Shown one piece after another: positions 1-64,000 of a stretch of 64,000 bases of DNA (within the stretch, counting starts at the first letter, position 1; each line of letters begins with the position of its first letter). The stretch lies in sequence record LC819009.1; one strand, written 5' to 3'. The notes under the pieces were generated by a model, which saw only the letters and a list, made by a program, of their open reading frames with translations, was not told the DNA's origin and did no database searches. The translations under genes were made by a program, and so were the position numbers.

Positions 1-375
1 TTCGAAAGCGTTCGAACCCTTCATGCCCTTCATCGCCACGCGGCGCGCGAGCGAATCCTTCGGGGCCATGGCCGACGCCAGAGCGAACGACACAGCTTCT
101 TGTTGCTGCGGGGTAACCTTCACGCCGAGCTTGGCGCCGTCCATCTTGAAGAACGATTCGACGCTGGCTTGCACGTCGCCGAGCATCTTGAACGCGGCTT
201 GTTCGATGTCAGCCGAGAACGACTCGTTCGAGACGAGTGCTTTGCCGATTGCGGGGTCGTTGCGGAGCGAGCCTTCACGGCTCAGGTGTTCGACCATCTT
301 GAACGCAGCACCAGCAACATTGACATGTTCCTGGTCCGCGCGCTTGGCGAACTTCGAAGTGGTCACGAAAGACAT
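1..375 (-). CDS. Major capsid protein, N-terminal part (continues beyond the left edge; phiKZ gp120-like)
   Basis: Hand-translated open frame missing from the ORF track: MSFVTTSKFAKRADQEHVNVAG...ALVSNESF...SNAFE. AGAGGT RBS, strongly biased codons, S-N-E protease-type motif, and position next to a small gene and DnaB as in phiKZ gp120-119-118. Confidence 0.7.
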   Translation of the reverse strand, partial: MSFVTTSKFAKRADQEHVNVAGAAFKMVEHLSREGSLRNDPAIGKALVSNESFSADIEQAAFKMLGDVQASVESFFKMDGAKLGVKVTPQQQEAVSFALASAMAPKDSLARRVAMKGMKGSNAFE

Positions 376-484
376 GTTGTATTACCTCTTATTCCTAGGA
401 AAAAGGTTTTCTGGGAAAACGAAAACTACGATTCTGTACAAAACCGGTTTTGGCAGTGATTACCACCAAACTATTGAGACTGTT

Positions 485-1126
485 TTATTTCAAGAGATCC
501 AGTTCGGTGAGATACCATTCGAACCAGTTCGTCTTATGTACCACGTTCAGGTCGTAGTACTGCTGCAGCTTTTCGACCACGGACCGCAGGATCGACAGGC
601 GCAGCTCTTCTTTGCGGTTGAAAATCACCGGCGACAGAATTCCCTGATTGAGGGCCACAACAATCAGTTTGCTCGATGCCGAATAAACGCTATAAGATTG
701 ATGAAGATCAACCTTGTTAGCCGCCTCTTGCTTGAGGTGATCCAGAACATACTGGTTCACCAGCTTGAGGCTGTATTCTTTTTTGTCTGCGAGTTCCGAG
801 ATCTGGTTCCTCGCATATTTATCTGCTTCAGTTCCGTTGACGGACTGCCCGGCTTCTTCCGGGAAGAACCACAGGTAACCGAGACTCTTCGTGTACTTCT
901 GGCGACGGTCCGACACATGCGGGATCGTACCATTAGTCCAGAAAATGGAAAGGCCGTCACCGGAGAATGCGTCCAGCGCCACCAGCTGCTCCTGAGTGAA
1001 CCATTGGCGCATCAGGGAGAAGTTGAGGACATCCTCGATCTTGCCTTTCTTGGCAAGCTGCCGGTAAGCCCAGTCCGGAATCACCACGACCTGGTCACCA
1101 GGATTCACGTTCATGAACAAACTCAT
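485..1126 (-). CDS. Hypothetical protein between capsid and helicase genes (phiKZ gp119 position)
   Basis: 213-aa ORF; synteny only. Confidence 0.7.
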   Translation of the reverse strand: MSLFMNVNPGDQVVVIPDWAYRQLAKKGKIEDVLNFSLMRQWFTQEQLVALDAFSGDGLSIFWTNGTIPHVSDRRQKYTKSLGYLWFFPEEAGQSVNGTEADKYARNQISELADKKEYSLKLVNQYVLDHLKQEAANKVDLHQSYSVYSASSKLIVVALNQGILSPVIFNRKEELRLSILRSVVEKLQQYYDLNVVHKTNWFEWYLTELDLLK

Positions 1127-1225
1127 GCTCTTCGCCTTTATCCGGTATGAAAATAAAATAAAAAACTTGCCCGTTCTTATTTGAACGCTGCAACAGAAAT
1201 CCTACCAATCCAGCAGGTCTAGACA

Positions 1226-2749
1226 ATGACCCCAAGACTTCTTCTTCTCAAGATCATCACGCTCCTGCACCTCGAATCACAGATCGAAGGTGAGAATGCA
1301 CGATCGTCTGACTTGGCTACCAGCCTGCTCGCCACCGTCAAAATTCCTGAGGCCGACGTGGGCCTCATAGACAGTGAACGAGAGATCATTGGCTCGCTCT
1401 ACAACATATGTCGCAAACTCGCCAACGCCACGCCGGGCGAGGAGATGGACAAATCAGACCTCCTTCAGGAGGTCCGGTTGCATTGTGGCAGTGAAATCGA
1501 TCTGTTCGAATCCTTCAAAGAAGGGATCGTGATTGAACTATCACAAGATGGTCTCAAAAAGCGTGTTGGCTTCATCCGTAAAGAGCTCAAATCGTATCTG
1601 CATTACGAGGGTACGAAAAAGCGCATCATGGATGCTGCTCATGCGCTGCGTTTCAAAGAGAACTCGATTGAAGATATGGACAAGTATCTTCGCGACTTCT
1701 CAACTGACATTGAATCATCGCTCAGTAAATCCAGCAAGCAGGACGAAGCTATTCTCGGCACAATCGACATGGCAGATAAAGCGTCAGTTGTGAAAGCTGC
1801 ATGTTCCGTGTCAGATGAGCAATCGGGTGCCGGTAAGCTCAAGACGCATTTGCAAGATCTGAATGACATGATGAACGGCGGCATGCGCCGTGGTGAATTC
1901 GTCTGTACTTCGGCTCTTCCGCATAACAACAAGACCGGCTTTTCGTTGGACATCTTCGCCGGTGTCGCCATCAACAACGATCCGTATCTGATTGACCCGA
2001 AGAAGAAGCCTCTGCTTCTGCGCATCTCGTTCGAAGATGACGTCGAAATGAACTTCAACCACCTCTACAAGCACTTCTGGGAACAGGAGCATGGCGAGGT
2101 GGCAGTGATGGTCGGTAAATCCGAAGAGGAAATCGCCCAGTACGTCATGGACAAGATGACGGCACGTGGCTGGCATGTTCGCATGTACAAGGTCGATCCT
2201 TCGATGTGGTCGATCTTCGATCTGTTTGCATTCGTGCGTGATCTGGAATCGCAGGGTTATGAAATTGCTCTGTGTATGCTGGACTACATGCGTAAGATGC
2301 CGACTACGGGTTGCGTACAGGGCATTGCAGGCGCTGACGTCAGAGACATGGCTCGTCGTTGCCGTAACTTCTTCAATGCCCGTAAAACGGCGTTTTACAC
2401 GCCGCACCAGATCTCGACTCAGGCTAAGGAAATCCAACGTTCGGTGCCTAAGGACTTTGTCAAGATGCTGCCGGGTGGCGGTTACTACGACGGCTGTAAA
2501 TCGCTGGATGCAGAAATCGATCTGGAAATCTTCCAGCATATCGAGAAGCACAATGGTCATTCGTATCTGACCTTGCAGCGAGGCAAGCATCGTAATGCTC
2601 CGGTGCTGGCAGAAGAACTGAAGTATCTGGTTTACCAATTCTACGACATCGGCGGCATTCCTCCTGACATTGGCGGAGAGCGTTCCGGTTTGCGTAAGGT
2701 TGGTGGCAAGCGTGCTTCAGAAGCTGAAACCGATTTCGATTGGCTGTAA
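1226..2749 (+). CDS. dnaB: DnaB-like replicative helicase (phiKZ gp118-like)
   Basis: GGMRRGEFVCTSALPHNNKTG (Walker A variant), ISFED, LCMLDYM (Walker B), HQIS, QRGKHRN motifs. Confidence 0.9.
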   Translation: MTPRLLLLKIITLLHLESQIEGENARSSDLATSLLATVKIPEADVGLIDSEREIIGSLYNICRKLANATPGEEMDKSDLLQEVRLHCGSEIDLFESFKEGIVIELSQDGLKKRVGFIRKELKSYLHYEGTKKRIMDAAHALRFKENSIEDMDKYLRDFSTDIESSLSKSSKQDEAILGTIDMADKASVVKAACSVSDEQSGAGKLKTHLQDLNDMMNGGMRRGEFVCTSALPHNNKTGFSLDIFAGVAINNDPYLIDPKKKPLLLRISFEDDVEMNFNHLYKHFWEQEHGEVAVMVGKSEEEIAQYVMDKMTARGWHVRMYKVDPSMWSIFDLFAFVRDLESQGYEIALCMLDYMRKMPTTGCVQGIAGADVRDMARRCRNFFNARKTAFYTPHQISTQAKEIQRSVPKDFVKMLPGGGYYDGCKSLDAEIDLEIFQHIEKHNGHSYLTLQRGKHRNAPVLAEELKYLVYQFYDIGGIPPDIGGERSGLRKVGGKRASEAETDFDWL

Positions 2750-2765
2750 AAGCAAAAAAAAATAA

Positions 2766-2808
2766 GAGTCCCTACTCCCGCAAGGGAGTAGGGGGCTCTG
2801 ACTTTATG
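2766..2808. terminator. Bidirectional hairpin terminator between convergent genes
   Basis: Long stem with GCAA loop; A-run on the left, TATG on the right. Confidence 0.8.
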
Positions 2809-3316
2809 TTGACTCTCTCTTGTCAACATAAAAATAACCCTTAAACTTTTCACTACTACTGTTAATTCGAAACTTAATTGTAGCTCTATTTATTCCAGTA
2901 GCTTCACTGGCTTTAGCAAACGACGGATAGACGACACCATCGATTGAAACCGGTTTGCTATTTTTTTCGATGGATTTTTCATGAGCTTTTAGCAGTCCCT
3001 GTTTCTGCTCTTCTGTTTGAACTCTTGAAGAATGCACGGTTTTCATTCTCGCCTTGGTTTCTTCAGAATGGCGGAAATTGCGACGAAATTCAGCCATTTT
3101 TTCTCTAGTCGCATCTGAAACTTTTCGACCAATCAAACTCGCCATCAGTTTACTTTTCTGATTAGAGTTAATTTTCCGTCCAAGGCCAGCGCGACCAATA
3201 TTAATCTTTCGCGTATCTTCTACAATTTTTGCATCTAAAGATTTCTGCCAGGATTGGGTAATTTGATCAATTGTCTCATTGATTTCATCTATCGATAGCG
3301 GCTTTCCGTGATTCAT
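2804..3316 (-). CDS. NUMOD3-repeat plus NUMOD1-like HTH DNA-binding protein (homing endonuclease-derived, no nuclease domain seen)
   Basis: Repeats GRKVSDATREKM and FRHSEETKARM; C-terminal KPVSIDGVVYPSFAKASEATGINRATIKFRI; GAGGA RBS before ATG 3316; AT-rich. Confidence 0.75.
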   Translation of the reverse strand: MNHGKPLSIDEINETIDQITQSWQKSLDAKIVEDTRKINIGRAGLGRKINSNQKSKLMASLIGRKVSDATREKMAEFRRNFRHSEETKARMKTVHSSRVQTEEQKQGLLKAHEKSIEKNSKPVSIDGVVYPSFAKASEATGINRATIKFRINSSSEKFKGYFYVDKREST

Positions 3317-3382
3317 TTTGTCCTCGCAAATCAAAGACAGATCTAACAAACCCTCTCCGAAGAAAGAGTTTGTAAAACTGTC

Positions 3383-4234
3383 TTAGTTCAAATGGGTTTC
3401 CCAGTAATCGGGATAGTCGCTGGGATGATTGATCATTTCAGCAGCAAGCTCCTTGATCGCACGCATACTGACCGAACCCAATCGATCCCAGTTATGATCC
3501 AGCCAATGCAACAGTTCCTGCTTTTGCGCCTTCGTCAGATCGAAGATCTTGTTCTTCATTGTCACTGATGCAGTCCAGCCCCAGCTGACATCGCGATCGT
3601 ACTTGAATTCCGTGTAAACAACGCGATCGCGTATTGCTGATTCGTCGATCTTGCGGGCACCCTTAGGAGCCGGATTGGACGGAGCAAGAGACTGGTTGCT
3701 GGTGATAATGAAGTTAATGTTGTCGGTCGGAATCTGGATACCAACACCGTCCGCTGTTTGGAAAGCGCGCAGTGCTTCTGCAACGCGTTGCTCGTGGACC
3801 GATTCGCTCTTTTCATAAAGCTGAATCATCGCCGTCATGTTCTTGTTCCATGCGAACATATTGCGATCTTCATCTAGAGCACCCTTCATGACCGACAGAC
3901 TGGTACGATCAGCAAAAACCGAATCACAGTCATCGATCCAAACGTAGGTTTTCTTCCCACGAGAATTATGAACAGCCAAAGCTAGAGCGATAGCGATGGC
4001 ATTCATGCTGGCCACGCCGATGATTTCGATCAGAGGAATACGATGTTTCTTTGCCGTGTTCCGAACAGTCACGGACTTACCGATACCTGCGGGACCGACG
4101 ATGTAGTGGTGTCGTTTCGGAACGATAAGGGCATCCGACTTGTCGAAAGCCGCTGTGACTTTACCAACGAGTTGATTGGTCAGGATTTCGCCGCGCTCGA
4201 TGTTTTGTTTTTGTTTGAGGGTAAACGGTTGCAT
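3383..4234 (-). CDS. AAA-family P-loop ATPase
   Basis: Walker A GPAGIGKS, Walker B VWIDDCD, sensor-like IITSN, AIRDR arginine-finger-like motif. Confidence 0.85.
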   Translation of the reverse strand: MQPFTLKQKQNIERGEILTNQLVGKVTAAFDKSDALIVPKRHHYIVGPAGIGKSVTVRNTAKKHRIPLIEIIGVASMNAIAIALALAVHNSRGKKTYVWIDDCDSVFADRTSLSVMKGALDEDRNMFAWNKNMTAMIQLYEKSESVHEQRVAEALRAFQTADGVGIQIPTDNINFIITSNQSLAPSNPAPKGARKIDESAIRDRVVYTEFKYDRDVSWGWTASVTMKNKIFDLTKAQKQELLHWLDHNWDRLGSVSMRAIKELAAEMINHPSDYPDYWETHLN

Positions 4235-4262
4235 CTTCTACTCCATTTTAAAAAGATTAAAC

Positions 4263-4292
4263 ACAGACAGATGCCCGAAGGCATCTGTCTGT
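4263..4292 (-). repeat. Intergenic hairpin sharing a 26-nt core with 8715-8744
   Basis: AGACAGATGCCCGAAGGCATCTGTCT present at both sites; cUUCGg loop on the minus strand. Confidence 0.85.
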
Positions 4293-4302
4293 GATCAAGA
4301 GG

Positions 4303-4488
4303 TTATGCGCCTTTAACTTGCTTCTCTTGAATCAAGCGAACCATCCGCTTGTAGACTTCGACGAAGGTAAAACGATATCCTGCTTTAGCCAGAGCGTTTT
4401 CAACGTCTTCGGCCGGAGTTAGAATACCGTTCTTGTCCATCGTGTCGAGAATGATCTTCTCGATCTTATCTTCTTCACTCAGAAGCAT
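4303..4488 (-). CDS. Small winged-helix-like protein
   Basis: 61 aa, GAGGTG RBS, KIILDTMDKNG...VYKRMVRLIQEKQV. Confidence 0.55.
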   Translation of the reverse strand: MLLSEEDKIEKIILDTMDKNGILTPAEDVENALAKAGYRFTFVEVYKRMVRLIQEKQVKGA

Positions 4489-4894
4489 CTTTCACCTCAG
4501 CAGAAGCCGATACAACCGGTTCAGGCGGCGTCAGATACTCGCTGATCAGTTCCATCATCGAATCCGTCAGCACGTAGCCCTTCTTGGTCGGATGGGCCAC
4601 GCCGTCGACATGCAGATCCACCAGCAAGTTGCTGATATTCATCTGCGGCATGAAGACGTTTGCTTCACGCATCTTCTTGAGCAGCAGGTTTTCGTTGATG
4701 GGTTTGTTTTCGCCGAGATACAACGTACGGACGATGAAACCCGAAGCCGTGATGTTCGCATGGCCGCCGTAACCTTCGATGGTCTTGGTTTCGACGGATT
4801 CCTTGCTACGAAAGCACGCCGCCGCCATCGACTGGATCCGTCGGAAGCCCTTGCCGTTTCGATCGATTTTTAGCATTTTTAATTGATACCTCAA
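4475..4894 (-). CDS. Winged-helix-like protein (start may be ATG 4876)
   Basis: ISNLLVDLHVDGVAHPTKKGYVLT recognition-helix and wing pattern. Confidence 0.6.
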   Translation of the reverse strand: MRYQLKMLKIDRNGKGFRRIQSMAAACFRSKESVETKTIEGYGGHANITASGFIVRTLYLGENKPINENLLLKKMREANVFMPQMNISNLLVDLHVDGVAHPTKKGYVLTDSMMELISEYLTPPEPVVSASAEVKDASE

Positions 4895-5204
4895 AAATAA
4901 GTTCTCTCATGTCCTGCGTCAGCTTGAACATGTTTCCCGGAAGGGAGTGTACTGCGCCACGGTCTTTCAGAAACCGAAACGCCTTTTTGACATTATAGTC
5001 GGTGGCGCTGGTAATCTTTGCATGCCTCAGGTCAACTGCTACCTGAATGAAGTTATAGGGCTGGTCAGGAAAAACCAGTAAGCGTTTTAAAACCAGGACG
5101 TTTAGTCCGCCCTGAAAGCCTGATACCATTGTTGCTTGTTGGGCTAACTCACGCATCTGCGCGTCTGCTTTATTGAGCTTAGGTTGTTCTTTCAGGGCCG
5201 ACAT
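4806..5204 (-). CDS. Winged-helix-like protein
   Basis: VKKAFRFLKDRGAVHSLPGNMFKLT pattern. Confidence 0.6.
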   Translation of the reverse strand: MSALKEQPKLNKADAQMRELAQQATMVSGFQGGLNVLVLKRLLVFPDQPYNFIQVAVDLRHAKITSATDYNVKKAFRFLKDRGAVHSLPGNMFKLTQDMRELIFEVSIKNAKNRSKRQGLPTDPVDGGGVLS

Positions 5205-5213
5205 CAGTCGCTC

Positions 5214-5543
5214 CTAGTGTTTAGTCATCGCCTGAGAAAGAATCAGGTCGAAGATCGACGTCATCTCCGGATGGAGGCGATATGCCACGTTCGGAAACGA
5301 AGTCTTGGTTGCGAGGATTCCCTTCTGCAACAGATCCGTACATGCGTCACGCAGCATGTCGGTGATGTGGATGCTGTCGCATCCATAGATAGCGAATGCC
5401 ATGTCTTGAAGCGACTTGGACTCACCATCCTTATCCTTCAGGTAGAACACTACCTTGTGCTGGGTATCCCAGTTGTCTTGCGGCTTTGCTGCAATGATGA
5501 CGGCTTCTGCCATCTGGCGACGCCACATTTGTTGTGCTGACAT
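5214..5543 (-). CDS. Winged-helix-like protein
   Basis: LRDACTDLLQKGILATKTSFPNVAYRLH pattern. Confidence 0.6.
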   Translation of the reverse strand: MSAQQMWRRQMAEAVIIAAKPQDNWDTQHKVVFYLKDKDGESKSLQDMAFAIYGCDSIHITDMLRDACTDLLQKGILATKTSFPNVAYRLHPEMTSIFDLILSQAMTKH

Positions 5544-5552
5544 TTTGTCCTC

Positions 5553-6101
5553 TTATTCAAAAGCCTTCTGTTGTTTGAGGATGGCGTAAAGATCGATAGC
5601 TTCCTGTTTAGTAAGCTTCGACCTGCCTACATGGATGTGTTCGAGGTTTTGTTGTGTCTCGAACAACCACAAAACATTCTTGTAAAACTGATACAGGTCG
5701 CCGATCTTGACGTTGTTGCCTTTGACCTTGATATTGACATCGAGTAGGAATTGCTTACCCTTCTCACCCGTGTAGCTCGACATCAAGCTCACGAAATCAA
5801 GCGTCAGCGAATACAGCGTTGGACGATCGCCGATAATCGTACCCATCGGTTGCCAGCCTTTCAGAACCCCAGCATCGAGCAGGTCCTGCAAAGCAGTCTC
5901 GACTTCGGTCGTCGAGTACTTACCAAATGCCGTAAGACGATGGATGATTTCTTTACCATCATGTCCTTCCGGATGGCGGCTTTGTTCCGACAACAGCTGA
6001 ACGATGCATTCTTCAGCCGACAGATCGCTACCATACTTGATCGATGCACATGCAACAGCAACCAGCTTCTTGATGATTGCGTTGTTTTTATCGAGTTTCA
6101 T
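5553..6101 (-). CDS. Winged-helix-like protein
   Basis: VETALQDLLDAGVLKGW...PTLYSLT; GGAG RBS before ATG 6101. Confidence 0.6.
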   Translation of the reverse strand: MKLDKNNAIIKKLVAVACASIKYGSDLSAEECIVQLLSEQSRHPEGHDGKEIIHRLTAFGKYSTTEVETALQDLLDAGVLKGWQPMGTIIGDRPTLYSLTLDFVSLMSSYTGEKGKQFLLDVNIKVKGNNVKIGDLYQFYKNVLWLFETQQNLEHIHVGRSKLTKQEAIDLYAILKQQKAFE

Positions 6102-6150
6102 TTTAGCTCCGTGAAAGGAATTGTAAAGTTTACTACAGGGATTCACGGCA

Positions 6151-6167
6151 GTTATATATGTCTGAAA
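6151..6167 (-). promoter_or_regulatory. Putative early phage promoter
   Basis: TTTCAGACATATATAAC, matches the motif found at 7 intergenic sites. Confidence 0.7.
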
Positions 6168-6173
6168 TAAAAT

Positions 6174-6210
6174 GCATACTCATACACACTGGCGCAAGCC
6201 AGTGTGTATG
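6174..6210 (-). terminator. Hairpin terminator with TATG tail
   Basis: CATACACACTGGC-GCAA-GCCAGTGTGTATG perfect stem. Confidence 0.75.
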
Positions 6211-6218
6211 ATGAGCGC

Positions 6219-6539
6219 TTATGCTGCGATTTTAAAATTGCAAATACGGTCGATCTCCAGCCTTGTCCGCAAACGCAGACGCGACTCCTTATGCAGGCGT
6301 ACGTGATTGATGGAGAAGATACGACGTTCAACCTTGTATCCCTCCGGAGTCACGAAACGACTCTTCAGGTAACCCCGTTTTTCAAGAAGCTCCATCGTCT
6401 CCATCAGACCGTCAGCAGACAACTTACCTTCTGCATCACGGACAATGTCGGACGAAGTCTTCTCGACCCCGTAAGGCGCTTTAAGAAGATCAAGAATCTG
6501 TTCTTCCAGCGCTGTTAGTTTTTGTTGGTCCAGTTCCAT
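6219..6539 (-). CDS. PadR/MarR-like winged-helix protein
   Basis: EEQILDLLK...LMETMELLEKRGYLKSRF...RRIFSIN. Confidence 0.65.
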   Translation of the reverse strand: MELDQQKLTALEEQILDLLKAPYGVEKTSSDIVRDAEGKLSADGLMETMELLEKRGYLKSRFVTPEGYKVERRIFSINHVRLHKESRLRLRTRLEIDRICNFKIAA

Positions 6540-6568
6540 TTTCTAAGGTCTCGTAGAAGTTCTTGTTA

Positions 6569-6745
6569 TTAGACCCGTGCGGTGTTGTTCATGGACTTCT
6601 GGTCACCGTGCCTGTTGCGGCTCGTAAGACCATTGGGATGAACATCCGATTTCTCGGTTTGTTTGATGTCCTGCCTGATTGCAGGGCTGAGTGGATTCTC
6701 GGCTTTAAAGCCGCCCCACTTTGTGGTGCCGTTTCCTGGTGACAT
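6569..6745 (-). CDS. Small hypothetical protein (58 aa, below ORF-track cutoff)
   Basis: Hand-translated MSPGNGTTKWGGFKAENPLSP...NNTARV*. Confidence 0.45.
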   Translation of the reverse strand: MSPGNGTTKWGGFKAENPLSPAIRQDIKQTEKSDVHPNGLTSRNRHGDQKSMNNTARV

Positions 6746-6838
6746 TTTTATTACCCGTCCTTACTGGTGAAAAACCACAGGATCAGCGAAAAAAATAATA
6801 GTCCGCCCCGTTAAGAGCGGACCCTCCATTAGCGTAGA

Positions 6839-7006
6839 TTAACTACGCTTCTTAGCTGCCCGGCTTTTGCTGATGTGGGCTTCGATGCGCCTATCTTCTT
6901 CCATGAGTTTTCGGGCTTGTTCCTGAGTCATGTGATGCCGTTTCGCAATATCTTCATTGTGAGCGGCAGCTTGGAACAACTTTCTCTGACTAGGTGAGTA
7001 CGGCAT
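6839..7006 (-). CDS. Small basic phage protein (55 aa, below ORF-track cutoff)
   Basis: GAGGAGG RBS; MPYSPSQRKLFQAAAHNEDIAKRHHMTQEQARKLMEED...KKRS*. Confidence 0.75.
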   Translation of the reverse strand: MPYSPSQRKLFQAAAHNEDIAKRHHMTQEQARKLMEEDRRIEAHISKSRAAKKRS

Positions 7007-7093
7007 TTTCAAACCTCCTCAACGGAAAAAATGCGACCGAACCCCGAAGGATCCAGTCGCCCAACTTACCGGGCTGAGGCTCCCGGTAATCCT

Positions 7094-8683
7094 TTACTGC
7101 TGTTCGCCATCCGGACCCGGATAGTCGATCGACGACTTCACCACCCAATCCGAAAGAGGCGGTTTACCTTCCAGGCTGCGAATGAAGTTCTTCACTCGTA
7201 CTTCGAACGGCATTACACGTCCGTCGTACGTTTCGTACAGATGGTCGACCAATGCTGCGATGAACGCGTTCAGCTTCGTTTCACGATCCGGATCAGTCAG
7301 ATCGATCTTCAGCATGTTCGGGTTGATGTAGTGTTCGACTGCTGCACGAATGAAGTACTTCGGGTCTTCCGGATTAGCGAAACGGTTGAACTTCTGATCC
7401 GTCTCTTCAAACAAAGGACCAGGTTCGACACCTGGGAAAGTTCCCCAGACGTGAGCAATCAACGTACGCTTGATCGTTTCGAATTGCGACATGCGTTCTT
7501 CTTCTGTGCCTTCCAGATAGAAGAGACTCGGCGACAGGTAGTTCTCGACAGCTTGTCGGACCAACAGAAGCTGCTTGTAGTCCGGATACTGCTGAAGCTT
7601 CACGCCTTCATGACCTGCCGATTGACGCATTTCGCTCAACGCCAGCTTTTTGGCAGAAGAACGCGATGCGACCATCGTGTCGTAGACGGTTTTGAACTTC
7701 GTATCGTAAGCAACCATCTGGTCCTTGTAGACAACGTTCGGAACCAGATTCTTTTCGACGATGCGAACGGTAGCACCGATACATTGTTGCTGGAACAAAG
7801 ATTCCCACGGTTCGGGCTTCACAGCCGTCTCGTATTGTTCATCGTTCCAGGTAACCGGGATACCCAGCACCCGAAGCTTATCGGCGATGATACCACACAG
7901 TGCCGACTTACCCACGCCGGTACGACCCATCACCACGACACGAATGTCCCCACCATTCAGGTAGTCGAGTGGAAGACCCTGACGACCCAGAACAGCCAAT
8001 GTCCATGCCACGGCACCATCCCACATGACGCGAGCATTCTTCGTGTCATAATGACCGTACTGATTAGGATAGTGCGGATGGTCCGGATCGTAACGCTGGA
8101 CATCCTTGATGAAGTTCTGCTGACGCGCGAACGATTCGAACGCCTTGGTATCGTCGACGATGACGTCCGGCCGCTGTTCGATCAAACCGGTCTGCCAGCC
8201 ATATGGCTCGATCTTGACTTCATGATAGCGGGCCAGTTGACGAACGTAAGCGACCGCATCGGACTCGTGCCAGAAATCGACGGAGTGTTTTACCATTCCG
8301 TTTTCGTAGCGCGAATAGACGCCGTAGCCTTTCGTTTCATCATTAGCGCCGTCCATCTGAATTTCGATGGAACCCTGCTCCAGTTCCTTAAACGGAGCAA
8401 GCTGAAGACCGATGATCTTACCCGCCTTTTTATCGACGGTATGTTGGCCGATGTAGACAGGTATTTTGTATTCGTAGGCGAGGTTGGTCGCCGTTGCTGC
8501 AGCCTGACCGATGTCGGTGAAGTAATTCGGATCGACTGGACTCAGGCTGCTGTCTTCGTGTTCCCAGAACAGAATCCAGCCAGCGAACCCGCGTTCGCCC
8601 TTCGCTTCAAATGCACCGACTACTTCACCATCGAGGTTTTTCACTGCGGGAATAACGCGAACCGACTTTGCTTTGTTTTGCAT
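7094..8683 (-). CDS. Mosaic hypothetical protein with a short P-loop module
   Basis: VVVMGRTGVGKSALCGIIADKL; AAGGTG RBS before ATG 8683. Confidence 0.75.
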   Translation of the reverse strand: MQNKAKSVRVIPAVKNLDGEVVGAFEAKGERGFAGWILFWEHEDSSLSPVDPNYFTDIGQAAATATNLAYEYKIPVYIGQHTVDKKAGKIIGLQLAPFKELEQGSIEIQMDGANDETKGYGVYSRYENGMVKHSVDFWHESDAVAYVRQLARYHEVKIEPYGWQTGLIEQRPDVIVDDTKAFESFARQQNFIKDVQRYDPDHPHYPNQYGHYDTKNARVMWDGAVAWTLAVLGRQGLPLDYLNGGDIRVVVMGRTGVGKSALCGIIADKLRVLGIPVTWNDEQYETAVKPEPWESLFQQQCIGATVRIVEKNLVPNVVYKDQMVAYDTKFKTVYDTMVASRSSAKKLALSEMRQSAGHEGVKLQQYPDYKQLLLVRQAVENYLSPSLFYLEGTEEERMSQFETIKRTLIAHVWGTFPGVEPGPLFEETDQKFNRFANPEDPKYFIRAAVEHYINPNMLKIDLTDPDRETKLNAFIAALVDHLYETYDGRVMPFEVRVKNFIRSLEGKPPLSDWVVKSSIDYPGPDGEQQ

Positions 8684-8703
8684 GTTGTACACCTTTTAAA
8701 AAG

Positions 8704-8744
8704 AGACATAGAGCATAGACAGATGCCCGAAGGCATCTGTCTAT
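8704..8744 (-). terminator. Hairpin (repeat of 4263-4292) followed by TATGCTCTATGTC
   Basis: 13-bp stem, UUCG loop on the minus strand. Confidence 0.7.
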
Positions 8745-8757
8745 TCACGCTTCGACG

Positions 8758-9972
8758 TTAGTCGTTGGTTTGCGGCTTGGCACGCTTTACTGCAGGCTTC
8801 TTGATCGGCGTTTTCTTCACCGGCACCGAAGCTTTCGACGGTTTCTTAGCCGCCGTGGTCGTAGCGGTTGCACCGCCTTCACCCAGGAGCGTTACCTTGA
8901 AGCCGAACTTCTCGGCAAACGCCGCGGCTTGCTTCTGGGTAAGCTTCGACGTCATCGTCGGGTTCTTCAGACCGACCCCAGCAGCCATGCGGATCACCAG
9001 AGCGTGCTCGATGATGCCCATGCTGCGAACCAGCTGGTCGAGCTTGATGGTCTTCGGGATCTCGATGGTCGGCTGTTTACGACGAGCGCCTGCCAGACGA
9101 TCGATTGCCTTCTGGAGCTCCGAGCCTTCCGGAAGCGGAGACTTTTTACCGAACATCATGCCTGACAGATCCAGCTTCGAGACCGGAGTCACACCTCCTG
9201 AGCTTGCTGCCGTAGATGCGACGGGTTCCGACATGATCGCCATACCGGCGCCAGAAGACGTCGAGAGATCCGTACCACCTTGGGTCTGTCCAGCTTCTGC
9301 GAAGCCCGCCTGAGCCGTTTTAAGGCCCTCTGCGAACGTTCCTTGCTGGCCTTCCGTCAAGATCTTCGTATCCTTGAAGATCACGACGACGACATTGCCG
9401 ATCGGACCGAGTTCCATGTACTGGATACGGTCGACCTGATCCGGGTTTTCGTTGGCAGTGCCTTCGTAAACGCGGATGATTTCCTTTTGCTTCGTGTCGT
9501 AGCCGACCCACACAGTGCTGCTGGAAACCTTGTGCAGGCCGTCGGTCTGCGAAGCCTTCGGATCCGGATCACGTTCGGTAACGTCATGCTCGACAACGAG
9601 CCGGCGCTTCCAGTACGAGATCGGTACTTCGACCGGCGTGTTGCTGCCGTCTTCCGGTTCTTGCTGAACAGAACGGATCGTCGGCGGGAAAGCTTCGTTG
9701 ACCATCTTGCCATTGATGAGCTCGAACATCATGGCGTAATGCTGTTCCTGCGCCGAGCGAGCCTGACCGTGGAAGATCGGCGGTTCGTTCGTATTGAAGC
9801 CGATGGTGTATTGCAGATACGGCATCGACTGGTTTTCATCGTGGCCGACGGTCGTCGTGAGCTTCAGGTTCTGGCGAAGACACGCGAGCGACAGTTGCTG
9901 CTGCATCGACAGGATGGTTGCGATACGTGCCGCGGCTTCCGGATTGGAAATGTTTTTGTTCAGGCTTTTCAA
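8758..9972 (-). CDS. Hypothetical protein with a C-terminal IF2_N-like domain and Lys/Pro/Ala-rich tail
   Basis: IEIPKTIKLDQLVRSMG...VIRMAAGVG...TQKQAAAFAEKFGFKVTL resembles the translation initiation factor 2 N-terminal repeat. Confidence 0.6.
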   Translation of the reverse strand: MKSLNKNISNPEAAARIATILSMQQQLSLACLRQNLKLTTTVGHDENQSMPYLQYTIGFNTNEPPIFHGQARSAQEQHYAMMFELINGKMVNEAFPPTIRSVQQEPEDGSNTPVEVPISYWKRRLVVEHDVTERDPDPKASQTDGLHKVSSSTVWVGYDTKQKEIIRVYEGTANENPDQVDRIQYMELGPIGNVVVVIFKDTKILTEGQQGTFAEGLKTAQAGFAEAGQTQGGTDLSTSSGAGMAIMSEPVASTAASSGGVTPVSKLDLSGMMFGKKSPLPEGSELQKAIDRLAGARRKQPTIEIPKTIKLDQLVRSMGIIEHALVIRMAAGVGLKNPTMTSKLTQKQAAAFAEKFGFKVTLLGEGGATATTTAAKKPSKASVPVKKTPIKKPAVKRAKPQTND

Positions 9973-9982
9973 AGCGAGCTCC

Positions 9983-10318
9983 TCAGTTTTGATAGGACAG
10001 GTCCGTCAGGCGAACGTATTTTTCGATGAACTGTTCGTCGTTCAGGATCTGGGTGACATCATCGGAAACGACAATCCAATCGCCCTTCTTACACAGGACA
10101 ACCTGACCATCGATTTCGAATTCGAGTTCGTCGACCGGGCGTCCGATCAACGATGTGATTTTGCGGCGGGCGAGATGTTTGCAAAAGAGGAAGGGGATCT
10201 CATCCGCATAGCCACGGTAACGGAAGGCGTAAACCTTCTGGACCGTTTTGGGGACGAAAGCGTATTTCAGCATTTCGTCCTCTTCTTTCGTTGCCAAACG
10301 TCTTTCTTGAGACATCAT
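9983..10318 (-). CDS. Phage protein of the GD(W/Y)I motif type
   Basis: VLCKKGDWIVV...EQFIEKY. Confidence 0.7.
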   Translation of the reverse strand: MMSQERRLATKEEDEMLKYAFVPKTVQKVYAFRYRGYADEIPFLFCKHLARRKITSLIGRPVDELEFEIDGQVVLCKKGDWIVVSDDVTQILNDEQFIEKYVRLTDLSYQN

Positions 10319-10548
10319 TCTCCCTTCAGGGGCGGAACGGTTTGATATTTGGCCAGATCGTGCACATACGTGAGGATCTGGTCATTGAGACCGTGCAAGT
10401 AGTACATCAGAAAGACTGTACAGACGAGCACGACTAGACCAACGGCGCTGATGCGCTTGCGAAAATAAAGCTCGTTGCAAAACAGAACGAGACTGCTCAG
10501 CAACAAGAACCCGAGTGCGATGATGGCGAAGACTGCTTGCATTTTCAA
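10315..10548 (-). CDS. Small two-TM membrane protein
   Basis: Two hydrophobic segments. Confidence 0.65.
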   Translation of the reverse strand: MKMQAVFAIIALGFLLLSSLVLFCNELYFRKRISAVGLVVLVCTVFLMYYLHGLNDQILTYVHDLAKYQTVPPLKGE

Positions 10549-10613
10549 CTTCCTTTCTAATAATCAACATATCAGGCCGCTCAATTGCTTTTTATTGCAT
10601 TGGGTTCACGTAG

Positions 10614-10630
10614 GTAATATATCTCCGAAA
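10614..10630 (-). promoter_or_regulatory. Putative early phage promoter
   Basis: TTTCGGAGATATATTAC. Confidence 0.75.
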
Positions 10631-10676
10631 TAAAGTATAGCACATAAACACACAGGGAGCCGAAGCCCCCTGCATG

Positions 10677-11684
10677 TCAGAACAGATCTTCAGAGAACAA
10701 CGGCGTGACGCTAATCAGGTAACCTCGTTCATCCATATCACGCTCACGCCAGATGCCACCCATTTTGGGATCTTCCTGGTGAAAGAGTTTGGATGCGCAA
10801 CGAGTCAGCATCACGGACATCGTAGGCGTGTCGACGATCATCTTATTATCAACCGCCATGAGCATTGCCCGATACCGTGTAACGAAATTGCCGTGATTCG
10901 TAAGAAAACCCTGGACTTCGTTTCGCTGCTGCCCGGCGTATGCTTCCTGGTATTCCCGGGACTGCAGGATGTGGTGATGACGATGCGGACGATCAACGTA
11001 CCACACCACACCATCAACCCAATTCGCAGCCGCTACCGGATACTCGTTCTCACGATCGATCGTGGCTTCCACTGCCTGGATGATCGCAGTACCGAAGTCT
11101 TTGAGCAGGCGGAAGTTCGTCTGGCTGAAGATCGCATTACGCAGCCTGTACAACTGCGCGATGTCTTCTTCGTCCTCATCGTAATGGATGATGGTGAACT
11201 GCATCGACTGCTCGACGATATGCGAACACATCGTACCTTCGGTCTTCTGCCATTTGCGAGGTCCGGTGATGATTGCGATAACCGGTTTGTCCTGTTTCCA
11301 GAACACGCAGATGTAGAGAGTGTCGTAACCGTACAGTTCGCTGTTGGCGATGTCAGACCAGGGCGTGCCGTCCATCAACACGAAATCACGACCTTTCTTC
11401 TCCGGGTTCTGCCGCATGAACTGCTCGGCTACCAGAATCGCTCGCATGCAAAGCGTTTCGGTGGTCTGAGGATTCACGTCGTAAACCGGCTGAGTCAAAC
11501 CACCCAGTCGGTAAACGTACTTGCAGCCCTTCACGAAACGATAGAGCAGATCGTTAATCTTCGGACCCAGACCAATCGCGCCGCTAGGGTTCGCTCCCCA
11601 GTGACCGGAGAACTGCGCCGGATAGCGGAAGTTAGTCTTCTTGACCAGCCCGCTCAGGAGCTTTTCCGAGTTGTTTTGCGACAT
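10677..11684 (-). CDS. Hypothetical protein with C-terminal QGF..N.G.F..R.EA-type phage domain
   Basis: EVQGFLTNHGNFVTRYRAM; GGAG RBS. Confidence 0.7.
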   Translation of the reverse strand: MSQNNSEKLLSGLVKKTNFRYPAQFSGHWGANPSGAIGLGPKINDLLYRFVKGCKYVYRLGGLTQPVYDVNPQTTETLCMRAILVAEQFMRQNPEKKGRDFVLMDGTPWSDIANSELYGYDTLYICVFWKQDKPVIAIITGPRKWQKTEGTMCSHIVEQSMQFTIIHYDEDEEDIAQLYRLRNAIFSQTNFRLLKDFGTAIIQAVEATIDRENEYPVAAANWVDGVVWYVDRPHRHHHILQSREYQEAYAGQQRNEVQGFLTNHGNFVTRYRAMLMAVDNKMIVDTPTMSVMLTRCASKLFHQEDPKMGGIWRERDMDERGYLISVTPLFSEDLF

Positions 11685-12120
11685 GAGGAGTATGCTCCCT
11701 GTTGAGTGCTAGCGTCCAGGACGTGAAGTCCATGTCGACCAGAACTGTCTTGTTGTTTGCGTGATGTGCCGCCAACACCTTTTCGAATTCCTGGCGGTTT
11801 GCCGGATCATTCGGGTTGTACGGAATCAGGCCAAGGCGGATCACCATATCGTGAACAAAGTCCACGAATTCAGGTTCCGGCCAGCCTGTTCCACGAGCGA
11901 CGTCCATCAGAAGATCCTGACGCCACTTCCAGCCCATCAGGTAGGCCATGGCGTAGTAGTTCTCGACTTTGGGATGATCGTCGTCTTCTTCGACGACTGC
12001 TCCACCATTGAAGCGGACCGCTGCACCACAGAGGTTCGCAAACTCATGGAGGAAGCGTTGTTTGACTTCTTCCGACAACGGCGGATTGAAGGTATTGACT
12101 GTGGCTTCTTTGTAGAACAC
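11632..12120 (-). CDS. Hypothetical protein
   Basis: 162-aa ORF in operon orientation. Confidence 0.6.
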   Translation of the reverse strand: MFYKEATVNTFNPPLSEEVKQRFLHEFANLCGAAVRFNGGAVVEEDDDHPKVENYYAMAYLMGWKWRQDLLMDVARGTGWPEPEFVDFVHDMVIRLGLIPYNPNDPANRQEFEKVLAAHHANNKTVLVDMDFTSWTLALNREHTPHVAKQLGKAPERAGQED

Positions 12121-12190
12121 GGTTCGCCTCTCAAATGAAGCAAAAAAAATGGTGAGAGGGAAATCCTCTCACCACCAACGCGCTTCTCGC

Positions 12191-13630
12191 TTAAGCGCGC
12201 AGGAAAGCGTTCATCGCGTAGAACTTCAGCGACGGATCGAAGATCTGCGAGATCGTGCCGATCTTCCAGCGGTCTTCAGCCGGAATCTTGGCGATGAACT
12301 CGGGATCGCTCGGATGCGAGCCGCCATTGGACATGGAGTCCATGACGAAGCGACTGATGATGGCCGGACGATGCGGATTGAGCGACAGCATTTCCAGCGT
12401 ACCGATGAGCGAATCGATGACCGAACGCGACCAGCATTCCAGCGGAGTCGGCAGGAGCGAATCGTCTTGCAGGTCTTCGAGCCACTTGAAACCGACGTCG
12501 TGGAGTTCTTCTTCGTTCGTGAAGATCTCGTATTTTTCCGGCACCTGAATAGCGATCATCATTGCCAGGTGGTGCTTTTCGACATCACCCGACGCATAGT
12601 CGAGGAAGAACGTGGTGCGCTGATGCAGCCATTGTTCCGGCGAACACATTGCGTCCTGGGCGCCTTGAGCGATCAGATCGACAATGTCTTTCGTTTCGTA
12701 CACCACGCCGTCGTCGCTGTAGACACGCATCTCGATTTCTTCACGGCCTTCACGGATCACGTTGTTCATGATGCCGGTCCAGAAACCTTCGCACAACATG
12801 CGGCCCGTAAATTCATGGAACGCCATGTTCTGCGTATAGCCCGCTTCGCTATGCTTCGACGCATGTGTGAGCTTCGATTGCGTCGACAGGAAGTCGAGCG
12901 GGTTGATGTGACCGCCCACGCCGACCGAGCAGTTCATAGCCAGTCGTTCTTCGCCCACGCCCTTGCCACGCTGATACACGAAGATGCGATAGCGCTTGCC
13001 GATCTTCTTGTAGAACACGATGTACGGCAGCAGCTGGATGTAACGACTGTCATTTTCGCACCAGCCACGACGGATGAAGTTCAGGGCCCAGTAGACCGCT
13101 TCGTTCAGTTCGTTCGGACGCACTTCTTCTTGCGGGACCATCGTCATCATGTCGATGAAGTCGCGAGCGGCGATCGCCAGCACTTGTTCGACCGGCTTCT
13201 TCTGGCCTTCGACCGAATCGCACAGATCAGTGTAGGTCGGCAGACGACCGAAGTCGTGTTCCTTCATCAGGTCGTGTTCGACCGGCGGCTTTTCGTCGAC
13301 CATCAGCGGAATCTGACCCGGATAGAGAAGCGTGCCGAAAAGCGGAACCGGCGCGATGTCGTCCATGATCTGTTCGCCGAACTGGTTCTTGAACCCGAGC
13401 GACACTTGCCCGCCGATCGGCGTGATGACTGCGTTCTCGTCGTCGCGCATCTTCGCCGCACGCTTGATGATCTCGGTGCTGACCGGCAGCAGCGGAACGT
13501 ATGCACGCGCCGACAACGGGGGCGTTTGCAGATCGTCGATTTCGTCTTGCTGGTTTGCTGCGGGCGTGATCAGAACGCGAGTAGCCTGGTCAGCTGCTTC
13601 GGCTTGGTCGAATTTTTCTTGCAGAGACAT
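12191..13630 (-). CDS. NUDIX-fold phosphoesterase (COG4112/YmaB-like) with N-terminal extension
   Basis: YIQLLPYIVF, YQRGKGVGEERL, SVGVGGHINP, REGREEI, VEKHHLAM motifs. Confidence 0.75.
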   Translation of the reverse strand: MSLQEKFDQAEAADQATRVLITPAANQQDEIDDLQTPPLSARAYVPLLPVSTEIIKRAAKMRDDENAVITPIGGQVSLGFKNQFGEQIMDDIAPVPLFGTLLYPGQIPLMVDEKPPVEHDLMKEHDFGRLPTYTDLCDSVEGQKKPVEQVLAIAARDFIDMMTMVPQEEVRPNELNEAVYWALNFIRRGWCENDSRYIQLLPYIVFYKKIGKRYRIFVYQRGKGVGEERLAMNCSVGVGGHINPLDFLSTQSKLTHASKHSEAGYTQNMAFHEFTGRMLCEGFWTGIMNNVIREGREEIEMRVYSDDGVVYETKDIVDLIAQGAQDAMCSPEQWLHQRTTFFLDYASGDVEKHHLAMMIAIQVPEKYEIFTNEEELHDVGFKWLEDLQDDSLLPTPLECWSRSVIDSLIGTLEMLSLNPHRPAIISRFVMDSMSNGGSHPSDPEFIAKIPAEDRWKIGTISQIFDPSLKFYAMNAFLRA

Positions 13631-13742
13631 GGAAAATCCTTATCTAAAAAGTACTACCGGTTTAGGTCAAACCATCCGGTCTTGTAGTAAAAAATAAATT
13701 GAGCCGAGATAGCCGAAGCTATCCCGATCTCATTTTCAAAGG

Positions 13743-14324
13743 TTACGTCTTGGGAAAATTAACGCGTTCCCCACGCTGCTTCTGAGCCAGATACATCCGG
13801 AATGCGGTGATCTGTTGCGAGAATCTTTCTCGCGCTTGTTGCGTTTGCCCATAATTGACCGCAATAGCCGTACAAGCATTTACGAGCTTTGCGAAATCGT
13901 TATCGAACCGCTTGTCTGCAAATGAAGCACGAATGCGAGTGATGTTTTCTTCGTCGATCTGATTGTCAACGCCGTAACGCATTTGCATCGCTTTCCCTGA
14001 TGTCGAGGTAGCAATGTCATATCCGTCACGCCACTGGACCTGGCTGAGATTGTACAAATCTGAAGCACGAATCAAAATGACGAGATCGGGATCAAGTGGT
14101 CGCCGATTGATGACTTCTTTGGCATGATCTGACCAGACCATGTGCTTGTTGTCCATATAGGACCTCAGCAGCTCATTGTCAGCCCACGCTTCTTTGTAGA
14201 ACTTGTCCTGAGCAGCAACAGCTGTTCTGATGCGTTCTATCTCACGTTTGTGGTATTGTCGGACAATGATGAGCAGGATGATAAAAACGAGGCTGATTCC
14301 TCCGAACATCAGTCCATTTTGCAT
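13743..14324 (-). CDS. N-terminally membrane-anchored hypothetical protein
   Basis: FGGISLVFIILLIIV TM segment; GGAG RBS before ATG 14324. Confidence 0.65.
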   Translation of the reverse strand: MQNGLMFGGISLVFIILLIIVRQYHKREIERIRTAVAAQDKFYKEAWADNELLRSYMDNKHMVWSDHAKEVINRRPLDPDLVILIRASDLYNLSQVQWRDGYDIATSTSGKAMQMRYGVDNQIDEENITRIRASFADKRFDNDFAKLVNACTAIAVNYGQTQQARERFSQQITAFRMYLAQKQRGERVNFPKT

Positions 14325-14396
14325 ATTTGAATCTCCGTTATAAAAGGAAAACATAGTCCACAGGATGAGGCATTGCCTCATCCTGGGAGAAGTCGT

Positions 14397-14849
14397 TTAC
14401 TTCTTCTTGACGACCTTGACGGGAGCCTGCGCAATTGCGCCGATTACCACACCAGAGCGAATGTCATCATGACGCATCTTGATGAGGATGCGATTGCTAC
14501 CAGTGACAGGTGGCAGGATGATGACGTTCGTCCAGCCATCTACGTCGAGCACTTCACGGACGATGTTCGCAATGAAACGATCGTCCGAACCTTCCAGACG
14601 AGAGAACAGATCGATCTCGTGTTCCTTGCCGATGTACCAGGCGATTTCACCGATCGTGGGGTCGTACGAGTACAGACCCAGCTTCAGTGCTTTGGCCAGC
14701 AGGTCGAAGAATACATCCTTGACCTCTTGTTCCGACTTGAATCGACGGAACGACTTACCGCTGAATTCGGTAAGCTCTTTCTTGAGCATCTTTTTGACTG
14801 CGTCGAGGGAATTCATGTCAACCATTTTCCTGGCCACCCTTTTTGTCAT
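14397..14849 (-). CDS. Hypothetical protein
   Basis: 150-aa ORF, coding-like codon bias. Confidence 0.65.
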   Translation of the reverse strand: MTKRVARKMVDMNSLDAVKKMLKKELTEFSGKSFRRFKSEQEVKDVFFDLLAKALKLGLYSYDPTIGEIAWYIGKEHEIDLFSRLEGSDDRFIANIVREVLDVDGWTNVIILPPVTGSNRILIKMRHDDIRSGVVIGAIAQAPVKVVKKK

Positions 14850-15099
14850 CTGCGGGTTTCTGAACGCGAATGCGTTCAGTTTCGGGATGGATCGGCACGT
14901 AGTTCACGCCGAATTCGAGAAGCACGCGAGTTGCTTCATCGATGTATTTCTTTTTGCCTTCGTCTGAAAGCTGATCGAAGCTCTCTTCAGAAATCACATG
15001 CAACGTATAGTCACGACGCACGTTTTGTTCGGCCGCTTTCTGAATTGCTTCTTCCAGCGGATATTCCTTTTCTTCGATAGTCAGGATCTGACCCGGCAT
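14818..15099 (-). CDS. Hypothetical protein
   Basis: TTTTAAAA plus GAGGAG RBS. Confidence 0.7.
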   Translation of the reverse strand: MPGQILTIEEKEYPLEEAIQKAAEQNVRRDYTLHVISEESFDQLSDEGKKKYIDEATRVLLEFGVNYVPIHPETERIRVQKPADDKKGGQENG

Positions 15100-15190
15100 T
15101 AGCCTCTCCTCATTTTAAAAAGTTGGTGTTTCGGTACAAAATAAAAAGCCCCGCTATGAAAAATAACGGGGCCTAACATCACCTCCCTAA

Positions 15191-15565
15191 CTACTGGAAG
15201 GTCGGTTGTTGCTGTTGGAATCTACGATCGGGCGGAGTAGGCAGATCATGGATCGCCACTTGCCAGCGCCTGCTGAGTACATCCGGTAAGAACAGCGAGC
15301 GCTTTTCGCAATACGGATTGCCCCAATGATCCTTCTTGGGGACATCTTCCCAACCAAACTCGATTTTCGGAGCTTCAAACGTAGACGGCACATCTTCCTG
15401 CGTACCGTTAGTCTGATCGACCTTGCTTATGAAAGCAAAGGGATAACTACAGTGGATGCAGAATAAACCCTGCGCCTCACGTCCTTCGAAGTTTTCGTTG
15501 CTGGATCTTACCGTCCAGTAATGTCCGTTATCGCAGAGGTACTCTGTGTAACCTTCGTAAGACAT
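15191..15565 (-). CDS. Putative zinc-binding phage protein
   Basis: YLCDNGHYW...CIHC motif; GAGGAG RBS. Confidence 0.7.
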   Translation of the reverse strand: MSYEGYTEYLCDNGHYWTVRSSNENFEGREAQGLFCIHCSYPFAFISKVDQTNGTQEDVPSTFEAPKIEFGWEDVPKKDHWGNPYCEKRSLFLPDVLSRRWQVAIHDLPTPPDRRFQQQQPTFQ

Positions 15566-15608
15566 TATTAGCTCCTCTATCTGAGTAGTTGACTACCCAG
15601 ACTTTCGT

Positions 15609-15965
15609 TTAAATGAAGTTGTTACAAGGGTTGTACTCCAATTGCCCGGTGGTCCTACGATCCGGATAAACTTCGCTACTACTCGTACCACGAAACCCCG
15701 AGTACGATACCGATTTCAACTTGAAGACTTCTTCCCTGGTCAGGGGATTACCATGCTGGTCCATCTCAGCATGGATTTGGAATCGACGGAATGCTTCGTC
15801 GGCTGCTTTTTTCGTGTCCTCTGCTGCAATGAGTCCACGTGACTCTGCGGTCAGCTGATATAAAAAACCACCTGGCTGAGCCGACTCCCAATGTTGTTTC
15901 TCTTGGGCAAACCGCTGCCGGAACCGTTCGATTGATTCCTGGCGTTTCTGTTCCTTAGTCTTCAT
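15609..15965 (-). CDS. Hypothetical protein
   Basis: ATG directly after TTTTAAAA. Confidence 0.55.
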   Translation of the reverse strand: MKTKEQKRQESIERFRQRFAQEKQHWESAQPGGFLYQLTAESRGLIAAEDTKKAADEAFRRFQIHAEMDQHGNPLTREEVFKLKSVSYSGFRGTSSSEVYPDRRTTGQLEYNPCNNFI

Positions 15966-16025
15966 TTTAAAAGGTATTCCTTTCAAACGTTTCAGGATAT
16001 GACGGATTGTCCCCGTCATACCAGA

Positions 16026-16211
16026 TTACTTCAGGTGGTTCTTCTTCAGATGCTTTTTAATCCGAGCCTCTCTTGCAAGCAGGACCGGATCCACGTAGTG
16101 AGCACCAACGCTGCGCGTTACATCATGGCGCAAGTGCGAAGGTTTCGTCGTGCGCCGACAGTTCTTCATCACGTTTTGCATCTTCCCGTTCCTTGAGCGT
16201 TTGTGCTTCAA
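16026..16211 (-). CDS. Small basic hypothetical protein (start uncertain)
   Basis: Fills the operon gap. Confidence 0.45.
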   Translation of the reverse strand: MKHKRSRNGKMQNVMKNCRRTTKPSHLRHDVTRSVGAHYVDPVLLAREARIKKHLKKNHLK

Positions 16212-16617
16212 AGGAGCCTTCCGGATATTTACCCGGAATGCGGTCAGGATACAGCTTCTTCAACCGGCGGATGTATTGCAGCGCATGCCACTCGGTTACG
16301 AAGATCAGGTTTTGTGCCTCCGGCCATGCCGGCAAGGCGAGGAACTCAGCTTTCTGCTGCGGAGTATCCACGCCAAAGTCGGCGAAGTGATGAGACTCCA
16401 TTTCGTTGGTGTGTTTACGACCAACGACTTTCTTTCCTTCGAACCATTCGAAGAGTTCTGGGAACGGTCCGTCGGTCCTACGGTTGTCCTCGAACGCATA
16501 CGGAACGGTTACGAAGATTTTGATAATCTCCTCAGACATCGAGTAGCCGTTAACGAGATAAAGCTTCGCGCCTTTCTTGAAGTCTTCGAACTTAGCACGA
16601 CCGGCTTTAGTTGCCAT
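16123..16617 (-). CDS. Hypothetical protein
   Basis: GAGGG RBS before MATKAGR. Confidence 0.65.
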   Translation of the reverse strand: MATKAGRAKFEDFKKGAKLYLVNGYSMSEEIIKIFVTVPYAFEDNRRTDGPFPELFEWFEGKKVVGRKHTNEMESHHFADFGVDTPQQKAEFLALPAWPEAQNLIFVTEWHALQYIRRLKKLYPDRIPGKYPEGSFEAQTLKEREDAKRDEELSAHDETFALAP

Positions 16618-16855
16618 CTGTATTGCCCTCCGTCGCAGCATTCGTCTTTTCAACGTATGCGTTGTACTGCTCGATCAGCAGGTTGATCGGGTTGCGTTTG
16701 ATCGCGAGACCTTTGAGATCCAGATTCCGCGTAACTTGCAACTCACGAATGAGATATCCCGGTCCAGTCAAAGCATGCAGAAGCTCCCCCAGAGCCTCCA
16801 CATCTACGGATACCATCGCACGTTCTTCAACTTCTACTGATTGCTGTTCCGACAT
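16607..16855 (-). CDS. Hypothetical protein
   Basis: TTTTAAAA plus GGAG RBS. Confidence 0.7.
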   Translation of the reverse strand: MSEQQSVEVEERAMVSVDVEALGELLHALTGPGYLIRELQVTRNLDLKGLAIKRNPINLLIEQYNAYVEKTNAATEGNTDGN

Positions 16856-16877
16856 TTTCTTTCTCCGTTTTAAAAGG

Positions 16878-18239
16878 TTAGTTCCAATGGCGCGCCAGTT
16901 CCTCGGACTGCTGGCGATCCATCTCCTCTTCCAGCTTCTCCACTTGCCGCAGGGTCATGAAGAGCTGGTGTTGGTGGTCGCGAATCCATGCGACCATTTT
17001 CTTGATGTTGAAGACGTAGAAGCTTTCGAACTTATCGTCATTCGGCCCGTACAGCGTGACGAATCGTCCGAAGTTACGCTGCACCATGTAACGATGAAAC
17101 TTACCTTCATCGAGCCACTTACCCTGATTTTCGGGGCGACGACCCACCGAGTTCAGAATGCAGCTGACGAGACGGCTGAGATTGACAACGAGACGCTCGT
17201 CCTTGTTCAGATGAGGCAATCGAAGCGAATTTTCACGAGCGAACATTTCGATCGTAGCTTCCTCGGCGGCCAGAAGCTCGTCGATCGCAACCGGGCGATA
17301 CTGCGGAAAGTCATCGCGCAGATCCACCTTACCGTCACCACGCTTGATGATCTTCCAGACATGGTGCATGTTGTACTGGCGAGGTTCATCAAGGACGAAC
17401 GCACTGCCGAGAACACCCGGTTTGATTTCCTGCATCACCAGCAGGTAATTGCGAGCCCCCATCACGACGATATGATCGACCGTGAAACGATTGTTGCCGA
17501 GATGATCCGGATGTTCAGGATTGACTTCGACAATGGTCCCTTTCGGAAAGTGAGCCGGGCCGTACTTGATGTCCATTTCCGTATGACCATGGCGGCCGAA
17601 ACGCTTTTCGTAATTGATCAGCGCGTACGGATACTTGTCTTCGAAGTCGTGAAGCCAAGGCAATTCGGCCACACAAACACCGTATGGATCAGTCAGTGCC
17701 CAGAGTTCTTCACCAGGAATATCTTCCTTCTCAATCTTCCAGCCATCGGCACTCGTATAGACGCCGAGTTTACGTTCGACGAACGTACGATGGAAACGCT
17801 CGTTCCAGATCACCTGTTCCCAATACTCATTCGGGAGAACGAGACTCGATTGCATCCAGGCACTCAACCAACGATCGAACAACTGGAAGTCGTCGACAGA
17901 TCTAGCCTGGTCGCGCAGAAAAGCACGAGCATAGTTGATATCGCCGCCCGCCATGTGCTTGGCTTTCTTCGTGATGCAGCGATGCACTTTCAGACCCTGG
18001 CGCATGTACTTGATACTGATATTCGACATGTACGACGGATCCATCGACTTCGCTCCATAAAGCACACTGCTCGGAAGAGCAATTGCGTCGTGAATGATCT
18101 TGCGCATGTGATCCTCGAACTCACGGGTATCTTCAATTCCATGATTCGAAAACATCTGCTTGCGGCTATAATGAATCTCAGGCCGAAACGGATCGAGGTT
18201 ATTGAAACCCGACAACTCATACATTTGCTTGTTATCCAT
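16878..18239 (-). CDS. Hypothetical protein
   Basis: 453-aa ORF, TTTTAAAA plus GAGGT RBS. Confidence 0.8.
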   Translation of the reverse strand: MDNKQMYELSGFNNLDPFRPEIHYSRKQMFSNHGIEDTREFEDHMRKIIHDAIALPSSVLYGAKSMDPSYMSNISIKYMRQGLKVHRCITKKAKHMAGGDINYARAFLRDQARSVDDFQLFDRWLSAWMQSSLVLPNEYWEQVIWNERFHRTFVERKLGVYTSADGWKIEKEDIPGEELWALTDPYGVCVAELPWLHDFEDKYPYALINYEKRFGRHGHTEMDIKYGPAHFPKGTIVEVNPEHPDHLGNNRFTVDHIVVMGARNYLLVMQEIKPGVLGSAFVLDEPRQYNMHHVWKIIKRGDGKVDLRDDFPQYRPVAIDELLAAEEATIEMFARENSLRLPHLNKDERLVVNLSRLVSCILNSVGRRPENQGKWLDEGKFHRYMVQRNFGRFVTLYGPNDDKFESFYVFNIKKMVAWIRDHQHQLFMTLRQVEKLEEEMDRQQSEELARHWN

Positions 18240-18259
18240 TCTTACCTCATTTTAAAAGT

Positions 18260-18685
18260 TTACGGCTTGTGGAACTTGGCGATGTGTACGCCGGGAGCAT
18301 CCTTCAAGTCGTCATAAAACCCACGCTGAAACACCCGCTTCATTTCGTCAGCGGATGCCAGCCTGGTGCAATGAATTTCCGGATCCACATCGATGAACCC
18401 GATCTCGCCCTTGGTCGAAAACCTGCCTGCTTCTTTATCCAGAGATGAGAGAATGCATCCCAAGAACCGTTTCGTCTTCTTTTCGAAGACCGACTTGTGG
18501 CACATGGGTGGCAAGTTCCACGGCCTTAGGGACTGACAATACTCCTCTTTCGATACCAGCTTCCCGTTTATCCCGAATTCCTGCCCCATCGGCCCCATCC
18601 GAAAGAAGAAGCTCGGCTTCTCCGCAGTCTCCACTCTGCGTCTTGCCGCATCCGTCAGAACCATGGGAATTCGATGCTTGGACAT
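18260..18685 (-). CDS. Hypothetical protein overlapped by the 3' end of the QueC-like ORF
   Basis: GAGGT RBS; its stop lies directly before the next TTTTAAAA-RBS. Confidence 0.6.
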   Translation of the reverse strand: MSKHRIPMVLTDAARRRVETAEKPSFFFRMGPMGQEFGINGKLVSKEEYCQSLRPWNLPPMCHKSVFEKKTKRFLGCILSSLDKEAGRFSTKGEIGFIDVDPEIHCTRLASADEMKRVFQRGFYDDLKDAPGVHIAKFHKP

Positions 18686-19433
18686 CTTCTACCTCATTGG
18701 CGAGATTTAGAGAATTCAAGTACTCCATGCGCTCATCGATGGCATCCTTGAGTGTTCGTTTATTTCGGCGTTCCCAGATAAACACGGTCTTCGCCATGGT
18801 CTCGCACGCGACACAGCGTTCGCACGGAACAAACTTCACATCGTCGGGCTGGTCATCTCCAGCAGCGACAGGAAGTTCACAGATCCAGAGATCCCGAATG
18901 ATTTCCAACGGCATCTCTTTCAGGATCCGATCCTTCGAGTGATGCATCAGGGGGAATTCCAGCGGCACCTGTTCGTACCGCGCGAATGCGCTGGTGTGTT
19001 GCCAAGCCAACGCCAGATCCCCGAGATGCATTGAGATCTGATCCCCCATTACGATACCCATACAGACTTTCGAATGCTTCCGACCGTCTACTGCATACTG
19101 CAGCCCGAACTGCCACAACGGTGCCTGAGCAAACGTGTGATCGGGAATGAGATTATTCCAGCTTTTGACGGTATGTCCGCTATGCGGATCTTTTTCCATC
19201 ACGTTGAAGAAGTTACCCAGATCGACGATCGTATCCGAGATAACGTAATGTCCGGTCTTCTTCTCGAAGAAATCGATGATCTTCTTTCGGGCAGCCAGTT
19301 CCATCGGGATCTTGTCCTGGCATTGTTGTGCCTTGATGTAGCAGGTATAAACGTCACCCTGCTCCAAAGCTTTCCAGAGCATGAACGAGGAGTCCAGGCC
19401 GCCCGAAAATACGAGAAGGGGTTTCTTATTCAT
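18435..19433 (-). CDS. queC: QueC-like PP-loop ATPase (7-cyano-7-deazaguanine synthase family)
   Basis: LLVFSGGLDS PP-loop; WICELP...PCERCVAC four-Cys zinc site. Confidence 0.75.
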   Translation of the reverse strand: MNKKPLLVFSGGLDSSFMLWKALEQGDVYTCYIKAQQCQDKIPMELAARKKIIDFFEKKTGHYVISDTIVDLGNFFNVMEKDPHSGHTVKSWNNLIPDHTFAQAPLWQFGLQYAVDGRKHSKVCMGIVMGDQISMHLGDLALAWQHTSAFARYEQVPLEFPLMHHSKDRILKEMPLEIIRDLWICELPVAAGDDQPDDVKFVPCERCVACETMAKTVFIWERRNKRTLKDAIDERMEYLNSLNLANEVEDVQASNSHGSDGCGKTQSGDCGEAELLLSDGADGAGIRDKREAGIERGVLSVPKAVELATHVPQVGLRKEDETVLGMHSLISG

Positions 19434-20283
19434 TATTCATTACCCCCTTCTTCTCTTCGAACTCGGAATGAGAATCGATGTTGGAATACGTCGGCGCATC
19501 CCGCAGAACGATTTTCCCTTCGTCGTACATCTTCCTGGTCTCTGGCGCCATTTGTTCGATCATCTTTTCTTTCGTCGTACCTGGAAGCACGTACATGATG
19601 AGGGTCGAGTCAGGTATGACGTTTTCCAACTTGTGTTCCGGTCGAAGCTTACCGACCTGATACATGCGATGCAGATTGAGCGGATCACCTTCGCCGCGAG
19701 TCATCGGAACATTCGTCGGTTTCAAACGACCCGTCAGACATTCGCCGACATAAGGCAAAGCTTCCGGACGATTCGGGTTGAAGTCCGGTCCTTTGAACTT
19801 ATCCGAATAACCGCCGACTTCCATCAGAGGTGGATGATCTGCATCCGGAGGAACAACGCCGAATGACAACGATCCATCTGGATTCATCTGACAGTCGATT
19901 GCGATCGGCATATTGCGAGAAGTTAGCATTTTCATCCCCTCTTCGGAAATATTTCGATCGGTCAAAACTTCAACTTCAGGCATTTCCAGCGAGACGTTTA
20001 GCACGAGTCCAGCCTTAGCTGCCTCTTCCAACACCATCGCCGACTTCCGTTGTGTAACGGGATGAACGATAAGAGGATAGAGGCTTCCACGATGGATGTC
20101 AGGATCGCGCGGGACGAAGGGGGTAGGACCGGGCGTCGAGAAGATCACCATTTCGCCTTTCTTGAAACCGCCACCCCAGTCTTTCATGATCTGCTCTGGA
20201 ATGGAGTTACGACAAGCCTCTGTCTGTTCGTCATGCATCTTCGGATCGAACAGAGGCGTAATGATTTTTGTCTTATCGTTCAT
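19426..20283 (-). CDS. Hypothetical protein with degenerate DnaB/RecA-like segment
   Basis: GGGFKKGEMVIFSTPG...RKS...VLNVSLEMP. Confidence 0.55.
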   Translation of the reverse strand: MNDKTKIITPLFDPKMHDEQTEACRNSIPEQIMKDWGGGFKKGEMVIFSTPGPTPFVPRDPDIHRGSLYPLIVHPVTQRKSAMVLEEAAKAGLVLNVSLEMPEVEVLTDRNISEEGMKMLTSRNMPIAIDCQMNPDGSLSFGVVPPDADHPPLMEVGGYSDKFKGPDFNPNRPEALPYVGECLTGRLKPTNVPMTRGEGDPLNLHRMYQVGKLRPEHKLENVIPDSTLIMYVLPGTTKEKMIEQMAPETRKMYDEGKIVLRDAPTYSNIDSHSEFEEKKGVMNNE

Positions 20284-20292
20284 TCTTTACCT

Positions 20293-20745
20293 TCATTTTA
20301 AAATGATTGAGGACAACGCTGCGATGGCGTATTTATCGCCTGCCATACTTTCGCATGTTGCTCTAAGTGCTTCTACATCACAAGCTCGTTCCAACGCCAG
20401 ACGTTCATCATCCGCTTTCATTTGGATGAATTTCAGCTTCGCACGAATGGCGCGGTAATACGGACGGATTTCGTTCACACATGCTCTCAGCACGGTCAGG
20501 ATATCTTTGCCCGGACCATCTTCGTAAAACAGCTTATGCAAGAGAGGTTGGTTTTCATCGTTGGGCGGCAGCAACAACAATTCCCGACATACCGCCATGC
20601 GTATGTATTCGTAGCGCGCATGAACCGCGGCTACGCTAATGCCGAAATCCTTGCCGACACGGGCAAACCCTTTACCCTCGAAAACGATTTCTTCGAAGAT
20701 ACCGAAATAGCCATTCAGGTTTTCCAATGTCTGCATGGCGATCAC
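20293..20745 (-). CDS. Protein with N-terminal sigma-70 region-4-like HTH
   Basis: IFEEIVFEGKGFARVGKDFGISVAAVHARYEYIR. Confidence 0.5.
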   Translation of the reverse strand: MIAMQTLENLNGYFGIFEEIVFEGKGFARVGKDFGISVAAVHARYEYIRMAVCRELLLLPPNDENQPLLHKLFYEDGPGKDILTVLRACVNEIRPYYRAIRAKLKFIQMKADDERLALERACDVEALRATCESMAGDKYAIAALSSIILK

Positions 20746-20936
20746 CGATTTAGATGCGAGACGAGGGCTTCAGCTTCAGTCTGCGAATACACCACAGCCA
20801 GCTGATCGCCATCCTCATCGATGATTTCAAACTGTTCGACATCCTGCAATTCGTCGACAGTTACCGGTTCACCACTCTCATGCTTGAAGACGTGTTCTTC
20901 AACTGCGTCTTCATCGATCTTAGCCCATTTGTACAT
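20742..20936 (-). CDS. Small acidic hypothetical protein
   Basis: TTTTAAAA plus GAGGAG RBS before MYKWAK. Confidence 0.65.
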   Translation of the reverse strand: MYKWAKIDEDAVEEHVFKHESGEPVTVDELQDVEQFEIIDEDGDQLAVVYSQTEAEALVSHLNR

Positions 20937-20970
20937 TTTGTTACTCCTCAGTTTTAAAAAGACCTGGTAA

Positions 20971-21210
20971 TTACTTCGAACGTTGCGGCACTTTCGGAAA
21001 CTCTGCTTCTTTACCATCCGCATCGCGAATGATAATGGTCTTCCCGCTCGCCTGTAAATCGACGATGTAGCTATACGTACCGAGTGCGTGACGAATCACA
21101 TCTGCCAAGCCAGTTGCTGCAGTTTGCATCTGAAGCTTTTCAATCTCAACATGCGTTTCGGGTGACATGTCGAGTTGGAAGCCCTTCTTCTTCGATTTGC
21201 TCTTAAACAT
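20971..21210 (-). CDS. Ribbon-helix-helix (CopG-like) protein
   Basis: GFQLDMSPETHVEIEKLQMQT...LADVIRHAL. Confidence 0.65.
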   Translation of the reverse strand: MFKSKSKKKGFQLDMSPETHVEIEKLQMQTAATGLADVIRHALGTYSYIVDLQASGKTIIIRDADGKEAEFPKVPQRSK

Positions 21211-21259
21211 TACATCTCCTCAGATTGAATTAGGAGGGGAGCCGCAGCTCCCCATGACT

Positions 21260-21898
21260 TTAATACCGCCACGGATTGCGCGGATAGTTGTCTGCCTGCC
21301 GGTAAGCGTAGTCGGGACGGACATAGCGGTCGACGTAACCCGGCGGATAACCGCGCGGATACGGACGAACTGCCGGCTGAATCACTACCTGCGTCGGACC
21401 GTAATACGGTCTGTTGTACTGAACGGGCGGCGGTGCGTAATACACCGGCGCCGGAGAACGAACGAGGTGCGGTGGTTCTTGCTGGATGTATGCTTGTTGC
21501 GGATACTGCTGCACATACGGAGGATCGTCGGCGTCGACTTCTGCGACCTGGTTGGGATCATACGTCTGCTGCGGCGCAGGCGCGTCGGAATACGTGTACG
21601 TGCGAGACTGCAACGGAGCCTGGGGTCGTTGCTGTTGTTGCTGATCGTACAACTGCGCGTAATTACGGGCATCGTAGTCTCCGCGTTGAATCCAACCATT
21701 GCGGAATGCTCGGGCACGATCCGACATGGGACTATCGGGATCTTCAGCGCGATTATCCGCGTTACGAGTCCAGTCATCGGGTGTAATCTGCCGAGGCTGT
21801 CCATTAGCGTCCGGTACGCTATAAGCGTAGAACGGACCATCGGCCCAAGCCGACATACTGACAAGCAGTAATGCGCAAAGCGCGATTCGAGTTTTCAT
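21260..21898 (-). CDS. Secreted Pro/Gln/Tyr-rich low-complexity protein
   Basis: Signal peptide MKTRIALCALLLVSMSAWA-D; YAPPPVQY and PYPRGYPPGY tracts. Confidence 0.75.
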   Translation of the reverse strand: MKTRIALCALLLVSMSAWADGPFYAYSVPDANGQPRQITPDDWTRNADNRAEDPDSPMSDRARAFRNGWIQRGDYDARNYAQLYDQQQQQRPQAPLQSRTYTYSDAPAPQQTYDPNQVAEVDADDPPYVQQYPQQAYIQQEPPHLVRSPAPVYYAPPPVQYNRPYYGPTQVVIQPAVRPYPRGYPPGYVDRYVRPDYAYRQADNYPRNPWRY

Positions 21899-21925
21899 TT
21901 TTCTTCCCCGTGTTTTAAAAAGGAA

Positions 21926-22480
21926 TTACTTCTGCTTCGGAAACAGATAGAAGATCGCCAGAAGCCTGCAATCTTTATCCAGTTTGATGGACTGGTTGCC
22001 GAGCAACAACCGTGAAGCGTTTTCGAAACCACGACTGCATGCCGAGATATAGTCGTCCATGGACATGATCATCGTGCCAAAGCACTCAGTCGTTCGGACC
22101 ACCGAGTCATCAGACTCTGAAGCGAAGTTCAGAGGACAGACCTTTTGATCGATGGGATCCGAGTCGGTGTGAACCGGACAGATCCAGTTGCTCCCCCGCT
22201 GATCCTGAATCACCATGAAAGCACAGAGATTTCGGATCTTGTTTGTGTCTTTATCCAGATACTCCAAATATTCCCCTTGCTCACGGGCCTTGAGGATATC
22301 CTCATAGATCGTGGAGAAAGTATCGGAGTCCATGATCAACTTCCCGAAGAAGATCAATGGATTCTGCAGAGGCTCGGGATCTTCCTTAAGCAGAAGGGAA
22401 TTCTTCCACTGTATCGCCGCGCCAGGATTTACGGGTTTATCTTTCTCGTTAGGTTTATTTACAACAGGGTTCATGATCAC
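21926..22480 (-). CDS. Hypothetical protein
   Basis: 184-aa ORF after TTTTAAAA and AGGTGAG. Confidence 0.7.
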   Translation of the reverse strand: MIMNPVVNKPNEKDKPVNPGAAIQWKNSLLLKEDPEPLQNPLIFFGKLIMDSDTFSTIYEDILKAREQGEYLEYLDKDTNKIRNLCAFMVIQDQRGSNWICPVHTDSDPIDQKVCPLNFASESDDSVVRTTECFGTMIMSMDDYISACSRGFENASRLLLGNQSIKLDKDCRLLAIFYLFPKQK

Positions 22481-22599
22481 TCACCTGTAATTATTTTAAA
22501 AACGGACTGTCCTGTTATTAGGACAGGCTTTTCCCCCCAGGTTCAAACATTATCGCAGACGAGTTAGTTTTACTCGCTTGTCTACAGAACTTCAGTTGG

Positions 22600-22616
22600 A
22601 TGATATATTTCCGAAA
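22600..22616 (-). promoter_or_regulatory. Putative early phage promoter
   Basis: TTTCGGAAATATATCAT. Confidence 0.6.
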
Positions 22617-22690
22617 AGAAATACAGCAAACATAATCCCAGGGAACCCTTTCGGGCCCCTGGGATTATAGTCTTTGTGCTTCTTACCTAC

Positions 22691-23134
22691 TTACGCAGCA
22701 GGCGGCGGCGTACCAGCAGCCGGCTGTGCCGGCGTCTGTGGTGCTGCAGCAACGCTCGGCGCTGCGGCCGATGGTGCTGCGGTTGCTGAAGCCTGTGATG
22801 TAACTGCGGAAATAAGGGCTTCAGCGTTGGCGACTGCCTGCGCGTCATTCGCAGATGTCGTCAATGTATCGAGACGTTTCTGTTTGATCAGGCGAGATGC
22901 TGCGCCGACAAACGAGACGATCGCGATGATGTGCGCCAGTTGCGGAGGAGCACTTGCGCCGGTCAGCAAACCCGACTGGAGAGCCAGGTTGTACAGATCC
23001 GGAGCAGCGCCTACGATGGCGAAGAACCACACCGAGTACATCGTGTAGAACTTGCGCCATTCGGTGACGAGTTCGAGACCGATCTTGTTCAGACCAGCTT
23101 CGATCTTGTCTCCGAGTGCGGAGAAAAAGCTCAT
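22691..23134 (-). CDS. Holin-like membrane protein
   Basis: WRKFYTMYSVW motif, two TM segments, Ala/Pro-rich tail. Confidence 0.55.
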   Translation of the reverse strand: MSFFSALGDKIEAGLNKIGLELVTEWRKFYTMYSVWFFAIVGAAPDLYNLALQSGLLTGASAPPQLAHIIAIVSFVGAASRLIKQKRLDTLTTSANDAQAVANAEALISAVTSQASATAAPSAAAPSVAAAPQTPAQPAAGTPPPAA

Positions 23135-23145
23135 GGTTACCTCAC

Positions 23146-23748
23146 TTAAGAAAGAACTACGATACCAACGTCCTTGACACGGAGTTCTCCGTTGGGCGGA
23201 TAAACCATGACGTGAGGAACATTAGCTGCATACTGACGAAGCGTTTCTTGCGCATCGTCTCTTTGCCTGGCTTGCTCGTAAAACCATTTGGTCTTGCCGA
23301 GATACTTCTTGCACTTGGATTCCATTGCTCCGGGACCCGTGCCAATGAAACCACGAGCGCGCATTTCTTTGTAGAAAGCACGCAGCGCCATTTCACGTTG
23401 TTGTCTTGTCATGTGGTACCAATCGAAACGATCAGACCACTCATCCATCTCCGGAGTCTCAACGACTTCGAATACCATATCGTGCGGCATGTCAGCCGTA
23501 TCCACGATATGCATGTAGAGTTTTTGTCCAGACTTCCAGAACTCGTGCTTATGTTCGAAGATCCTGGCAATGTCTTTATCAGGAATTGGTTCGATGAAAA
23601 GCGAAATGTGGTCGTAGTAACCACCCGGCATTCCATAGAGAGCCTGATCAGTCACATCCTTCTTGATTGCTTCAGGAGAAAGATGATGAGTCAATCGGCT
23701 CGTCTTAAGAGTCGCGTATTTCGCTTTCGAGTAATGATAGAAAAGCAT
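23146..23748 (-). CDS. Hypothetical protein
   Basis: TAATG coupling with the upstream HAD gene; MLFYHYSK start. Confidence 0.7.
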   Translation of the reverse strand: MLFYHYSKAKYATLKTSRLTHHLSPEAIKKDVTDQALYGMPGGYYDHISLFIEPIPDKDIARIFEHKHEFWKSGQKLYMHIVDTADMPHDMVFEVVETPEMDEWSDRFDWYHMTRQQREMALRAFYKEMRARGFIGTGPGAMESKCKKYLGKTKWFYEQARQRDDAQETLRQYAANVPHVMVYPPNGELRVKDVGIVVLS

Positions 23749-24233
23749 TACTTGATGTCGAACGTCTTGGTTCCATCGCCTTCCTCTTTCGGAGGTAGGA
23801 CTTCCCACTGAACGAGGATCTCGCGCAGCTTCACCCAGTCAACGCAGGGTTTACCGTTACTACCCACCTTGAGCGGAATGCCGATACCAGCATCATCCAC
23901 ATAGATGGAAGCGTAGACTTTGGGAGAATTGGACCACTTCTCCTGCTCGGGGTTTTCGTTGATCCCCCAAAAGTCGATGTTGTTTTTGTTGCAATAGACG
24001 ACAGCTTCGTGCAGCTTGTCTTCCGATCGCATGGTCAGAAGAATGAGTTTGATACCCACCTTCTTCAATTCTTGCAGGACCTCAATAGCCCCTTCATTCG
24101 GTTTACCGATATACGGAAAATCGTTCTCGACAATCGTGCCGTCGAAATCCACCGCAAATATCGTTTTCTCGAACTTCTTCCGTGTTTCTTCGACGTCAGG
24201 TTCGGTTACTTCATTCGTGTTCAGCCACGGCAT
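23748..24233 (-). CDS. HAD-superfamily hydrolase
   Basis: FAVDFDGTIV motif I, LLTMRS motif II, YVDD motif IV. Confidence 0.85.
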   Translation of the reverse strand: MPWLNTNEVTEPDVEETRKKFEKTIFAVDFDGTIVENDFPYIGKPNEGAIEVLQELKKVGIKLILLTMRSEDKLHEAVVYCNKNNIDFWGINENPEQEKWSNSPKVYASIYVDDAGIGIPLKVGSNGKPCVDWVKLREILVQWEVLPPKEEGDGTKTFDIK

Positions 24234-24325
24234 ATCTGCACCCTGTTATTTGTCACAAGATCAGCCAAAAAAAAAATATAGGACATAGAATGGATGGGCG
24301 AAAGCCCATCCATTCTGTACAGCGG

Positions 24326-24796
24326 TTAGTTCTGAGTAATCAGAACGTATTCCCATTTATCGGCGTTGGGAATGCACCGGTCCTCTGCTGCCTTGTAGGC
24401 TTTCGCTTGATCCCACAGCGATGACTGTTCGATCAGAGTGTGAATGATCGAACATGCCGTGCCAACTTTATCGTACTCTTCACGCGACAGAACACGAATC
24501 AGTTTGTTCCTGCTGTCCCAGGACTTGTGGACAATTTCCTGAGCTTCTTCCAGGATATCCTGGATGCCGACAGACTCGAAGTTCTTGAGCAACTCCAGAC
24601 CCACATACATCCGGATCTTCAGCGTGATGCGATCGCCCAGGTTGGCGAAACCATCACGATAGGCGAGCAGCCGGAAGTAGCAGTTCAGCGTCATCGTAGT
24701 GGAATCGTCTTCCGAGTACTCGAACGTCTTTGCCGAGTATTCGACGATGTTATCTTGCTTCGGACGGAAGCCTTTGCGGATTTGTGTTTTAGCCAT
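24326..24796 (-). CDS. Hypothetical protein
   Basis: 156-aa ORF after TTTTAAAA. Confidence 0.7.
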   Translation of the reverse strand: MAKTQIRKGFRPKQDNIVEYSAKTFEYSEDDSTTMTLNCYFRLLAYRDGFANLGDRITLKIRMYVGLELLKNFESVGIQDILEEAQEIVHKSWDSRNKLIRVLSREEYDKVGTACSIIHTLIEQSSLWDQAKAYKAAEDRCIPNADKWEYVLITQN

Positions 24797-24808
24797 GTTT
24801 GTATTATC

Positions 24809-25693
24809 TTACTTCGTTTTAAAAAGGTTTACGACGTTTTGGGGCTTGGGACGAACCTTCAGATCCGGAATACTCTCTTTCGTTTGCATCAGAACCTTGG
24901 TAGCCCAATGGAAAACTTTTGAGGGTTTTTCTTCCGTATAACCACGCGGAATCGAAACACCGGTTGCCATGCTAAATGCCATAGCGCATTGCCGGAAGAA
25001 AGTTTCGTCCAGCAAATGGTAGAACTTGACCAGATGGGCGGTATCCTGATACAGGCCGTGCAATTCTGCCTGATGGATACTGCCAATGATGCGATCCAGT
25101 TCGATCGTGTTGAACATCTTGATCGGCCAGTCAGCGGGTGCTTCTTCGTCAGTATGGTAGACGATTCGGTCACGCTGTGTAATCACCATCGAGACGAGAT
25201 AGTCCAGCACCTGCAGACCTTCGTAAGCCATGCGCTTCGGGATATGAGAGCCCGTGAACATCGCGTTCGCATTGAAGTACGAGATCTGGCTAAGCTTCGC
25301 CATGATGTTAGCCGAAGTCTCCATCAATGCCGTGCCGAATTCCTCATCACCTGGACGCATAGCACGAGCTTCGATTTCGTCGATCAGCAACTTCGACATC
25401 GGCTCACGTGCAAGGACCAGTTGTTCTACTTCCAGCAACCAGCCAGGCTGAACCTGAGTCGGATAAACTGCGACGCCTTTGAAGCCGAGCGTACGATGCT
25501 GGATCAAACCATCCTTACCCGGCTTTACCGCTTCGAGTACAGGAGGTGTAATCTCACTACCTCCCATCCATTCATAAAGGCGAATGGAGTTAGATGACTG
25601 ATGGAACTTGCCATCGAAGTCTTTAATGCATCCTTCAATGCTTGGTAGTACATATTCTTGTTGTCCGAGATTGATTGTCAAAGGTGTGTTCAT
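24809..25693 (-). CDS. Hypothetical protein
   Basis: 294-aa ORF, GGAG RBS. Confidence 0.7.
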   Translation of the reverse strand: MNTPLTINLGQQEYVLPSIEGCIKDFDGKFHQSSNSIRLYEWMGGSEITPPVLEAVKPGKDGLIQHRTLGFKGVAVYPTQVQPGWLLEVEQLVLAREPMSKLLIDEIEARAMRPGDEEFGTALMETSANIMAKLSQISYFNANAMFTGSHIPKRMAYEGLQVLDYLVSMVITQRDRIVYHTDEEAPADWPIKMFNTIELDRIIGSIHQAELHGLYQDTAHLVKFYHLLDETFFRQCAMAFSMATGVSIPRGYTEEKPSKVFHWATKVLMQTKESIPDLKVRPKPQNVVNLFKTK

Positions 25694-26227
25694 TTAATAA
25701 CTCCGGTTCGATAGGCGCTGAGCCGTTACCACGTTTTGTGGAAAGTCATTCAGTTCGTCGAAATGACTCTCATGTACGTCCACCCTGAAGGTGAAGTTAT
25801 TGATCTTGGTGATCTCGGTGACAGCAGTCAGATCGCTCGTGTAATGAGGATCGTCCTCATGACCACGAGGCATCTGGTGAGGCGCGAAGTAATAGCCTGC
25901 ACCTTGTAGTTCTGAAAACACTTCTTCACCGCAGAACAAAATCAGATCTCTTAAGCGATCCCGGTCCAGATGTGAGAGATGGTATCGACCAATCCCAAAC
26001 TGATTCAGGATGCTATATGCGAGATCTTCGAGATTCTGTTCGCATGCGGCCATTGATCGCGGAAACATTGCACACGCGGTCATGACTTCTTCCATGAAAG
26101 CATAAAACGTCAACGCTTTCAGAAACCGGTAATACTCAGGCCATGGTGCGATTTGTGCTAGCTCGGTCTCCTTAACGAACTCTTCGTAAGAGCGTTTGAG
26201 CCTTATAACAAAAGTGAGTTGTGCCAT
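25694..26227 (-). CDS. Hypothetical protein
   Basis: 177-aa ORF. Confidence 0.65.
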   Translation of the reverse strand: MAQLTFVIRLKRSYEEFVKETELAQIAPWPEYYRFLKALTFYAFMEEVMTACAMFPRSMAACEQNLEDLAYSILNQFGIGRYHLSHLDRDRLRDLILFCGEEVFSELQGAGYYFAPHQMPRGHEDDPHYTSDLTAVTEITKINNFTFRVDVHESHFDELNDFPQNVVTAQRLSNRSY

Positions 26228-26636
26228 TTCGCAGGGGATGTTTTACAACGATTGCAAAATTGGAACGAGAGACTGGAATGACCCTGACGGGTCGAGTTCC
26301 TCTCTCACGGATGTAATCGAAAAGATGAATGTCTTCAAACATCTCCACGATAGATTCGCAGATTGCGTATAGAATACCGCAGATCTTCACATACGGCTCG
26401 TCTTGCGAGAAAACGTATTCCTGGATGATCCCCTTATCGTAGAGTTTACCGATCAGGTACTCAATCTCATTTATTTGTTGCCGTGCTTCTTTAGCATTTT
26501 CCATTCCTTCAGTCAGGAACTTAACTAACTCCTCCAACAGATCGCGACGGTTAACGTCCTCGAACATCCCGGTCGTATCGAAACGACGTATATGGCGATC
26601 AATGTTGAAGATCACACCGAATCGATATTTCGCCAT
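26172..26636 (-). CDS. Hypothetical protein
   Basis: Start MAKYRF just after the terminator hairpin. Confidence 0.65.
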   Translation of the reverse strand: MAKYRFGVIFNIDRHIRRFDTTGMFEDVNRRDLLEELVKFLTEGMENAKEARQQINEIEYLIGKLYDKGIIQEYVFSQDEPYVKICGILYAICESIVEMFEDIHLFDYIRERGTRPVRVIPVSRSNFAIVVKHPLRNGTTHFCYKAQTLLRRVR

Positions 26637-26650
26637 GATTACCCAATTAG

Positions 26651-26691
26651 AAAAAGATCCCCGTCCAGACCCGAGAGGGTCTGGATCGGGG
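26651..26691 (-). terminator. Intrinsic terminator
   Basis: CCCCGATCCAGACCC-TCTC-GGGTCTGGACGGGG followed by ATCTTTTT. Confidence 0.8.
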
Positions 26692-26808
26692 CGACACTTA
26701 TGACACGACAGGATCAACGGCTAAATCGGATCACTCACCATGCCATTAGTCCCGAGAGAATAGCGCCCGAGTCGAGGAGAAGACTCTGGAGATGGGCAGC
26801 TATTCAAT
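26651..26808 (-). ncRNA. Candidate small RNA with anti-SD (CUCC) motifs
   Basis: Bounded by the promoter motif and a U-tailed terminator; nested 5' stem; no ORF longer than 6 codons found. Confidence 0.5.
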
Positions 26809-26811
26809 TAG

Positions 26812-26828
26812 GTAATATATCGGTGAAA
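26812..26828 (-). promoter_or_regulatory. Putative early phage promoter
   Basis: TTTCACCGATATATTAC. Confidence 0.75.
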
Positions 26829-26832
26829 TCAA

Positions 26833-28074
26833 TTACACCGCTGCCGGCTTGAAACGGATCGGCGGATGCGACTTGTAGTACACCGTCAGGCGAGTGGAGT
26901 CGAACTGCGTCACGTCTTCCAGAGTCGGGTCGACAATGATGCGTGCCGGTTCCATCGGCGTGCGATCCAGCTGCTTCTTCACGCCTTCATGCTGGTCGTG
27001 GTAGATATGGTAGTCACCCATGAAGTGGGTGTATTCCCACGGCACGAAACCCGTGACTTCAGCGAGCAGGTGAGCGAGCAGCGAGTACATGCCGACGTTG
27101 AACACCGTGCCAAGCGGCACATCCTGCGAACGAGCGAAACATGCGAGCGAGAGCTTGCGTGCAGTGAAACCGCCGTCGAGGATCTTGTCGACTTCAAGTT
27201 GACCTGCTTCGGTGAGTTCGAGTTCGCTGTCATTGCCCAGGTTGTACTGCATGTTCTTGCCGACGAGCAGACCGCGAGTCACGAGCTCGTTGTTGATGCG
27301 CGTCTTGTAGTACAGTTCCTGCGCTTCGTGCGACAGGCCGCGCATTCCTCCGAAGACTTCCTTGAAGATCGCGACTGCGAAGTCTTCCTGATCCATCGAG
27401 TAGCGCAGGACTTCGAACGCCGACATCGGAGCCGTGTTAACCTGCCACATCGAGTGACAGGGAGCGAGTGCCATGCGACCGGCGTCTGCGTTCTGTGCAG
27501 GAGTCATCGACGTATCGGGCAAGAGACCCGCATGCCACACATTCACAACCAGACGACGGCTGTCCGGATTGTTCTTGAGTTCGTTGACGATGTTCATCAA
27601 CTGATCCACGCCACCCGAACCACCTTCTTCGAACGTCTTGTACTTCGGTGCGATCTTTTCGTCCATGAACTGACGAATGTCTGCGACGTTGATGTCGACA
27701 GAACCGATCTCTTCTGCGAACTGATCGAGCATTTTGTGCACGTCGGCGACGCTCATGCCGGTCGTCCAGTTACGCCACTGCTCGCCATACATCGGTCCGA
27801 TCGTGCCGCTTTCCGGACCCGTCCACGAGTTCCAGATCTTGTTGTCGCGGTCTTGCAGCCAGTCCACCGAGATGATGCCCTTGAGCATCCATTCGAGTTC
27901 TTCGGCGATCTTCTTCCATGCCACTTCACGCGTGGTCGGAATCGGCCAGATGCCGTGACGAAGCGAGAACTTCATCATGCCGCCGAACTTCGAAGTCGTA
28001 CCCGTGCCGGTACGATCGGTCTTCACATCGCCCGTTTCCAGGATGTCTTTCAAAACGTCGAGATACTGTTTCAT
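26833..28074 (-). CDS. thyA: Thymidylate synthase with two insertions
   Basis: DRTGTGT, YGEQWRNW, PDSRR, LAPCH, RSQD..LG..FN, GDYHIY motifs. Confidence 0.95.
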   Translation of the reverse strand: MKQYLDVLKDILETGDVKTDRTGTGTTSKFGGMMKFSLRHGIWPIPTTREVAWKKIAEELEWMLKGIISVDWLQDRDNKIWNSWTGPESGTIGPMYGEQWRNWTTGMSVADVHKMLDQFAEEIGSVDINVADIRQFMDEKIAPKYKTFEEGGSGGVDQLMNIVNELKNNPDSRRLVVNVWHAGLLPDTSMTPAQNADAGRMALAPCHSMWQVNTAPMSAFEVLRYSMDQEDFAVAIFKEVFGGMRGLSHEAQELYYKTRINNELVTRGLLVGKNMQYNLGNDSELELTEAGQLEVDKILDGGFTARKLSLACFARSQDVPLGTVFNVGMYSLLAHLLAEVTGFVPWEYTHFMGDYHIYHDQHEGVKKQLDRTPMEPARIIVDPTLEDVTQFDSTRLTVYYKSHPPIRFKPAAV

Positions 28075-28109
28075 TTATTTTTCACCAAAAAAAAAATACT
28101 GCTGTTAAG

Positions 28110-28490
28110 TTACAGACGAATTTCCATGACCGACAATCGAGTGCCGGGCTTAATGATTACTCGCTCGGGAAGAGGAATGCAACTGATCTGTTCCAGATAC
28201 TTTTTAAAGTAATACATCGTCTCTTCAACTCGCAGCAGATAGGACATTACGTCTGCTGGGAGCCTGCCGAGTCTTTCTCTGATGTCGATTTCAACATCGT
28301 CCAGGAATTCACACAGGACGTAATCAAAATCGTCGCCATCCCGAACCATTTGTCCTTGCAGTCTTTCGACCAATTCCTCACAGAGTTCGAGATAATCGTA
28401 TTCTATAAAAATCGGCTGTTCTTCTCTTAACAGCCGACTGATGCGTCTTTTCTCGTAAGTATCACCGACGAGGTAGCGGGTTTCTCGCAT
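28110..28490 (-). CDS. Hypothetical protein
   Basis: 126-aa ORF. Confidence 0.6.
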   Translation of the reverse strand: MRETRYLVGDTYEKRRISRLLREEQPIFIEYDYLELCEELVERLQGQMVRDGDDFDYVLCEFLDDVEIDIRERLGRLPADVMSYLLRVEETMYYFKKYLEQISCIPLPERVIIKPGTRLSVMEIRL

Positions 28491-28840
28491 TTGCGTATCA
28501 ATCCGAAAAGCGACAACGGACTAACGTTGTAGATCTCGAAGTCTCCTAATGAATCTAGAAGTTCGAACTGTTGCAACTGTCTAACCATTTGCTTAGCCAA
28601 CTTCGCAAGCTTCCGTAGAATCTTGTTGGCCTTTTCAAAAGTATTTCCTTGAGCATAAAGATAGCGACGGGTGCCTTCCAGGTAGTATCTCAAACTTTTG
28701 GAAGACTTCTTCACGCCGAATACTCGGCTCACCCGAAGATGTTCGTAAAATCCTTCCAGAAGTTTAAAATATCGCCGCTTAAAGCGAACGAGCTTTGGGA
28801 CTGGCTTTTTAAAGCCAAAAAGAAGAATGTCTGTTTTCAT
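28427..28840 (-). CDS. Basic hypothetical protein (start uncertain)
   Basis: Open frame directly downstream of the promoter motif; AT-rich. Confidence 0.5.
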   Translation of the reverse strand: MKTDILLFGFKKPVPKLVRFKRRYFKLLEGFYEHLRVSRVFGVKKSSKSLRYYLEGTRRYLYAQGNTFEKANKILRKLAKLAKQMVRQLQQFELLDSLGDFEIYNVSPLSLFGLIRKCEKPATSSVILTRKDASVGC

Positions 28841-28881
28841 GCCAATGAAAGGTTGATATGAAATCAACTTACAACAAAGTT

Positions 28882-28898
28882 GTAATATATGGCTGATC
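28882..28898 (-). promoter_or_regulatory. Putative early phage promoter
   Basis: GATCAGCCATATATTAC. Confidence 0.65.
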
Positions 28899-28978
28899 AA
28901 AACTGGAATAAAATGGACATAAAGGATACCAGGAGGCACGAAGCCTCCTGGTACTCTCACTCAGTCCTGACTAGCAGG

Positions 28979-29068
28979 TTACTTCACGAACAACCACGGA
29001 AAGCACATTTCCCAACATGCTTGTACCATGATGCCGTAGGCAAGGCCCATTTGTGCCGGAAGCCACAT
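28979..29068 (-). CDS. 29-aa hydrophobic micropeptide
   Basis: GAGGTG RBS overlapping the upstream stop; MWLPAQMGLAYGIMVQACWEMCFPWLFVK*. Confidence 0.55.
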   Translation of the reverse strand: MWLPAQMGLAYGIMVQACWEMCFPWLFVK

Positions 29069-29069
29069 G

Positions 29070-29393
29070 TCACACCTCTCGTTCGTTGATCTGCTTGTGA
29101 TGCAGACCGAGCAGTTCGCGAGCAACATCCTTGGGAATGCCGACAACGCGAACTGCGAACCAGTAAGCGTGAGGCATCGGTTTCATGCTGATGGGACCCA
29201 TGCTCTCGACGTACGCGTCGTACTTGGACTTCATGATGCCTGAGTTCAGGAAGTCCTTCAGCTTCTGGCGATTGGCCGGATCTTCGCTGTTGATCAGGAA
29301 GCTCATCCCCGTGATGTACGCCGATTTCTCGATGTCCGTCAACAGGTCAAAAGCTTCCGGCGTCAGCGCTGCATCGGTGACGATCACTGCCAT
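29070..29393 (-). CDS. Stand-alone paralog of the C-terminal domain of the upstream 431-aa protein
   Basis: Shared LT...FD.L...K..Y and D.LNSGI motifs. Confidence 0.75.
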   Translation of the reverse strand: MAVIVTDAALTPEAFDLLTDIEKSAYITGMSFLINSEDPANRQKLKDFLNSGIMKSKYDAYVESMGPISMKPMPHAYWFAVRVVGIPKDVARELLGLHHKQINEREV

Positions 29394-29396
29394 GAC

Positions 29397-30692
29397 TTAC
29401 GCCTTTTCGAGCGCGTTGAATTCGCCGGTGATCTTGGCGAACTGGTCGTTGGTCAGCTGGAAGATGACGCGAGCGATGTACAGTGCGTGCGAGATCTTTT
29501 CGCCGGGTTCGAGCGTTTCGTTCAGGCGTTGGTATTCGCCTTCCAGAATGCCCGAGTTCAGTACGTCACGCACCAGCGGCCACTTGCTTTCATCGCTGCA
29601 CTGCTTCTCGATGACTGCCAGGTACACGCCCTTCTGCTCCATCGACAGAGCGTCGAACTCTGCCTTGGTCAGGACGTATTCGCCCAACACGCCGCGCTGC
29701 GAAGCGTACGACACCACGGCGCCCGTTTCTTCACGCGGTACTTCGATCGTGTCGCCTGCGAAGTCGTCAGCGACCTTCTCGACCGTAGCTTCCGGAGTCG
29801 GATCGTTCTCGTCCAGCTGAACGTTCACTTGCGTGCGTTCGACGGGTTCCATGCCTTCTTGCAGACGGGCGACTTCGTCAGCCAGTGTGCGCGGCGGTTC
29901 TTCGATTTCCGAAGCCGGGTTCTGCGGAGCAGGCTGTTCCTTCTTGGCCTTTTCCTTCTTCTTGCCTGCGCCGTTCTGTTGGCCGTTGTTGAACTTCTCG
30001 CCGAGAGCTTGCAGGCCCGCGCCGACATAGTTCTTGAACTGGCCGTCGCTGAACGTCAGCTTCGGGTTGAACGCGAGTGCCGGCAGGTTCTGCTTGATCT
30101 TCGACAGGATTTCCGCTTGCAGGCGGTCCGGACCGATGAAGTCCGCGAGATCGACGACGGGCGAGACGATCGTGAATTCGAAAGCTTGATCAGCGTCGCT
30201 GCCTTCCTTCAGCCAGAGCTTGCCCTTGATGCCATCGACCTTCGGGCCGTTTTGCACGCCGCGGATGGCGTTGAACCACACGAGGTTGCCCAGCGGAACC
30301 TGGATGGTTTCGACGAGCGGCTTGTTGCGGCCGTGCGAGACCGACGAATAGTCGACGCGGTTCGTGTTCAGTTGCAGCAGGTTGCGAAAGAGCGTGGTCA
30401 GCTGGCTTTCCGACGGCAGGGACGGCGCTTCGGTCAGACCGTAGTGGTTCTTGAACGAGTCGCTGTTGACGAGTGCCGACAAAGCGTTCGCGAGCTTCGT
30501 GACGAGGTCCTTCACGTTCTTGCGATGCTTCTTCAGTTCCGCCAGGTTGCGATGCAGACGCCAGTAAGCGACTTCGCCGTTGGGCAGCTTGACGGCACCC
30601 GAGGGCAGGTCGGCCGACAGCGTGTTGAAGATCTTCGGCAGCGGCAGGAACTGGATGGTCTGGCCTTCGACGGTGCGTTGGAGTTTGCTCAT
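29397..30692 (-). CDS. Hypothetical protein, probably highly expressed
   Basis: 431 aa; capsid-like strong codon bias. Confidence 0.8.
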   Translation of the reverse strand: MSKLQRTVEGQTIQFLPLPKIFNTLSADLPSGAVKLPNGEVAYWRLHRNLAELKKHRKNVKDLVTKLANALSALVNSDSFKNHYGLTEAPSLPSESQLTTLFRNLLQLNTNRVDYSSVSHGRNKPLVETIQVPLGNLVWFNAIRGVQNGPKVDGIKGKLWLKEGSDADQAFEFTIVSPVVDLADFIGPDRLQAEILSKIKQNLPALAFNPKLTFSDGQFKNYVGAGLQALGEKFNNGQQNGAGKKKEKAKKEQPAPQNPASEIEEPPRTLADEVARLQEGMEPVERTQVNVQLDENDPTPEATVEKVADDFAGDTIEVPREETGAVVSYASQRGVLGEYVLTKAEFDALSMEQKGVYLAVIEKQCSDESKWPLVRDVLNSGILEGEYQRLNETLEPGEKISHALYIARVIFQLTNDQFAKITGEFNALEKA

Positions 30693-30890
30693 GATGTACT
30701 CTTGAGTGAGATTTTTGAAAGTCCCGAATATCGGGCACGGTAAATGACTGGATACGCTCAGTCAGCTTTTCCAGCGAATGGATCGGTTTTAAGTCAGCAC
30801 GTGAAACAGATGCGTATCATGCCAAATCATAACGACATCTCAGTAGAAAATAACTTAGTAGACAAGGAGCCGAAGCCCCCTGTCTTTTTG

Positions 30891-31304
30891 TTATAGTGAA
30901 TGGTACAGATGCACGGCCCAGTACATGATTTTTCGCTTCCACCACGGAGTACCCAGTACCTTCATGGCTTGTTCGAAAATCAGGTCGACTTCGTCTTGCG
31001 AAATCTTCAGAACCGGATTATCCCCGTTCCTCGTCAGTGCGAGAGTCGTGCACAGGTAATCGTGCGTAACTGCTGCCTGACCGTACACACCCCAGGGAGG
31101 AAAGATTCCCCACAGAAGACGCGGAACAGTTGCGCCATCCGTGATGAACCCTTTCGGGACGGTAACGTATTTTTGGTCTGTGACCTCTCCGATGAAAAAC
31201 GTGAACGTATCATCGGTATGCCAGAGGTCTTTGTCTTTTGCTTTCGACTGTGCTTCGTCGTAAATGATGCCGACGTCGTTGTCGAATGAACCCACGATTG
31301 CCAT
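30891..31304 (-). CDS. DUF1353-family protein
   Basis: VPKGFITDGATVP...GQAAVTHDYLC motif. Confidence 0.8.
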   Translation of the reverse strand: MAIVGSFDNDVGIIYDEAQSKAKDKDLWHTDDTFTFFIGEVTDQKYVTVPKGFITDGATVPRLLWGIFPPWGVYGQAAVTHDYLCTTLALTRNGDNPVLKISQDEVDLIFEQAMKVLGTPWWKRKIMYWAVHLYHSL

Positions 31305-31385
31305 ACTCTCTCACTTGGCTGTTAAACCAAATGATCATAAACTAGAGAGGGCTTTCGCCCTCTCTAGTCTACGTTTCGTTATGAA

Positions 31386-32054
31386 TTAAGACGGAAGCGT
31401 GATCTCGTTCGGAACTGCCGGGAGGTCTGCTGCCGTAGCAGCTTTCGTCACAGCGTCCTTCAGTGTCCAGCCCGCGCCCAAGAAGCCAAGATACGCTTCG
31501 TAGGCTGCATCCGACAAGTCCACGATCTGTGCCGGAGTACACATGTGGGTCACGTTCTCCCAGTCACGGAAAGGCATCACCGCATCGGTAACACCCTGAG
31601 TGACCAGCTTGTCCGCGCGAATGCGGGCGCTGGCGATATTACCGCGATCACCGTCGCGCAACTGCACATGGCCAGCCACATCGGAGAACGCGAACGAGAA
31701 GCCCTTTTCCAGAGCAGCCGTCAGTTTGTTGGTGATGTCCGTCATCATGGCCGCCTTCGTGACATCCAACTGCGATGCCACTTCGTCGGCCGTGAACGAG
31801 CGAACGTTCCAGACTTGAGACCACACGCCGTTTGCGAAGACAGGATCGCCTTCGGTCACGACGTCTCCCGTCGGCTGAGCTACTTCCTGAACGATGAAGT
31901 AACCCAGACCGTTGAGGTATTCCTCTTCGGTTTCGTCCGGGAACGAGATGTTGGGGTTGTCCTGCCGCACTTGACCCATGTACACGGGATAGGTGTTGGC
32001 TTGACCTTCCGCACCGATTTTGATCAGGCGGGTAGACGCGTTGATGGTCGTCAT
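31386..32054 (-). CDS. Tail fibre assembly / DUF4376-like protein
   Basis: YPV...VRQDNPNISFP N-terminal motif, W.Q.W.V, FRDWENVTH; follows the fibre gene. Confidence 0.65.
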   Translation of the reverse strand: MTTINASTRLIKIGAEGQANTYPVYMGQVRQDNPNISFPDETEEEYLNGLGYFIVQEVAQPTGDVVTEGDPVFANGVWSQVWNVRSFTADEVASQLDVTKAAMMTDITNKLTAALEKGFSFAFSDVAGHVQLRDGDRGNIASARIRADKLVTQGVTDAVMPFRDWENVTHMCTPAQIVDLSDAAYEAYLGFLGAGWTLKDAVTKAATAADLPAVPNEITLPS

Positions 32055-32069
32055 GTTTGTTAGCTCCTA

Positions 32070-35000
32070 TTAGTTCGGAACCGAGCCGACCCATTCCGTA
32101 CCGTCCCAGTTCAGGACAACGGTGGTCGTGCTGTTGGTCAGCGGAGGCGCCGAGCCGTCGAACCAACGGATGGTGTTGGTCCAGGTCATGGCGTTCGTCT
32201 TGCCGTAGATCTTCACGATCACGGTCGTCGTGCGGTCCGATGCCGGGAGGTTCGTCATCGTGATCGCAGCAGCAGCCGTATTCTGGATACGGAACGTACG
32301 CGCAACCGAGAGGTCAAGCGTAACCGCACCAGCGGAGATCGCAGCATCGACAGCCTTCAGAGTGTAGGTATCCAGACGAGTCCAGGCGCCGCTCTTCATG
32401 ATGTACGTGCCCGTATCTGCCGGGATCGTATCGATCAGGGTATCTTGCACCCACAGACCGTTGGACAACACGTAATGCTTGCCCGTGTTATCCGTCGGCA
32501 AGGCGTTCACGACCGAAGGCAGGTCCACCCAGCCCGAGTCGTTGTAGCCACGGTATTTACCCGTTGCTGCCGGAGCGTTCAGGTTACCCCCGCCGATGTG
32601 ACCCAGCGATGCCCAGGTGGACGTCGAGGTCTTGCGGAAGAATTCCTGCGTGTTGCTGTTAAAGAAGTAGTCGCCGACGTTACCGTCTTGCGCTTGCGGA
32701 TCGCGCGTGAGCACAATCCAGAGCGTACCTTGCGGACCAGTCGGACCTGCAGGACCCGTGAGACCTTGCAGACCACGCAGACCCTGGATACCCTGCGGAC
32801 CTTGAGCACCAACCACGTGACCGAGGTTGAACCACTGCGAAGTGGTCGACAACCAGATCCAGCAGTTGTAAGTGCCAGGCGAGGACGAATCCGGAATCGC
32901 ATAGCCCGTACCAGCGGTACCCGTACCCGGGAGTTGGCTGGAATCGCTCAACGTGCCGATGATCGAAATCGCCGGACCCGTCGGGCCTTGAGGGCCAGTC
33001 GCACCATCTGCGCCTGCAGGACCTTGCGGACCCGTGGTCAGGGTGATGTAGTCGTTGATGGTTGCGCCGGGGGAGAGCTTTCCGGCTGCGATGGCGTCCT
33101 GGACCGCAGAAGCGCCGGTAGGACCGACAAGCGAGGCGAGCCACTGGGCTTGCGTACCCACAAATCCGCCAGCGACGGCTGCTTGGTAGGCGCTCTGGCC
33201 AGTTGCGCCAGTTGCGCCAGTGTTACCGGTGTCACCTTTGGGACCCTGTGGACCTTGGGCCACCGGACCTGCATCGACCCAGGTGGTACCATTGTTGATG
33301 AAGATGTGACCAGCAGCGGTCGCCACTTGGGAAAGCGTACCAGCAGGGATCGCACCGGAGCTTGCGAAGTCGCCGATGTAGGCGAGACTCGTACCAGCAG
33401 GACCCGTTGCACCCGTGTTACCGGTCGGACCAGTTGCCCCGGTAGCACCCGTAGCACCAGTATCGCCCTTCGCACCCTTGAGGGATGCGAGCCATGCCGT
33501 GACATCGCCAGCGAAGCCTTGAGCCACAGCAACCGTATAGGCGCTGTCGCCTTGCAGACCCTTCAGCGACGCGAGCCACTGAGCCTGGGTACCGGCAAAG
33601 CCAGCATCCACAGCGACTTGGTAAGCGGACTTACCATCGGCACCAGTCGGACCCTGCAAGCCTTGCGGGCCTTGCACACCGATCTGACCGTTGTCGGTCC
33701 AGCCGTTGGTTGCATCCCACAAGTAGATGTGGTTGGTATCGGTCGTGGTAGCAGCAGCGCCCGTGTGCGTTCCCGTCGGCAGAGCAGCAGCATTCGCAAA
33801 CTGACCGATGTACGTGAAACTCACGCCATCTGCGCCCTTAAGCGAAGCCAGCCATTCCGTCACAGTGCCAGCGAAACCAGCAGCTTGCGCTTGTTGATAG
33901 GCCGACAGACCGTTGGTGCCGTTCGTACCGTTTGCACCACGCCACTGACCCATGTTGACGAACTGAGCCGTCGACGAGTTGTAGACGTAGATGAAACCAC
34001 CGATTTCGTAAGCATCGCCATTGGCGTTGCCCGAGCTCGGCAGCAGACCGGTATTCGCAAGCGAACCCTTTGCGTTGACAGGTTGACCAACCGGACCTTG
34101 AGCGCCAGTAGCGCCAGCAGGACCCGTCAGGTTGCCCATGTCGACCCAGGCAGCACCATCCCACGAATACAGGTGACCCTGTACGCCGTAGGAATCGCCC
34201 ACGCTGTTGCCAGCCGAAGGCAGTGCACCGACGTTTGCGACAGTGCCCTTCGGCTTCATCGCATTACCGGCAGGACCCTGCTCGCCTTGAGGACCGGTTG
34301 CACCCGTATCACCCTTCGGACCAACGTTGCGGCCGAGGTTCACGAACTGCGAGTTGATCCAGACGTGGAAGTCATAGCCGTCCGTGTCGTTACCGACCAG
34401 ATAACCATGGTTGTTGGTGCCCGTTGCCGGCAGATCGCCAGTCGTTGCAACCGTACCGTCAGCCACGAACGAAATCGCCGTATCGCCCTTGGCACCTTGC
34501 GGACCAGTGATGTACGTGATGAACTTCGCGAGCGTGTCGACTTCCGGGTGTTGAGCGCGAATGACGTCCCATGCGGACGAGCCTTGCGGGCCCGTTGCGC
34601 CGGTCGGACCAACAGGGCCTTGCAGACCTTGTTGACCTTGAAGCTGCCATGTCGTACCCTGCCACACATACATGACCGTACCAACCAGCCATGCATCGCC
34701 GTTACGCTGACCGGAAACCGGCAGGTAGTCCGACGAGGGGAGTGAGCCGAGCACCGTGATACCCGAGCCGTCTTTACCAGGCAAGCCCTGGAAGTCACCC
34801 ATGTCGGTCCATTCACCGTTCAGGTTCATCCAGACATGCGTGCCGACGAAGAAGTAGTCGGCTTGTTCGTAGCCCGAAACATCCGGCAGATCTGCCGACG
34901 TATTCACCGAACCCACGAGATGGCCGAGCACTGAGCTTTGGCCTGCGGGACCGGCTGCACCGGTATCGCCCTTGGCACCCTTCAGGCTGGCAAGCCAGCT

Positions 35001-35780
35001 GGTCAGGTCACCGGAATAACCTTGTGCGACTGCATCCTGGTAGGCGGAGTTACCCGTCGGACCAGCAGCGCCTGCGGCACCCGTATCACCCTTTGCGCCC
35101 TTGATGACGGAACCAGCAGGCCATGCACCACCAGCCTTCGGACCATACATCGTGGACGTTGCAGGATCGTAGGCGTAATCGCCATTCTGACCCGTACCAG
35201 CAGCAGGTGCGCCGTTGGTCGTGAGAAGCGTGTTGCCGTTCGTGCCAGCAGCACCGGTATTGCCGGTGTCACCTTTCGCGCCTTTGAGCACCACACCTGC
35301 CGGCCATGCGCCTGCGGACTTCGGACCATAGATGGTCGAGGTAGCCGCATCGAAAGCCAGATCGCCGTTGTTGCCAGTGCCGTTTGCGGGTGCACCACTG
35401 GTAGCGATGATGGTCTTGCCATCTGCACCTGCGGCGCCTGTCGCGCCTGCTGCTCCCGCAGCACCCGTTGCACCTTTGAGCGATGCGACCCAGGCTGCTT
35501 CCGTACCGACGAAACCCTGGTCGAGTGCCGACTGGTAAGCGGACTTACCGTTTGCGCCAACGAGGCTTGCCAGCCATTGAGCTTGCGTTCCCGCAAAGCC
35601 TGCGTCTTGTGCGACCTGATAGGCCGACTTGCCGTTCACCGAAACACCGGAGAGCGGGACCTTCTGGCTGGACGTTTGACCAACCACGTGAACTTCGATA
35701 TACGAGTTCGCGAGATCGATTTGGCCAGTCAGTGGGTCGAGCTGGAGGATGGTTTTACCCACCACATTCGAATCCGCCAT
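32070..35780 (-). CDS. Collagen-like tail fibre protein
   Basis: Many Gly-X-Y runs ([10 protein letters not shown]) interleaved with SAYQ.A...GF.GT..QWLASL.G repeats; C-terminal TLDLS...W.DGSAP domain. Confidence 0.85.
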
Positions 35781-35831
35781 GGATTGCTCCCATTTCCTGT
35801 AAAAAATTATCTATCGATTGCGAAAAAAAAT

Positions 35832-36890
35832 TTACGCGTAGGCCCGCGCAACACCCGGCGCGCTAACGCGATAACTTCCGTCACCAACCAGACGCACATT
35901 CGCAGGCGTGTCTGAGTGGTAGTTGACCTTCAGGGTATAGGTGCCCGGCAGCCAAGCGAGAGACGTCTTTTTAAACGTGATCGGATATTCACTGAGCCCC
36001 GGCTGGAATGCCGTATTTTCAATGTCGTCTGCGGTGAGTTGCAGGTTGAGGGCAGCGTTGATCTGATCGAGTATGCTGTATACCGTGAAGGCTTCGTTGG
36101 GCACCGTCACCGACGGAATGTTACCGTCTGTGAATTGGTCATTGATCGTAGCAGGACTGACGCGAGTGATATACAACCACTGATCCACATACCCTTGCTT
36201 ATGCGCATACACATAAACTCGGGTATTGCGTCCGGCAGGAGCGACAGACACCGTTTCGATAGCACCGAAATCGAAGTCAATCATCTCTTGCCAACTCACG
36301 GCGTTATCGTGGTTGGCAATGCTCGTCAGTTGCGCTTTTTTGTCGGCCTGAATGCTGGTCGCGGAAGTGAAACCAAACAACAGGTAATTCGGGTACAACA
36401 GGTTTTTCTTACCGCCGCCGAGGACATTGATGTAACGCCACCCTGTCCAGATTTTCGAAGTCGGCTTTGCGGTGATGACGAAGTCGTCATCCATTGTGGT
36501 ATACTCGGTATTTTCCAGATCGTTTTCCGTCAGCCGGACACCCAGCTGCTGGTTGATCTGGTCGAGTATGTCATACGTTTTGAAAGGAATTGCGAGAGGC
36601 TGGATAATCGAGTTATCTACGACCCGCAGTGCCGCGAGAGGAATCCGGTGATAAAGAAAACCGGTTTCATTCGGGAACATGCGATGATCGAACTTCGGGT
36701 TGATCTTCGCAGGAATGTATGCGTTGGGATCGTCTTCGATGTCGGGACGCTGGTCCAGTTCCTGAGGAGTACCGAATACCACCATAGGCGGCGGCAGTTT
36801 GTACTTGTTCGAAACGTAAACCAGGTCGCAGAGAATTTCATCCTCCGGACGATCGAAGTCGTATGTCAAGATGAACTGGAAGATCGACAT
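35832..36890 (-). CDS. Putative virion/tail structural protein with an internal duplication
   Basis: Two copies of ILDQIN..L...LT..D.EN...S..W. Confidence 0.65.
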   Translation of the reverse strand: MSIFQFILTYDFDRPEDEILCDLVYVSNKYKLPPPMVVFGTPQELDQRPDIEDDPNAYIPAKINPKFDHRMFPNETGFLYHRIPLAALRVVDNSIIQPLAIPFKTYDILDQINQQLGVRLTENDLENTEYTTMDDDFVITAKPTSKIWTGWRYINVLGGGKKNLLYPNYLLFGFTSATSIQADKKAQLTSIANHDNAVSWQEMIDFDFGAIETVSVAPAGRNTRVYVYAHKQGYVDQWLYITRVSPATINDQFTDGNIPSVTVPNEAFTVYSILDQINAALNLQLTADDIENTAFQPGLSEYPITFKKTSLAWLPGTYTLKVNYHSDTPANVRLVGDGSYRVSAPGVARAYA

Positions 36891-37003
36891 ATGACTCCGT
36901 TCTGGGTTAAAAAATCAAAAAAAAATATACTCGGCTCAAACGATTAATACCGCAGACATACTATCCGGGACCGAAGTCCCGGATAGCATTCATGCAGTTT
37001 TAC

Positions 37004-37345
37004 TTAGCGGGAATGCGCCATCGTCCGATGCACAGGACGCACCGGCGCGAGGCCGGCATACGAATACAGATGCGTCGGATCGATTCCTGCCATCTTGGCG
37101 TGGTGGAACAGTTCTGCGATCACTTCCGGACTCATCTTCGGAGCGTGGGTATGGCCCTTGAAGAAGAACGAGATGGTGATCGGATTGCGTGCACCTTCCT
37201 TGAGCCAGGTGCCGACGATCGCGCCATGTTCACCCTTGCCTGCTGCTTCCGGTCCGAACAGAACTTCGTACTTGTTTTGACGGTCGGTGTTGATGAAACC
37301 CAGTTTGCCCAGAATCGTTTTCATTTGGAATATCCTTTCAATCAT
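37004..37345 (-). CDS. Hypothetical protein (start may be ATG 37324)
   Basis: ORF after TTTTAAAA. Confidence 0.6.
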   Translation of the reverse strand: MIERIFQMKTILGKLGFINTDRQNKYEVLFGPEAAGKGEHGAIVGTWLKEGARNPITISFFFKGHTHAPKMSPEVIAELFHHAKMAGIDPTHLYSYAGLAPVRPVHRTMAHSR

Positions 37346-37382
37346 TTTAAAAGTAGGGGACCGTAGTCCCCCGGTATACTAC

Positions 37383-37757
37383 TTACGACGCGACGTTGCC
37401 GTCCTTGTCGTAATACTGCGCCCGCGGATGACCCTTGAAAGTCACCCACCAACCAGGTTTATCATCCCTGGCGTACGGAGCCAGATTCTCCTGTTCGATA
37501 TCCACGAACTTGAGAACCTCTTCCAGATCCCGAGCCTTGAAGATCGGAATCCACTCACTGGTCGTATACAGATACTGCCAGACAGTATCCTTCAGACCAG
37601 GCAGAGCCAGCATCTGCTCGATCGTCAGGTCACTGTCCTGGATCGTAGCTGTCTGGCCCTGATACTCAAACTGCAGGAATGCTGAATCCTGCAAGATGAG
37701 ATCGTTCTGTACCTGCTCAAGGGTATAGAACGCATTCATACGCGGCTTTTGGCGCAT
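37383..37757 (-). CDS. Hypothetical protein
   Basis: AGGAGAG RBS. Confidence 0.7.
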   Translation of the reverse strand: MRQKPRMNAFYTLEQVQNDLILQDSAFLQFEYQGQTATIQDSDLTIEQMLALPGLKDTVWQYLYTTSEWIPIFKARDLEEVLKFVDIEQENLAPYARDDKPGWWVTFKGHPRAQYYDKDGNVAS

Positions 37758-37822
37758 GGTGTTACTCTCCTAAAAAGGTTTTAAGCAGAGGGCGGAATTG
37801 CCCTCCATTTTGGTCCAGCTGT

Positions 37823-38311
37823 TTACATCCCGTACTTCACGAGGAAGTCGTCGAACTTCGTGTAGAACTCACTGCGAGTCATAACCTCGCCGTGGAACTC
37901 ACGATTGGCGATCCGTAGTTCTGATTCGACCCGATACGCTTGCAGCATGACTTCAGCAATCATGCATTCAACACGACGTGCGAAGTCCCTGGTATATGGA
38001 GCATCGAAGCCGAAGTGACTCAGCACCGCCAGGTAAGCATTGACTTCGATCGAGTCATTGAACCTGTCGTATCTGAAATCGCCATTTTCAGCTTGCCCGA
38101 TGAAGCGACTCGACATCAGCCACTTGTCGACTGTAACCGTAGCCAGTTTGAACGACTTGCGGTCTTCATTCGATTCCGCGAACGGATTGAAACGAAGATC
38201 GACCATCTCTTTCGTGTAGTGGCTGCGAGGTTCACGCGCATTCATTGTGCGTAGAACTTCACCGTCGTAAACAACGTGGACCACGTACTTCTTATCCATT
38301 ACAAACTCCAT
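37823..38311 (-). CDS. Hypothetical protein
   Basis: First gene after the promoter motif. Confidence 0.7.
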   Translation of the reverse strand: MEFVMDKKYVVHVVYDGEVLRTMNAREPRSHYTKEMVDLRFNPFAESNEDRKSFKLATVTVDKWLMSSRFIGQAENGDFRYDRFNDSIEVNAYLAVLSHFGFDAPYTRDFARRVECMIAEVMLQAYRVESELRIANREFHGEVMTRSEFYTKFDDFLVKYGM

Positions 38312-38354
38312 TGTAAAAGGAAGTTCAAAGCCTTTGATTGGCTTTATCCTTTTC

Positions 38355-38371
38355 GTTATATATCTTTGAAA
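38355..38371 (-). promoter_or_regulatory. Putative early phage promoter
   Basis: TTTCAAAGATATATAAC. Confidence 0.7.
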
Positions 38372-38426
38372 AAATCTACAAAGGCAAATGACGAGGATAG
38401 GGCTTTCGCCCTATCCCGTCTTTCGT

Positions 38427-39809
38427 TTAGTCCAATCCTGTCAGACCAGCCTGATTGGGATCATCCGCTTTCACGAAGATCACCATTGCGACGAATGAAC
38501 GATAGCCATTTGCCATCAGGCCCTTGCCGTTCATCTTGGTTTGGATATGCGCTTTCAACAACACGCCATTGACTTCTTTCACTTCACCCTGATCGAGGAA
38601 CATGATCTTCACGTTCAGACCAGGCTTGATGATTTCGGGATTAGCGTTTTCCCATTCGAGCGTGTAGAAATGTCCTTGTCCACGAGCCAAACGAGAAGTC
38701 GCCAGATACGGATTTGCCGTAATCCCTTCAGGCGAGAGTCGAACATTGTTCTTTCCGTTAGGAGCTTGCTCACCAACGAATTCACTGTTGTTCTGACTAC
38801 GCCTAGCCAACGCAGTATTGTTGCCACCCTTGGAGAAGCCTTGGACGATCTGGTTAGCATCTGCGAACATGACGCCATTACCAGCATTGTCCTGAATCTG
38901 ACTCTTGTCAGATTCGATCTTCTTGTTACCCGTCGACAGAATGGTCGTGATGCCATTTTGCGTAAGGTAAGTCTTCTCAACCTGAGGAAAGCGCTTGGCA
39001 GGAACTGAGATGATGATCAGCTTTTCTTTCGCCTCATCAAAGCCTGCCGTGTCGTATGGCGGATACACGTACCAGATACGCTCATGAACAAACTGAGCCA
39101 TACCTGTCGGGAAGATACCGCCGCACTTGGTTTGAACGTAATCTGCCAGATCCGAGAGCATGACGCCGTGATCGATTACAACCTGGCTTTGCTTATCGGT
39201 AGCTGCTGATGGATGCATGTTCACACCCAGGAGCTTATTGTCGTCATCGACTTCCAGCTGACCACAGTTCATCGTGATCAGGTGCTTGACGAGATCTGCA
39301 TTGGTCGTGTTGGTAAAGTTACCACCCACACTCACTTTACTGATGTCATCGAGCAACTTGGGTTTTAGCTGAATGTCGACTTCGACGAAGTCAAGCAGGT
39401 TCTGAACCTCTCGACTCAAATTCTCGTTGTTGTTATCTTCCGACATGAAGGGACGAGCCTTCGGATCGATAGACACATTAAACGTTTCAACAGTCACCGA
39501 TCCAGCAGCATCGGATTTGTCGTAACTGGTAGGATTGAGTAATTCTGTTTTCAGAATGAACTCAAGATTACCCTTGGCCGGATAAACGAAAGCCGTATAG
39601 TCACCCAACATCATGACCACACGAATCATCTTCACCGCGCCATAGTTCAGTTCGTAGTCAGCATGCTCGTCGATGTCCGTAATCTTGATCACGTCATACG
39701 TCTGCGTGCCAACCTTGAACTGTCCCGTATAGCTGTAGAAGTTAGGCTGGAAGCTGGAATTCAATACCCGCTGGATATCAAAGTCCAATGGAGAGCTGTC
39801 GATGTTCAT
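38427..39809 (-). CDS. Virion structural protein (phiKZ gp101 position; baseplate/tail candidate)
   Basis: 460 aa; synteny and size. Confidence 0.6.
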   Translation of the reverse strand: MNIDSSPLDFDIQRVLNSSFQPNFYSYTGQFKVGTQTYDVIKITDIDEHADYELNYGAVKMIRVVMMLGDYTAFVYPAKGNLEFILKTELLNPTSYDKSDAAGSVTVETFNVSIDPKARPFMSEDNNNENLSREVQNLLDFVEVDIQLKPKLLDDISKVSVGGNFTNTTNADLVKHLITMNCGQLEVDDDNKLLGVNMHPSAATDKQSQVVIDHGVMLSDLADYVQTKCGGIFPTGMAQFVHERIWYVYPPYDTAGFDEAKEKLIIISVPAKRFPQVEKTYLTQNGITTILSTGNKKIESDKSQIQDNAGNGVMFADANQIVQGFSKGGNNTALARRSQNNSEFVGEQAPNGKNNVRLSPEGITANPYLATSRLARGQGHFYTLEWENANPEIIKPGLNVKIMFLDQGEVKEVNGVLLKAHIQTKMNGKGLMANGYRSFVAMVIFVKADDPNQAGLTGLD

Positions 39810-40510
39810 TGAATACGTCCGTGAATACCTGAACGATCCATGTACGACAAGAAGATGTCGCGCATGGATGGACGCTCCGGCAACTTCTTCTCTTCCACAT
39901 TTTCCGGCTTGGGCTGATCGGTAACCGGTACTGTCGAGTACTTGTTGCGAACGGTGTACTGATCCTGCTTTGCCTTGCCTCGATCCCTGACGCGTTTGTC
40001 GACTGCATCGAACATTGCGTTGAGGTTGACGATTTCTCTTTGAAGACCTTCCGGAATGAACGTGCGAGCAAACTCTTCGCCATACTCGTGACCAGCATAC
40101 TGATACACGGCTTCAGCGAATTCGTCGATCTGCACGAGATCTTCAAACGGCACATTGTGGTTGAACACAGTCGACTGGATGCGTTTAGCCCAATCGAACG
40201 TATAGTCCTGGCAGATCTCGTAGATCGCTTTCGTATCGTCACGCTTAACGATACTGACCATTGTGTGTTCGTGATAGTACTCCACCATCTGAGCGATGGG
40301 GATGTACACGGGAGCCTGTTGCTTCATGAGCTCCCGGTCTACGTTTTGATTACCCGATGTGTGCAGGCCGTAGCGTTCAAGGTACGCCGTACCAAAACGA
40401 GCAATACGAGGTACCTTGCACAACCAGACCCGCCCCCACAACGGATACCGAGGATCATCGAAAGGGATGCTACTCGGGTTAGGTGCGGGGCGTTTCTTTT
40501 GTTCCGTCAT
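39806..40510 (-). CDS. Hypothetical protein (phiKZ gp100 position)
   Basis: ATGA-coupled within the structural operon. Confidence 0.6.
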   Translation of the reverse strand: MTEQKKRPAPNPSSIPFDDPRYPLWGRVWLCKVPRIARFGTAYLERYGLHTSGNQNVDRELMKQQAPVYIPIAQMVEYYHEHTMVSIVKRDDTKAIYEICQDYTFDWAKRIQSTVFNHNVPFEDLVQIDEFAEAVYQYAGHEYGEEFARTFIPEGLQREIVNLNAMFDAVDKRVRDRGKAKQDQYTVRNKYSTVPVTDQPKPENVEEKKLPERPSMRDIFLSYMDRSGIHGRIQ

Positions 40511-41856
40511 AGCCTTCTGAGGTTGTACTTGATCAGCAACAGGAGAAGCGGAATGTAGTAGAACCGTTCCACATGTCCCCAGTTGAGAATGTCGTCACAC
40601 ACTTTCAGAATATCGCCAGCGGCGATAATTTTAAAGTCGATGTAATCCAGCAGCAAACTTTCGAGCAACGACAGATTCGTGTTGTCGCGCGTATAGAAGG
40701 CGCTGGAGAGGACGTAGCCGTTGTCCATGTCGATGGGCTTGATGATGGGCATCGGAGCGATGGAGCCATCCGTAGGCGGCGTGGGAGGCACGTACGCAGG
40801 CATTGTCGACTTGATGTTGACTGGAAGCAGAGGTTTCTGGATTTCCTTGGCCATCATGAAGTCAACGTTCGTCTTCGGATCGACCGGATACACGACCTGA
40901 GCAATGCCCGAGTAGCGCATCGAAGCGAGAAGTGCCGAACGATGGAAATTCACCCGTGACGTCACGCCGGTCTTCGTGTAGATGAAGTTCATCAACTTCG
41001 GATCGCGATTGGAGAGCATCGTCCACAGACTCATGGACGAAATCGCGCCATCGTCCCCGATGTTCAATTCACGAATCGACTGGATATGAACATCGTCGAA
41101 CGAGTTCATGATCGACTTGACGAAATCGACCAGTCCATGATCGTAAGTCGGCACGTCTTGCATCGGAACGACAATCGTCATGTACTCGCGACTGAAGTAC
41201 TGGTTGAAGTACAGCTGGATGTAGTCGTACCAGTAGCCAGCCAGCTTCTTGCTGTTCTGATAGTCGTCCTCAACGAGCAAGGGATTCTGCAGGTTCAGCA
41301 GGAAGTCCTTGACGAAGTAGTACGTGACGATAGTCTTCTGATCCAGGTCGAAGATACGAGTCTGATCATTGATCGCAATCAGCTGATATTCGATCTGGTG
41401 GGCATGGTCCACGAAGATCTGCATCGCCTGCACTTTCGTGACCTTGAAGATACCTTCACGACCATCAGCAATGCCGGCGCGGAACATGTCACCTTCCTGA
41501 GGCACCAGGAAAGGATAGACGTTCGCCATACCCTGCATCGTCATTTCATTGGTTTGCGGATCTTGAGAAACCTGCGTCAAGTCCTGAGTCACTTTCAGTT
41601 CCATCGACCAGATGCGACGGTACTGTTGGAGAACAGCAGGCAAGGACGTATCCTGGCCTTTGATCTCACTATTCTTGTCGAGGATCTGTGAGTAGTAATC
41701 CACTACCCACGGCGAGCCTTCGATATACGCAAGCAGATCGCTCTGAGGCGTATATTCGGTATCGATGACAGCGGTCTTCACACCCGGCCTGAAAGGACGG
41801 ACAATGTCCTGCCTGGGCTGTGTGGGAGCGTTGTCGAGATCTGTCCAAAGCGGCAT
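40507..41856 (-). CDS. Virion structural protein (phiKZ gp99 position)
   Basis: 449 aa; YIEGSPWVVDYYSQ and ANVYPFLVPQEGDMF motifs; synteny. Confidence 0.65.
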   Translation of the reverse strand: MPLWTDLDNAPTQPRQDIVRPFRPGVKTAVIDTEYTPQSDLLAYIEGSPWVVDYYSQILDKNSEIKGQDTSLPAVLQQYRRIWSMELKVTQDLTQVSQDPQTNEMTMQGMANVYPFLVPQEGDMFRAGIADGREGIFKVTKVQAMQIFVDHAHQIEYQLIAINDQTRIFDLDQKTIVTYYFVKDFLLNLQNPLLVEDDYQNSKKLAGYWYDYIQLYFNQYFSREYMTIVVPMQDVPTYDHGLVDFVKSIMNSFDDVHIQSIRELNIGDDGAISSMSLWTMLSNRDPKLMNFIYTKTGVTSRVNFHRSALLASMRYSGIAQVVYPVDPKTNVDFMMAKEIQKPLLPVNIKSTMPAYVPPTPPTDGSIAPMPIIKPIDMDNGYVLSSAFYTRDNTNLSLLESLLLDYIDFKIIAAGDILKVCDDILNWGHVERFYYIPLLLLLIKYNLRRL

Positions 41857-41865
41857 TGCGTCCTC

Positions 41866-43431
41866 TTATTTCTTCGATTGGAACACGCCATTGACGGTGC
41901 TGAACTGCACGGTCTTCATGGCACGATTGATGGTTCGGCCTTTGAGGCATTCAGCGAATGCATCGTAGGTACGCGGCGTCAAGCCGTTAGCGATGATGTT
42001 ATCGCACGGACGATAGTTACCGGCCGTCGTCGGTGCAATGTACTGAACGATCTGATCGAACGCACAGCGGGCATTGCGAAGACGAGCTTTCGCATCTTCC
42101 GTGATGTAGGTCAGGTCAGTGGTCACCGAAATACGCAGATGCCAGACCTTACGCTTATTGAGAGGTTGAGTCGAATAGATGTTCAGATTCTCATCCATGC
42201 GAATCCAGGTAGGATCTACCAGCAGTCGACCCATGTAAAGGGCCACGTTCACGGCAGACTGACGAGGCTTTGTCACGTACTGGGCTTCCGATGCCATGAA
42301 CTGCTTCATGCAGTCACTGAACTGGAAACCATACGAATCCGCTTCGAGATCCGTCAGGTTCATGAGCAGGTTCGGATCCATTCCCGCCGCCACCTGATCG
42401 TCAGTCGGCAACAGAACGAGAGTCGTGACCATGCGCATCGTTCTCTCAGGAACATTGCGAGGCATAAACTCATCGAAGGTCGGGAAGTAACGACCCGGGA
42501 AATCCTGATAGACAGGATTCACGTTCTGCATCGATTCGAACGATTTCAGATGCGCCATCGACCAGCTACGCGATTGCTGGTGATCTTGCAAACGCTGAAA
42601 GCCTGTTTCGTTTCGGAACTTCTTGCTCAGGATCTGATTGTGAATCGAGATCGGATACATGAAGTGAATGTCCTTCGGCTTCTCGTAACGCAGCACGTAA
42701 GGAATTTCCACTTCCCACACATCCGTCTCATCTTTACGCTGACCGAAGTCAGGCTCAGAGCCGATGTCAAAGAAGCCAAGACAACGCATCTGGGTTTCCT
42801 TGAAGACACCCAATGTGTTCTTTCCTGCCTGATCCGTCAATAGACCATAGCGGGGATTGACCCATTTCTGGAAGAACGTGTCAAAGTCCTCACCATAGCC
42901 TGCTACAGCTTCCTGGAGGCGATGGATCTCTCTGAGGATGACCATGTAGGACTCCGGCATCGCAAACGAATACTGAAGCGTATGGAGCCACGTATCCTCA
43001 CGATTGGGGATCTTCATGATCATGTAATCGTACCAGCGACGAGCATCCGTCTTGTTCTTGGCACGATAGTGGATCGTGAACTTCATTTCCACCGATGCAT
43101 AAATCGGACGCATCTCGATTTCGAGGTCACGATTCAGAAAGAGCGGAATTTGTTCAGGTTGTTTGGTCACCATTGCAGGCAGCCAATCATTGACATAGTT
43201 CTCCGTGATTTCGATGAAGATCTTGTCAGTCGTCGGCAGGCGAATGGTTTCGTATTTGTTCGAGATGTAGCCATGAGGCTGAGCGACCGTATCCGCATAA
43301 CCCGGATAGTTGATATTCATGTCTGCAGGCAGACCGAGTCGATCGATCAGAATTTCCTGGACCGTGGCTACAGCGATGGCACGACTCACCGACTGATCGG
43401 ATTCCAGGATAGGTCTTTGAATCTTGGGCAT
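41866..43431 (-). CDS. Virion structural protein (phiKZ gp98 position)
   Basis: 521 aa; synteny. Confidence 0.6.
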   Translation of the reverse strand: MPKIQRPILESDQSVSRAIAVATVQEILIDRLGLPADMNINYPGYADTVAQPHGYISNKYETIRLPTTDKIFIEITENYVNDWLPAMVTKQPEQIPLFLNRDLEIEMRPIYASVEMKFTIHYRAKNKTDARRWYDYMIMKIPNREDTWLHTLQYSFAMPESYMVILREIHRLQEAVAGYGEDFDTFFQKWVNPRYGLLTDQAGKNTLGVFKETQMRCLGFFDIGSEPDFGQRKDETDVWEVEIPYVLRYEKPKDIHFMYPISIHNQILSKKFRNETGFQRLQDHQQSRSWSMAHLKSFESMQNVNPVYQDFPGRYFPTFDEFMPRNVPERTMRMVTTLVLLPTDDQVAAGMDPNLLMNLTDLEADSYGFQFSDCMKQFMASEAQYVTKPRQSAVNVALYMGRLLVDPTWIRMDENLNIYSTQPLNKRKVWHLRISVTTDLTYITEDAKARLRNARCAFDQIVQYIAPTTAGNYRPCDNIIANGLTPRTYDAFAECLKGRTINRAMKTVQFSTVNGVFQSKK

Positions 43432-43465
43432 AAGTTGTCCAGTGTTGGTTCTATGTCAAAAGATG

Positions 43466-43882
43466 TCACTCGTTTCGCTGCATGTATTCAGGCAGATCGG
43501 GAAACGGCAAGATCTTTCCTTTCAATTCGTGCGAACAGTCGCCCAGGAAATACACTTCTCCCGGTTTAGCTCCGTTGCAACCTACCCAGGTATGACACTG
43601 CTGACATTCGAAGTCATGCTCGTCTTCAGGATGCTTCTCATTAAACGTACACCAGCAATCATCCCCAGGTTTGTGGGAATCCATGTAATGTCCAGAACGA
43701 GTCAGGACGCTCGGACCGAAGACGGGTTTGTTCACGTCTCCATTCCACGTCCAGTTCTGACCCGGAGGACCACCTTGAGTCGTGATCTGGTGACAAGTCT
43801 GACAACCCTGACACCAATAGGTCAAACCACTACGACCGCGATTGTCGGACCAGCTACGAAGTTTTGAAGACAGAAGTCCCAT
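43466..43882 (-). CDS. DUF6527-like Cys/His-rich protein
   Basis: YWCQGCQTCH, WTWNGDVNKPVFGPSVL, CHTWV, FLGDCSHELKG. Confidence 0.65.
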   Translation of the reverse strand: MGLLSSKLRSWSDNRGRSGLTYWCQGCQTCHQITTQGGPPGQNWTWNGDVNKPVFGPSVLTRSGHYMDSHKPGDDCWCTFNEKHPEDEHDFECQQCHTWVGCNGAKPGEVYFLGDCSHELKGKILPFPDLPEYMQRNE

Positions 43883-43957
43883 GATGTTCTCAATAAAGAT
43901 TAACCAAAGGATCAACACTACCAGTAGCCTTTCGGCTACTGGTAGAGGATCTGCTGT

Positions 43958-44236
43958 TTAGTCGTCGTGACCACGAGTACGTTCGCGGAAGGAACTGTGT
44001 CCCGTCATGCGGGCTTTCAGATCCTTGTTGCTGCTGCTGCCCGTACCGTAAGCATCGTTGATGGTCCTGACTGCACGTACGGCCGCATGGCCGACGTTCT
44101 TGGCCGAGCCCACCACTGCTTCCTTGACGTCATGCGCGGCGTTCTTCACACCTTGCTTGGCGTTTTCCTTGGTGTCCTGCCACGAGCTCAAGGAAACCTG
44201 GCTCTTACGCGGTTTGTCGATCTGATAGAAGCCCAT
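43958..44236 (-). CDS. Small hypothetical protein
   Basis: Follows the head-protein gene, 2-nt gap. Confidence 0.6.
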   Translation of the reverse strand: MGFYQIDKPRKSQVSLSSWQDTKENAKQGVKNAAHDVKEAVVGSAKNVGHAAVRAVRTINDAYGTGSSSNKDLKARMTGHSSFRERTRGHDD

Positions 44237-44238
44237 GA

Positions 44239-45549
44239 TCAGTGTCCGTCCTTCTTCAAGTCAACGTGGTTGCCGCTACGGTTGTTGAAAGCCAACACGT
44301 ATTGGGCAAGATTGATGAACGAGTTCACCACCCCATCCACCAGGCCGTAATACATCAGAGCAGGCTGGTCCATCGTCTTCTGGAAGAACTTCAGATCGTA
44401 AAGCATGATGTCACGGTCGTTCTTCTTCTCTTTGGTGGAGAAGAGGTTTGCGCCGATCTTCTTGATCTTGGCTTCCATGCCCTTGATGAATGCTTCCTTG
44501 TCAACCTGATACTGCTTGACCTTATCTGCGCACGCTTTCAGCTGCGAGTTCAGATACTGGATGTTTTCGATGAGTTTGTCGGGATTGGCGAAATCGCCTT
44601 CGAGCACAGCGTACTTGTTCAAGTTGATGATGCCTTCGACTTTCGTCTTCTGGATCTTCAGGCCGTCGACCCAACGCAAGTTCTGCTTCATCACGTCATC
44701 GCTCTTCGCATCGTACTTCGGAGGCGGGAGCATCTGAACAGTCACGAAGGTGTTGTCGCCGAATTCTTCCGACGCATACACCTTGAGTTCACCATTCTTG
44801 CCGCGAGCAGCGGTGAGAACTTTACCCTCACGGGTTTCCTCGAAAGGAACCGGCATCGAGTCGTCAGTCGGTTTATCGCCAAGCATGCTTTCTTTGGCCT
44901 TGCGGTTCATCTCATGCTGGGCACCAAACACCTTCAGCATTTCAGAACCGATCTTGCCGAGGTACGGACCATCCATGATGCCGTGGGTGGTCACGATATG
45001 CTTGAGGATCTCCGGCTTGGACAAATCGCACTTGGTGTAAAAGCCATTGGAGCCAATCGGATACGGACCATCTTTCTTCTGCTCGTCGGTCTTTTTCTCG
45101 TTAGCAGCTTTGACTTCTTCAGCTTTGTGCTTCAGATCCGCGGTCTTTTCTTCGTGGTCCTTGTTGCGCGTGAAGATACGCTTAATCAGGCCCCACACCC
45201 ACTGGAACGCTTTCTTGATCGCATTGATGATCGACATGAAAACGTTCTTGATCCCTTCACCGAATCCTTCGAGAGCGGCATGACTGATGTCGTGCGTCTT
45301 GAAGGACTGCAAGTCGGGAATCACTTTGTTCGGTTCGCCGCCAATGCGACCCAGACGCAGGAAGCATTCAACGGAGTGCTGGACGAGTTTGTACGCTGTC
45401 TCATCGAGTCCCTTATCGCCGTCGGTCATCAGTTCCTGGGTATACGTGAGACTTTCCAGAGTCTGAATAGCCGTTTCGACTTTCTCGTTATCGTGAGCAT
45501 AAGCCTGGAGGTCCAGATCCAAGCTGTCGCTATAGGTGAGTGAGCTCAT
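44239..45549 (-). CDS. Internal head (ejection) protein paralog, phiKZ gp93-97 family-like
   Basis: ALEGF propeptide site followed by I.AIKKA.QW....KRIF helix. Confidence 0.7.
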   Translation of the reverse strand: MSSLTYSDSLDLDLQAYAHDNEKVETAIQTLESLTYTQELMTDGDKGLDETAYKLVQHSVECFLRLGRIGGEPNKVIPDLQSFKTHDISHAALEGFGEGIKNVFMSIINAIKKAFQWVWGLIKRIFTRNKDHEEKTADLKHKAEEVKAANEKKTDEQKKDGPYPIGSNGFYTKCDLSKPEILKHIVTTHGIMDGPYLGKIGSEMLKVFGAQHEMNRKAKESMLGDKPTDDSMPVPFEETREGKVLTAARGKNGELKVYASEEFGDNTFVTVQMLPPPKYDAKSDDVMKQNLRWVDGLKIQKTKVEGIINLNKYAVLEGDFANPDKLIENIQYLNSQLKACADKVKQYQVDKEAFIKGMEAKIKKIGANLFSTKEKKNDRDIMLYDLKFFQKTMDQPALMYYGLVDGVVNSFINLAQYVLAFNNRSGNHVDLKKDGH

Positions 45550-45654
45550 CGGATTCCTTAATTAGACGTCATAAGAGAATACTCAGGAGCCCGAAGGCTC
45601 CTGAGTATTCCCAGTGACAACTAACCGAAGTCAGTTACCGGCACGAAACGAGGA

Positions 45655-46971
45655 TTACTCCTTGTTTTCGTACTGGCGTGCCGACAGTTCAGCGTACTGC
45701 AGCGACGCGCTCATGCCGCGGATCGAGTGCGAAGCGAACGAAGCCGCCGGCTCGTCCATCAGCTTGCGGAACAGCGTTGCCGAAGCCTTCGCCTTCTTCT
45801 CGGCGTCGCCCTTCGAATCGCCGCCTTCGCGCGATTGACCGGCCGCGAACTTTTCGAGCTTCGCGATGAACTTCGCCTTGTTGTTGTTGATGTCGGTGAG
45901 GTTGCGCTTGTACTCGCTCACTTCACCGGCGAACTTCTCGATCGCTTCCGCGAAGCCGCGGATTTCGTCCGGCGTCAGGACCTTCAGCGTCTTGCCTTCG
46001 TCCTTCTTGTCGGACAGCGAGACCGAGCCGGCCTTGACCTTGTTCGCAGCTTCTTGAGCAGCCTTCACGTCGGCGCCGCCTTGTGCCTTCGGCACTGCGA
46101 TGTACACGACGGATTCGCCCGGGAAGCGCGAGGTCACGAACACAGCGACGTCGCTTTCAGCCGTCACGCGCTTGGCCGTACCGGCGTCAGCTTGCTTCAG
46201 GCCGTATTCGGCCGGCGACACGCCTTCCGTACGATCGTTCGCGAGGTCCGTTGCCTTGCCGAAGACGTCCGAGAACGCCTTTTGCTGGCTGAACAGCTTC
46301 TTCGCTTCAGCAGCCAGACCTTGCAGGTCGGCGGTCTTGACCGGCTGGCCGTTCACGCGCACGCTGTTGTACAGCGAGTCGTTTTCGAGGTTCGGCTCGG
46401 TAGCCTGGCCCGACAGCTTCGTGGTCGATTCCTTCAGCTTCTGAGCGCGCGATTGCAGACGCTCGGCCGCGCCGAAGATCTTGTTGAAGAAGTTGCGGAC
46501 CCACTCGATCGACTTCTTGATCGCGTCGACGATCGATTGCCAGATCTTCTTGGCGGAGATTTCGAGCGCTTCGACCGTGGCCTTGCCCAGTGCCGCGCGG
46601 TTCGTGCGCGTACGGAACGATTCCGACGACGGGATGCCGAGTTGCTTGTACGTCACGCCGATGCGTGCGACCTTGAGCAGCGTTTCGACGGACGTTTCGA
46701 TGATCTCGGCCGTGTTCTCGTCGATGCCTTCGCCTTCGTTCGCTTCCGCGACTTGTTCGGCGATGGTTTCCAGGCCGTCGGCTGCAACAGCAGCTGCGTC
46801 GATCTGGTCGTTGCCCGTGTTGATCGCTGCTTCGTCGGCGTTGATTTCGCTGACGGCCGATGCCAGGGTGTTGGTTTCGTCCGGAGCGATTGCGTCAGCG
46901 CCGGTCATGGTGTCTGCGGCGTCGAAGTTTTCGTTCGAGTGCAGGATGCCGCTTTGCGGAAGGAAAGACAT
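45655..46971 (-). CDS. Abundant internal head (ejection) protein paralog
   Basis: Acidic propeptide with SNE/SSE/ALE sites, then IVDAIKKSIEWVRNFFNKIF; strong codon bias. Confidence 0.75.
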   Translation of the reverse strand: MSFLPQSGILHSNENFDAADTMTGADAIAPDETNTLASAVSEINADEAAINTGNDQIDAAAVAADGLETIAEQVAEANEGEGIDENTAEIIETSVETLLKVARIGVTYKQLGIPSSESFRTRTNRAALGKATVEALEISAKKIWQSIVDAIKKSIEWVRNFFNKIFGAAERLQSRAQKLKESTTKLSGQATEPNLENDSLYNSVRVNGQPVKTADLQGLAAEAKKLFSQQKAFSDVFGKATDLANDRTEGVSPAEYGLKQADAGTAKRVTAESDVAVFVTSRFPGESVVYIAVPKAQGGADVKAAQEAANKVKAGSVSLSDKKDEGKTLKVLTPDEIRGFAEAIEKFAGEVSEYKRNLTDINNNKAKFIAKLEKFAAGQSREGGDSKGDAEKKAKASATLFRKLMDEPAASFASHSIRGMSASLQYAELSARQYENKE

Positions 46972-47103
46972 GTTGGATTACTCCATTGCAATGAAGGTTA
47001 CTAAGAGGCCCTTAGTTTAAAACACCTACTCTCGTAGGATCCTGAAAAACGTGCATTCTAAACTATATGCCTAAAATACACGTTTTAGTTTCTCACCAAA
47101 CAA

Positions 47104-47688
47104 TTAAGAGCCAAAGAACACGCGAAGGGTGAAAAGCATATCGCTCAAACCATCCCGTTGTCCCAGCCATGTACGCAGGAAGTCCCGGATGAGAACGGGT
47201 TCGTTGTTGTAGCGCCCCAAGAGGAACTCGCGTGTTGCGATCCCAATCGTCCAGGCATTGTGCTTACCGATGTCCAGTGTGTCCACATAGATCATCGGAT
47301 GATACTTCCGGAACCCCGTGTACACGTAGCAGACCGTCTCGTCAACGAAACGATTTTGCATCGTGTCAAAATATGGGTTCTGTTTCTGTTTTTCGATCCA
47401 TTCGTTGATGGTCAAGGTGCCAAACGAGCCGAGGGCAGCTCGATACAGGCGTTCGCGAAAAGCGAAATCCCGCTTGAGCATGTCCTCGTGCTTCGTGACC
47501 TCTTTCCAGAGTTCCTCGATGTCCGCGTTCGGAGTGAGGTCATTAGCCTCAGACTCCAAAGTGATACGCCGAGTTGCGGCACCTATAAGATCCACCTGAA
47601 TGGGTTTGTTCACCTGAGCCTTACGGTACTCGATGGGGGCACCGAGAAAACCGTTCGGGTAGAGTTTCAACCCACCGAAGATCTTCAT
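47104..47688 (-). CDS. Hypothetical virion-cluster protein
   Basis: TAATG-coupled to the upstream structural gene. Confidence 0.65.
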   Translation of the reverse strand: MKIFGGLKLYPNGFLGAPIEYRKAQVNKPIQVDLIGAATRRITLESEANDLTPNADIEELWKEVTKHEDMLKRDFAFRERLYRAALGSFGTLTINEWIEKQKQNPYFDTMQNRFVDETVCYVYTGFRKYHPMIYVDTLDIGKHNAWTIGIATREFLLGRYNNEPVLIRDFLRTWLGQRDGLSDMLFTLRVFFGS

Positions 47689-48578
47689 TACTGCATCTCC
47701 TCTTCGGCTTTGTTGATTTTGTAAATCAAGCCTTCCGACTTATCGCGCAGGAGTTTGATCTCCTTCTCGACTTGCGGGTTGGACTTGCCGGCTTGCGCTT
47801 CTTCCAGCAGCAAAATACGCGACTGGATGCGACGCAGGTCTTCCTGCGCCTCTTTGTAGCGCCATGCCTGGAACTCGACGATCCACTTGCCGATATGGAA
47901 GAACGGGTTCAGGCTGACCGGGATGAAACCCATTTTGAACGGGTCCATCTTCAGACGGCCGAAGAGCGCGTTGTTGTCGTCGCTTTCCACGTCGACCTTC
48001 ACGTTCGGGATCTCGTCGAACTTCGACTTGAACTTGTCGTCCGACAGCGCTTCGAGGGTTTCCAGGAAGAACGGGAAACGTGCGTCGACCCAGGCAGCTT
48101 CGCCCTTGGACATGTTTTCCTTCTGGTAGTCCTCGTACATGCCGATGGCTTCGGTTTCGTAGATCGTGACTGCCTCGACGAACTTGCGCAGGAAACGATT
48201 CAGGAACGAAGCGTTGTCCACCAGTTGCATCATGACAGCCGAGCGATGATCGATCGTTGCCTGCGATACCGTTTCGGGCATCGACTTGCGGATTTCCTGA
48301 GCCAGGATATCCAGGTTCTTCTGAACCTTGTGCAGACGATCCTTCAGGTCTTCGATCACGCTCGCGTTGCGTCCCAGACGGAATGCTTCGCGATACTTCT
48401 CTTCGTAACCGAGGACCATCTCCGACTTGGCCTTGCGGGTTTTGAACGCCGCAGCAGCGGTGTTGTAGATCGGCATGACCTTGGTGCTCAGATCTTGCTG
48501 AACCACTTCCAGCGAGGCCAGTACTTCATCCTTGCTGGTCACACCTTTGAGCGACTTGACGTATGCGTTGATATTCAT
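47688..48578 (-). CDS. Virion structural protein (phiKZ gp90 position)
   Basis: 296 aa; GFIPV..NP.FHIG motif and C-terminal coiled coil; synteny. Confidence 0.65.
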   Translation of the reverse strand: MNINAYVKSLKGVTSKDEVLASLEVVQQDLSTKVMPIYNTAAAAFKTRKAKSEMVLGYEEKYREAFRLGRNASVIEDLKDRLHKVQKNLDILAQEIRKSMPETVSQATIDHRSAVMMQLVDNASFLNRFLRKFVEAVTIYETEAIGMYEDYQKENMSKGEAAWVDARFPFFLETLEALSDDKFKSKFDEIPNVKVDVESDDNNALFGRLKMDPFKMGFIPVSLNPFFHIGKWIVEFQAWRYKEAQEDLRRIQSRILLLEEAQAGKSNPQVEKEIKLLRDKSEGLIYKINKAEEEMQ

Positions 48579-48594
48579 GTTGGCGGCCTTGCTG

Positions 48595-49695
48595 TTAGAA
48601 GCTCGGAGCGTTGCCGAGCTGGTAAGCTTTCAGAATATCGGTGATCGAGGCGCTTTCCTTCTGGTTGGCCGCCTTGCACTCGCGGATCGACAGATCCGAC
48701 ACCGACGGGATACCGGTCGTGTAGAACTGCACACGGTCGTATTCCGTATCCATCACGGCCACGATGAACAGCCCCGTTGCATCGAACAGCTTCTGGCGAG
48801 CCTTGAAGTTGCTGAACTTGTCGTTCATCGCCAGTTCGACCTTCTTGATGGTTTCCGTCGTGGTCACCACCAGGTTCGTCGAGTTTGCCACCGACGGGTT
48901 GAGCGAGAGCAGGCCGGAGAGCTTGTTGCCACGACGCTGGTTGGCCAGTGCCGTGTAAACGCCCGACTTGTCTTGCATCAGGTTCTTCTTGTGTTCCTTC
49001 ACGAGATCGCGTGCCGTGAGCAGATCGACCAGATTGATCTGACCGCTGCGGTACTTGATCCAGCGCGTGGACACGTCATTGTCGACATGGCCCGTCGAGA
49101 GCAGCTGCGAGAGCAGATCCGGAACCATCGTCGATGCTTGCAGACGAATGAGAACCGGGAGCGTGCCCTTGTTGCCGCCAGCGGAGATCTGGACTTCCAG
49201 CAGCTTGCCGACAGACAGGTTGCTCGCTTCCTTGATCACTTCCGTCGAACGCGATGCCAGACCACCCGGTTCCGAGATTTCATTCTCGCCACCGAGCATC
49301 TGCGAAGCTTCGTTCGAAATCGACTTGAACGACGGCAAACGATGCTTGAAGCTTTCGTTGGACATCGTCCAGATTGCACCGGCAGTGTCGATGGCGCTGT
49401 CTTTCGGATTGCGGTTGGGATTGAGCTTGTCCAGGTGACGAGCCACTGCGATGTTGTCGATGCTTGCCTGGAGCATGTTCCAGGACAGCAGATAGTATGC
49501 CGAAAAAGCCGAATGCAGTGACTGGGTCACTGTGGGCGTATTTTCGTTGAAGAGCACACTGGAGTCGACGATCATCAGGGGTTCGACGCGGACATTGCGC
49601 GTGTAGTCGACGTACGAATCGGCAGTGCCGGAACGCATTGCGTCGATTACTTTGCCAGCGGTAACGAGGCCGGCTTCTCCAAGCTTTTCAAGCAT
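48595..49695 (-). CDS. Virion structural protein (phiKZ gp89 position)
   Basis: RVEPLMIVD, NLSVGKLLEV, SNE sites; GAGG RBS before ATG 49695. Confidence 0.65.
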   Translation of the reverse strand: MLEKLGEAGLVTAGKVIDAMRSGTADSYVDYTRNVRVEPLMIVDSSVLFNENTPTVTQSLHSAFSAYYLLSWNMLQASIDNIAVARHLDKLNPNRNPKDSAIDTAGAIWTMSNESFKHRLPSFKSISNEASQMLGGENEISEPGGLASRSTEVIKEASNLSVGKLLEVQISAGGNKGTLPVLIRLQASTMVPDLLSQLLSTGHVDNDVSTRWIKYRSGQINLVDLLTARDLVKEHKKNLMQDKSGVYTALANQRRGNKLSGLLSLNPSVANSTNLVVTTTETIKKVELAMNDKFSNFKARQKLFDATGLFIVAVMDTEYDRVQFYTTGIPSVSDLSIRECKAANQKESASITDILKAYQLGNAPSF

Positions 49696-49727
49696 GATTT
49701 TATTCCTCGGGATAACAGGACTTTTAA

Positions 49728-50996
49728 ATGGATAACAGATTAGATCTAACGATCGACCAGATCTATTCACTCGGGAAAAACGGGTCGGAGACCTTGCAAG
49801 CCGGGTTGGATCGAATCTACAATTCGACGCCTCTCGGTCCGTTGCCGAGTAACATGGTCAACACGATTTACGGTATCAACCACCGACAGACTCAGTTGGC
49901 TTTGCCTTTCAACCGCGACAATTATGGTTTAACATTCTTTACGCGGCCGAGGTTGAACCTGACCACAAACAACATTCGTTTTGTTCGGCAAATGTATCCG
50001 TTGTTGAACACGGAGCCACGGTCTATTCAGCGGATCATCCGTTGCCTGCTGGATCCCTCACTGGCCTATCCAGACACGCAATACACTCAGATCCAACCTG
50101 TCAAGTCGCCCTATGTGGACGACCTGAATATGTTTATTCCACTGCTGTCCAACCTCTGTCTGACTATTTCGGGGTGGCCTGATTACGTCGTCGATACGCA
50201 TACGACGCCCGAGGGTCACTACCGGGAATCGCACAGCATGGTCGACAGCAGTATTGAAGTTAAAAACACATACGAATTGTCGGCTTCCTTTCGGAACATA
50301 CCGAATAATCCGGTCACATTATTGTTTTATTTCTGGATCTTCTACGCATCGAAGGTCTTTGAAGGTGAAATGATTCCGTATGGCTCCTCGCTGTACGAAA
50401 ATGAGATCGATTACAACACCCGAATCTACCGTCTGGTGCTGGATCCGACCAAGCGTTACGTTCAGCATATCTTGTCGACCGGGGCGTCTTTCCCCCTCAA
50501 TGCGCCGGTTGGTGCGCTGGGTAACTTCGACCACGATCAGCCCTTCAATGAATCAGGGGATAACGTCAACATCCGCTTCCAATGTATCGGAATGGATTAC
50601 AACGATCCGATCCAGATTCAGGAGTTTAACTCCGCTGTGACGATCATGAATCCTGGCATGGGCGATGGTTACCGTGACCAGTTCTACATCAAGATTCCTT
50701 ACCAGATCCTCTCGTTCTTCAATATGCGTGGTTATCCTCGTATCGAGAAGAGCACGATGGAACTGGAATGGTACGTGTCCTACGCGATGTTCCAGTCGTA
50801 TGCCGCTCAGTTGAGTGACTTCGCCAATATCCAGGGCATGCGCAACCAGACATTCTTGCAATATATTTCCGCAGGCGACACCTCTAATTATAAGAAAGCC
50901 TTGGAAGACCTGGATACCGAGAACCTGAATCAGACGTTTAACGGCGGCATCATTAAAGCTGATGTCAACGCGAACTCTGGTTCCTCACAGACTTAA
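49728..50996 (+). CDS. Virion structural protein (phiKZ gp88 position)
   Basis: GLTFFTRPRLNL and NEIDYNTRIYRLVLD motifs; synteny. Confidence 0.65.
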   Translation: MDNRLDLTIDQIYSLGKNGSETLQAGLDRIYNSTPLGPLPSNMVNTIYGINHRQTQLALPFNRDNYGLTFFTRPRLNLTTNNIRFVRQMYPLLNTEPRSIQRIIRCLLDPSLAYPDTQYTQIQPVKSPYVDDLNMFIPLLSNLCLTISGWPDYVVDTHTTPEGHYRESHSMVDSSIEVKNTYELSASFRNIPNNPVTLLFYFWIFYASKVFEGEMIPYGSSLYENEIDYNTRIYRLVLDPTKRYVQHILSTGASFPLNAPVGALGNFDHDQPFNESGDNVNIRFQCIGMDYNDPIQIQEFNSAVTIMNPGMGDGYRDQFYIKIPYQILSFFNMRGYPRIEKSTMELEWYVSYAMFQSYAAQLSDFANIQGMRNQTFLQYISAGDTSNYKKALEDLDTENLNQTFNGGIIKADVNANSGSSQT

Positions 50997-51010
50997 CTGG
51001 AGCCATTTTA

Positions 51011-53929
51011 ATGGGCACTATCCGTGACATCATGAACGACGCGCTGGCGGCGTCCTATGACCCTAGCGGTCAGTTCAGAGCGTCGATGCGCACGCTCGTA
51101 GCAATCATGAATGGGGAGATCGATGACGTCTCTCCAGCCAACCCCGTGGTGATGACCATCGAGAACACGGGTGCGTTGATCGCGGCGTTCACTGAGAGCA
51201 TGCAGACTCAGACTCAGCGGCTCTTGCAGGTGAACGCTCTGACGCCTGAGGACCTCTATCCTCACATGGCGGACGTACACTTCACCAACATCTTCAATCT
51301 GCCGGCCAAGTCGACATTCACTCTGATTCTGGATAAGAAAGAGATCCTGAACCAGATGAAGCCGATTCCTGGCACGATGTCGAGCAAGGTGACGATTCCT
51401 CGCAACTCGTACTTTACGGTCTCGGATTACGTCTTCGGTATTCACTATCCGATCGATATCATCCAACAGGTGCATGGTGGAATTCGTGTTCAGTATGACA
51501 CGAGTATGCCGACTGCTCTGGAAGCGTTGTCGACCAACATCCTGAATACGCGTGAAGTTCAGCGTGACGGGGTGACGTATCTGGCAATCGACATCGACGT
51601 CTTCCAGTTCGACATTGCGAGTAAGACACCGGTAGTGACCCAAGGCACTACCTTCAGCTTCAACGTGGCGATCACGGATCTGTATTACGCGACCCGTGTC
51701 TACATGACGAATGCTGACGGCTCGTACTCCGAGATCCCGGTAACGTACAGCGAGAAGATCTATGATCCTCTCAAGCCGTGTGCTGTGGTGAAACTGAGTG
51801 ATGGGAACGTCAATGTTTCCATCCCGCAGATCTACATCAACCAGGACATCATCCTGGGCACGCTGCGCATCGATGTCTACACCACGAAGGGACCGCTCCA
51901 GACCGATTTCTCCAGTTTCGCTATTGGTTCGGTAGGCTACCGCTTCAGAGACCTCGATAAGAACGCTGTAACGACGTATACGGCCCCGATGACGCAGTTG
52001 GATACCTGCATCATACTGGCGGAGCAGCCCGTCTCTGGCGGCGCTCTGGCGATGACCTTCGACGAGTTGCGTACAGCCGTGATTGCCGACGCAATTGGTG
52101 ATCCGAACCTGCCGATCACGCCTGCCCAGATTCAGAACTTCATCACGCGTCTTGGCTACGACGTCATCAAGAATACCGACATCGTAACCGACCGTGTGTT
52201 CCTGGGCACGAAGAACATGCCGGACCCGACCGATCCGTCTTTGCTCACTGCTGCGAACGCTTCTATCGAAACGATGAATGCGGCGTTCACCGATCTGATT
52301 GGTAACTCGGCAGTGATCGACAACACGGCGGATTCGAACTCCATTACCTTGACGCCTAAGGCTATCTACCAGTTGGTCGATGGCATGCTCAAGCTGGTGG
52401 ACGACTCGACTCTTGCTTCGATCAATGCAATGCGCAGTGATCTGAAGGCAACTTACATCACCAATGGTGGTTTCCTCTATTCGCCGTATTACTACGTGCT
52501 GGATAAGAGCAACAACCAGTTCCGTCTTGCGCCTTACTACCTGGATAATCCTCAGGTGCTGTCGCAGACGTTCGTCGAAGACAACGAAGGCACGCTCCTG
52601 CAAGTCAACACCAACGGGTACACGCTGGTGAAGACGGACTCGGGCTACACGCTTCGTCTGACAGTCAAATCCAACGACGACTACAAGGCTTTGCAGGACA
52701 CGGACGTACAGTGTCTGCTGGGCTTTAAGTCGCCCACGGAAGAAGATCCCTGCTGGCTCACGGGTACGCTCTACGGAACGGATCCCACGAGCAAGGAACG
52801 GATCTGGGAATTCGATCTCTCGTCCAAGTTCGCTATGGACGTCACCGATCGGATTGACTTCCGTAACTTCAAGATGTACGACACGACCGACAAGACGATC
52901 TTCGCAAGCCTCACGCAAGACTTCACGGTTATCTACGCGACTCAATCGCAAATGGGTAACCTCTTCGTGCCTGGTCTGATCGACGCATTGCTTCCGCGTT
53001 ATCTGGTCGGCCTGAATAGCAAGGCGATCTGTCAGGAGAAGCTGACGCTGCAGTTCGGTCAAGCTTTGTCCAACCTCTGGGCACGTGCTCGTTCGGTTGC
53101 TTCCACGATCGAATACGAAACATACCCGACCGACGTTATCCTGCGTTACACGGACGACGTCTGGAAGGTGGATCCGGCAACCAACAGCACGATCTTCATG
53201 GTCGACGGCAAGCCGACGCGCATTCTCCTGCATGCGAAGAACGATCCGATTCTGGATGCTAATGGAAACCAACAGGTTCAGTATCCGGCTGGTTCGATCG
53301 TGTATGACTACACGCAGAATCCGCCCGTGCCGATCGTCAAGAACGTTCGTTATCTGAAACATCGCTTCGAGCTCTTCCTGATCGAAGGCGTCTATGCGTT
53401 CAGTAACGACGACATCGCTGTTGCCTATCGTAACACTGTTGCTCAGACGGTGGCTTCGTGGGTGACAACCGACATGGTGAACGTTCAGAAGGCTTCGATG
53501 GATAAGACGCGAGTCTACTTCTATCCGAAGACTATCTTCGGCACCATCGAGGTTGTGGTGGCCGATGGCATCATCCAGCAGATCTCGGCAGGTCAACGTT
53601 TCGACGTTGCTCTGACTGTGACCAAGGAAGTCTATCAGGACGACGTTAAACGTCAGCTGCTGACCAATCAGACGACGACGGTGATTGCCGCCTATCTGAA
53701 AGGCCAAACACTTTCCAACAGCGACATCGTGGAACAACTTCGTGCAAGTTATGGCGAAGACGTTCTGGATGCTCAGGTATCGCTCTTTGGTGATGCTGCG
53801 AACATTCCGGTGATGCAGTTGGTCAATGAAGTTCATTGTTGCGGTATTCGTAAACGACTGGTGTCGCGTGACGACAACAAGCTGGTCGTGCAGGAAGACA
53901 TTAACGTGACCTTCACGATGATTCAGTAA
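51011..53929 (+). CDS. Large virion structural protein, baseplate-wedge-like (phiKZ gp87 position)
   Basis: 972 aa; SPANPVVM and GGALAMTFDELR motifs; synteny. Confidence 0.7.
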   Translation: MGTIRDIMNDALAASYDPSGQFRASMRTLVAIMNGEIDDVSPANPVVMTIENTGALIAAFTESMQTQTQRLLQVNALTPEDLYPHMADVHFTNIFNLPAKSTFTLILDKKEILNQMKPIPGTMSSKVTIPRNSYFTVSDYVFGIHYPIDIIQQVHGGIRVQYDTSMPTALEALSTNILNTREVQRDGVTYLAIDIDVFQFDIASKTPVVTQGTTFSFNVAITDLYYATRVYMTNADGSYSEIPVTYSEKIYDPLKPCAVVKLSDGNVNVSIPQIYINQDIILGTLRIDVYTTKGPLQTDFSSFAIGSVGYRFRDLDKNAVTTYTAPMTQLDTCIILAEQPVSGGALAMTFDELRTAVIADAIGDPNLPITPAQIQNFITRLGYDVIKNTDIVTDRVFLGTKNMPDPTDPSLLTAANASIETMNAAFTDLIGNSAVIDNTADSNSITLTPKAIYQLVDGMLKLVDDSTLASINAMRSDLKATYITNGGFLYSPYYYVLDKSNNQFRLAPYYLDNPQVLSQTFVEDNEGTLLQVNTNGYTLVKTDSGYTLRLTVKSNDDYKALQDTDVQCLLGFKSPTEEDPCWLTGTLYGTDPTSKERIWEFDLSSKFAMDVTDRIDFRNFKMYDTTDKTIFASLTQDFTVIYATQSQMGNLFVPGLIDALLPRYLVGLNSKAICQEKLTLQFGQALSNLWARARSVASTIEYETYPTDVILRYTDDVWKVDPATNSTIFMVDGKPTRILLHAKNDPILDANGNQQVQYPAGSIVYDYTQNPPVPIVKNVRYLKHRFELFLIEGVYAFSNDDIAVAYRNTVAQTVASWVTTDMVNVQKASMDKTRVYFYPKTIFGTIEVVVADGIIQQISAGQRFDVALTVTKEVYQDDVKRQLLTNQTTTVIAAYLKGQTLSNSDIVEQLRASYGEDVLDAQVSLFGDAANIPVMQLVNEVHCCGIRKRLVSRDDNKLVVQEDINVTFTMIQ

Positions 53930-53940
53930 CATAGATGAAC

Positions 53941-53974
53941 CATACACACCTGGGCGTAAGCCCAGGTGTGTATG
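53941..53974. terminator. Bidirectional hairpin between convergent genes
   Basis: CATACACACCTGGGC-GTAA-GCCCAGGTGTGTATG; outer 9 bp identical to the 6181 hairpin. Confidence 0.8.
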
Positions 53975-53985
53975 TGCTCTTTCGT

Positions 53986-55770
53986 TTATTCGTCTTTTTT
54001 CTCTTGACCCGTCACGATGCGGAGAGCGTTCTCAGCTTCCGACGTGGACATGGTAATCGAAGGACGATCGTCATCTTCTTCATCCGCGCCACCGAACGAC
54101 ACCTTCAGGTGCTTAACGGAGACGAACGGCAGCATGTGTTGGTTGACTGTCGATTCCTGGGCTTCCTTACTCAGATCCGACAGATCATCCACGAGCTCTT
54201 CCAACGAAGGCGGAACCATCTCGCCCACCTTGTTGTAAAGCGCCACAAGACCAGCTGCGTTCTTCCTCAGCGTACTCACGACGTCTGCTGCGTTCTTGGT
54301 GACTTCCGTGTAAACACGGGAGATCTCCGCATACACACGCATCAAGCCGGCGTAGTTCTCCGTCAAGACGCGTTGCAGGCGAATGATCGATTCAGCTTGC
54401 GCTTTACGTTCCGGGCGCGAAGGATCACGCGCAGCAGTTTTCTGAAGACCGCGTGATGCGCCTTCGAGATGTTGCAGGGCAGGCTGGGACTTCTTCAGCA
54501 GTTCGATGAAGACGATCATGCCGCGCCAGTCTACTTCCTTCAGGCGACGCACACCGATCTGGTAACCAGAGAGCAGTTCTTCCAGATCGTTGAAGTTCGG
54601 CTCTTTCGAACCAGCTTCATGAATGCTGTTGCGAAGAGTCGATGCCCATTCGCCCGCCGTCATGAACGTGTGGGTGCCGATCTTGAATGCAGCTGGTCGT
54701 TCGTCGGAAATGGATGCCAACGAAAGAAGACCGGTGCGTTCCTTATCCCAACCTGCGCTGGGGGGTGCATTGCCTTGCGTGAAAGCAGACGTCGCTTCCT
54801 TGCCGGCAGCAAATGCTGCTTCGAGAGCGTCCAGTTCGGATGACATGATCTTGCTGTAGCTGTTGAAGCCTTCGAACGACGACGTGATGAGCGACATCGC
54901 ATCGCTACGTTCTTGAGCGAAAACAACACGAGCGTAACGGCTCGGCTTTCTCATGTACTCCAGAACTTCTTTGCCACCTTCAACGCCCATCAGTGCTTCG
55001 CCCAGGTCGATCTTCAGGAAGTGCTCGCGCTTTGCCTTCGGATCGATCTTGGTGTTGTCCAGCAGGTCGGGGATTTCAGCGATGATCTGGTCTTGAACCG
55101 ACACAGGCAGCGAGGACTTGCGGACTTCCTCGTGACTGATCGCATTGGGCATGCGAATGTTCAGTTCTTTACCCCGCGTAGCTCGGACCTTGCTGACGGT
55201 GCGATCGAGAACCTTCTCCTGCTTGTCCACTTTCTTCTCGGATTCACGGACACCCTGCTCCGCTTTCTCCAGAGAACCGCCGCCACTACCACCACTCGAT
55301 CCACCACCACTGCCAAACAGCCAGTTGATGAACTTATAGATGATGGCGACGAGGAAAGCCGCTGCTGCTGCGATCACCACCCACATCTGGGTCGAGAGGG
55401 CTTCGAGACTCGGCTCGTAGCCAACGCCCGAAACATCTTCGGTGAAGTAGTTGGGCTTGACGTGGGATTCGAGCGACGGAACGAGTTCCAGAAGCTCGTA
55501 AGCCATCCCACGACTCATGCCCTTGTTCTTCTTCATGCGGCGTTCCAGGTCAATCAGGCGATTGACGTAGGATTCGGTCGAGATGATCAGATCGATGTCG
55601 TCCTTCATCTCCGGGAACTGGTTAGCCAATTCCGGTTGCTTGAAGAAGTTCGTATCCGGCATCTCGAAGCCGCTGTTGGGACCGCCCTCAGCTGCGGACT
55701 GCATAGCCTGAGCGCGGATCTCCTCGTTGTCGTTGAACTTGTCCCACGTGAAAAGCGAATCACCACGCAT
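53986..55770 (-). CDS. Internal head protein with propeptide, hydrophobic helix and Gly/Ser linker
   Basis: SLE sites, MWVVIAAAAAFLVAIIYKFINWLF, GSGGGSSGGSGGGS. Confidence 0.65.
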   Translation of the reverse strand: MRGDSLFTWDKFNDNEEIRAQAMQSAAEGGPNSGFEMPDTNFFKQPELANQFPEMKDDIDLIISTESYVNRLIDLERRMKKNKGMSRGMAYELLELVPSLESHVKPNYFTEDVSGVGYEPSLEALSTQMWVVIAAAAAFLVAIIYKFINWLFGSGGGSSGGSGGGSLEKAEQGVRESEKKVDKQEKVLDRTVSKVRATRGKELNIRMPNAISHEEVRKSSLPVSVQDQIIAEIPDLLDNTKIDPKAKREHFLKIDLGEALMGVEGGKEVLEYMRKPSRYARVVFAQERSDAMSLITSSFEGFNSYSKIMSSELDALEAAFAAGKEATSAFTQGNAPPSAGWDKERTGLLSLASISDERPAAFKIGTHTFMTAGEWASTLRNSIHEAGSKEPNFNDLEELLSGYQIGVRRLKEVDWRGMIVFIELLKKSQPALQHLEGASRGLQKTAARDPSRPERKAQAESIIRLQRVLTENYAGLMRVYAEISRVYTEVTKNAADVVSTLRKNAAGLVALYNKVGEMVPPSLEELVDDLSDLSKEAQESTVNQHMLPFVSVKHLKVSFGGADEEDDDRPSITMSTSEAENALRIVTGQEKKDE

Positions 55771-55781
55771 GGCGGGTCACC

Positions 55782-56258
55782 TCACGAGAGCGAGATCTTG
55801 TTGCACTCGCGCAACTTGCAGATGAGCAGGTTGGCCAGTTGGAGAACCGACGATGCCTGCATGCCGACTTCCTTGATGGCGTTCCACACTTCGACCGGCA
55901 TGATCGGAGCGATGCCCAGCGCGGTAGCCAGGAATTCGAATTCCGGGTTCACGTTGTAGTCGCACGCTTCGCCGTTCAGGATACGGCTGCGCAGCAGGAA
56001 CATCATCTTCGCGGCTTCGCAAGCTGCTTGCACGTCGATGAGCATTTCTTCGTTCAGGAACGAGACCGTGCGCGCGACGTTTGCTGTGTGTGCATCTGCG
56101 AACACCGTCATCGGGTTCAGTTCGTTGCCGATCTTCGGAACGAGGTGGTTGCCGATTGCCATGCCGATGATGACCGGCAGGATCAGGCGACGCTTGGCGG
56201 AATCGGGCAGCATGAGGCTGACCTTGCCAGCGAATTCTTGGACTTCGAAATTCTGCAT
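55782..56258 (-). CDS. Hypothetical virion-cluster protein
   Basis: 158-aa ORF in the structural operon. Confidence 0.65.
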   Translation of the reverse strand: MQNFEVQEFAGKVSLMLPDSAKRRLILPVIIGMAIGNHLVPKIGNELNPMTVFADAHTANVARTVSFLNEEMLIDVQAACEAAKMMFLLRSRILNGEACDYNVNPEFEFLATALGIAPIMPVEVWNAIKEVGMQASSVLQLANLLICKLRECNKISLS

Positions 56259-56273
56259 GATGGTGACCTGTGG

Positions 56274-57584
56274 TTAAGCGTTACGGAACTTGTTTGCGTA
56301 GTAGAACAGCTTGTTGGACGCCATATCTTCGAGCTGTTGCTGGAATTCGATCTGTTTGCGTTTGTTGACGCCCGACGGAATCAGGTAGTCATAAACCAGG
56401 CCCACGAGTTGGGTATGGTCCTTGAAGTGATCGTTGGTCTTGTCGATGATCTCGATGTCTTCGCGAATGCGAGCCGAGTCTTCCTTCGTCAGGCCAGGTT
56501 CCTTCAGTTCGTTGATCAGGTCGTTGCGGATACGGATGAAACGACGACCTGCCTTGTCGTACCAGTCGTGATGGGCATCTGCCAGCAGGAGACCTGCGAG
56601 CAGCACGAACGTCGTGTAAGCGCCGTACACTTGACCGATTGCGATTTCGAAGATACCGAGCGCAAGCACACAGACCTTCACGAATTCCATGAAGAAGTAA
56701 CCGACCCAGCCGCGACGATAGATCGTACCCTTGTACATCTTGTCGAGCGCCGTCACGAGATCACGACCAGCGCCATGACGCGTTGCGAACTGATCCGACA
56801 GGGCTTCGAAGCTGTTGATGTCGTAGCCTTCCACGCCCGACTGGCTGCGGTTCTTGCGTGCCAGGTTCGAGATGATGACCGTGTAGATCGTCGTGTTGTT
56901 CTTGTTGCCGAGATCCTGAGCATCCAGATTCGTGATCGCCAGCATATCGCCAGCTTCCTTGATGATCAGCTCACGGCGACCATGATCGGTCGTACCATCC
57001 AGTTCGCGCACCATCGTGATGAGGATCTGGTTGGTCGTACGGAAACGGATCAGGTGTTCGAAGAACGACCACACGTGACCGACTTCATGCAGGATGATAG
57101 CCGAGAGTTCCGGGCTGGAATATTCGCGGCCGTCGAAGAGCTTGTAGAGCAGGCCCTTGTTGCCGTAGATCATCGCAGCGTTCAGGTACATCTTGATCGG
57201 CGGCAGTTCTGCCAGGTAGCCGTCCACCCAGCCTGCGTTCGTATCGATGAACGCACGCACTTCCTTGTTCTGGCTCTTGCGGATGTCGGCGAGCGAGCGC
57301 TTGGAGAGCGTCGTGTCCTTCCAGCCGTAGCCTTCGAGCAGCGGGCTGTTCTTGTCCAGATGCGGGGGTTCCGTCATCATGGGCATGTCGCTCACGCTGA
57401 TTTCGAAGTTGATGTTCGTGTTGTCCTTGATGCACTTGGCAACTGCGATCTCGAACTCGGTGCGAGTGTTACCGTCGCTCTTGGTACGGTACTTGTCGAT
57501 GATCGCCGTCATCTCGCGGTGGAAGCGATCGTTCTGGAACGAAATGCTCTCCGGCGAGTAGATGGGATTGATGGTGGTAAACAT
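56274..57584 (-). CDS. Virion protein with M48-like zinc metalloprotease motifs (phiKZ gp84 position)
   Basis: AIILHEVGH, FEALSDQFATRHG...LVTALDKM, hydrophobic hairpin. Confidence 0.65.
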   Translation of the reverse strand: MFTTINPIYSPESISFQNDRFHREMTAIIDKYRTKSDGNTRTEFEIAVAKCIKDNTNINFEISVSDMPMMTEPPHLDKNSPLLEGYGWKDTTLSKRSLADIRKSQNKEVRAFIDTNAGWVDGYLAELPPIKMYLNAAMIYGNKGLLYKLFDGREYSSPELSAIILHEVGHVWSFFEHLIRFRTTNQILITMVRELDGTTDHGRRELIIKEAGDMLAITNLDAQDLGNKNNTTIYTVIISNLARKNRSQSGVEGYDINSFEALSDQFATRHGAGRDLVTALDKMYKGTIYRRGWVGYFFMEFVKVCVLALGIFEIAIGQVYGAYTTFVLLAGLLLADAHHDWYDKAGRRFIRIRNDLINELKEPGLTKEDSARIREDIEIIDKTNDHFKDHTQLVGLVYDYLIPSGVNKRKQIEFQQQLEDMASNKLFYYANKFRNA

Positions 57585-57681
57585 GTTTTGGCCGACCTTT
57601 TGTCAACGGTAATTAAAAATCAGACGACACAATGTTGTGCCTGAAATTGTCCTACGCCTCATAAAAAAGGTGCGAAATAGA

Positions 57682-59778
57682 ATGGATAATATTCTGTTGC
57701 TCAACAAGAGGAACAAAACAGCAGTTTACCCAAGTGATCTGCTGGTCATTGACATTGACAGAACCTGTCCGATTCTCGGAAATCCGTTTCCGATGAAGGA
57801 CAAAGACGACGATGAAGAACGCTCTTTTGTGATCGATTCATACCGTCGGTATTTTGAAAAAGAGTATACCAATAATGGGATACTCACCAAACGAATTCAT
57901 GAACTTGCAGACCTGGTTCGCTCTGGTAAGCGGATCGGTCTTCGCTGCTGGTGTCACCCTAAACCGTGTCACGGCAACATCATCATCTCCAAGATCAAAA
58001 AACTACTGGAAGGAAACATGTCTGAATCGCCTCAACAACCCAGTAAAGAGTTTCTGAACTATCCCTTCGCAAAGGAAGACATCGATTACGTCGAATGTCG
58101 TTTCGCTATCCACATTCCGAAGGATCGAAACAACGAGAAAGGTATCGACCTTCATGCAGTTAAGGAAATCATTCACTTCAAGGATGGCACGACCAAGCCG
58201 TGGGTGAAGTACATTCCGAACTACCAGTGCAAATTCTGGACGACGAAGCCTCATGTTCGTAACGGCAAGTTTGCACACAAGCAGAAGAAAGAATGGGAGT
58301 CGCTCGATAACCTGATTGAAGGTCAGGCTACCGCTTCCGGCATGGGCTTTGCTGTTGCTCGTGCGCTGGATCAGATGCGTCTGGCTGATCGTTATTTCGA
58401 TCTGAAGGATTCGCCCTACGTCTACGGTCTGGATATTCCGTCGACGGTGCAACTCAAGCACGACTACACCGTGCGTATGCAGGGTAAGGCTGATACGCCG
58501 TTTACCATCGCCTATTCTGATACTGAAACGAACATGCTCGGTATCGAAGAAGGTGCTTCGAAACACATCATCATGCAGTCGCTCTTCCATCAGGATGGAC
58601 GTCTGTTCACGGTGATTCTCGAAGACTTCGTGAAGACGCTGCCTAATCCGCAGAAAGATCTTCGCGCCCTCTATGACGAACACATGCCTGAGCAAGGCAA
58701 GGAACTCGTCAAGGATTGGGAAATCGCAATCGTCAAAGAACCGATCGACATCGTCAAGGCAATTTTGCAACGTTGCCATACGTGGCAGCCTGACTTCCTG
58801 TCGTTCTGGAACATGATCTTCGACTTGGACAAAATGATCCAGTGCGTTGAAGACGCCGGTTATCGCCCAGAAGACATCTTCTGCGATCCTCGTCTGCCGC
58901 GTGAGTTGCGTTATGCATACCTGAAGCGCGCTAACCCGAGCAAGACGTCGGCATCGGGTCGTCTGATGACCAAGAAGCCTGCCGACCAGTGGCATAGCTG
59001 GCTATGTCCTGCCTCGTTTTACATCATTGACCAGATGGCCACCTACCGCTTCGTTCGTAAATCGAAGCAGCTGGAAAAGTCTTACGGTCTGGATGACATT
59101 CTGGGCAAGGAACTCGAAGGTCTGGGTAAGCTTAAGCACAAGCCTGCTGAAGGTTTGACTAAAGCTGAATTCCACATCTTCATGCAACAGAAATATCCTG
59201 GCGAGTATGTGATCTATCACATCTGGGATGCGGTCTGTATGCACCTGCTGACATTGAAGACGAAGGACTTGTCATTCTCGTTGCCAGGTACGACGGAGTT
59301 CTCGGACTTCATGAGCTTTGAATCGGAACCGAAGCGTTACATCCACAAGTTCCATTTCTACGCATTGGAAAACCATCGATGCGTCACTGGTGTATCCAGT
59401 AAAGCTCTGGTGCAAGAATACGACGACATGACCATCTCCACCAAAGGTCACATCGTTACTCTTGAACCACACTTGACTGTGGATTCGGGGATGAAGATCT
59501 TCAATGATTATCCCGAGCTACAGACAAACTTCTACGGCCATAATGCTGACCTGGACGTCAAGTCCAGTTATCCATACGGCCAGTGGGTTTTCAACATGTC
59601 GCGTACGACGACTGTTCGAGAACTCGTTGAGATCGAAGGTGTGCGTGATCATGTTCGCCGCATCCAGGGTCTTAACATCTCTGGTGGACGCAGTAATGCA
59701 GTTGAATTCTGTACTGAGATCTTCGGTCTTCCGACTCTTGCCGAACTCGACAAGATTTACGATCAAGCAAATGCATAA
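57682..59778 (+). CDS. Split family B DNA polymerase, exonuclease/motif-A subunit (phiKZ gp82-like), with N-terminal DUF4326-like domain
   Basis: ExoI YSDTET, ExoII FWNMIFD, ExoIII YHIWD, motif A DLDVKSSYP; N-terminal LGNPF...LRCWCHPKPCHG; AAGGTG RBS before ATG 57682. Confidence 0.85.
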   Translation: MDNILLLNKRNKTAVYPSDLLVIDIDRTCPILGNPFPMKDKDDDEERSFVIDSYRRYFEKEYTNNGILTKRIHELADLVRSGKRIGLRCWCHPKPCHGNIIISKIKKLLEGNMSESPQQPSKEFLNYPFAKEDIDYVECRFAIHIPKDRNNEKGIDLHAVKEIIHFKDGTTKPWVKYIPNYQCKFWTTKPHVRNGKFAHKQKKEWESLDNLIEGQATASGMGFAVARALDQMRLADRYFDLKDSPYVYGLDIPSTVQLKHDYTVRMQGKADTPFTIAYSDTETNMLGIEEGASKHIIMQSLFHQDGRLFTVILEDFVKTLPNPQKDLRALYDEHMPEQGKELVKDWEIAIVKEPIDIVKAILQRCHTWQPDFLSFWNMIFDLDKMIQCVEDAGYRPEDIFCDPRLPRELRYAYLKRANPSKTSASGRLMTKKPADQWHSWLCPASFYIIDQMATYRFVRKSKQLEKSYGLDDILGKELEGLGKLKHKPAEGLTKAEFHIFMQQKYPGEYVIYHIWDAVCMHLLTLKTKDLSFSLPGTTEFSDFMSFESEPKRYIHKFHFYALENHRCVTGVSSKALVQEYDDMTISTKGHIVTLEPHLTVDSGMKIFNDYPELQTNFYGHNADLDVKSSYPYGQWVFNMSRTTTVRELVEIEGVRDHVRRIQGLNISGGRSNAVEFCTEIFGLPTLAELDKIYDQANA

Positions 59779-59789
59779 AGCATAGGTGC

Positions 59790-59824
59790 CTACTCCTACC
59801 CGCAAGGGTAGGAGTAGAACTATG
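59790..59824. terminator. Bidirectional hairpin with TATG on both sides
   Basis: 12-bp perfect stem, GCAA loop. Confidence 0.8.
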
Positions 59825-59829
59825 TCTGT

Positions 59830-60429
59830 TTACCACAAGCTGTAACCAGCAGGTGTGTATTTGGGATTTGCCTGCCAGTCCACAATGGTTGCACCTACCT
59901 GACCATTAGGACTGGAAATGACAGGATAGTAATTGGTTTGTCCCGGCGAATAGGTCGTGAGGCTAAGTGTGCCTTCATTGACGCCATTGCGGTAATAGGT
60001 AAACTGTTTGTTGACAAAATCGACAGCCATGCCGACGTAGTCGCCTTGAGTAAACCCAGTTACACCGTAGTTAGCACGAACGTTGCTGTTGTAAATCAGC
60101 TGACTCACAGCACCTGTGCAATACCAGAAGACTTCCCCGGAATTGCTGGTCCATGGCGTATTAAAAGTCGTCGTGGTTGTTCCAAGACCAATAAGAGGAC
60201 TGTATGAAACAGAACCCTCAAACTGAGTCATAAGAACTTCAAAATACCACTTGCCTCCATTGGCAACGGCTCTGGATAGAGTTGCAAAAACTGAGCCGCC
60301 CGTGTTTCCGCAGTTCGCTCTCAGGTTTCCGTTTGAAACGGAAACCGAAGTAGCTTTAAGTGTTGGGCTAAAAGTCGTTGTTGTTGCTGCGATTGTTTTC
60401 TTTTTTAACAGCAAGCTAGTTGCCAACAT
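59830..60429 (-). CDS. SPRY/B30.2-like domain protein 1
   Basis: GGKWYFEV, GDYVGMAVDF, YYRNG, YYPVIS motifs. Confidence 0.8.
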   Translation of the reverse strand: MLATSLLLKKKTIAATTTTFSPTLKATSVSVSNGNLRANCGNTGGSVFATLSRAVANGGKWYFEVLMTQFEGSVSYSPLIGLGTTTTTFNTPWTSNSGEVFWYCTGAVSQLIYNSNVRANYGVTGFTQGDYVGMAVDFVNKQFTYYRNGVNEGTLSLTTYSPGQTNYYPVISSPNGQVGATIVDWQANPKYTPAGYSLW

Positions 60430-60432
60430 AAA

Positions 60433-61032
60433 TCACCACCGAGAAAAGCCGGACGGAATCGGATTCACCAGGTTCGTCGTGAAGTCAACGATCGCAGGCG
60501 AACCACCAGCATTCACGCTACATGAAACCGGATAGTACGTGTGTCCGAGGTTACTGTAAGTGGAAAGGGAGAGTTTTCCTCGCGCAGTTCCACCAAGAAT
60601 AAATTCGATCGTGTTGTTGACCAGATCCAGACAGATACCGATCACACCACCTGCACTTACGAATGTACCGTAGTTCAGACGTGCATCAGCAGCATAGCTG
60701 ACCTGTGCATTATTGGGTGCGCTTCCGTAGAAGAGAACCTGATCCAGTGCGCCGCCGCCATACACGTTTGACAACCCTGTGCGTTCAGAACAGATCCCGG
60801 TCATTGGTGCTGCGCCGCCTGACCACCCACTCTCAGTCTGGACAATCAGAATTTCGGTGTACCACTTTCCAGTAGTTTTACCGATAGTGCCGCGAGCACC
60901 TGCTCGTGAGTTGGATGCCAGCGTTGCTCGTGAATTGGTATTCGACAGCGTTACACCGGAAACTACGACAGCAGGATCCCAAGCCAGCAAAGATCCTGTC
61001 TTCTTCTTTAAAAGCAGGGAGTTGTCAAGCAT
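60433..61032 (-). CDS. SPRY/B30.2-like domain protein 2
   Basis: GKWYTEI, GVIGICLDL, YYPV motifs; ATG 61032 gives the same SLLLKKKT leader as the paralog. Confidence 0.75.
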   Translation of the reverse strand: MLDNSLLLKKKTGSLLAWDPAVVVSGVTLSNTNSRATLASNSRAGARGTIGKTTGKWYTEILIVQTESGWSGGAAPMTGICSERTGLSNVYGGGALDQVLFYGSAPNNAQVSYAADARLNYGTFVSAGGVIGICLDLVNNTIEFILGGTARGKLSLSTYSNLGHTYYPVSCSVNAGGSPAIVDFTTNLVNPIPSGFSRW

Positions 61033-61099
61033 ATAAAGCCCAGTATAATTGGTCAAAAGTCATAGAATCGTACCTAGGCTTTCGCCTAGGTACGAGTTC

Positions 61100-61795
61100 T
61101 TAACCGATGTACTGGATGATTTCGTCGACGGATTTCTTCACTTCAGTGAAGAGGCGAGTTGCGTCAACAGTGAAAAGAGGACCCGCTTCCTGGATGCGAC
61201 GCTGCGCGAATTGCAGGCGGAAATTCTGGATGAGATTCTCGAAGAATTCATCCGGTTTCGTTTCGAACGCGTCCTTCGTATTGCCGAGCGCACTCACTCG
61301 CTCGTCGACACGAGCACGAGACGTTGCCAGATCGATGTCCAGGAAGATCGTGGCGTAGCCTTTGATCTGGCTGTAGAGCCATGCCCGCGTTTGAAGCGGA
61401 TAGCCTGCCAGGATGTTGGGCAGATTCAGATGGTAGTCGAACATCTGATCACAGAGCTTCTTAGGGATTCCCTGGGTGAAGTGCTGGTACACCCATGTCG
61501 TGTCGTTCCAACGGTCACTGATGACCACCTGGCCAGACAGAAGGGCAGGTATGATGGTCTCGACCAGTACCCGACGTCGCAGATACAGAATGCACGACAA
61601 AACTGCCGGCATCGGGATTTTCTGATGGATCCATGCGTCCCGCATGAACGATGCTTCTTCGTCTTTCGGGTAGGCAGCCACGACGACGTTCGGAATACCC
61701 TTGGCGGTCAGGTATTCGCCGATGTGTTGCGAGATGCTGCTCTTGCCACTACCGTCGATGCCTTCAACGGTCCAGAAACGATTGTCACTTGCCAC
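61100..61795 (-). CDS. tmk: Thymidylate (dTMP) kinase
   Basis: VEGIDGSGKSS P-loop, VISDRW motif, FLDID..TSRAR. Confidence 0.9.
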   Translation of the reverse strand: MASDNRFWTVEGIDGSGKSSISQHIGEYLTAKGIPNVVVAAYPKDEEASFMRDAWIHQKIPMPAVLSCILYLRRRVLVETIIPALLSGQVVISDRWNDTTWVYQHFTQGIPKKLCDQMFDYHLNLPNILAGYPLQTRAWLYSQIKGYATIFLDIDLATSRARVDERVSALGNTKDAFETKPDEFFENLIQNFRLQFAQRRIQEAGPLFTVDATRLFTEVKKSVDEIIQYIG

Positions 61796-61901
61796 GATTG
61801 GTCTCCTAGTTTAACCAGGGTATCTGCCGAAAGAATAAAAAAATAAAGCAAAAAAAAATCCCCGGTGTTACCCGGGGAGAAAATACACGCGCCGCCGAGG
61901 G

Positions 61902-62672
61902 CTACACGCGACGCATGTAGAGACTCAGTGGCACGTAGGACGGATTCACGAAACGATACATCGCAGCGGCACTCTGTTCCTTCTCGCGGCAGTTATTCGC
62001 GAAACGAACGAAGTGCTCCAACTCGCCCTTGTTCTTGGCGGTGCCGACGTACACACTGTTCTGCTCCTTAAGCGAACTGTAGTAGACTTCGACGCCGCCT
62101 TCTTTCGAGCGAGCATATGCCTGTACGCCATCGGGGATGATGACGTCATGCACAGTCTTGATATAGTTCCGGTTGTACTTCACCGGATACCACAACGACT
62201 TGTTGACCTCGTCGGTGAACTGACGCAGATTCTCGAAGTAGTAGTTCGCGGCTTCCAGGACCATGTTCTTGTAGTCTGGGTTGTGGAACTCCTGCGCAAT
62301 GCTGCTGCCGCTGAAGACACGGATAACAACCTTGCGAGGACCCCGCATTACTGCGACCATCTTCGAAGGAAGAATGAAAACGCCATGGCCAGGAATGACC
62401 TTGACGCCTTCTTCTTTCTTATCAAACAACTGACGTAGCTTGCCTCGCTGGGCGAAAGCTTTCGACTGACCGAGCGCAACGTTGTAGATGCGAAATGTCT
62501 CAGCCGATACTTCTTCGTCCACGATGGGCGTGAACACGTGATTCTGGCGAATGCTATTCACCCGCCATGCCTTGTCGCCATAGCTGGCGTTAACCATGGA
62601 CAGGTCCGAATCGATCGGGAATTCGCGATTCAGAATACGCACTACGTTTTTGCCGACGGAGATCTGTTGCAT
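61902..62672 (-). CDS. Hypothetical protein
   Basis: 256-aa ORF, AAGGA RBS. Confidence 0.7.
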   Translation of the reverse strand: MQQISVGKNVVRILNREFPIDSDLSMVNASYGDKAWRVNSIRQNHVFTPIVDEEVSAETFRIYNVALGQSKAFAQRGKLRQLFDKKEEGVKVIPGHGVFILPSKMVAVMRGPRKVVIRVFSGSSIAQEFHNPDYKNMVLEAANYYFENLRQFTDEVNKSLWYPVKYNRNYIKTVHDVIIPDGVQAYARSKEGGVEVYYSSLKEQNSVYVGTAKNKGELEHFVRFANNCREKEQSAAAMYRFVNPSYVPLSLYMRRV

Positions 62673-62706
62673 GTCGATTTTATCCTTACGTTTTGAAAGT
62701 TGAAGC

Positions 62707-63444
62707 TTAAGCTGCGTTGGTGCTTACATCTTCAGAGTTTGCTGCTTCCAGGCTTTCGCCCGATGCTGCTTTTTGGCGAGCCTTGATGATGCAGATCGCC
62801 ATGTCCACGGCCACCAGGAAGTGGGCGTGAGAGGTTTGGTACGGATTCTTCGGAACAGAAACCGTACTGGCCAGCCGTCGCGGATCGCCTGCTTCTTCAT
62901 AGCTTTCCAGCGGAGCAGTCGTCTGATACGCGTCGATCATTTCCTTGGTAGCGGCGATGACCGAATCGACCCAGACATACTTCTTCTTCCATGCTGCCTT
63001 GTAATAGCGCTTGGCATCTTCAACCGAATAGCCGGCATTGGCGAGAGTCGCCAGACAGCCTTGTTCGAAGATTGCCCGCGTACGGACAGACAGCGGAATC
63101 GCGACGATTGTGCGGCCGACTTCTTTTTCATCTTGCTTGCGGATGTTGACGCGCAGGTCCCATTCACCGAGTCGGTGGGGAACGCGGCTCCAACCGTGGA
63201 AGAACTGTACCAGGTCCTTCTGGCGTCCTTCAGACACGATCCGTTCGATTTCTGCTACAGCCGCTTCATCGGCGGCAGATGCGAGAGGTGCAGGGGCTAC
63301 CCGATGTGCAGGACGATGGGCTGCATGGTTATTTCCTCCACGACTGAAGGTCGAGGTATGCGGCCGGTGACGTTGGCCTTCTGTGGATTGGGGCGTCTTA
63401 TTCTTGTTGCCGCCGAATCGATGTGCCATGTTGAGATAAGTCAT
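62707..63444 (-). CDS. Hypothetical protein with basic disordered N-terminus
   Basis: GGGAG RBS before ATG 63444. Confidence 0.65.
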   Translation of the reverse strand: MTYLNMAHRFGGNKNKTPQSTEGQRHRPHTSTFSRGGNNHAAHRPAHRVAPAPLASAADEAAVAEIERIVSEGRQKDLVQFFHGWSRVPHRLGEWDLRVNIRKQDEKEVGRTIVAIPLSVRTRAIFEQGCLATLANAGYSVEDAKRYYKAAWKKKYVWVDSVIAATKEMIDAYQTTAPLESYEEAGDPRRLASTVSVPKNPYQTSHAHFLVAVDMAICIIKARQKAASGESLEAANSEDVSTNAA

Positions 63445-63541
63445 AATGACTCCCAAGACATAATTTTGGTAAGCGAGGAATTCGCTTGTTTTAACCAACA
63501 GAACAGAACCCAGCAAAAGTTTTAGCCGGAAATTCATTTTG

Positions 63542-63558
63542 ATTATATATTGTTGATT
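63542..63558 (-). promoter_or_regulatory. Putative early phage promoter (weaker match)
   Basis: AATCAACAATATATAAT. Confidence 0.5.
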
Positions 63559-63638
63559 TTTTCTGCATTATATCTGAACGCTACACAAATAAAAACAGAC
63601 ATAGACCAATACCAGAAGCCTTGCGGCCTCTGGTATCG

Positions 63639-63998
63639 TCATTTCTTTTGCTGTTGATTACTAGGCGTTTGATCGAGCAACTTCTCCAACTTCCGAATGG
63701 CGCCGTTTCCGGCACCCAGGAGCTTGGCGCTATGCTTCTTCGCCGAGTTAATCACCTTCAGGAAATCGCGTCGAGGATAACGAATTAACTCATCGAAGGA
63801 AAACCCGAAGATTTCGTGCACCTTGTTTTCGGCAAACTGGTCGAGACGGAAGTCAAACGGGTCCACACGAGCCAGATCCTCAAGCGGCGAGCAGAATAAC
63901 AGAGGCCATGGAACGTTCTTGAAGTCGTCCGGTCCGTCGTGATTGTAGATGCCGAATGCGGTTTCGTACTTCATCCGCATGAACAACTCCGCGTCCAC
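63639..63998 (-). CDS. Hypothetical protein, C-terminal part (probably truncated at the right edge)
   Basis: Open frame reaches the window end. Confidence 0.55.
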   Translation of the reverse strand: MDAELFMRMKYETAFGIYNHDGPDDFKNVPWPLLFCSPLEDLARVDPFDFRLDQFAENKVHEIFGFSFDELIRYPRRDFLKVINSAKKHSAKLLGAGNGAIRKLEKLLDQTPSNQQQKK

Positions 63999-64000
63999 CA

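Follow-up and report, generated by a model that had tools for sequence, protein, structure and literature searches.

A diverged tandem gene family with probable winged-helix folds in the Ralstonia jumbo phage FLC4-5C

Do six small neighbouring genes of a jumbo phage derive from a single winged-helix gene, and what might their products do? The genes lie in a window of 64,000 nucleotides (the whole stretch of DNA analysed, from sequence record LC819009.1), which belongs to the Ralstonia phage FLC4-5C, a phiKZ-related jumbo phage of the genus Chiangmaivirus. Ralstonia is a plant pathogen. A sequence-only reading had described the locus as a tandem array of six highly diverged winged-helix paralogs, five of them under one early-type promoter, and had proposed decoys of host regulators, proteins protecting or organising phage DNA, or anti-defence factors as possible functions.

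Gene content and organisation of the locus

The six consecutive open reading frames were found as described and match the annotated GenBank coding sequences gp136 to gp131, which all lie on the minus strand. They are genuine genes, since purifying selection was detectable for every one of them in comparison with relatives (dN/dS 0.09-0.49). The first, gp136 (6219-6539, 106 aa), is followed by gp135 (5553-6101, 182 aa), gp134 (5214-5543, 109 aa; annotated with 104 aa), gp133 (4806-5204, 132 aa, pI 10), gp132 and the short gp131 (4303-4488, 61 aa). For gp132 the annotated start at 4828 (4475-4828, 117 aa) appears less likely than an upstream ATG, which yields a protein of 133 aa (4475-4876). Conservation extends over the 16 additional codons, whose translation matches the N-terminal helix seen in the paralogs. 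At its two ends gp132 overlaps its neighbours, running in a different frame through the 3' end of gp133 and reaching into the start of gp131.

The genes gp135 to gp131 are packed or overlapping. In front of them lies a near-invariant AT-rich promoter-like element (6141-6178, minus strand) with the core ATATATAAC at 6151-6159, and behind gp131, the final gene, an intrinsic terminator with a 14-pair stem and a T-rich run (4262-4293, minus strand) closes the operon. A hairpin with a perfect 14-bp stem and a 4-nt loop (6180-6211, minus strand), a putative terminator or regulatory hairpin, separates the element from gp136, and its pairing is kept in relatives by compensatory changes on both arms. 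Located upstream of the promoter-like element, gp136 is part of a separate unit with gp137, which is bounded by a terminator-like hairpin upstream of gp137 (6800-6823, minus strand). At sequence level, this arrangement bears out the placement of five genes under one promoter.

In 10 related phages and contigs the promoter-like element has been kept almost without change, whereas the gene downstream of it is just 36-59% identical. Its long form is unique in the window. The core, written as [AC]TATAT[AT]AC, occurs at 12 sites in the genome with shared flanks, all on the minus strand, compared to about 5 expected on both strands. Early promoters of jumbo phages share a conserved AT-rich motif, about 10 nt long, which recurs in front of operons, and early transcripts begin just downstream of it (PMC7598289). 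The designation "early-type" is plausible, given that the element is one of a class of 12 sites confined to one strand and fits these published promoters. The related phages RSL2 and RSF1 reportedly depend on the host RNA polymerase (PMC5468394). A sigma-70-like match at the start of gp135 was rejected as a promoter, its -10 element overlapping the start codon. The palindrome GAAGATCTTC, which seemed over-represented among 9-mers, was rejected as an operator, its mere 5 genome copies all being in coding contexts, and we found no recurring operator-like site assignable to the array proteins.

Relatedness of the array proteins

The family is limited to this phage group, with 13 representatives among 1.84 billion proteins. 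A tblastn search of 50,697 phage genomes detected relatives inside the genus only, word-indexed protein searches gave only 9, 4 and 4 clusters, and the family is absent from the other nucleus-forming phages searched. Each genome carries about 5 to 9 copies, including the additional families F7, F11, F14, F15 and F18. The array genes evolve far faster than the flanking DnaB gene, which is 85-95% identical across relatives compared to 37-41% for gp134 and the range given above for gp135, and cassettes have been swapped between phages in a mosaic pattern. The most conserved member is gp136 (71-100% identity).

Pairwise BLASTP among the six proteins yielded no match, so "highly diverged" is an accurate description. 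A strict form of the proposed helix-turn-helix and wing pattern (hydrophobic..L...G.[LVIA], followed by [YF].[LI][THSN] within 20 residues) occurs once in each of gp132 to gp136 and a single time in the 132,201 residues encoded by the remaining long open reading frames of the genome, a count which merely illustrates the enrichment, as the motif was derived from these same genes. It is absent from the 61-aa gp131, and the pattern claimed for all six thus holds for five.

Profile comparison with hhalign, using alignments of 3-6 sequences, gave no links apart from a hint for gp133 and gp132; links emerged only with deeper alignments built from metagenome contigs. With these, gp133 matched gp132 (P 4.5e-5), and a merged profile of gp133, gp132, F7 and F15 matched gp135 (97%, E 1.1e-10). 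The match of gp134 to gp135 reached 68.9% (E 4.5e-5), and that of gp136 to gp135 showed an E-value of 7.7e-4 with the secondary structure in matching register. Every alignment between families brought the motif, the wing strand and the helix behind it into one register, and control families did not connect (P 0.0036 or higher). An HMM built without gp135 sequences recovered gp135 with an E-value of 8e-6 among 2293 genome ORFs. In the iterated HMM, gp134 was in the twilight zone (E about 2e-3), and nowhere else in the 225.6-kb genome did the family HMMs detect further members.

For gp131 the match to gp135 amounted to 14% (E 1.9e-3) and covers the recognition helix, the wing and the C-terminal helix only; the protein was never recruited by the iterated HMM. 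It is restricted to the FLC phages and SURPRISE13, and other relatives carry at this position a member of F7, a clear paralog. Its membership of the family is unproven. The profile comparisons uphold paralogy for gp135, gp133 and gp132, make it probable for gp134, suggest it weakly for gp136 and do not extend it to gp131.

Curated resources did not recognise the family. Pfam gave no winged-helix-turn-helix family for any of the six proteins or 28 relatives, even at E-values up to 1, and the gathering thresholds of MarR (PF01047/PF12802), PadR (PF03551) and other curated families of this type were not reached. The array proteins matched no NCBI-type family, and among the PHROGs only orphan groups belonging to the same phages.

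Predicted folds

The fold is well supported for gp135 by an AlphaFold model (pLDDT 86) exhibiting a canonical winged helix and an additional C-terminal domain. The N-terminal domain (residues 1-112, 5766-6101, minus strand) comprises an additional N-terminal helix and the elements H29-37, E46-48, H49-57, H64-76, E80-83 and E96-99 in the order H1-S1-H2-H3-wing. The 50 best Foldseek matches in the PDB are all winged-helix proteins, with probabilities of 0.97-1.0 for the top matches and, as for gp136, modest E-values (1e-2 to 3e-3); they include TFIIE-alpha, PadR, Pex, MarR, Fur, ArsR, SSV1 F-93, ZitR and MepR. For the C-terminal domain (residues about 119-182, 5556-5747, minus strand) a beta-beta-alpha-beta-beta-alpha order is predicted. 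Sequence searches of the PDB and Pfam gave no relatives of it, and its sequence lacks cysteines, so that a zinc ribbon is absent. Extra gp135 copies of the relatives also carry this domain, which is conserved while the N-terminal domain diverges.

A winged helix is also supported for gp133 and gp132 by profile matches. In the PDB, their merged profile matched Zur over its DNA-binding domain (E 7e-4), BlaI (E 0.011) and a CRP-family regulator (E 0.019), followed by an MCM winged helix, a PhiH1 repressor-like protein, Fur and MepR; the alignment with the Zur and BlaI domains spans about 70 residues. Searches with single-family profiles of gp136, gp135, gp134 and gp131 against the PDB gave nothing significant. 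A probable winged-helix paralog is gp134, as indicated by the profile comparison and by the BFVD model of its RSL2 ortholog (A0A0A8J8B2), which superimposes on the N-terminal domain of gp135 with a TM-score of 0.70 (rmsd 3.5).

The model of gp136 is of low confidence (pLDDT 58). It shows three helices, a hairpin and a long, arginine-rich C-terminal helix in the same order as gp135, and its 50 best Foldseek matches in the PDB are again all winged-helix proteins, mostly PadR/LmrR, which points weakly to this fold. Structure prediction and Foldseek, applied to gp135 and gp136, hence returned winged-helix neighbours for both. Together with the profiles, the models support the proposed fold for gp135, gp133/gp132 and gp134, lend it weak support in gp136 and do not establish it for gp131. 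Since neither the fold nor the paralogy of gp131 is demonstrated, the array should be regarded as one of five members, possibly six, rather than of six demonstrated ones.

Might the resemblance be due to chance, with unrelated small helical reading frames sharing a loose motif? The motif was defined post hoc, the BLASTP comparison was negative and shallow profiles yielded nothing, all of which would fit this explanation. The deeper comparisons, however, link gp135, gp133 and gp132 with high significance and also give good values for gp134, the structural evidence concurs independently, and the control families behaved as unrelated. Chance is thus extremely improbable: it is refuted for gp132 to gp135 and would be conceivable for gp131 alone and, to a lesser degree, gp136.

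Possible functions of the family

The following explanation appears best to us. One small winged-helix gene has very probably been duplicated repeatedly in tandem and diverged rapidly into gp132 to gp136, and possibly gp131, forming a gene family restricted to Chiangmaivirus-type jumbo phages. In its basic form the protein has one helix at the N-terminus and one at the C-terminus, with a three-helix winged-helix core and its beta-hairpin wing between them, a layout resembling small MarR- or PadR-type dimers. As gp135 to gp131 are probably a single operon with translational coupling, preceded by a conserved promoter-like element of the 12-member class, their products would be made together and, judging from the motif only, probably early. 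Probably they are a set of sequence-specific nucleic-acid-binding regulators, each copy directed by its diverged recognition surface to a different target in phage or host DNA. Taken as a whole, we give this reading of a duplicated family of diversified DNA-binding regulators in one operon a probability of roughly 55%.

The best candidate for a DNA binder in the array is gp133, with a basic recognition helix, a basic tail and conserved polar or basic residues at the start of the recognition helix. Besides gp133, the likeliest to bind DNA directly would be gp136, owing to its basic wing and C-terminal helix. Against this reading speaks the charge of the recognition helix in the other four proteins (gp135, gp134, gp132 and gp136), which ranges from neutral to acidic, as do the missing matches to known families and the missing operator-like sites; the whole-protein pI of gp135, gp134 and gp132 is 5.4-7. 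Some of the copies whose recognition helix is acidic may have turned to binding proteins.

Alternatively it might be that the winged helices bind proteins instead of DNA and serve in an arms race as early factors of host takeover or counter-defence, acting as decoys or inhibitors of host regulators or of defence proteins, with each copy facing a different host target. The non-basic recognition helices of these four members would be in line with this, as would the rapid evolution and copy-number turnover relative to flanking genes, the exchange of cassettes, the strictly lineage-restricted distribution, the early-type motif ahead of the genes and the divergence of the gp135-type N-terminal domain next to a conserved C-terminal one. 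On the other hand, the nearest neighbours in profile and structure space are DNA-binding domains, gp133 is strongly basic with the conserved residues mentioned, and dN/dS is below 0.5 throughout, so that whole genes show no sign of positive selection. Likeness to known defence or anti-defence families was not found either, PADLOC models giving chance-level matches only (E 0.015-0.023). We consider this alternative rather unlikely.

Considerably less probable is a role as architectural proteins, which would coat, protect or organise the phage genome in the phage nucleus with little sequence specificity. The phage group encodes homologues of the nuclear shell and PhuZ (PMC11898562), and the winged-helix fold and several co-expressed copies would suit such a role. 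Most members are not basic, though, the family is missing from other nucleus-forming phages, and the strong variation of copy number and sequence between close relatives would be unusual for a core architectural protein. Altogether, we found nothing that specifically favours decoys, DNA organisers or anti-defence factors over ordinary sequence-specific regulators.

Comparison with known regulators leads in several directions. The short PadR subfamily (LmrR and PadR; 3f8f, 8qdf, 5x11) likewise comprises proteins of about 100-110 aa with a winged helix and one long C-terminal helix; Foldseek ranks its members first for the gp136 model (probability about 1.0, TM-score about 0.48), and they match gp135, too. 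Against a closer relation stand the missing Pfam PadR match, an identity of 15-20% with E-values of about 1e-2 and the low confidence of the gp136 model. Repressors of the MarR, Fur and BlaI type (Zur 4mtd, BlaI 1p6r, ZitR, MepR) also hold a winged helix between N- and C-terminal helices, but the array proteins have no metal-binding or sensor domain and are much smaller than the full helical scaffolds of MarR dimers. SSV1 F-93 (1tbx) is another virus-encoded winged helix of about 90 aa without a recognisable sequence family (target-normalised TM-score of 0.66 to the gp135 N-terminal domain); it differs in stemming from an unrelated virus and host and in lacking a tandem array.

The best Foldseek match of gp135 is TFIIE-alpha or archaeal TFE (5gpy_A, 7nvs_W, 6kf4_G; E 2.9e-3), aligned over the full length, with a TM-score of only 0.36 and without the cysteine pairs of a zinc ribbon in the C-terminal domain. 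In this phage group, the host-like RNA polymerases have no sigma factors (PMC7824862), and in phiKZ-like phages the purified enzyme, a polymerase without sigma factor, does not read middle promoters (PMC7598289). The array proteins could conceivably be TFE/TFIIE-like selectivity or timing factors steering the sigma-less multisubunit polymerases to different promoter classes, possibly including the TTTTAAAA element, which precedes about 20 genes at a distance of 10-25 nt. The programming of middle and late transcription in this phage group would then be accounted for. Other phages that have the same polymerases have not conserved the family, and we regard the idea as improbable.

Own HTH or wHTH transcription factors are encoded by 92% of jumbo phages, with 1-15 of them per phage and lineage-specific expansions in some, for instance of Myb-type HTH proteins and of zinc ribbons in Bacillus phage G (Iyer et al. 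2021, PMC7824862). The array represents the same phenomenon; in contrast to those expansions it matches no existing profile library, forms a contiguous operon and mixes one- and two-domain members. It adds an example, new though not surprising, of a phage-encoded regulator family, the regulator function itself being what we infer.

For phiKZ-like nucleus-forming phages, transcription control is poorly understood, and such phages are under development as biocontrol agents against Ralstonia and Burkholderia. The five to nine lineage-specific winged-helix proteins per genome, unrecognised by annotation pipelines, are candidate regulators or host-takeover factors. Moreover, a family can diverge beyond recognition by BLAST within a single operon, and the arrays of relatives allow the links to be recovered.

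Source phage and array genes

Positions 3300-7100 of the window are 100% identical to the genome of Ralstonia phage FLC4-5C (LC819009.1; record coordinate minus 124,000 gives the window coordinate). Its close relatives FLC8, FLC4-11C, FLC6, RSL2, RsoM3USA, SURPRISE13 and RSF1 belong to the genus Chiangmaivirus and are jumbo phages of ~225 kb with Ralstonia and Burkholderia as hosts. These phages are related to phiKZ, and their gene products include split multisubunit RNA polymerases, PhuZ and a nuclear-shell homologue (PMC5468394, PMC11898562).

All six genes of the array, gp136 (6219-6539), gp135 (5553-6101), gp134 (5214-5543), gp133 (4806-5204), gp132 (4475-4828 as annotated) and gp131 (4303-4488), are annotated as hypothetical on the minus strand, with the small basic gp137 on one side and the AAA ATPase gene gp130 on the other. 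Their dN/dS values of 0.09-0.49 (DnaB 0.06-0.07) indicate purifying selection on each of them, and they are therefore real genes. The most likely start of gp132 is the ATG at 4876 instead of 4828; four relatives conserve the 16 added codons, which correspond in alignment to the paralogs' N-terminal helix. From 4876, gp132 shares 71 nt (4806-4876) with the end of gp133, read in a different frame. This overlap is shorter in metagenome relatives (26 nt), and in FLC6 and RsoM3USA gp132 lacks the extra N-terminal part. The gp133 ortholog of RSL2 (L002, AP014693.1, about 4274-4680) is intact and 71% identical, though unannotated in GenBank. Upstream of the array, gp137 (6569-6745, 58 aa) and gp138 (6839-7012, about 55 aa), both very basic (pI about 10), are kept in all relatives and resemble neither the winged-helix family nor any family in Pfam.

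Relationship and fold of the array proteins

A sequence-only reading had assigned to all six ORFs a winged-helix pattern, a recognition helix ending L..L...G.[LV] followed by a wing ending [YF].[LI]. In its strict form this pattern occurs once each in gp132, gp133, gp134, gp135 and gp136, for which the assignment stands, but is absent from gp131; the genome's other long ORFs, 132,201 residues in total, contain a single occurrence. Since the pattern was defined on the array genes themselves, we relied on independent tests. BLASTP among the six proteins gave nothing convincing, in line with their description as highly diverged, and neither did profile comparison among them when the alignments drew on GenBank relatives only. 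Connections appeared in profile-profile comparison once six more metagenome contigs, selected by a 71-77% identical gp136, had contributed their syntenic region (9-13 sequences per family alignment). The gp135 profile then matched F7 (95%), an extra family taking the place of gp131 in RSL2, RSF1 and RsoM3USA, and the two-domain extra copies F11 (97%), F14 (80%) and F18 (77%). F7 also matched gp133 (94%) and the extra family F15 (97%), and gp133 matched gp132 (69%, P 4.5e-5). The best P value among the control families (gp137, gp138, gp129, gp130 and F10) was 0.0036.

The deepest alignment of gp135 comprised 17 sequences from a representative search and matched the merged gp133/gp132/F7/F15 profile at 97% (E 1.1e-10, 100 columns), gp134 at 68.9% (E 4.5e-5), gp136 at 25% (E 7.7e-4) and gp131 at 14% (E 1.9e-3). 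An HMM built without gp135 sequences recovered gp135 at E 8e-6 from the 2293 ORFs of the genome, where it had no match beyond the array. Upon iteration, the gp134 family remained slightly under the threshold (E about 2e-3) and above all background; gp136 and gp131 were never recruited. The L..L...G.[LV] segment, the [YF].LT strand and the next helix share a common register in all pairwise alignments.

Structure prediction yielded a confident model for gp135 (pLDDT 86), in which residues 1-112 form an added N-terminal helix, H1, S1, H2, H3, a two-stranded wing and a helix, followed by a low-confidence linker and a C-terminal beta-beta-alpha-beta-beta-alpha domain. Its PDB neighbours TFIIE-alpha, PadR, Pex, the MarR-type ZitR and MepR, Fur, ArsR and SSV1 F-93 are all winged-helix proteins (probability 0.97-1.0, with modest E-values of 3e-3 to 4e-2). 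In a viral structure library the model matched the predicted structure of A0A0A8J8B2 (target TM 0.70, rmsd 3.5), identified by exact look-up as the gp134 ortholog of RSL2; RSF1 gp132, a member of F14, was matched as well (E 2e-4). The merged gp133/gp132 profile found the Zur DNA-binding domain as best PDB match (E 7e-4), followed by BlaI, a CRP-family regulator, an MCM winged helix and eS19, with a PhiH1 repressor-like protein, Fur, TFIIF and MepR as further matches. No curated Pfam family matched the array proteins. For gp136 the model is of low confidence (pLDDT 58), with its elements in the order of gp135 plus a long C-terminal helix; its best 50 PDB matches are without exception winged-helix proteins, mostly PadR/LmrR, and hhalign paired every helix and strand of one model with a counterpart in the other.

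The proposal of six winged-helix paralogs thus applies in part. This relationship is certain for gp135, gp133 and gp132 and very probable for gp134. For gp136 a winged-helix fold is probable, and common ancestry with the others no more than suggested. On its weak alignment, gp131 would be a remnant retaining only recognition helix, wing and C-helix.

Operon structure and repeated elements

A terminator-like hairpin (6800-6823, minus strand) lies ahead of gp137 and gp136. Behind gp136 follow, also on the minus strand, a perfect 14-bp hairpin (6180-6211), kept paired in relatives by compensatory changes, and directly thereafter a 38-nt near-invariant AT-rich promoter-like element (6141-6178). 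This element is nearly unchanged in ten phages and contigs, the gene behind it being only 36-59% identical. Then come gp135, gp134, gp133, gp132 and gp131, spaced by 9-10 nt or overlapping, and a strong minus-strand terminator (4262-4293).

The core of the element, [AC]TATAT[AT]AC, occurs 12 times in the genome, always on the minus strand (8113, 51109, 59534, 101265, 103421, 130159, 134622, 150820, 152890, 162363, 201706 and 223596), with copies inside the window at 6159, 10622, 26820, 28890 and 38363. The copies share a T-rich TTTCA upstream and GTGA about 4 nt downstream, and several directly precede genes (DNA ligase gp106, gp105, gp142, gp221, gp241, gp11). Early promoters of RNA-polymerase-encoding jumbo phages carry an AT-rich motif about 10 nt long (PMC7598289), and in agreement with this description the copies are a candidate early promoter class. 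For RSL2 and RSF1, sensitivity to rifampicin has been reported (PMC5468394). The earlier view of five genes under one early-type promoter is supported at the sequence level, where gp135 to gp131 are packed between promoter-like element and terminator; the early type is a plausible candidate assignment.

A second element, the palindromic core TTTTAAAA, is present in 27 copies in the 225.6-kb genome versus about 2.6 expected. Some 20 of them stand 10-25 nt ahead of the start codon of a minus-strand gene, in the context c/tTTTTAAAAtgaGG. Sites in the window are 4245-4253, 8693-8700 and about ten others (e.g. 15112-15120, 18249-18257, 20295-20303 and 22493-22501). The core precedes the array-flanking genes gp130 and gp139 and none of the array genes, and may represent a second promoter class or a translation-linked element. 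An 18-bp near-palindrome containing it (6225-6242) falls within the last gp136 codons, about 70 nt upstream of the operon's promoter-like core. The central 12 bp of this near-palindrome do not vary in any relative, nor does the encoded gp136 C-terminus; conservation may act either at the protein level or at the DNA level, as a putative operator.

Distribution, divergence and probable function

Among 1.84 billion proteins the gp135 profile found 13 representatives only, and a 5.8-billion collection held 9, 4 and 4 clusters for gp136, gp135 and gp131, respectively; tblastn matches to these three are confined to Chiangmaivirus. The number of family members per genome runs from 5 in FLC4-5C to 8-9 in contigs L012 and L008. 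Compared with SURPRISE13, RSF1 and contigs, gp135 is 36-59% and gp134 37-41% identical (DnaB 85-95%). The identity pattern is mosaic: RSL2 has 91% for gp134 but 47% for gp135, RSF1 the other way round, which points to cassette exchange. In gp135-type proteins the C-domain diverges more slowly than the N-terminal winged helix. Extra two-domain gp135-like genes of F14, F18 and F11 are located at L005 5649-6290 (RSF1 ORF132), L012 6441-7097 and 7129-7788, and L008 9654-10253; by alignment, gp135-type proteins have C-terminal domains of two different types.

Beside the array, gp130 (3383-4234) encodes an AAA ATPase, and gp129 (2804-3349) is homing-endonuclease-like because of its I-TevI-type DNA-binding domain and NUMOD3 motif; no catalytic domain was recognised in it. 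Both genes are restricted to FLC phages, and gp129 exists in two versions sharing only 34% identity, so that the stretch between DnaB and array resembles an insertion hot spot. In SURPRISE13 and some contigs it is occupied by another gene, of about 330 aa.

By profile and structure, the nearest neighbours of the array proteins are DNA-binding domains. In the strongly basic gp133 (pI 10) the recognition helix begins with conserved polar and basic residues; in gp136 the wing is basic and the C-helix rich in arginine. For these reasons we favour the array as a set of diversified DNA-binding regulators, to which, as a whole statement, we give a probability of roughly 0.55. The recognition helix is neutral to acidic in gp135, gp134, gp132 and gp136, and a search for a repeated operator assignable to these proteins found none. 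The main rival, a protein-binding family serving host takeover or counter-defence, appears rather unlikely to us. Most jumbo phages encode HTH or wHTH factors of their own, with lineage-specific expansions in some (PMC7824862). The array is thus a further case of this known phenomenon.

Follow-up and report, generated by a model that had tools for sequence, protein, structure and literature searches.

The window analyzed here, a stretch of 64,000 nucleotides, is a 100% match to the genome of Ralstonia phage FLC4-5C (LC819009.1, 225,607 bp), with the first nucleotide of the window corresponding to position 124,001 of the record. FLC4-5C, a nucleus-forming jumbo phage of the Chiangmaivirus type, groups with phages RSL2, RSF1, FLC6, FLC8 and RsoM3USA and with Burkholderia phage SURPRISE13. 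RSL2 and RSF1 make up the Chiangmaivirus group, which is related to phiKZ (PMC8066314), and phages of the group that includes FLC4-5C encode a nuclear-shell protein and PhuZ (PMC11898562). The gene considered below, gp140 (BFM94519.1), occupies positions 8758..9972 on the minus strand; it is intact, codes for 404 amino acids followed by a stop codon and is annotated as “hypothetical protein”. As read from the sequence, a GAGGAG Shine-Dalgarno box (9979..9984, minus strand) is located 6 nt ahead of the TTG start codon and overlaps the TGA stop codon of the upstream gene, gp141. At the opposite end, 16 nt past the gp140 stop codon, there is a hairpin (8717..8742, minus strand) whose 11-bp stem is perfect and whose loop is TTCG, followed ca. 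10 nt further on by a T-rich run; a consensus scan flagged a shorter stem overlapping this hairpin. The hairpin together with the T-rich run is terminator-like and probably marks the end of a transcription unit.

The gene belongs to a long block of small, non-structural-looking genes transcribed from the same strand and adjoined by a gene for a DnaB-like helicase; the major head protein gene is ca. 8 kb away. In phiKZ the genes of this region follow the same order, namely the major head gene, a small gene, a helicase-sized gene on the opposite strand and a block of small genes. When the syntenic 50 kb of phiKZ were searched, no match to either the gp140 body or its small C-terminal domain (both described below) was found. 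Among the PHROGs, gp140 matches its own family, 36087 (phrog_36087; E 3.1e-204 over amino acids 23-404), to which no function is assigned.

Alignments, composition and AlphaFold2 models divide gp140 into five parts, all encoded on the minus strand. The N-terminal body (amino acids 1-230; 9283..9972) is the most conserved of them, with a mean pairwise identity of 67% within the close family, and it is acidic (pI 5.4, net charge -6). With a 14-sequence alignment as input, AlphaFold2 was confident for amino acids 10-88 and 300-366 only; with a 43-sequence alignment, the mean pLDDT of the protein was 80.7 and most of the body scored above 90. Foldseek searches of the PDB and BFVD with the full-length model revealed no convincing structural neighbour of the body, the RSF1 orthologue being the only match, and the body as modelled has a fold not previously seen. 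The first ca. 80 residues of the body, predicted to be arranged as alpha-beta-beta-beta-alpha, resemble T7 gp1.2 and dsRBD-like proteins with Foldseek probabilities of 0.98-0.99. This fit covers a third of the acidic body with TM scores of 0.43-0.50, an rmsd of ca. 6 Å and 10-12% identity, and the matches to T7 gp1.2, dsRBD and AcrIF24 were rejected for their low TM and high rmsd.

The body is followed by a linker rich in Gly, Ser, Ala and Thr (amino acids 231-283; 9124..9282), which is predicted to be disordered (pLDDT below 50 for amino acids 234-275) and has a mean identity of 40%. The next segment (9070..9123), defined from secondary structure and from the alignment described below, consists of a short helix (amino acids 285-295) and a basic patch, R-R-K-Q-P-T, that is directly N-terminal of a small domain. 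This domain (amino acids 302-364; 8881..9069) is composed of beta-beta-alpha-alpha-beta-alpha-beta elements, is modelled with a pLDDT of ca. 96 and is basic, with a net charge of +5. Its mean pairwise identity in the family is 45%, i.e., it evolves faster than the body. The remaining 40 residues (amino acids 365-404; 8761..8880) form a tail with a pLDDT below 50 that is rich in lysine, alanine, threonine and proline (K9 A7 T6 P5), carries a net charge of +8 and ends in a conserved K-P-Q-T-N-D; this C-terminal motif is common to 11 of the 45 family proteins. Altogether, amino acids 284-404 have a net charge of +16, as opposed to -6 for the body.

A preliminary description made from the sequence alone had likened 60 residues of this protein to the IF2_N repeat of translation initiation factor IF2. 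These residues are an exact translation of positions 8886-9066 of the minus strand and correspond to amino acids 303-362 of gp140; the location is thus correct, and the domain extends slightly further on both sides, to 8881-9069. The accompanying statements about the rest of the protein also hold: the “unrelated 300-aa body” corresponds to amino acids 1-301, i.e., to a non-IF2 body plus the linker, the K/P/A-rich tail is present after the domain, and there is no GTPase, since no Pfam domain was found in gp140 and its model contains no GTPase fold.

Standard domain searches did not recognize the small domain in gp140 itself. The Pfam IF2_N model (PF04760; gathering score 25.3 bits) did not match gp140 even at E<=10, and neither it nor any other Pfam domain was found in the whole protein or in four sub-pieces of it; the G domain, domain II, C1 and C2 of IF2, all of which Pfam shows in E. 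coli IF2, were likewise not detected. NCBIfam models did not match gp140, BLASTP of its C-terminal 122 amino acids against E. coli IF2 (NC_000913.3) produced no alignment to the IF2_N regions, and word-index searches, for which the gp140 C-terminal region and the tandem IF2_N copies of an orthologue, P0019, served as queries, returned only the queries or near-identical sequences. Comparison with Pfam IF2_N by HMMER was the check suggested in the preliminary description. Taken alone it would lead one to discard the finding, since gp140 is unmatched, although three of its orthologues (P0019, P0020 and P0021) are matched by the same model. A similarity to the PASTA domain of penicillin-binding protein 1 in a phmmer search of the PDB (E 0.013) disappeared when family profiles or the domain alone were used, and was dismissed.

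We built an HMM of the bacterial N2 repeat, the IF2_N copy that adjoins the G domain, from residues 305-372 of E. coli IF2 (where Pfam places the IF2_N of N2 at residues 314-364) and the corresponding segments of 65 other gammaproteobacterial IF2 proteins. The resulting model, based on 66 segments and 68 positions long, represents a purely gammaproteobacterial sample. Positions 5-65 of its 68 aligned to amino acids 302-364 of gp140, the score being 11.1 bits and the E-value 3e-4 among 43 proteins. When the window was translated in six frames and all of its 571 ORF pieces were searched with this model, the gp140 ORF was the sole match (E 0.004), and none of the 1,396 ORF pieces of the remaining genome was matched. 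By this search, the N2-like domain of gp140 is the only one in the 225.6-kb FLC4-5C genome. The phage domain was not matched by an HMM built for N1, the distal repeat.

The same relationship was seen when profiles were compared with each other. Alignment by hhalign of the close-family domain to bacterial N2 extended over 64 columns with 25% identity, a Prob of 95.1% and a P-value of 3.4e-8; control comparisons gave 0.4% for the N1 profile and 0.1-0.2% for reversed profiles. The best PDB sequence match of the 43-sequence family profile was P. aeruginosa IF2 (E 0.018). Structure comparison converged on the same protein: Foldseek aligned the domain to the N2 domain of P. aeruginosa IF2 in 7UIU and 7UNV (chain x) over 62-66 columns with an rmsd of 2.0 Å, 27-28% identity and a probability of 1.00. 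Both gp140 models retrieved P. aeruginosa N2, and with the better of the two, 7UIU became the top PDB match (66 columns, 27% identity), so that the superposition proposed in the preliminary description as another check places the gp140 domain on 7UIU. The E-values of these matches are modest (about 0.01-0.04), because the whole 404-amino acid model served as the query.

The strongest matches to IF2 came from more distant members of the family. A Pfam scan of 28 such relatives identified IF2_N in three of them, P0019, P0020 and P0021, with a best E-value of 3.4e-23. P0019 and P0020 are encoded on metagenomic contigs of 119 kb and 25 kb, respectively, and are preceded there by the same series of genes as the one (gp146-gp141) ahead of gp140, with products of about 199, 481-486, 148-153, 336-337, 74-75 and 108-121 amino acids. 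It thus follows that P0019 and P0020 are positional orthologues of gp140, and P0021 is counted together with them. The bacterial N2 HMM found two tandem copies in P0019 (iE 5e-14 and 2e-13), three copies in P0020 and a single copy each in P0026 and P0021; among the close relatives of gp140, it matched P0004 (iE 4e-5) and P0003 (iE 7e-5). In addition, positions 2-66 of the NCBIfam IF-2 model, the segment ahead of the G domain, matched P0019 and P0020.

Since four independent lines of evidence (the fold match, the profile-profile alignment, the HMM match that is unique in the genome and the orthologues with Pfam-significant IF2_N) all agree, we conclude from profiles and the predicted structure that the small domain of gp140 is a divergent homologue of the IF2_N repeat, specifically of the N2 type. 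The likeness noticed by eye is thus beyond chance, and what had been called a “mimic” of IF2_N can be defined more sharply as a homologue of one particular copy of the repeat. Pfam, NCBIfam and PHROGs miss this domain in gp140; it was recovered through structure prediction and through profiles bridged by metagenomic orthologues.

Fourteen relatives of gp140 were retrieved by a word-index search, and all of them come from metagenomes or from phages of this group. When 1.84 billion representatives were searched exhaustively with an HMMER profile, 33 proteins were returned, each of them via the body and none of them IF2, and a search of IMG/VR yielded only the family members of RSL2 and RSF1. No members were found in phiKZ-type Pseudomonas phages by tblastn or by the exhaustive profile search. 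Of the 45 family sequences examined, 18 carry the N2-like domain, as a single copy or as two or three. The basic tail is more common (29 proteins, 11 of which are devoid of the domain), and in P0010 and P0011 the place of the domain is taken by another insert. The wider family also includes members with repeat-rich middles containing ALTTAQ repeats.

The function of N2 in bacteria provides a framework for interpreting this architecture. As seen in the 70S initiation complex of P. aeruginosa, the globular sub-domain of N2 abuts h16, a helix of 16S rRNA at the shoulder of the 30S subunit; a basic extension of N2 lies in the minor groove of this helix, and the main contacts are made by Arg259 and by Ser277-Val278-Lys279 (PMC9192638). 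In the alignment, the basic patch of gp140 matches the position of the rRNA-contacting Arg extension of IF2 N2. Individual contacts were mapped through the IF2 of a Pseudomonas sp., assuming a 3-residue offset to the P. aeruginosa protein that was inferred from the lengths of the two proteins (837 and 840 residues). Mapped with this offset, basic residues are found ahead of the phage domain where Arg259 falls and the position of the contact Val is occupied by Ile or Val in the phage domains; the contact Lys, as placed by the same offset, is absent from gp140, P0004 and P0019.

We tentatively favor, as the best explanation of these data though with somewhat less than even confidence, a role for gp140 in which the basic N2-like module anchors the conserved body on the shoulder of the host 30S subunit. 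The module, flanked by the basic patch and the lysine-rich tail, would serve as an RNA anchor and would dock at or near the place that N2 of IF2 itself occupies, i.e., at h16. The flexible linker joins this module to the body. In the cytoplasm, where nucleus-forming phages need their exported mRNAs to be translated, the body may in this way remain attached to small subunits of the host or to its initiation complexes. Such binding could possibly hinder N2 anchoring of host IF2. The preliminary description had raised both the tethering of a phage effector to host ribosomes and competition with IF2 as possibilities. In line with the favored role are the net charges of amino acids 284-404 (+16) and of the body (-6), as well as two precedents from nucleus-forming phages: phiKZ014 attaches to 5S rRNA of the 50S subunit (PMC10914614), and a homologue of it associates with the phage nucleus (PMC11849849). 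Docking of the module on 30S/h16 or on another RNA helix is inferred by analogy with IF2.

One may go further and suppose that the family constitutes a new class of phage translation-takeover factors that act as decoys of the ribosome anchor of IF2. The N2-type domains would then occupy h16, could displace host IF2 or weaken its anchoring and could use the conserved acidic body to link small subunits with the phage nucleus or with exported phage mRNAs, which would bias initiation in favor of the phage messages. In this extended form we regard the proposal as speculative and rather unlikely.

Three observations argue against a strictly ribosome-specific role of gp140: the tandem copies, the apparent loss of the contact Lys and the fact that the basic tail is commoner than the domain. 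Two or three tandem copies in the orthologues cannot all fill one h16 site, which weakens the case for ribosome specificity, and together with the apparently lost Lys and the members that have only the tail they make general nucleic-acid binding a serious rival. The faster evolution of the domain (45% identity) relative to the body (67%) also weighs against the favored role. According to this alternative, to which we assign a low though appreciable probability, the module is an anchor without specificity for the ribosome that attaches to RNA helices or to DNA, e.g., to phage mRNA or to DNA in the phage nucleus, and tandem copies act like tandem dsRBD or KH domains. The orthologues with one to three copies would be accounted for directly, as would the 11 proteins that carry the tail and not the domain. 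K/P/A-rich tails are typical of unspecific nucleic-acid binders. Chimalliviruses, moreover, are already equipped with ChmC, an RNA-binding protein of the Whirly fold whose tail is disordered (PMC11077065). On the other hand, the closest relative of the domain in both structure and sequence is N2 of IF2 and nothing else, Foldseek aligned no HTH, SAP or dsRBD protein to it, and the sole documented target of N2 is h16 of 16S rRNA.

Two further readings are less likely than general nucleic-acid binding. That gp140 is a virion or internal head protein, whose basic tail would sit on packaged DNA and whose IF2_N-like domain would be a structural leftover, is suggested by the resemblance of the tail to histone H1, by the proximity of the major head protein gene and by the ALTTAQ-repeat middles in the wider family. 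We consider it improbable, since the structural genes predicted by homology in FLC6 and in SURPRISE13 do not include the gp140 gene, and since this gene lies within a same-strand block of small genes beside the DnaB-like helicase gene and encodes a protein for which Foldseek found no fold match to virion proteins. The N2-like domain might instead be a protein-protein adaptor, as N1 of IF2, which has the same IF2_N fold, binds NusA (PMC12297416). The N1 HMM and the N1 profile gave no signal with the phage domain, every signal being of the N2 type, and the module is strongly basic; an adaptor function is therefore quite improbable.

There is also the question of whether the domain resembles IF2 by coincidence, as a small alpha/beta domain of a generic kind. 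The searches of gp140 itself would be compatible with this, as Pfam IF2_N, NCBIfam and phmmer against the PDB were silent, BLASTP against E. coli IF2 was empty and the Foldseek E-values, obtained with the whole 404-amino acid model as the query, were only about 0.01. Such a coincidence would have to account for a profile-profile P-value of 3.4e-8 with clean reversed and N1 controls, for a superposition at 2.0 Å over 66 columns with 27% identity, and for the series of bridging sequences (P0003, P0004, then P0019-P0021) whose scores with this bacterial HMM rise step by step. A resemblance by chance is thereby excluded for practical purposes.

Compared with N2 of IF2, the gp140 domain shares the fold, as modelled, the profile homology and a basic stretch directly N-terminal of the globular part. 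It differs in that it is followed by neither a G domain nor any other IF2 domain and is instead placed C-terminally on an unrelated body, with an additional lysine-rich tail beyond it. The domain itself contains two one-residue insertions, scores below the Pfam threshold and apparently lacks the contact Lys. Pfam groups N1 and N2 in one repeat family; neither the HMM nor the profile of N1 gave a signal with the phage domain.

The two proteins of nucleus-forming phages with which gp140 can best be compared are phiKZ014 and ChmC. Both gp140 and phiKZ014 come from nucleus-forming phages, phiKZ and its relatives, and gp140 would be ribosome-bound, as phiKZ014 is, if the role proposed for it holds. 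The overall plans are also alike, phiKZ014 consisting of an N-terminal helix, a beta-rich part, a disordered stretch and a small C-terminal helical domain, but it clamps 5S rRNA and hence the other subunit, the 50S (PMC10914614). The phiKZ014 chain was not returned by sequence searches with the gp140 family and was not among the Foldseek matches listed. ChmC comes from the same phage lineage as gp140, is also non-structural, likewise combines a folded body with a disordered C-terminal tail, and its proposed place of action is likewise between the export of mRNA and its translation. The possibility, suggested by the secondary structure of the body and by the disordered tail, that the gp140 body is itself a ChmC was rejected, as hhalign of the broad family alignment against Goslar gp176 (NC_048170.1) gave a Prob of 0.6%. 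The ChmC-like gene of FLC4-5C is gp230 (record positions 214154-214735), a weak match located beside the RNA polymerase genes.

Full-text literature searches retrieved no description of a phage protein with IF2_N (PF04760), and an extensive comparative study of jumbo phages names IF3 and leaves IF2 unmentioned (PMC7824862). The IF2_N domain as such is known; what is new is that a phage uses it without a GTPase, with one to three copies attached to a conserved body of novel fold. The same literature searches turned up a single non-IF2 architecture with IF2_N, a bacterial DGR target.

Nucleus-forming jumbo phages split transcription from translation, and their exported mRNAs must therefore reach host ribosomes. 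Few ribosome-binding phage proteins are known, the best studied being phiKZ014 with its 5S rRNA site on the large subunit. If the role favored here is correct, an anchor to the 30S subunit borrowed from IF2 would provide a second line of access, through a different mechanism, to the takeover of initiation by phages, and the gp140 family would lend itself naturally to probing the N-domain of IF2, which is poorly understood. The FLC phages, RSL2, RSF1 and SURPRISE13 are studied for the biocontrol of Ralstonia and Burkholderia plant pathogens, so that knowledge of their genes is also of practical value.

In the alignment of the close family of gp140, the phage protein with an IF2 N2-like domain, relatives P0010 and P0011 carry a larger unrelated insert at the site of this domain (alignment columns ~318-470), with the body, linker and basic tail all retained. 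In the more distant relatives P0026 and P0028, the body is accompanied by mid-protein ALTTAQ repeats (Pfam PF20080), and a single IF2 N2-like domain is placed at the C-terminal end.

The extreme C-terminus of gp140 (window 8761-8778, minus strand) bears a K-P-Q-T/S-N-D (or S-N-D) motif that is common to 11 of the 45 family proteins examined; besides gp140, its bearers include relatives P0001-P0004, P0006, P0007, P0010, P0011 and P0022. Among them, P0010 and P0011 are the two proteins in which another insert replaces the IF2 N2-like domain. This C-terminal sequence could serve as a short linear motif for docking.

Immediately 3′ of the gp140 stop codon lies a hairpin (window 8717-8742, minus strand) whose TTCG loop is closed by a perfect 11-bp stem; a T-rich run follows ~10 nt further on. 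Together, these elements probably form a transcript end that separates gp140 from gp139, the gene adjoining it directly downstream (window 7094-8683, minus strand; ~530 aa). The gp139 product contains a Walker-A-like motif, G-R-T-G-V-G-K-S; its sole PHROG match is PHROG 31825, a family annotated as unknown function, and its NCBIfam matches are weak and ABC-ATPase-like. No gene of gp139 size was found after the gp140 orthologue on the metagenomic contigs encoding P0019 and P0020.

The gene order of phiKZ 100001-150000 was compared with that of window 1-20000. Both phages share the order of a major head gene, a small gene, an opposite-strand helicase-sized gene and a long block of small genes. 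The phiKZ block, in which no gp140 homologue was found within 100001-150000, includes PHIKZ105 and PHIKZ110, whose products co-sediment with the 50S subunit according to a published study (PMC10914614). In FLC4-5C, the co-directional block that contains gp140 also includes gp130 (window 3383-4234, minus strand; 283 aa), which matches the Pfam AAA ATPase family (E 2e-5); the genes of this block are otherwise unannotated.

Outside the window, gp230 (LC819009.1 213941-214708) gave a weak match to ChmC, the Whirly-fold RNA-binding protein of chimalliviruses. Non-virion RNA polymerase subunit genes are located a few genes away from gp230, the same setting as the conserved neighbourhood of chimallivirus ChmC.

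Follow-up and report, generated by a model that had tools for sequence, protein, structure and literature searches.

We identified a small structured RNA that is very probably the product of a real non-coding RNA gene. The window belongs to Ralstonia phage FLC4-5C (LC819009.1; 100% identity by megablast), which is one of the phiKZ-like jumbo phages in the genus Chiangmaivirus. The gene lies on the minus strand inside a 196-nt intergenic gap, with gp169, the thymidylate synthase gene (thyA), upstream and gp168 downstream. It comprises a conserved promoter and three stem-loops (SL1, SL2 and SL3), the last of which is an intrinsic terminator. From the invariant C/U-rich apical loop of SL1 we tentatively read the RNA as a stand-alone Chiangmaivirus regulator that would act by anti-Shine-Dalgarno (anti-SD) base pairing.

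Positions refer to the window, i.e. the whole analysed stretch of 64,000 nucleotides, in which a position equals the LC819009.1 record position minus 124000 (genome size 225.6 kb). The comparison comprised 11 deposited records in total, with FLC8, FLC4-11C, FLC6, FLC4-4C, RSL2, RsoM3USA, RSF1 and SURPRISE13 as relatives; all belong to Chiangmaivirus, whose phiKZ-like jumbo phages infect Ralstonia and Burkholderia glumae. None of the deposited Chiangmaivirus annotations that we examined lists the RNA. Wider relatives were found in metagenome assemblies by a protein search with gp168, and their contigs all show thyA, a gap and gp168. For the coordinates of all features see Table 1.

Table 1. Features of the RNA locus of FLC4-5C and its surroundings (window coordinates).
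Feature	Position	Strand	Remarks
Early-type promoter 17-mer TTTCACCGATATATTAC	26812–26828	−	100% identical in all RNA-carrying relatives
phiKZ-type promoter core TATATTAC	26819–26812	−	five bases downstream plus TG reach 26805
Predicted transcription start	G26805	−	G of the conserved TG, seven bases past the core; first base of SL1
SL1	26758–26805	−	lower stem GAAUAGC.GCCC / GGGC GCUAUUC, 5'-side bulge, 5-bp upper stem, apical loop
SL1 outer stem GAATAGC/GCTATTC	26805–26799 and 26764–26758	−	GCCC/GGGC and GAGTC/GACTC nested inside
SL1 bulge AUCUCCA	26787–26793	−	second CUCC copy; predicted fold
SL1 apical loop UUCUCCUC	26774–26781	−	hexamer CUCCUC invariant
SL2	26692–26754	−	long imperfect hairpin; missed in the initial annotation, found by folding
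SL3	26659–26691	−	intrinsic terminator stem-loop; 14 pairs, G+C-rich
U tail AUCUUUUUCU	26649–26658	−	merges into a degenerate CTTTTTAAAA-type element preceding the gp168 SD and start codon
gp168 (neighbour, outside the RNA)	26172–26636	−	154 aa, uncharacterised protein
gp169, thymidylate synthase gene thyA (neighbour)	26833–28074	−	stop codon at 26833
TTTTAAAA, example sites	4246–4253, 8694–8701, 15113–15120, 16868–16875, 22494–22501, 37345–37352		minus-strand genes

The promoter 17-mer had been singled out in the initial annotation as a perfect motif. It is indeed present, and it matches the early motif described in the literature for phiKZ and 201phi2-1 (PMC7598289, PMC11512511). Its core TATATTAC occurs three times in the window against 0.23 copies expected, a number that none of 100 shuffles reached. 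Genome-wide there are 8 exact copies, all on the minus strand, which share a context of a T-rich stretch, GA, the core, five bases and TG (the TG spacing is kept in 6 of the 8). One copy lies within gp59 (record position 59533) and another almost abuts the annotated start of gp47 (record position 51108). Published predictions give this core as the promoter of phiKZ, and the extended promoter string of 201phi2-1, with a T-rich stretch, TATATTAC and a final TG, has the layout found here (PMC7058600, Table 2). The site upstream of the RNA thus has the sequence features of a phiKZ-type early promoter: it is AT-rich and contains the core, the upstream T-rich stretch and the downstream TG.

Motifs of this type are centred near position −10 of early transcripts of the virion RNA polymerase (PMC7598289, PMC8244752), and in 201phi2-1 the final base of the motif coincides with the transcription start or is close to it (PMC11512511). 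Based on these distances and on the TG spacing we place the start at approximately G26805. The RNA would then extend over 155 nt to position 26651, in good agreement with an earlier estimate of about 160 nt for the unit. By analogy with these phages we infer that the RNA is transcribed from a virion-RNA-polymerase-type early promoter. A search of the literature yielded no transcriptome of a Chiangmaivirus, and the multiplication of RSL2 and RSF1 is rifampicin-sensitive (PMC7598289); the term "early" is therefore used for this genus by analogy alone.

The minimum free energy of a 163-nt stretch covering the locus is −71.4 kcal/mol, compared with −48.9 ± 3.7 kcal/mol for dinucleotide shuffles (z = −6.05; reached by none of 200). 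The opposite strand gives a weaker fold of −60.5 kcal/mol with a diffuse ensemble. Among 7 distinct sequences, 96.7% of the cells in the alignment were paired and 13 pairs had changed on both sides; with 10 distinct sequences these values rose to 98.1% and 17, with 45 further pair types, and in either alignment none of 500 shuffles reached the observed values. Sliding the pairing partners by 1–3 columns in the 10-sequence alignment reduced pairing to 33–43%. The structure, for which a covariance-model search in related phages had been suggested at the outset, is therefore conserved among them. The compensatory changes fall mostly into SL1 and SL3. The G-U pairs identify the minus strand as the transcribed one, because read from the opposite strand they would be A-C. 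Compensatory changes, strand-specific G-U pairs and the lack of a conserved reading frame (see below) are together what is expected of a structured non-coding RNA.

Across nine deposited genomes the promoter, the bulge and the apical loop of SL1 and the segments GGGACTAATGGCATGG and GATCCGATTTAGCCGTTGATC are unchanged; variation is seen in the upper stem of SL1 and in the stem of the terminator. For three divergent relatives the promoter is 100% identical, and nucleotide identity amounts to 76–85% for the RNA and 60–79% for the flanking genes. The RNA is conserved as well as or better than the flanking genes, and better than gp168. FLC4-5C and FLC8 have identical RNAs, with 90.6% identity for ThyA and 91.6% for gp168.

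In SL1 the three nested stems described initially (GAATAGC/GCTATTC, GCCC/GGGC and GAGTC/GACTC) were all found at their positions. When SL1 was folded alone, 8 homologues gave the same minimum-energy architecture, and 6 pairs of helices 1 and 2 have changed on both sides. The apical hexamer CUCCUC is unchanged in 10 of 10 distinct sequences, and four of the five pairs beneath it change. This pattern of substitution indicates strong purifying selection on the C/U-rich apical loop. The bulge is less constrained: it reads AUCUCCA in most relatives, AACUCCA in relative L227 and AUUGCUA in L230, where the CUCC copy is lost. Of the proposal that both loops carry CUCC, the part concerning the apical loop holds throughout, whereas the bulge copy, though present in FLC4-5C, varies. 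As a separate observation, the last thyA codons (26831–26845) pair to 73% with the 5' arm of SL1 (26795–26809). SL1 could thus fold differently in thyA read-through transcripts and in the primary RNA, although this pairing is probably due to chance.

SL2 shows a different kind of conservation. Hardly any changes are seen across the relatives in its 5' strand (GGGACUAAUGGC) and in the GUGAUCCG...GCCGUUGAUC part, and its 3' strand is variable and keeps the pairing through many G-U pairs. Structural support for this hairpin therefore comes mainly from invariant and G-U pairs, unlike the compensatory changes of SL1 and SL3. A 5' strand that stays invariant while the 3' strand merely adapts points to a second function, possibly the binding of a protein or of the ribosome. 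An invariant AUGGC in SL2 (26726–26748, minus strand), located 3 nt downstream of a GGGA and in an invariant start context, opens a mini-frame of 3–8 codons. It reads MAW* in the FLC phages; in four lineages it reads MAWxxDPI*, and L227 and L230 have MARNR*. As the product is not conserved, a coding feature is probably absent here.

The strong U-tailed terminator that had been noted at 26651–26691 was recovered as the 14-bp, G+C-rich stem of SL3 followed by AUCUUUUUCU, i.e. the arrangement of an intrinsic terminator. Nine of its 14 pairs have changed on both sides across the relatives. The U-run consists of five U residues and is invariant; three bases (AUC) separate it from the stem. We also considered whether a 5' CCUAAUU might pair with the SD region of gp168 and dropped this idea, because the predicted start at 26805 lies downstream of CCUAAUU.

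The element into which the U tail merges is widespread in the genome. The palindrome TTTTAAAA, mostly within CTTTTTAAAA, occurs at 27 sites in LC819009.1. At about 20 of these a strong GGAG-type SD follows immediately and the start codon lies 10–20 nt downstream; at least four directly follow a terminator hairpin, with the T-run merging into the motif. At two genes the palindrome overlaps the ATG itself. The TTTTAAAA/CTTTTTAAAA element may serve this genus as a middle/late promoter element or may enhance translation. The copy before gp168 is degenerate in the FLC phages (CTTTTTCTAAT) and near-perfect in L227 and L230 (CTTTTTAAAT). Hairpin, T-run, A/T-rich motif, SD and ATG thus form a generic intergenic layout, and SL3 need not be an attenuator specific for gp168.

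FLC4-5C contains two open reading frames at the locus, one of 86 codons on the plus strand (26592–26852) and one of 28 codons starting with TTG on the minus strand. Both are broken by indels or stop codons in relatives, and no reading frame on either strand is conserved across the lineages, in line with the earlier statement that the unit contains no real ORF. The locus is therefore very unlikely to hold a small protein gene, whichever the strand, or to be a mere chance hairpin: the substitutions follow the pattern of a paired RNA, and the shuffles never reached the observed fold. ARAGORN detected no tRNA or tmRNA in the window. A replication origin or R-loop primer was considered as well and dropped, as the GC skew does not change at the locus.

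The RNA is present in a single copy per genome. Scanning the window and the rest of the genome with the covariance model R1 returned this locus alone, with other terminators as weak matches. The model detects the RNA in relatives L227, L228, L229, L230, L231, L234 and L235, always between thyA and gp168. In IMG/VR an exact 21-mer was found in RSL2 and RSF1 only, and searches with 14- and 15-mers gave chance matches only. The SL1 pattern did not occur in the metagenome contigs; its one match in the genome collection, in a coding region of a Fusobacteriaceae MAG, was a chance match that the covariance model rejected. Nor was the RNA found in the plasmids and E. coli genomes searched. Among the collections searched, the RNA thus appears only in the Chiangmaivirus-type phage lineage, as far as sequence comparison can tell. 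The next ThyA relatives, which would form an outgroup, are at most 31% identical to FLC4-5C ThyA. Within the group, the most divergent relative (L232:2909-3030) keeps the gene order and has neither SL1 nor SL2. There, thyA is followed by a promoter-like TATATCAT, approximately 45 unrelated bases, a different terminator, TTTATTTAAAAGG and the start of gp168. The RNA was therefore either gained within the group or lost in the L232 lineage, and not every relative depends on it.

Several observations concern the neighbouring genes. Searches of Pfam and PHROG assigned gp168 to no family, and a structural search with its predicted structure (pLDDT 78.5, a fair model) returned no informative match. 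Thymidylate synthases usually have about 265–280 residues. The gp169 product has 413. Two of its segments match Pfam PF00303, the best match aligning residues 2–214 with profile positions 1–154 of 266; the enzyme therefore seems to contain extra inserted sequence. Further downstream, gp167 is annotated with 133 aa (25694–26095). A 177-aa ORF starting at 26227 (25694–26227, minus strand) matches phrog_28923 end to end, keeps its full length in 11 of 11 records and is also the version called in metagenome contigs. Its overlap with the end of gp168 amounts to 56 nt. Among the Sendai isolates the region 25694–28074 shows mosaic relationships. FLC4-5C shares an identical RNA and an identical gp167 with FLC8 and FLC4-11C, its gp168 is 99.4% identical to that of FLC6 and FLC4-4C and 91.6% to that of FLC8, and its ThyA is only 88–91% identical to those of all these phages. 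This suggests recombination break-points around the locus. Upstream, the annotated plus-strand CDS gp171 (28649–28861) is probably wrong. The minus strand there carries a perfect early-promoter core (28882–28889) with 5' hairpins and then an ATG near 28839, from which an ORF (MKTDILLFGF...) runs to 28427 (region 28427–28960).

Taken together, the data allow a tentative mechanism to be outlined. Transcription would start at about G26805 from the putative early promoter for the virion RNA polymerase. The RNA would fold co-transcriptionally into SL1, SL2 and SL3 and end at the U tail near 26651 after about 155 nt. The same sequence would also terminate thyA transcripts; SL3 is the first terminator downstream of gp169, and the thyA mRNA should therefore carry the RNA as its 3' UTR. 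The single-stranded CUCCUC of the SL1 apical loop, which is complementary to GAGGAG, would pair in trans with Shine-Dalgarno regions of the type GGAG or GAGGAG, assisted in most relatives by the AUCUCCA bulge. Binding of the 30S subunit would thereby be hindered on a subset of host mRNAs and/or on the phage's own middle and late mRNAs with strong SDs. SL2 would serve as a stabilising or partner-binding domain.

For the comparison with anti-SD sequences we used the motif quoted in PMC4615179 and the SD sequences of the phage itself. A GGAG is present at −22 to −4 in 20 of the 63 annotated genes of the window, so that the loop would pair with these phage genes too; the strongest duplexes in the window are predicted for gp148, gp159 and gp190. 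No GGAG precedes gp168 or the genes that come first behind the other early promoters, a sample too small to count. We also looked for a specific target in the phage genome, where the longest complementarities, one 13-mer on a non-coding strand followed by 12-mers and 11-mers, are at chance level.

We consider anti-SD pairing the best single mechanism, although at this stage a tentative one. It is favoured by the identity and invariance of the promoter, by the fold, by a fixed loop on top of a covarying stem, by conservation relative to the flanking sequences, by the lack of a conserved ORF, by SDs in the phage that match the loop and by the known class of sRNAs with such loops. Against it, a seed of 6 nt would hit many phage genes as well, the search of the phage genome returned no specific target, SD masking leaves the invariant stretches of SL2 unexplained, L230 has lost the bulge motif, and the L232 lineage does without SL1 and SL2. 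The five-U tail also speaks against it, as Hfq-dependent sRNAs typically differ from this. The initial view of a trans-acting RNA that masks ribosome binding sites thus retains its promoter-to-terminator unit, its RNA-level structure on the minus strand and its conserved C/U loop, but the CUCC copy in the bulge is not universal. A bolder and unlikely version would have an abundant anti-SD mimic, made from one of about eight early promoters, masking strong SDs transcriptome-wide in a nucleus-forming jumbo phage. If true, this would be an RNA-based rather than protein-based shut-off of host translation, or a timer that delays the strong-SD late mRNAs of the phage.

The invariance of the sequence exceeds what SD pairing over 4–6 nt would need, and this brings in a protein partner as a possible, if doubtful, alternative. 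The RNA would then be a decoy, sponge or scaffold that sequesters or recruits a host or phage RNA-binding protein or the ribosome without pairing to mRNA, and the (A/U)UCUCC elements of SL1 together with the invariant strand of SL2 would be the recognition sites. The occurrence of two similar motifs on one hairpin, the fixed GGGACUAAUGGC and GUGAUCCG...GCCGUUGAUC opposite an adapting SL2 strand and the absence of extended complementarity to phage transcripts in our searches are consistent with such a role. Conversely, no known class of protein-binding motif was recognised in the RNA, it matches no Rfam family, and the neighbouring proteins give no hint of RNA binding. A live but weaker rival is a cis-acting leader of gp168. 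In that case the promoter would drive gp168 and later genes, SL3 would be an attenuator, and SL1 and SL2 would form a domain for sensing or stability. Premature termination would leave the short RNA as a by-product, like several "5'UTR-derived sRNAs" of 201phi2-1, where 8 of 11 sRNAs arise by termination in 5' UTRs (PMC11512511). The constant position between thyA and gp168 fits such a leader, as do the distance of only about 20 nt from the end of SL3 to the gp168 start codon and the lack of a perfect promoter motif between SL3 and the ATG in FLC4-5C. An attenuator or riboswitch leader is expected to have mutually exclusive folds, and these were not found, although a gene lies downstream. Neither the covariation nor the folds revealed an antiterminator: the terminator arm covaries only with its own partner, and the terminator arms vary freely while the upstream parts are fixed. 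The gp168 start region is unpaired in the read-through fold. Moreover, terminator, A/T-rich motif and SD are a common layout in this genome, with the near-perfect motif before gp168 in L227 and L230, the L232 lineage retains the promoter-like site, a terminator and gp168 without SL1 and SL2, and the RNA is more conserved than gp168.

The position of SL3 as the first terminator past the thyA stop codon would also agree with a module that is merely the 3' UTR and terminator of the thyA mRNA, shielding it from 3' exonucleases, with a fortuitous promoter-like string. We regard this as improbable. The last thyA codons vary but the promoter 17-mer keeps 100% identity, a 3' stabiliser would not need invariant loop and strand sequences, and L232 ends thyA with a simple hairpin.

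To our knowledge, the number of non-coding RNAs with a known function is very small in strictly lytic phages, and in phiKZ-like nucleus-forming phages no such RNA has been characterised. With its single copy, exact predicted ends, a structure proven by covariation and an invariant 6-nt loop, the RNA described here is a clean candidate. Should the loop pair with ribosome binding sites, it would provide an RNA route by which jumbo phages reprogramme translation; were the RNA to bind a protein, a new RNA-binding factor of host or phage origin would be indicated. The RNA is absent from the annotations of all 11 Chiangmaivirus genomes deposited, where it merits an entry, and it would make a new RNA family model.

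No match was obtained with Rfam 15 over the whole window at gathering thresholds. With cmscan of 26600–26860 at E ≤ 10 the sole match was a chance hit of 13.8 bits to a microRNA model on the opposite strand. Membership in a known RNA family, including RF02278, 6S RNA, riboswitches and cuckoo-type models, was rejected on these grounds, and the RNA is classed as a new family of small RNAs with a C/U loop and a terminator at the end, encoded here by a lytic jumbo phage. Exposed C/U-rich anti-SD loops on covarying stems are an established class of sRNAs with an established mechanism (PMC4615179). The closest likeness of this kind is to the cuckoo/CcsR RNAs (RSs0680) of Alphaproteobacteria, in which the loops also expose a C/U-rich, anti-SD-like motif that alone is conserved while the stems covary, and the cuckoo motif CCUCCUCCC has the phage hexamer CUCCUC at its centre (PMC4615179). 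That family is defined by 2–4 adjacent hairpins, each with the 9-mer in its loop (PMC4615179). In the phage RNA, by contrast, only SL1 has a C/U-rich loop, with the motif in a shorter form (UCUCCUC, core CUCCUC) and a second copy in a bulge, and the loops of SL2 and SL3 are unrelated. It further differs in its large unrelated SL2, in being phage-encoded with betaproteobacterial hosts and in giving no cmscan match.

The RNAIII and Rsa RNAs of Staphylococcus follow the same principle, as their exposed C-rich loops (UCCC) make the first contact with G-rich ribosome binding sites (PMC4615179). These RNAs are host-encoded, come from a Gram-positive bacterium, have known targets and show no homology to the phage RNA in sequence or structure. 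Within the same phage group, sRNA005 of 201phi2-1 and the phiKZ sRNA upstream of gp182, both found by ONT-cappable-seq, likewise consist of a promoter closely followed by a terminator and are conserved across related phages, a comparison made by description only (PMC11512511). They are transcript-mapped, lie upstream of a tail gene and have no reported anti-SD loops (PMC11512511), whereas the FLC4-5C RNA follows thyA and is predicted from its sequence. The "toxic small RNA" RF02278 of Burkholderia resembles the phage RNA in being small and terminator-ended and in its betaproteobacterial lineage; its members are chromosomal and 57–92 nt long (PMC4603805), and the phage RNA does not match the model even at E ≤ 10. 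The c4 antisense RNA of the phages P1 and P7 shows no homology, belongs to temperate phages, has one specific cis-linked target (ant) and is processed from a longer transcript, but it is also phage-encoded and blocks translation by pairing of its loops around a ribosome binding site (PMC12197685).
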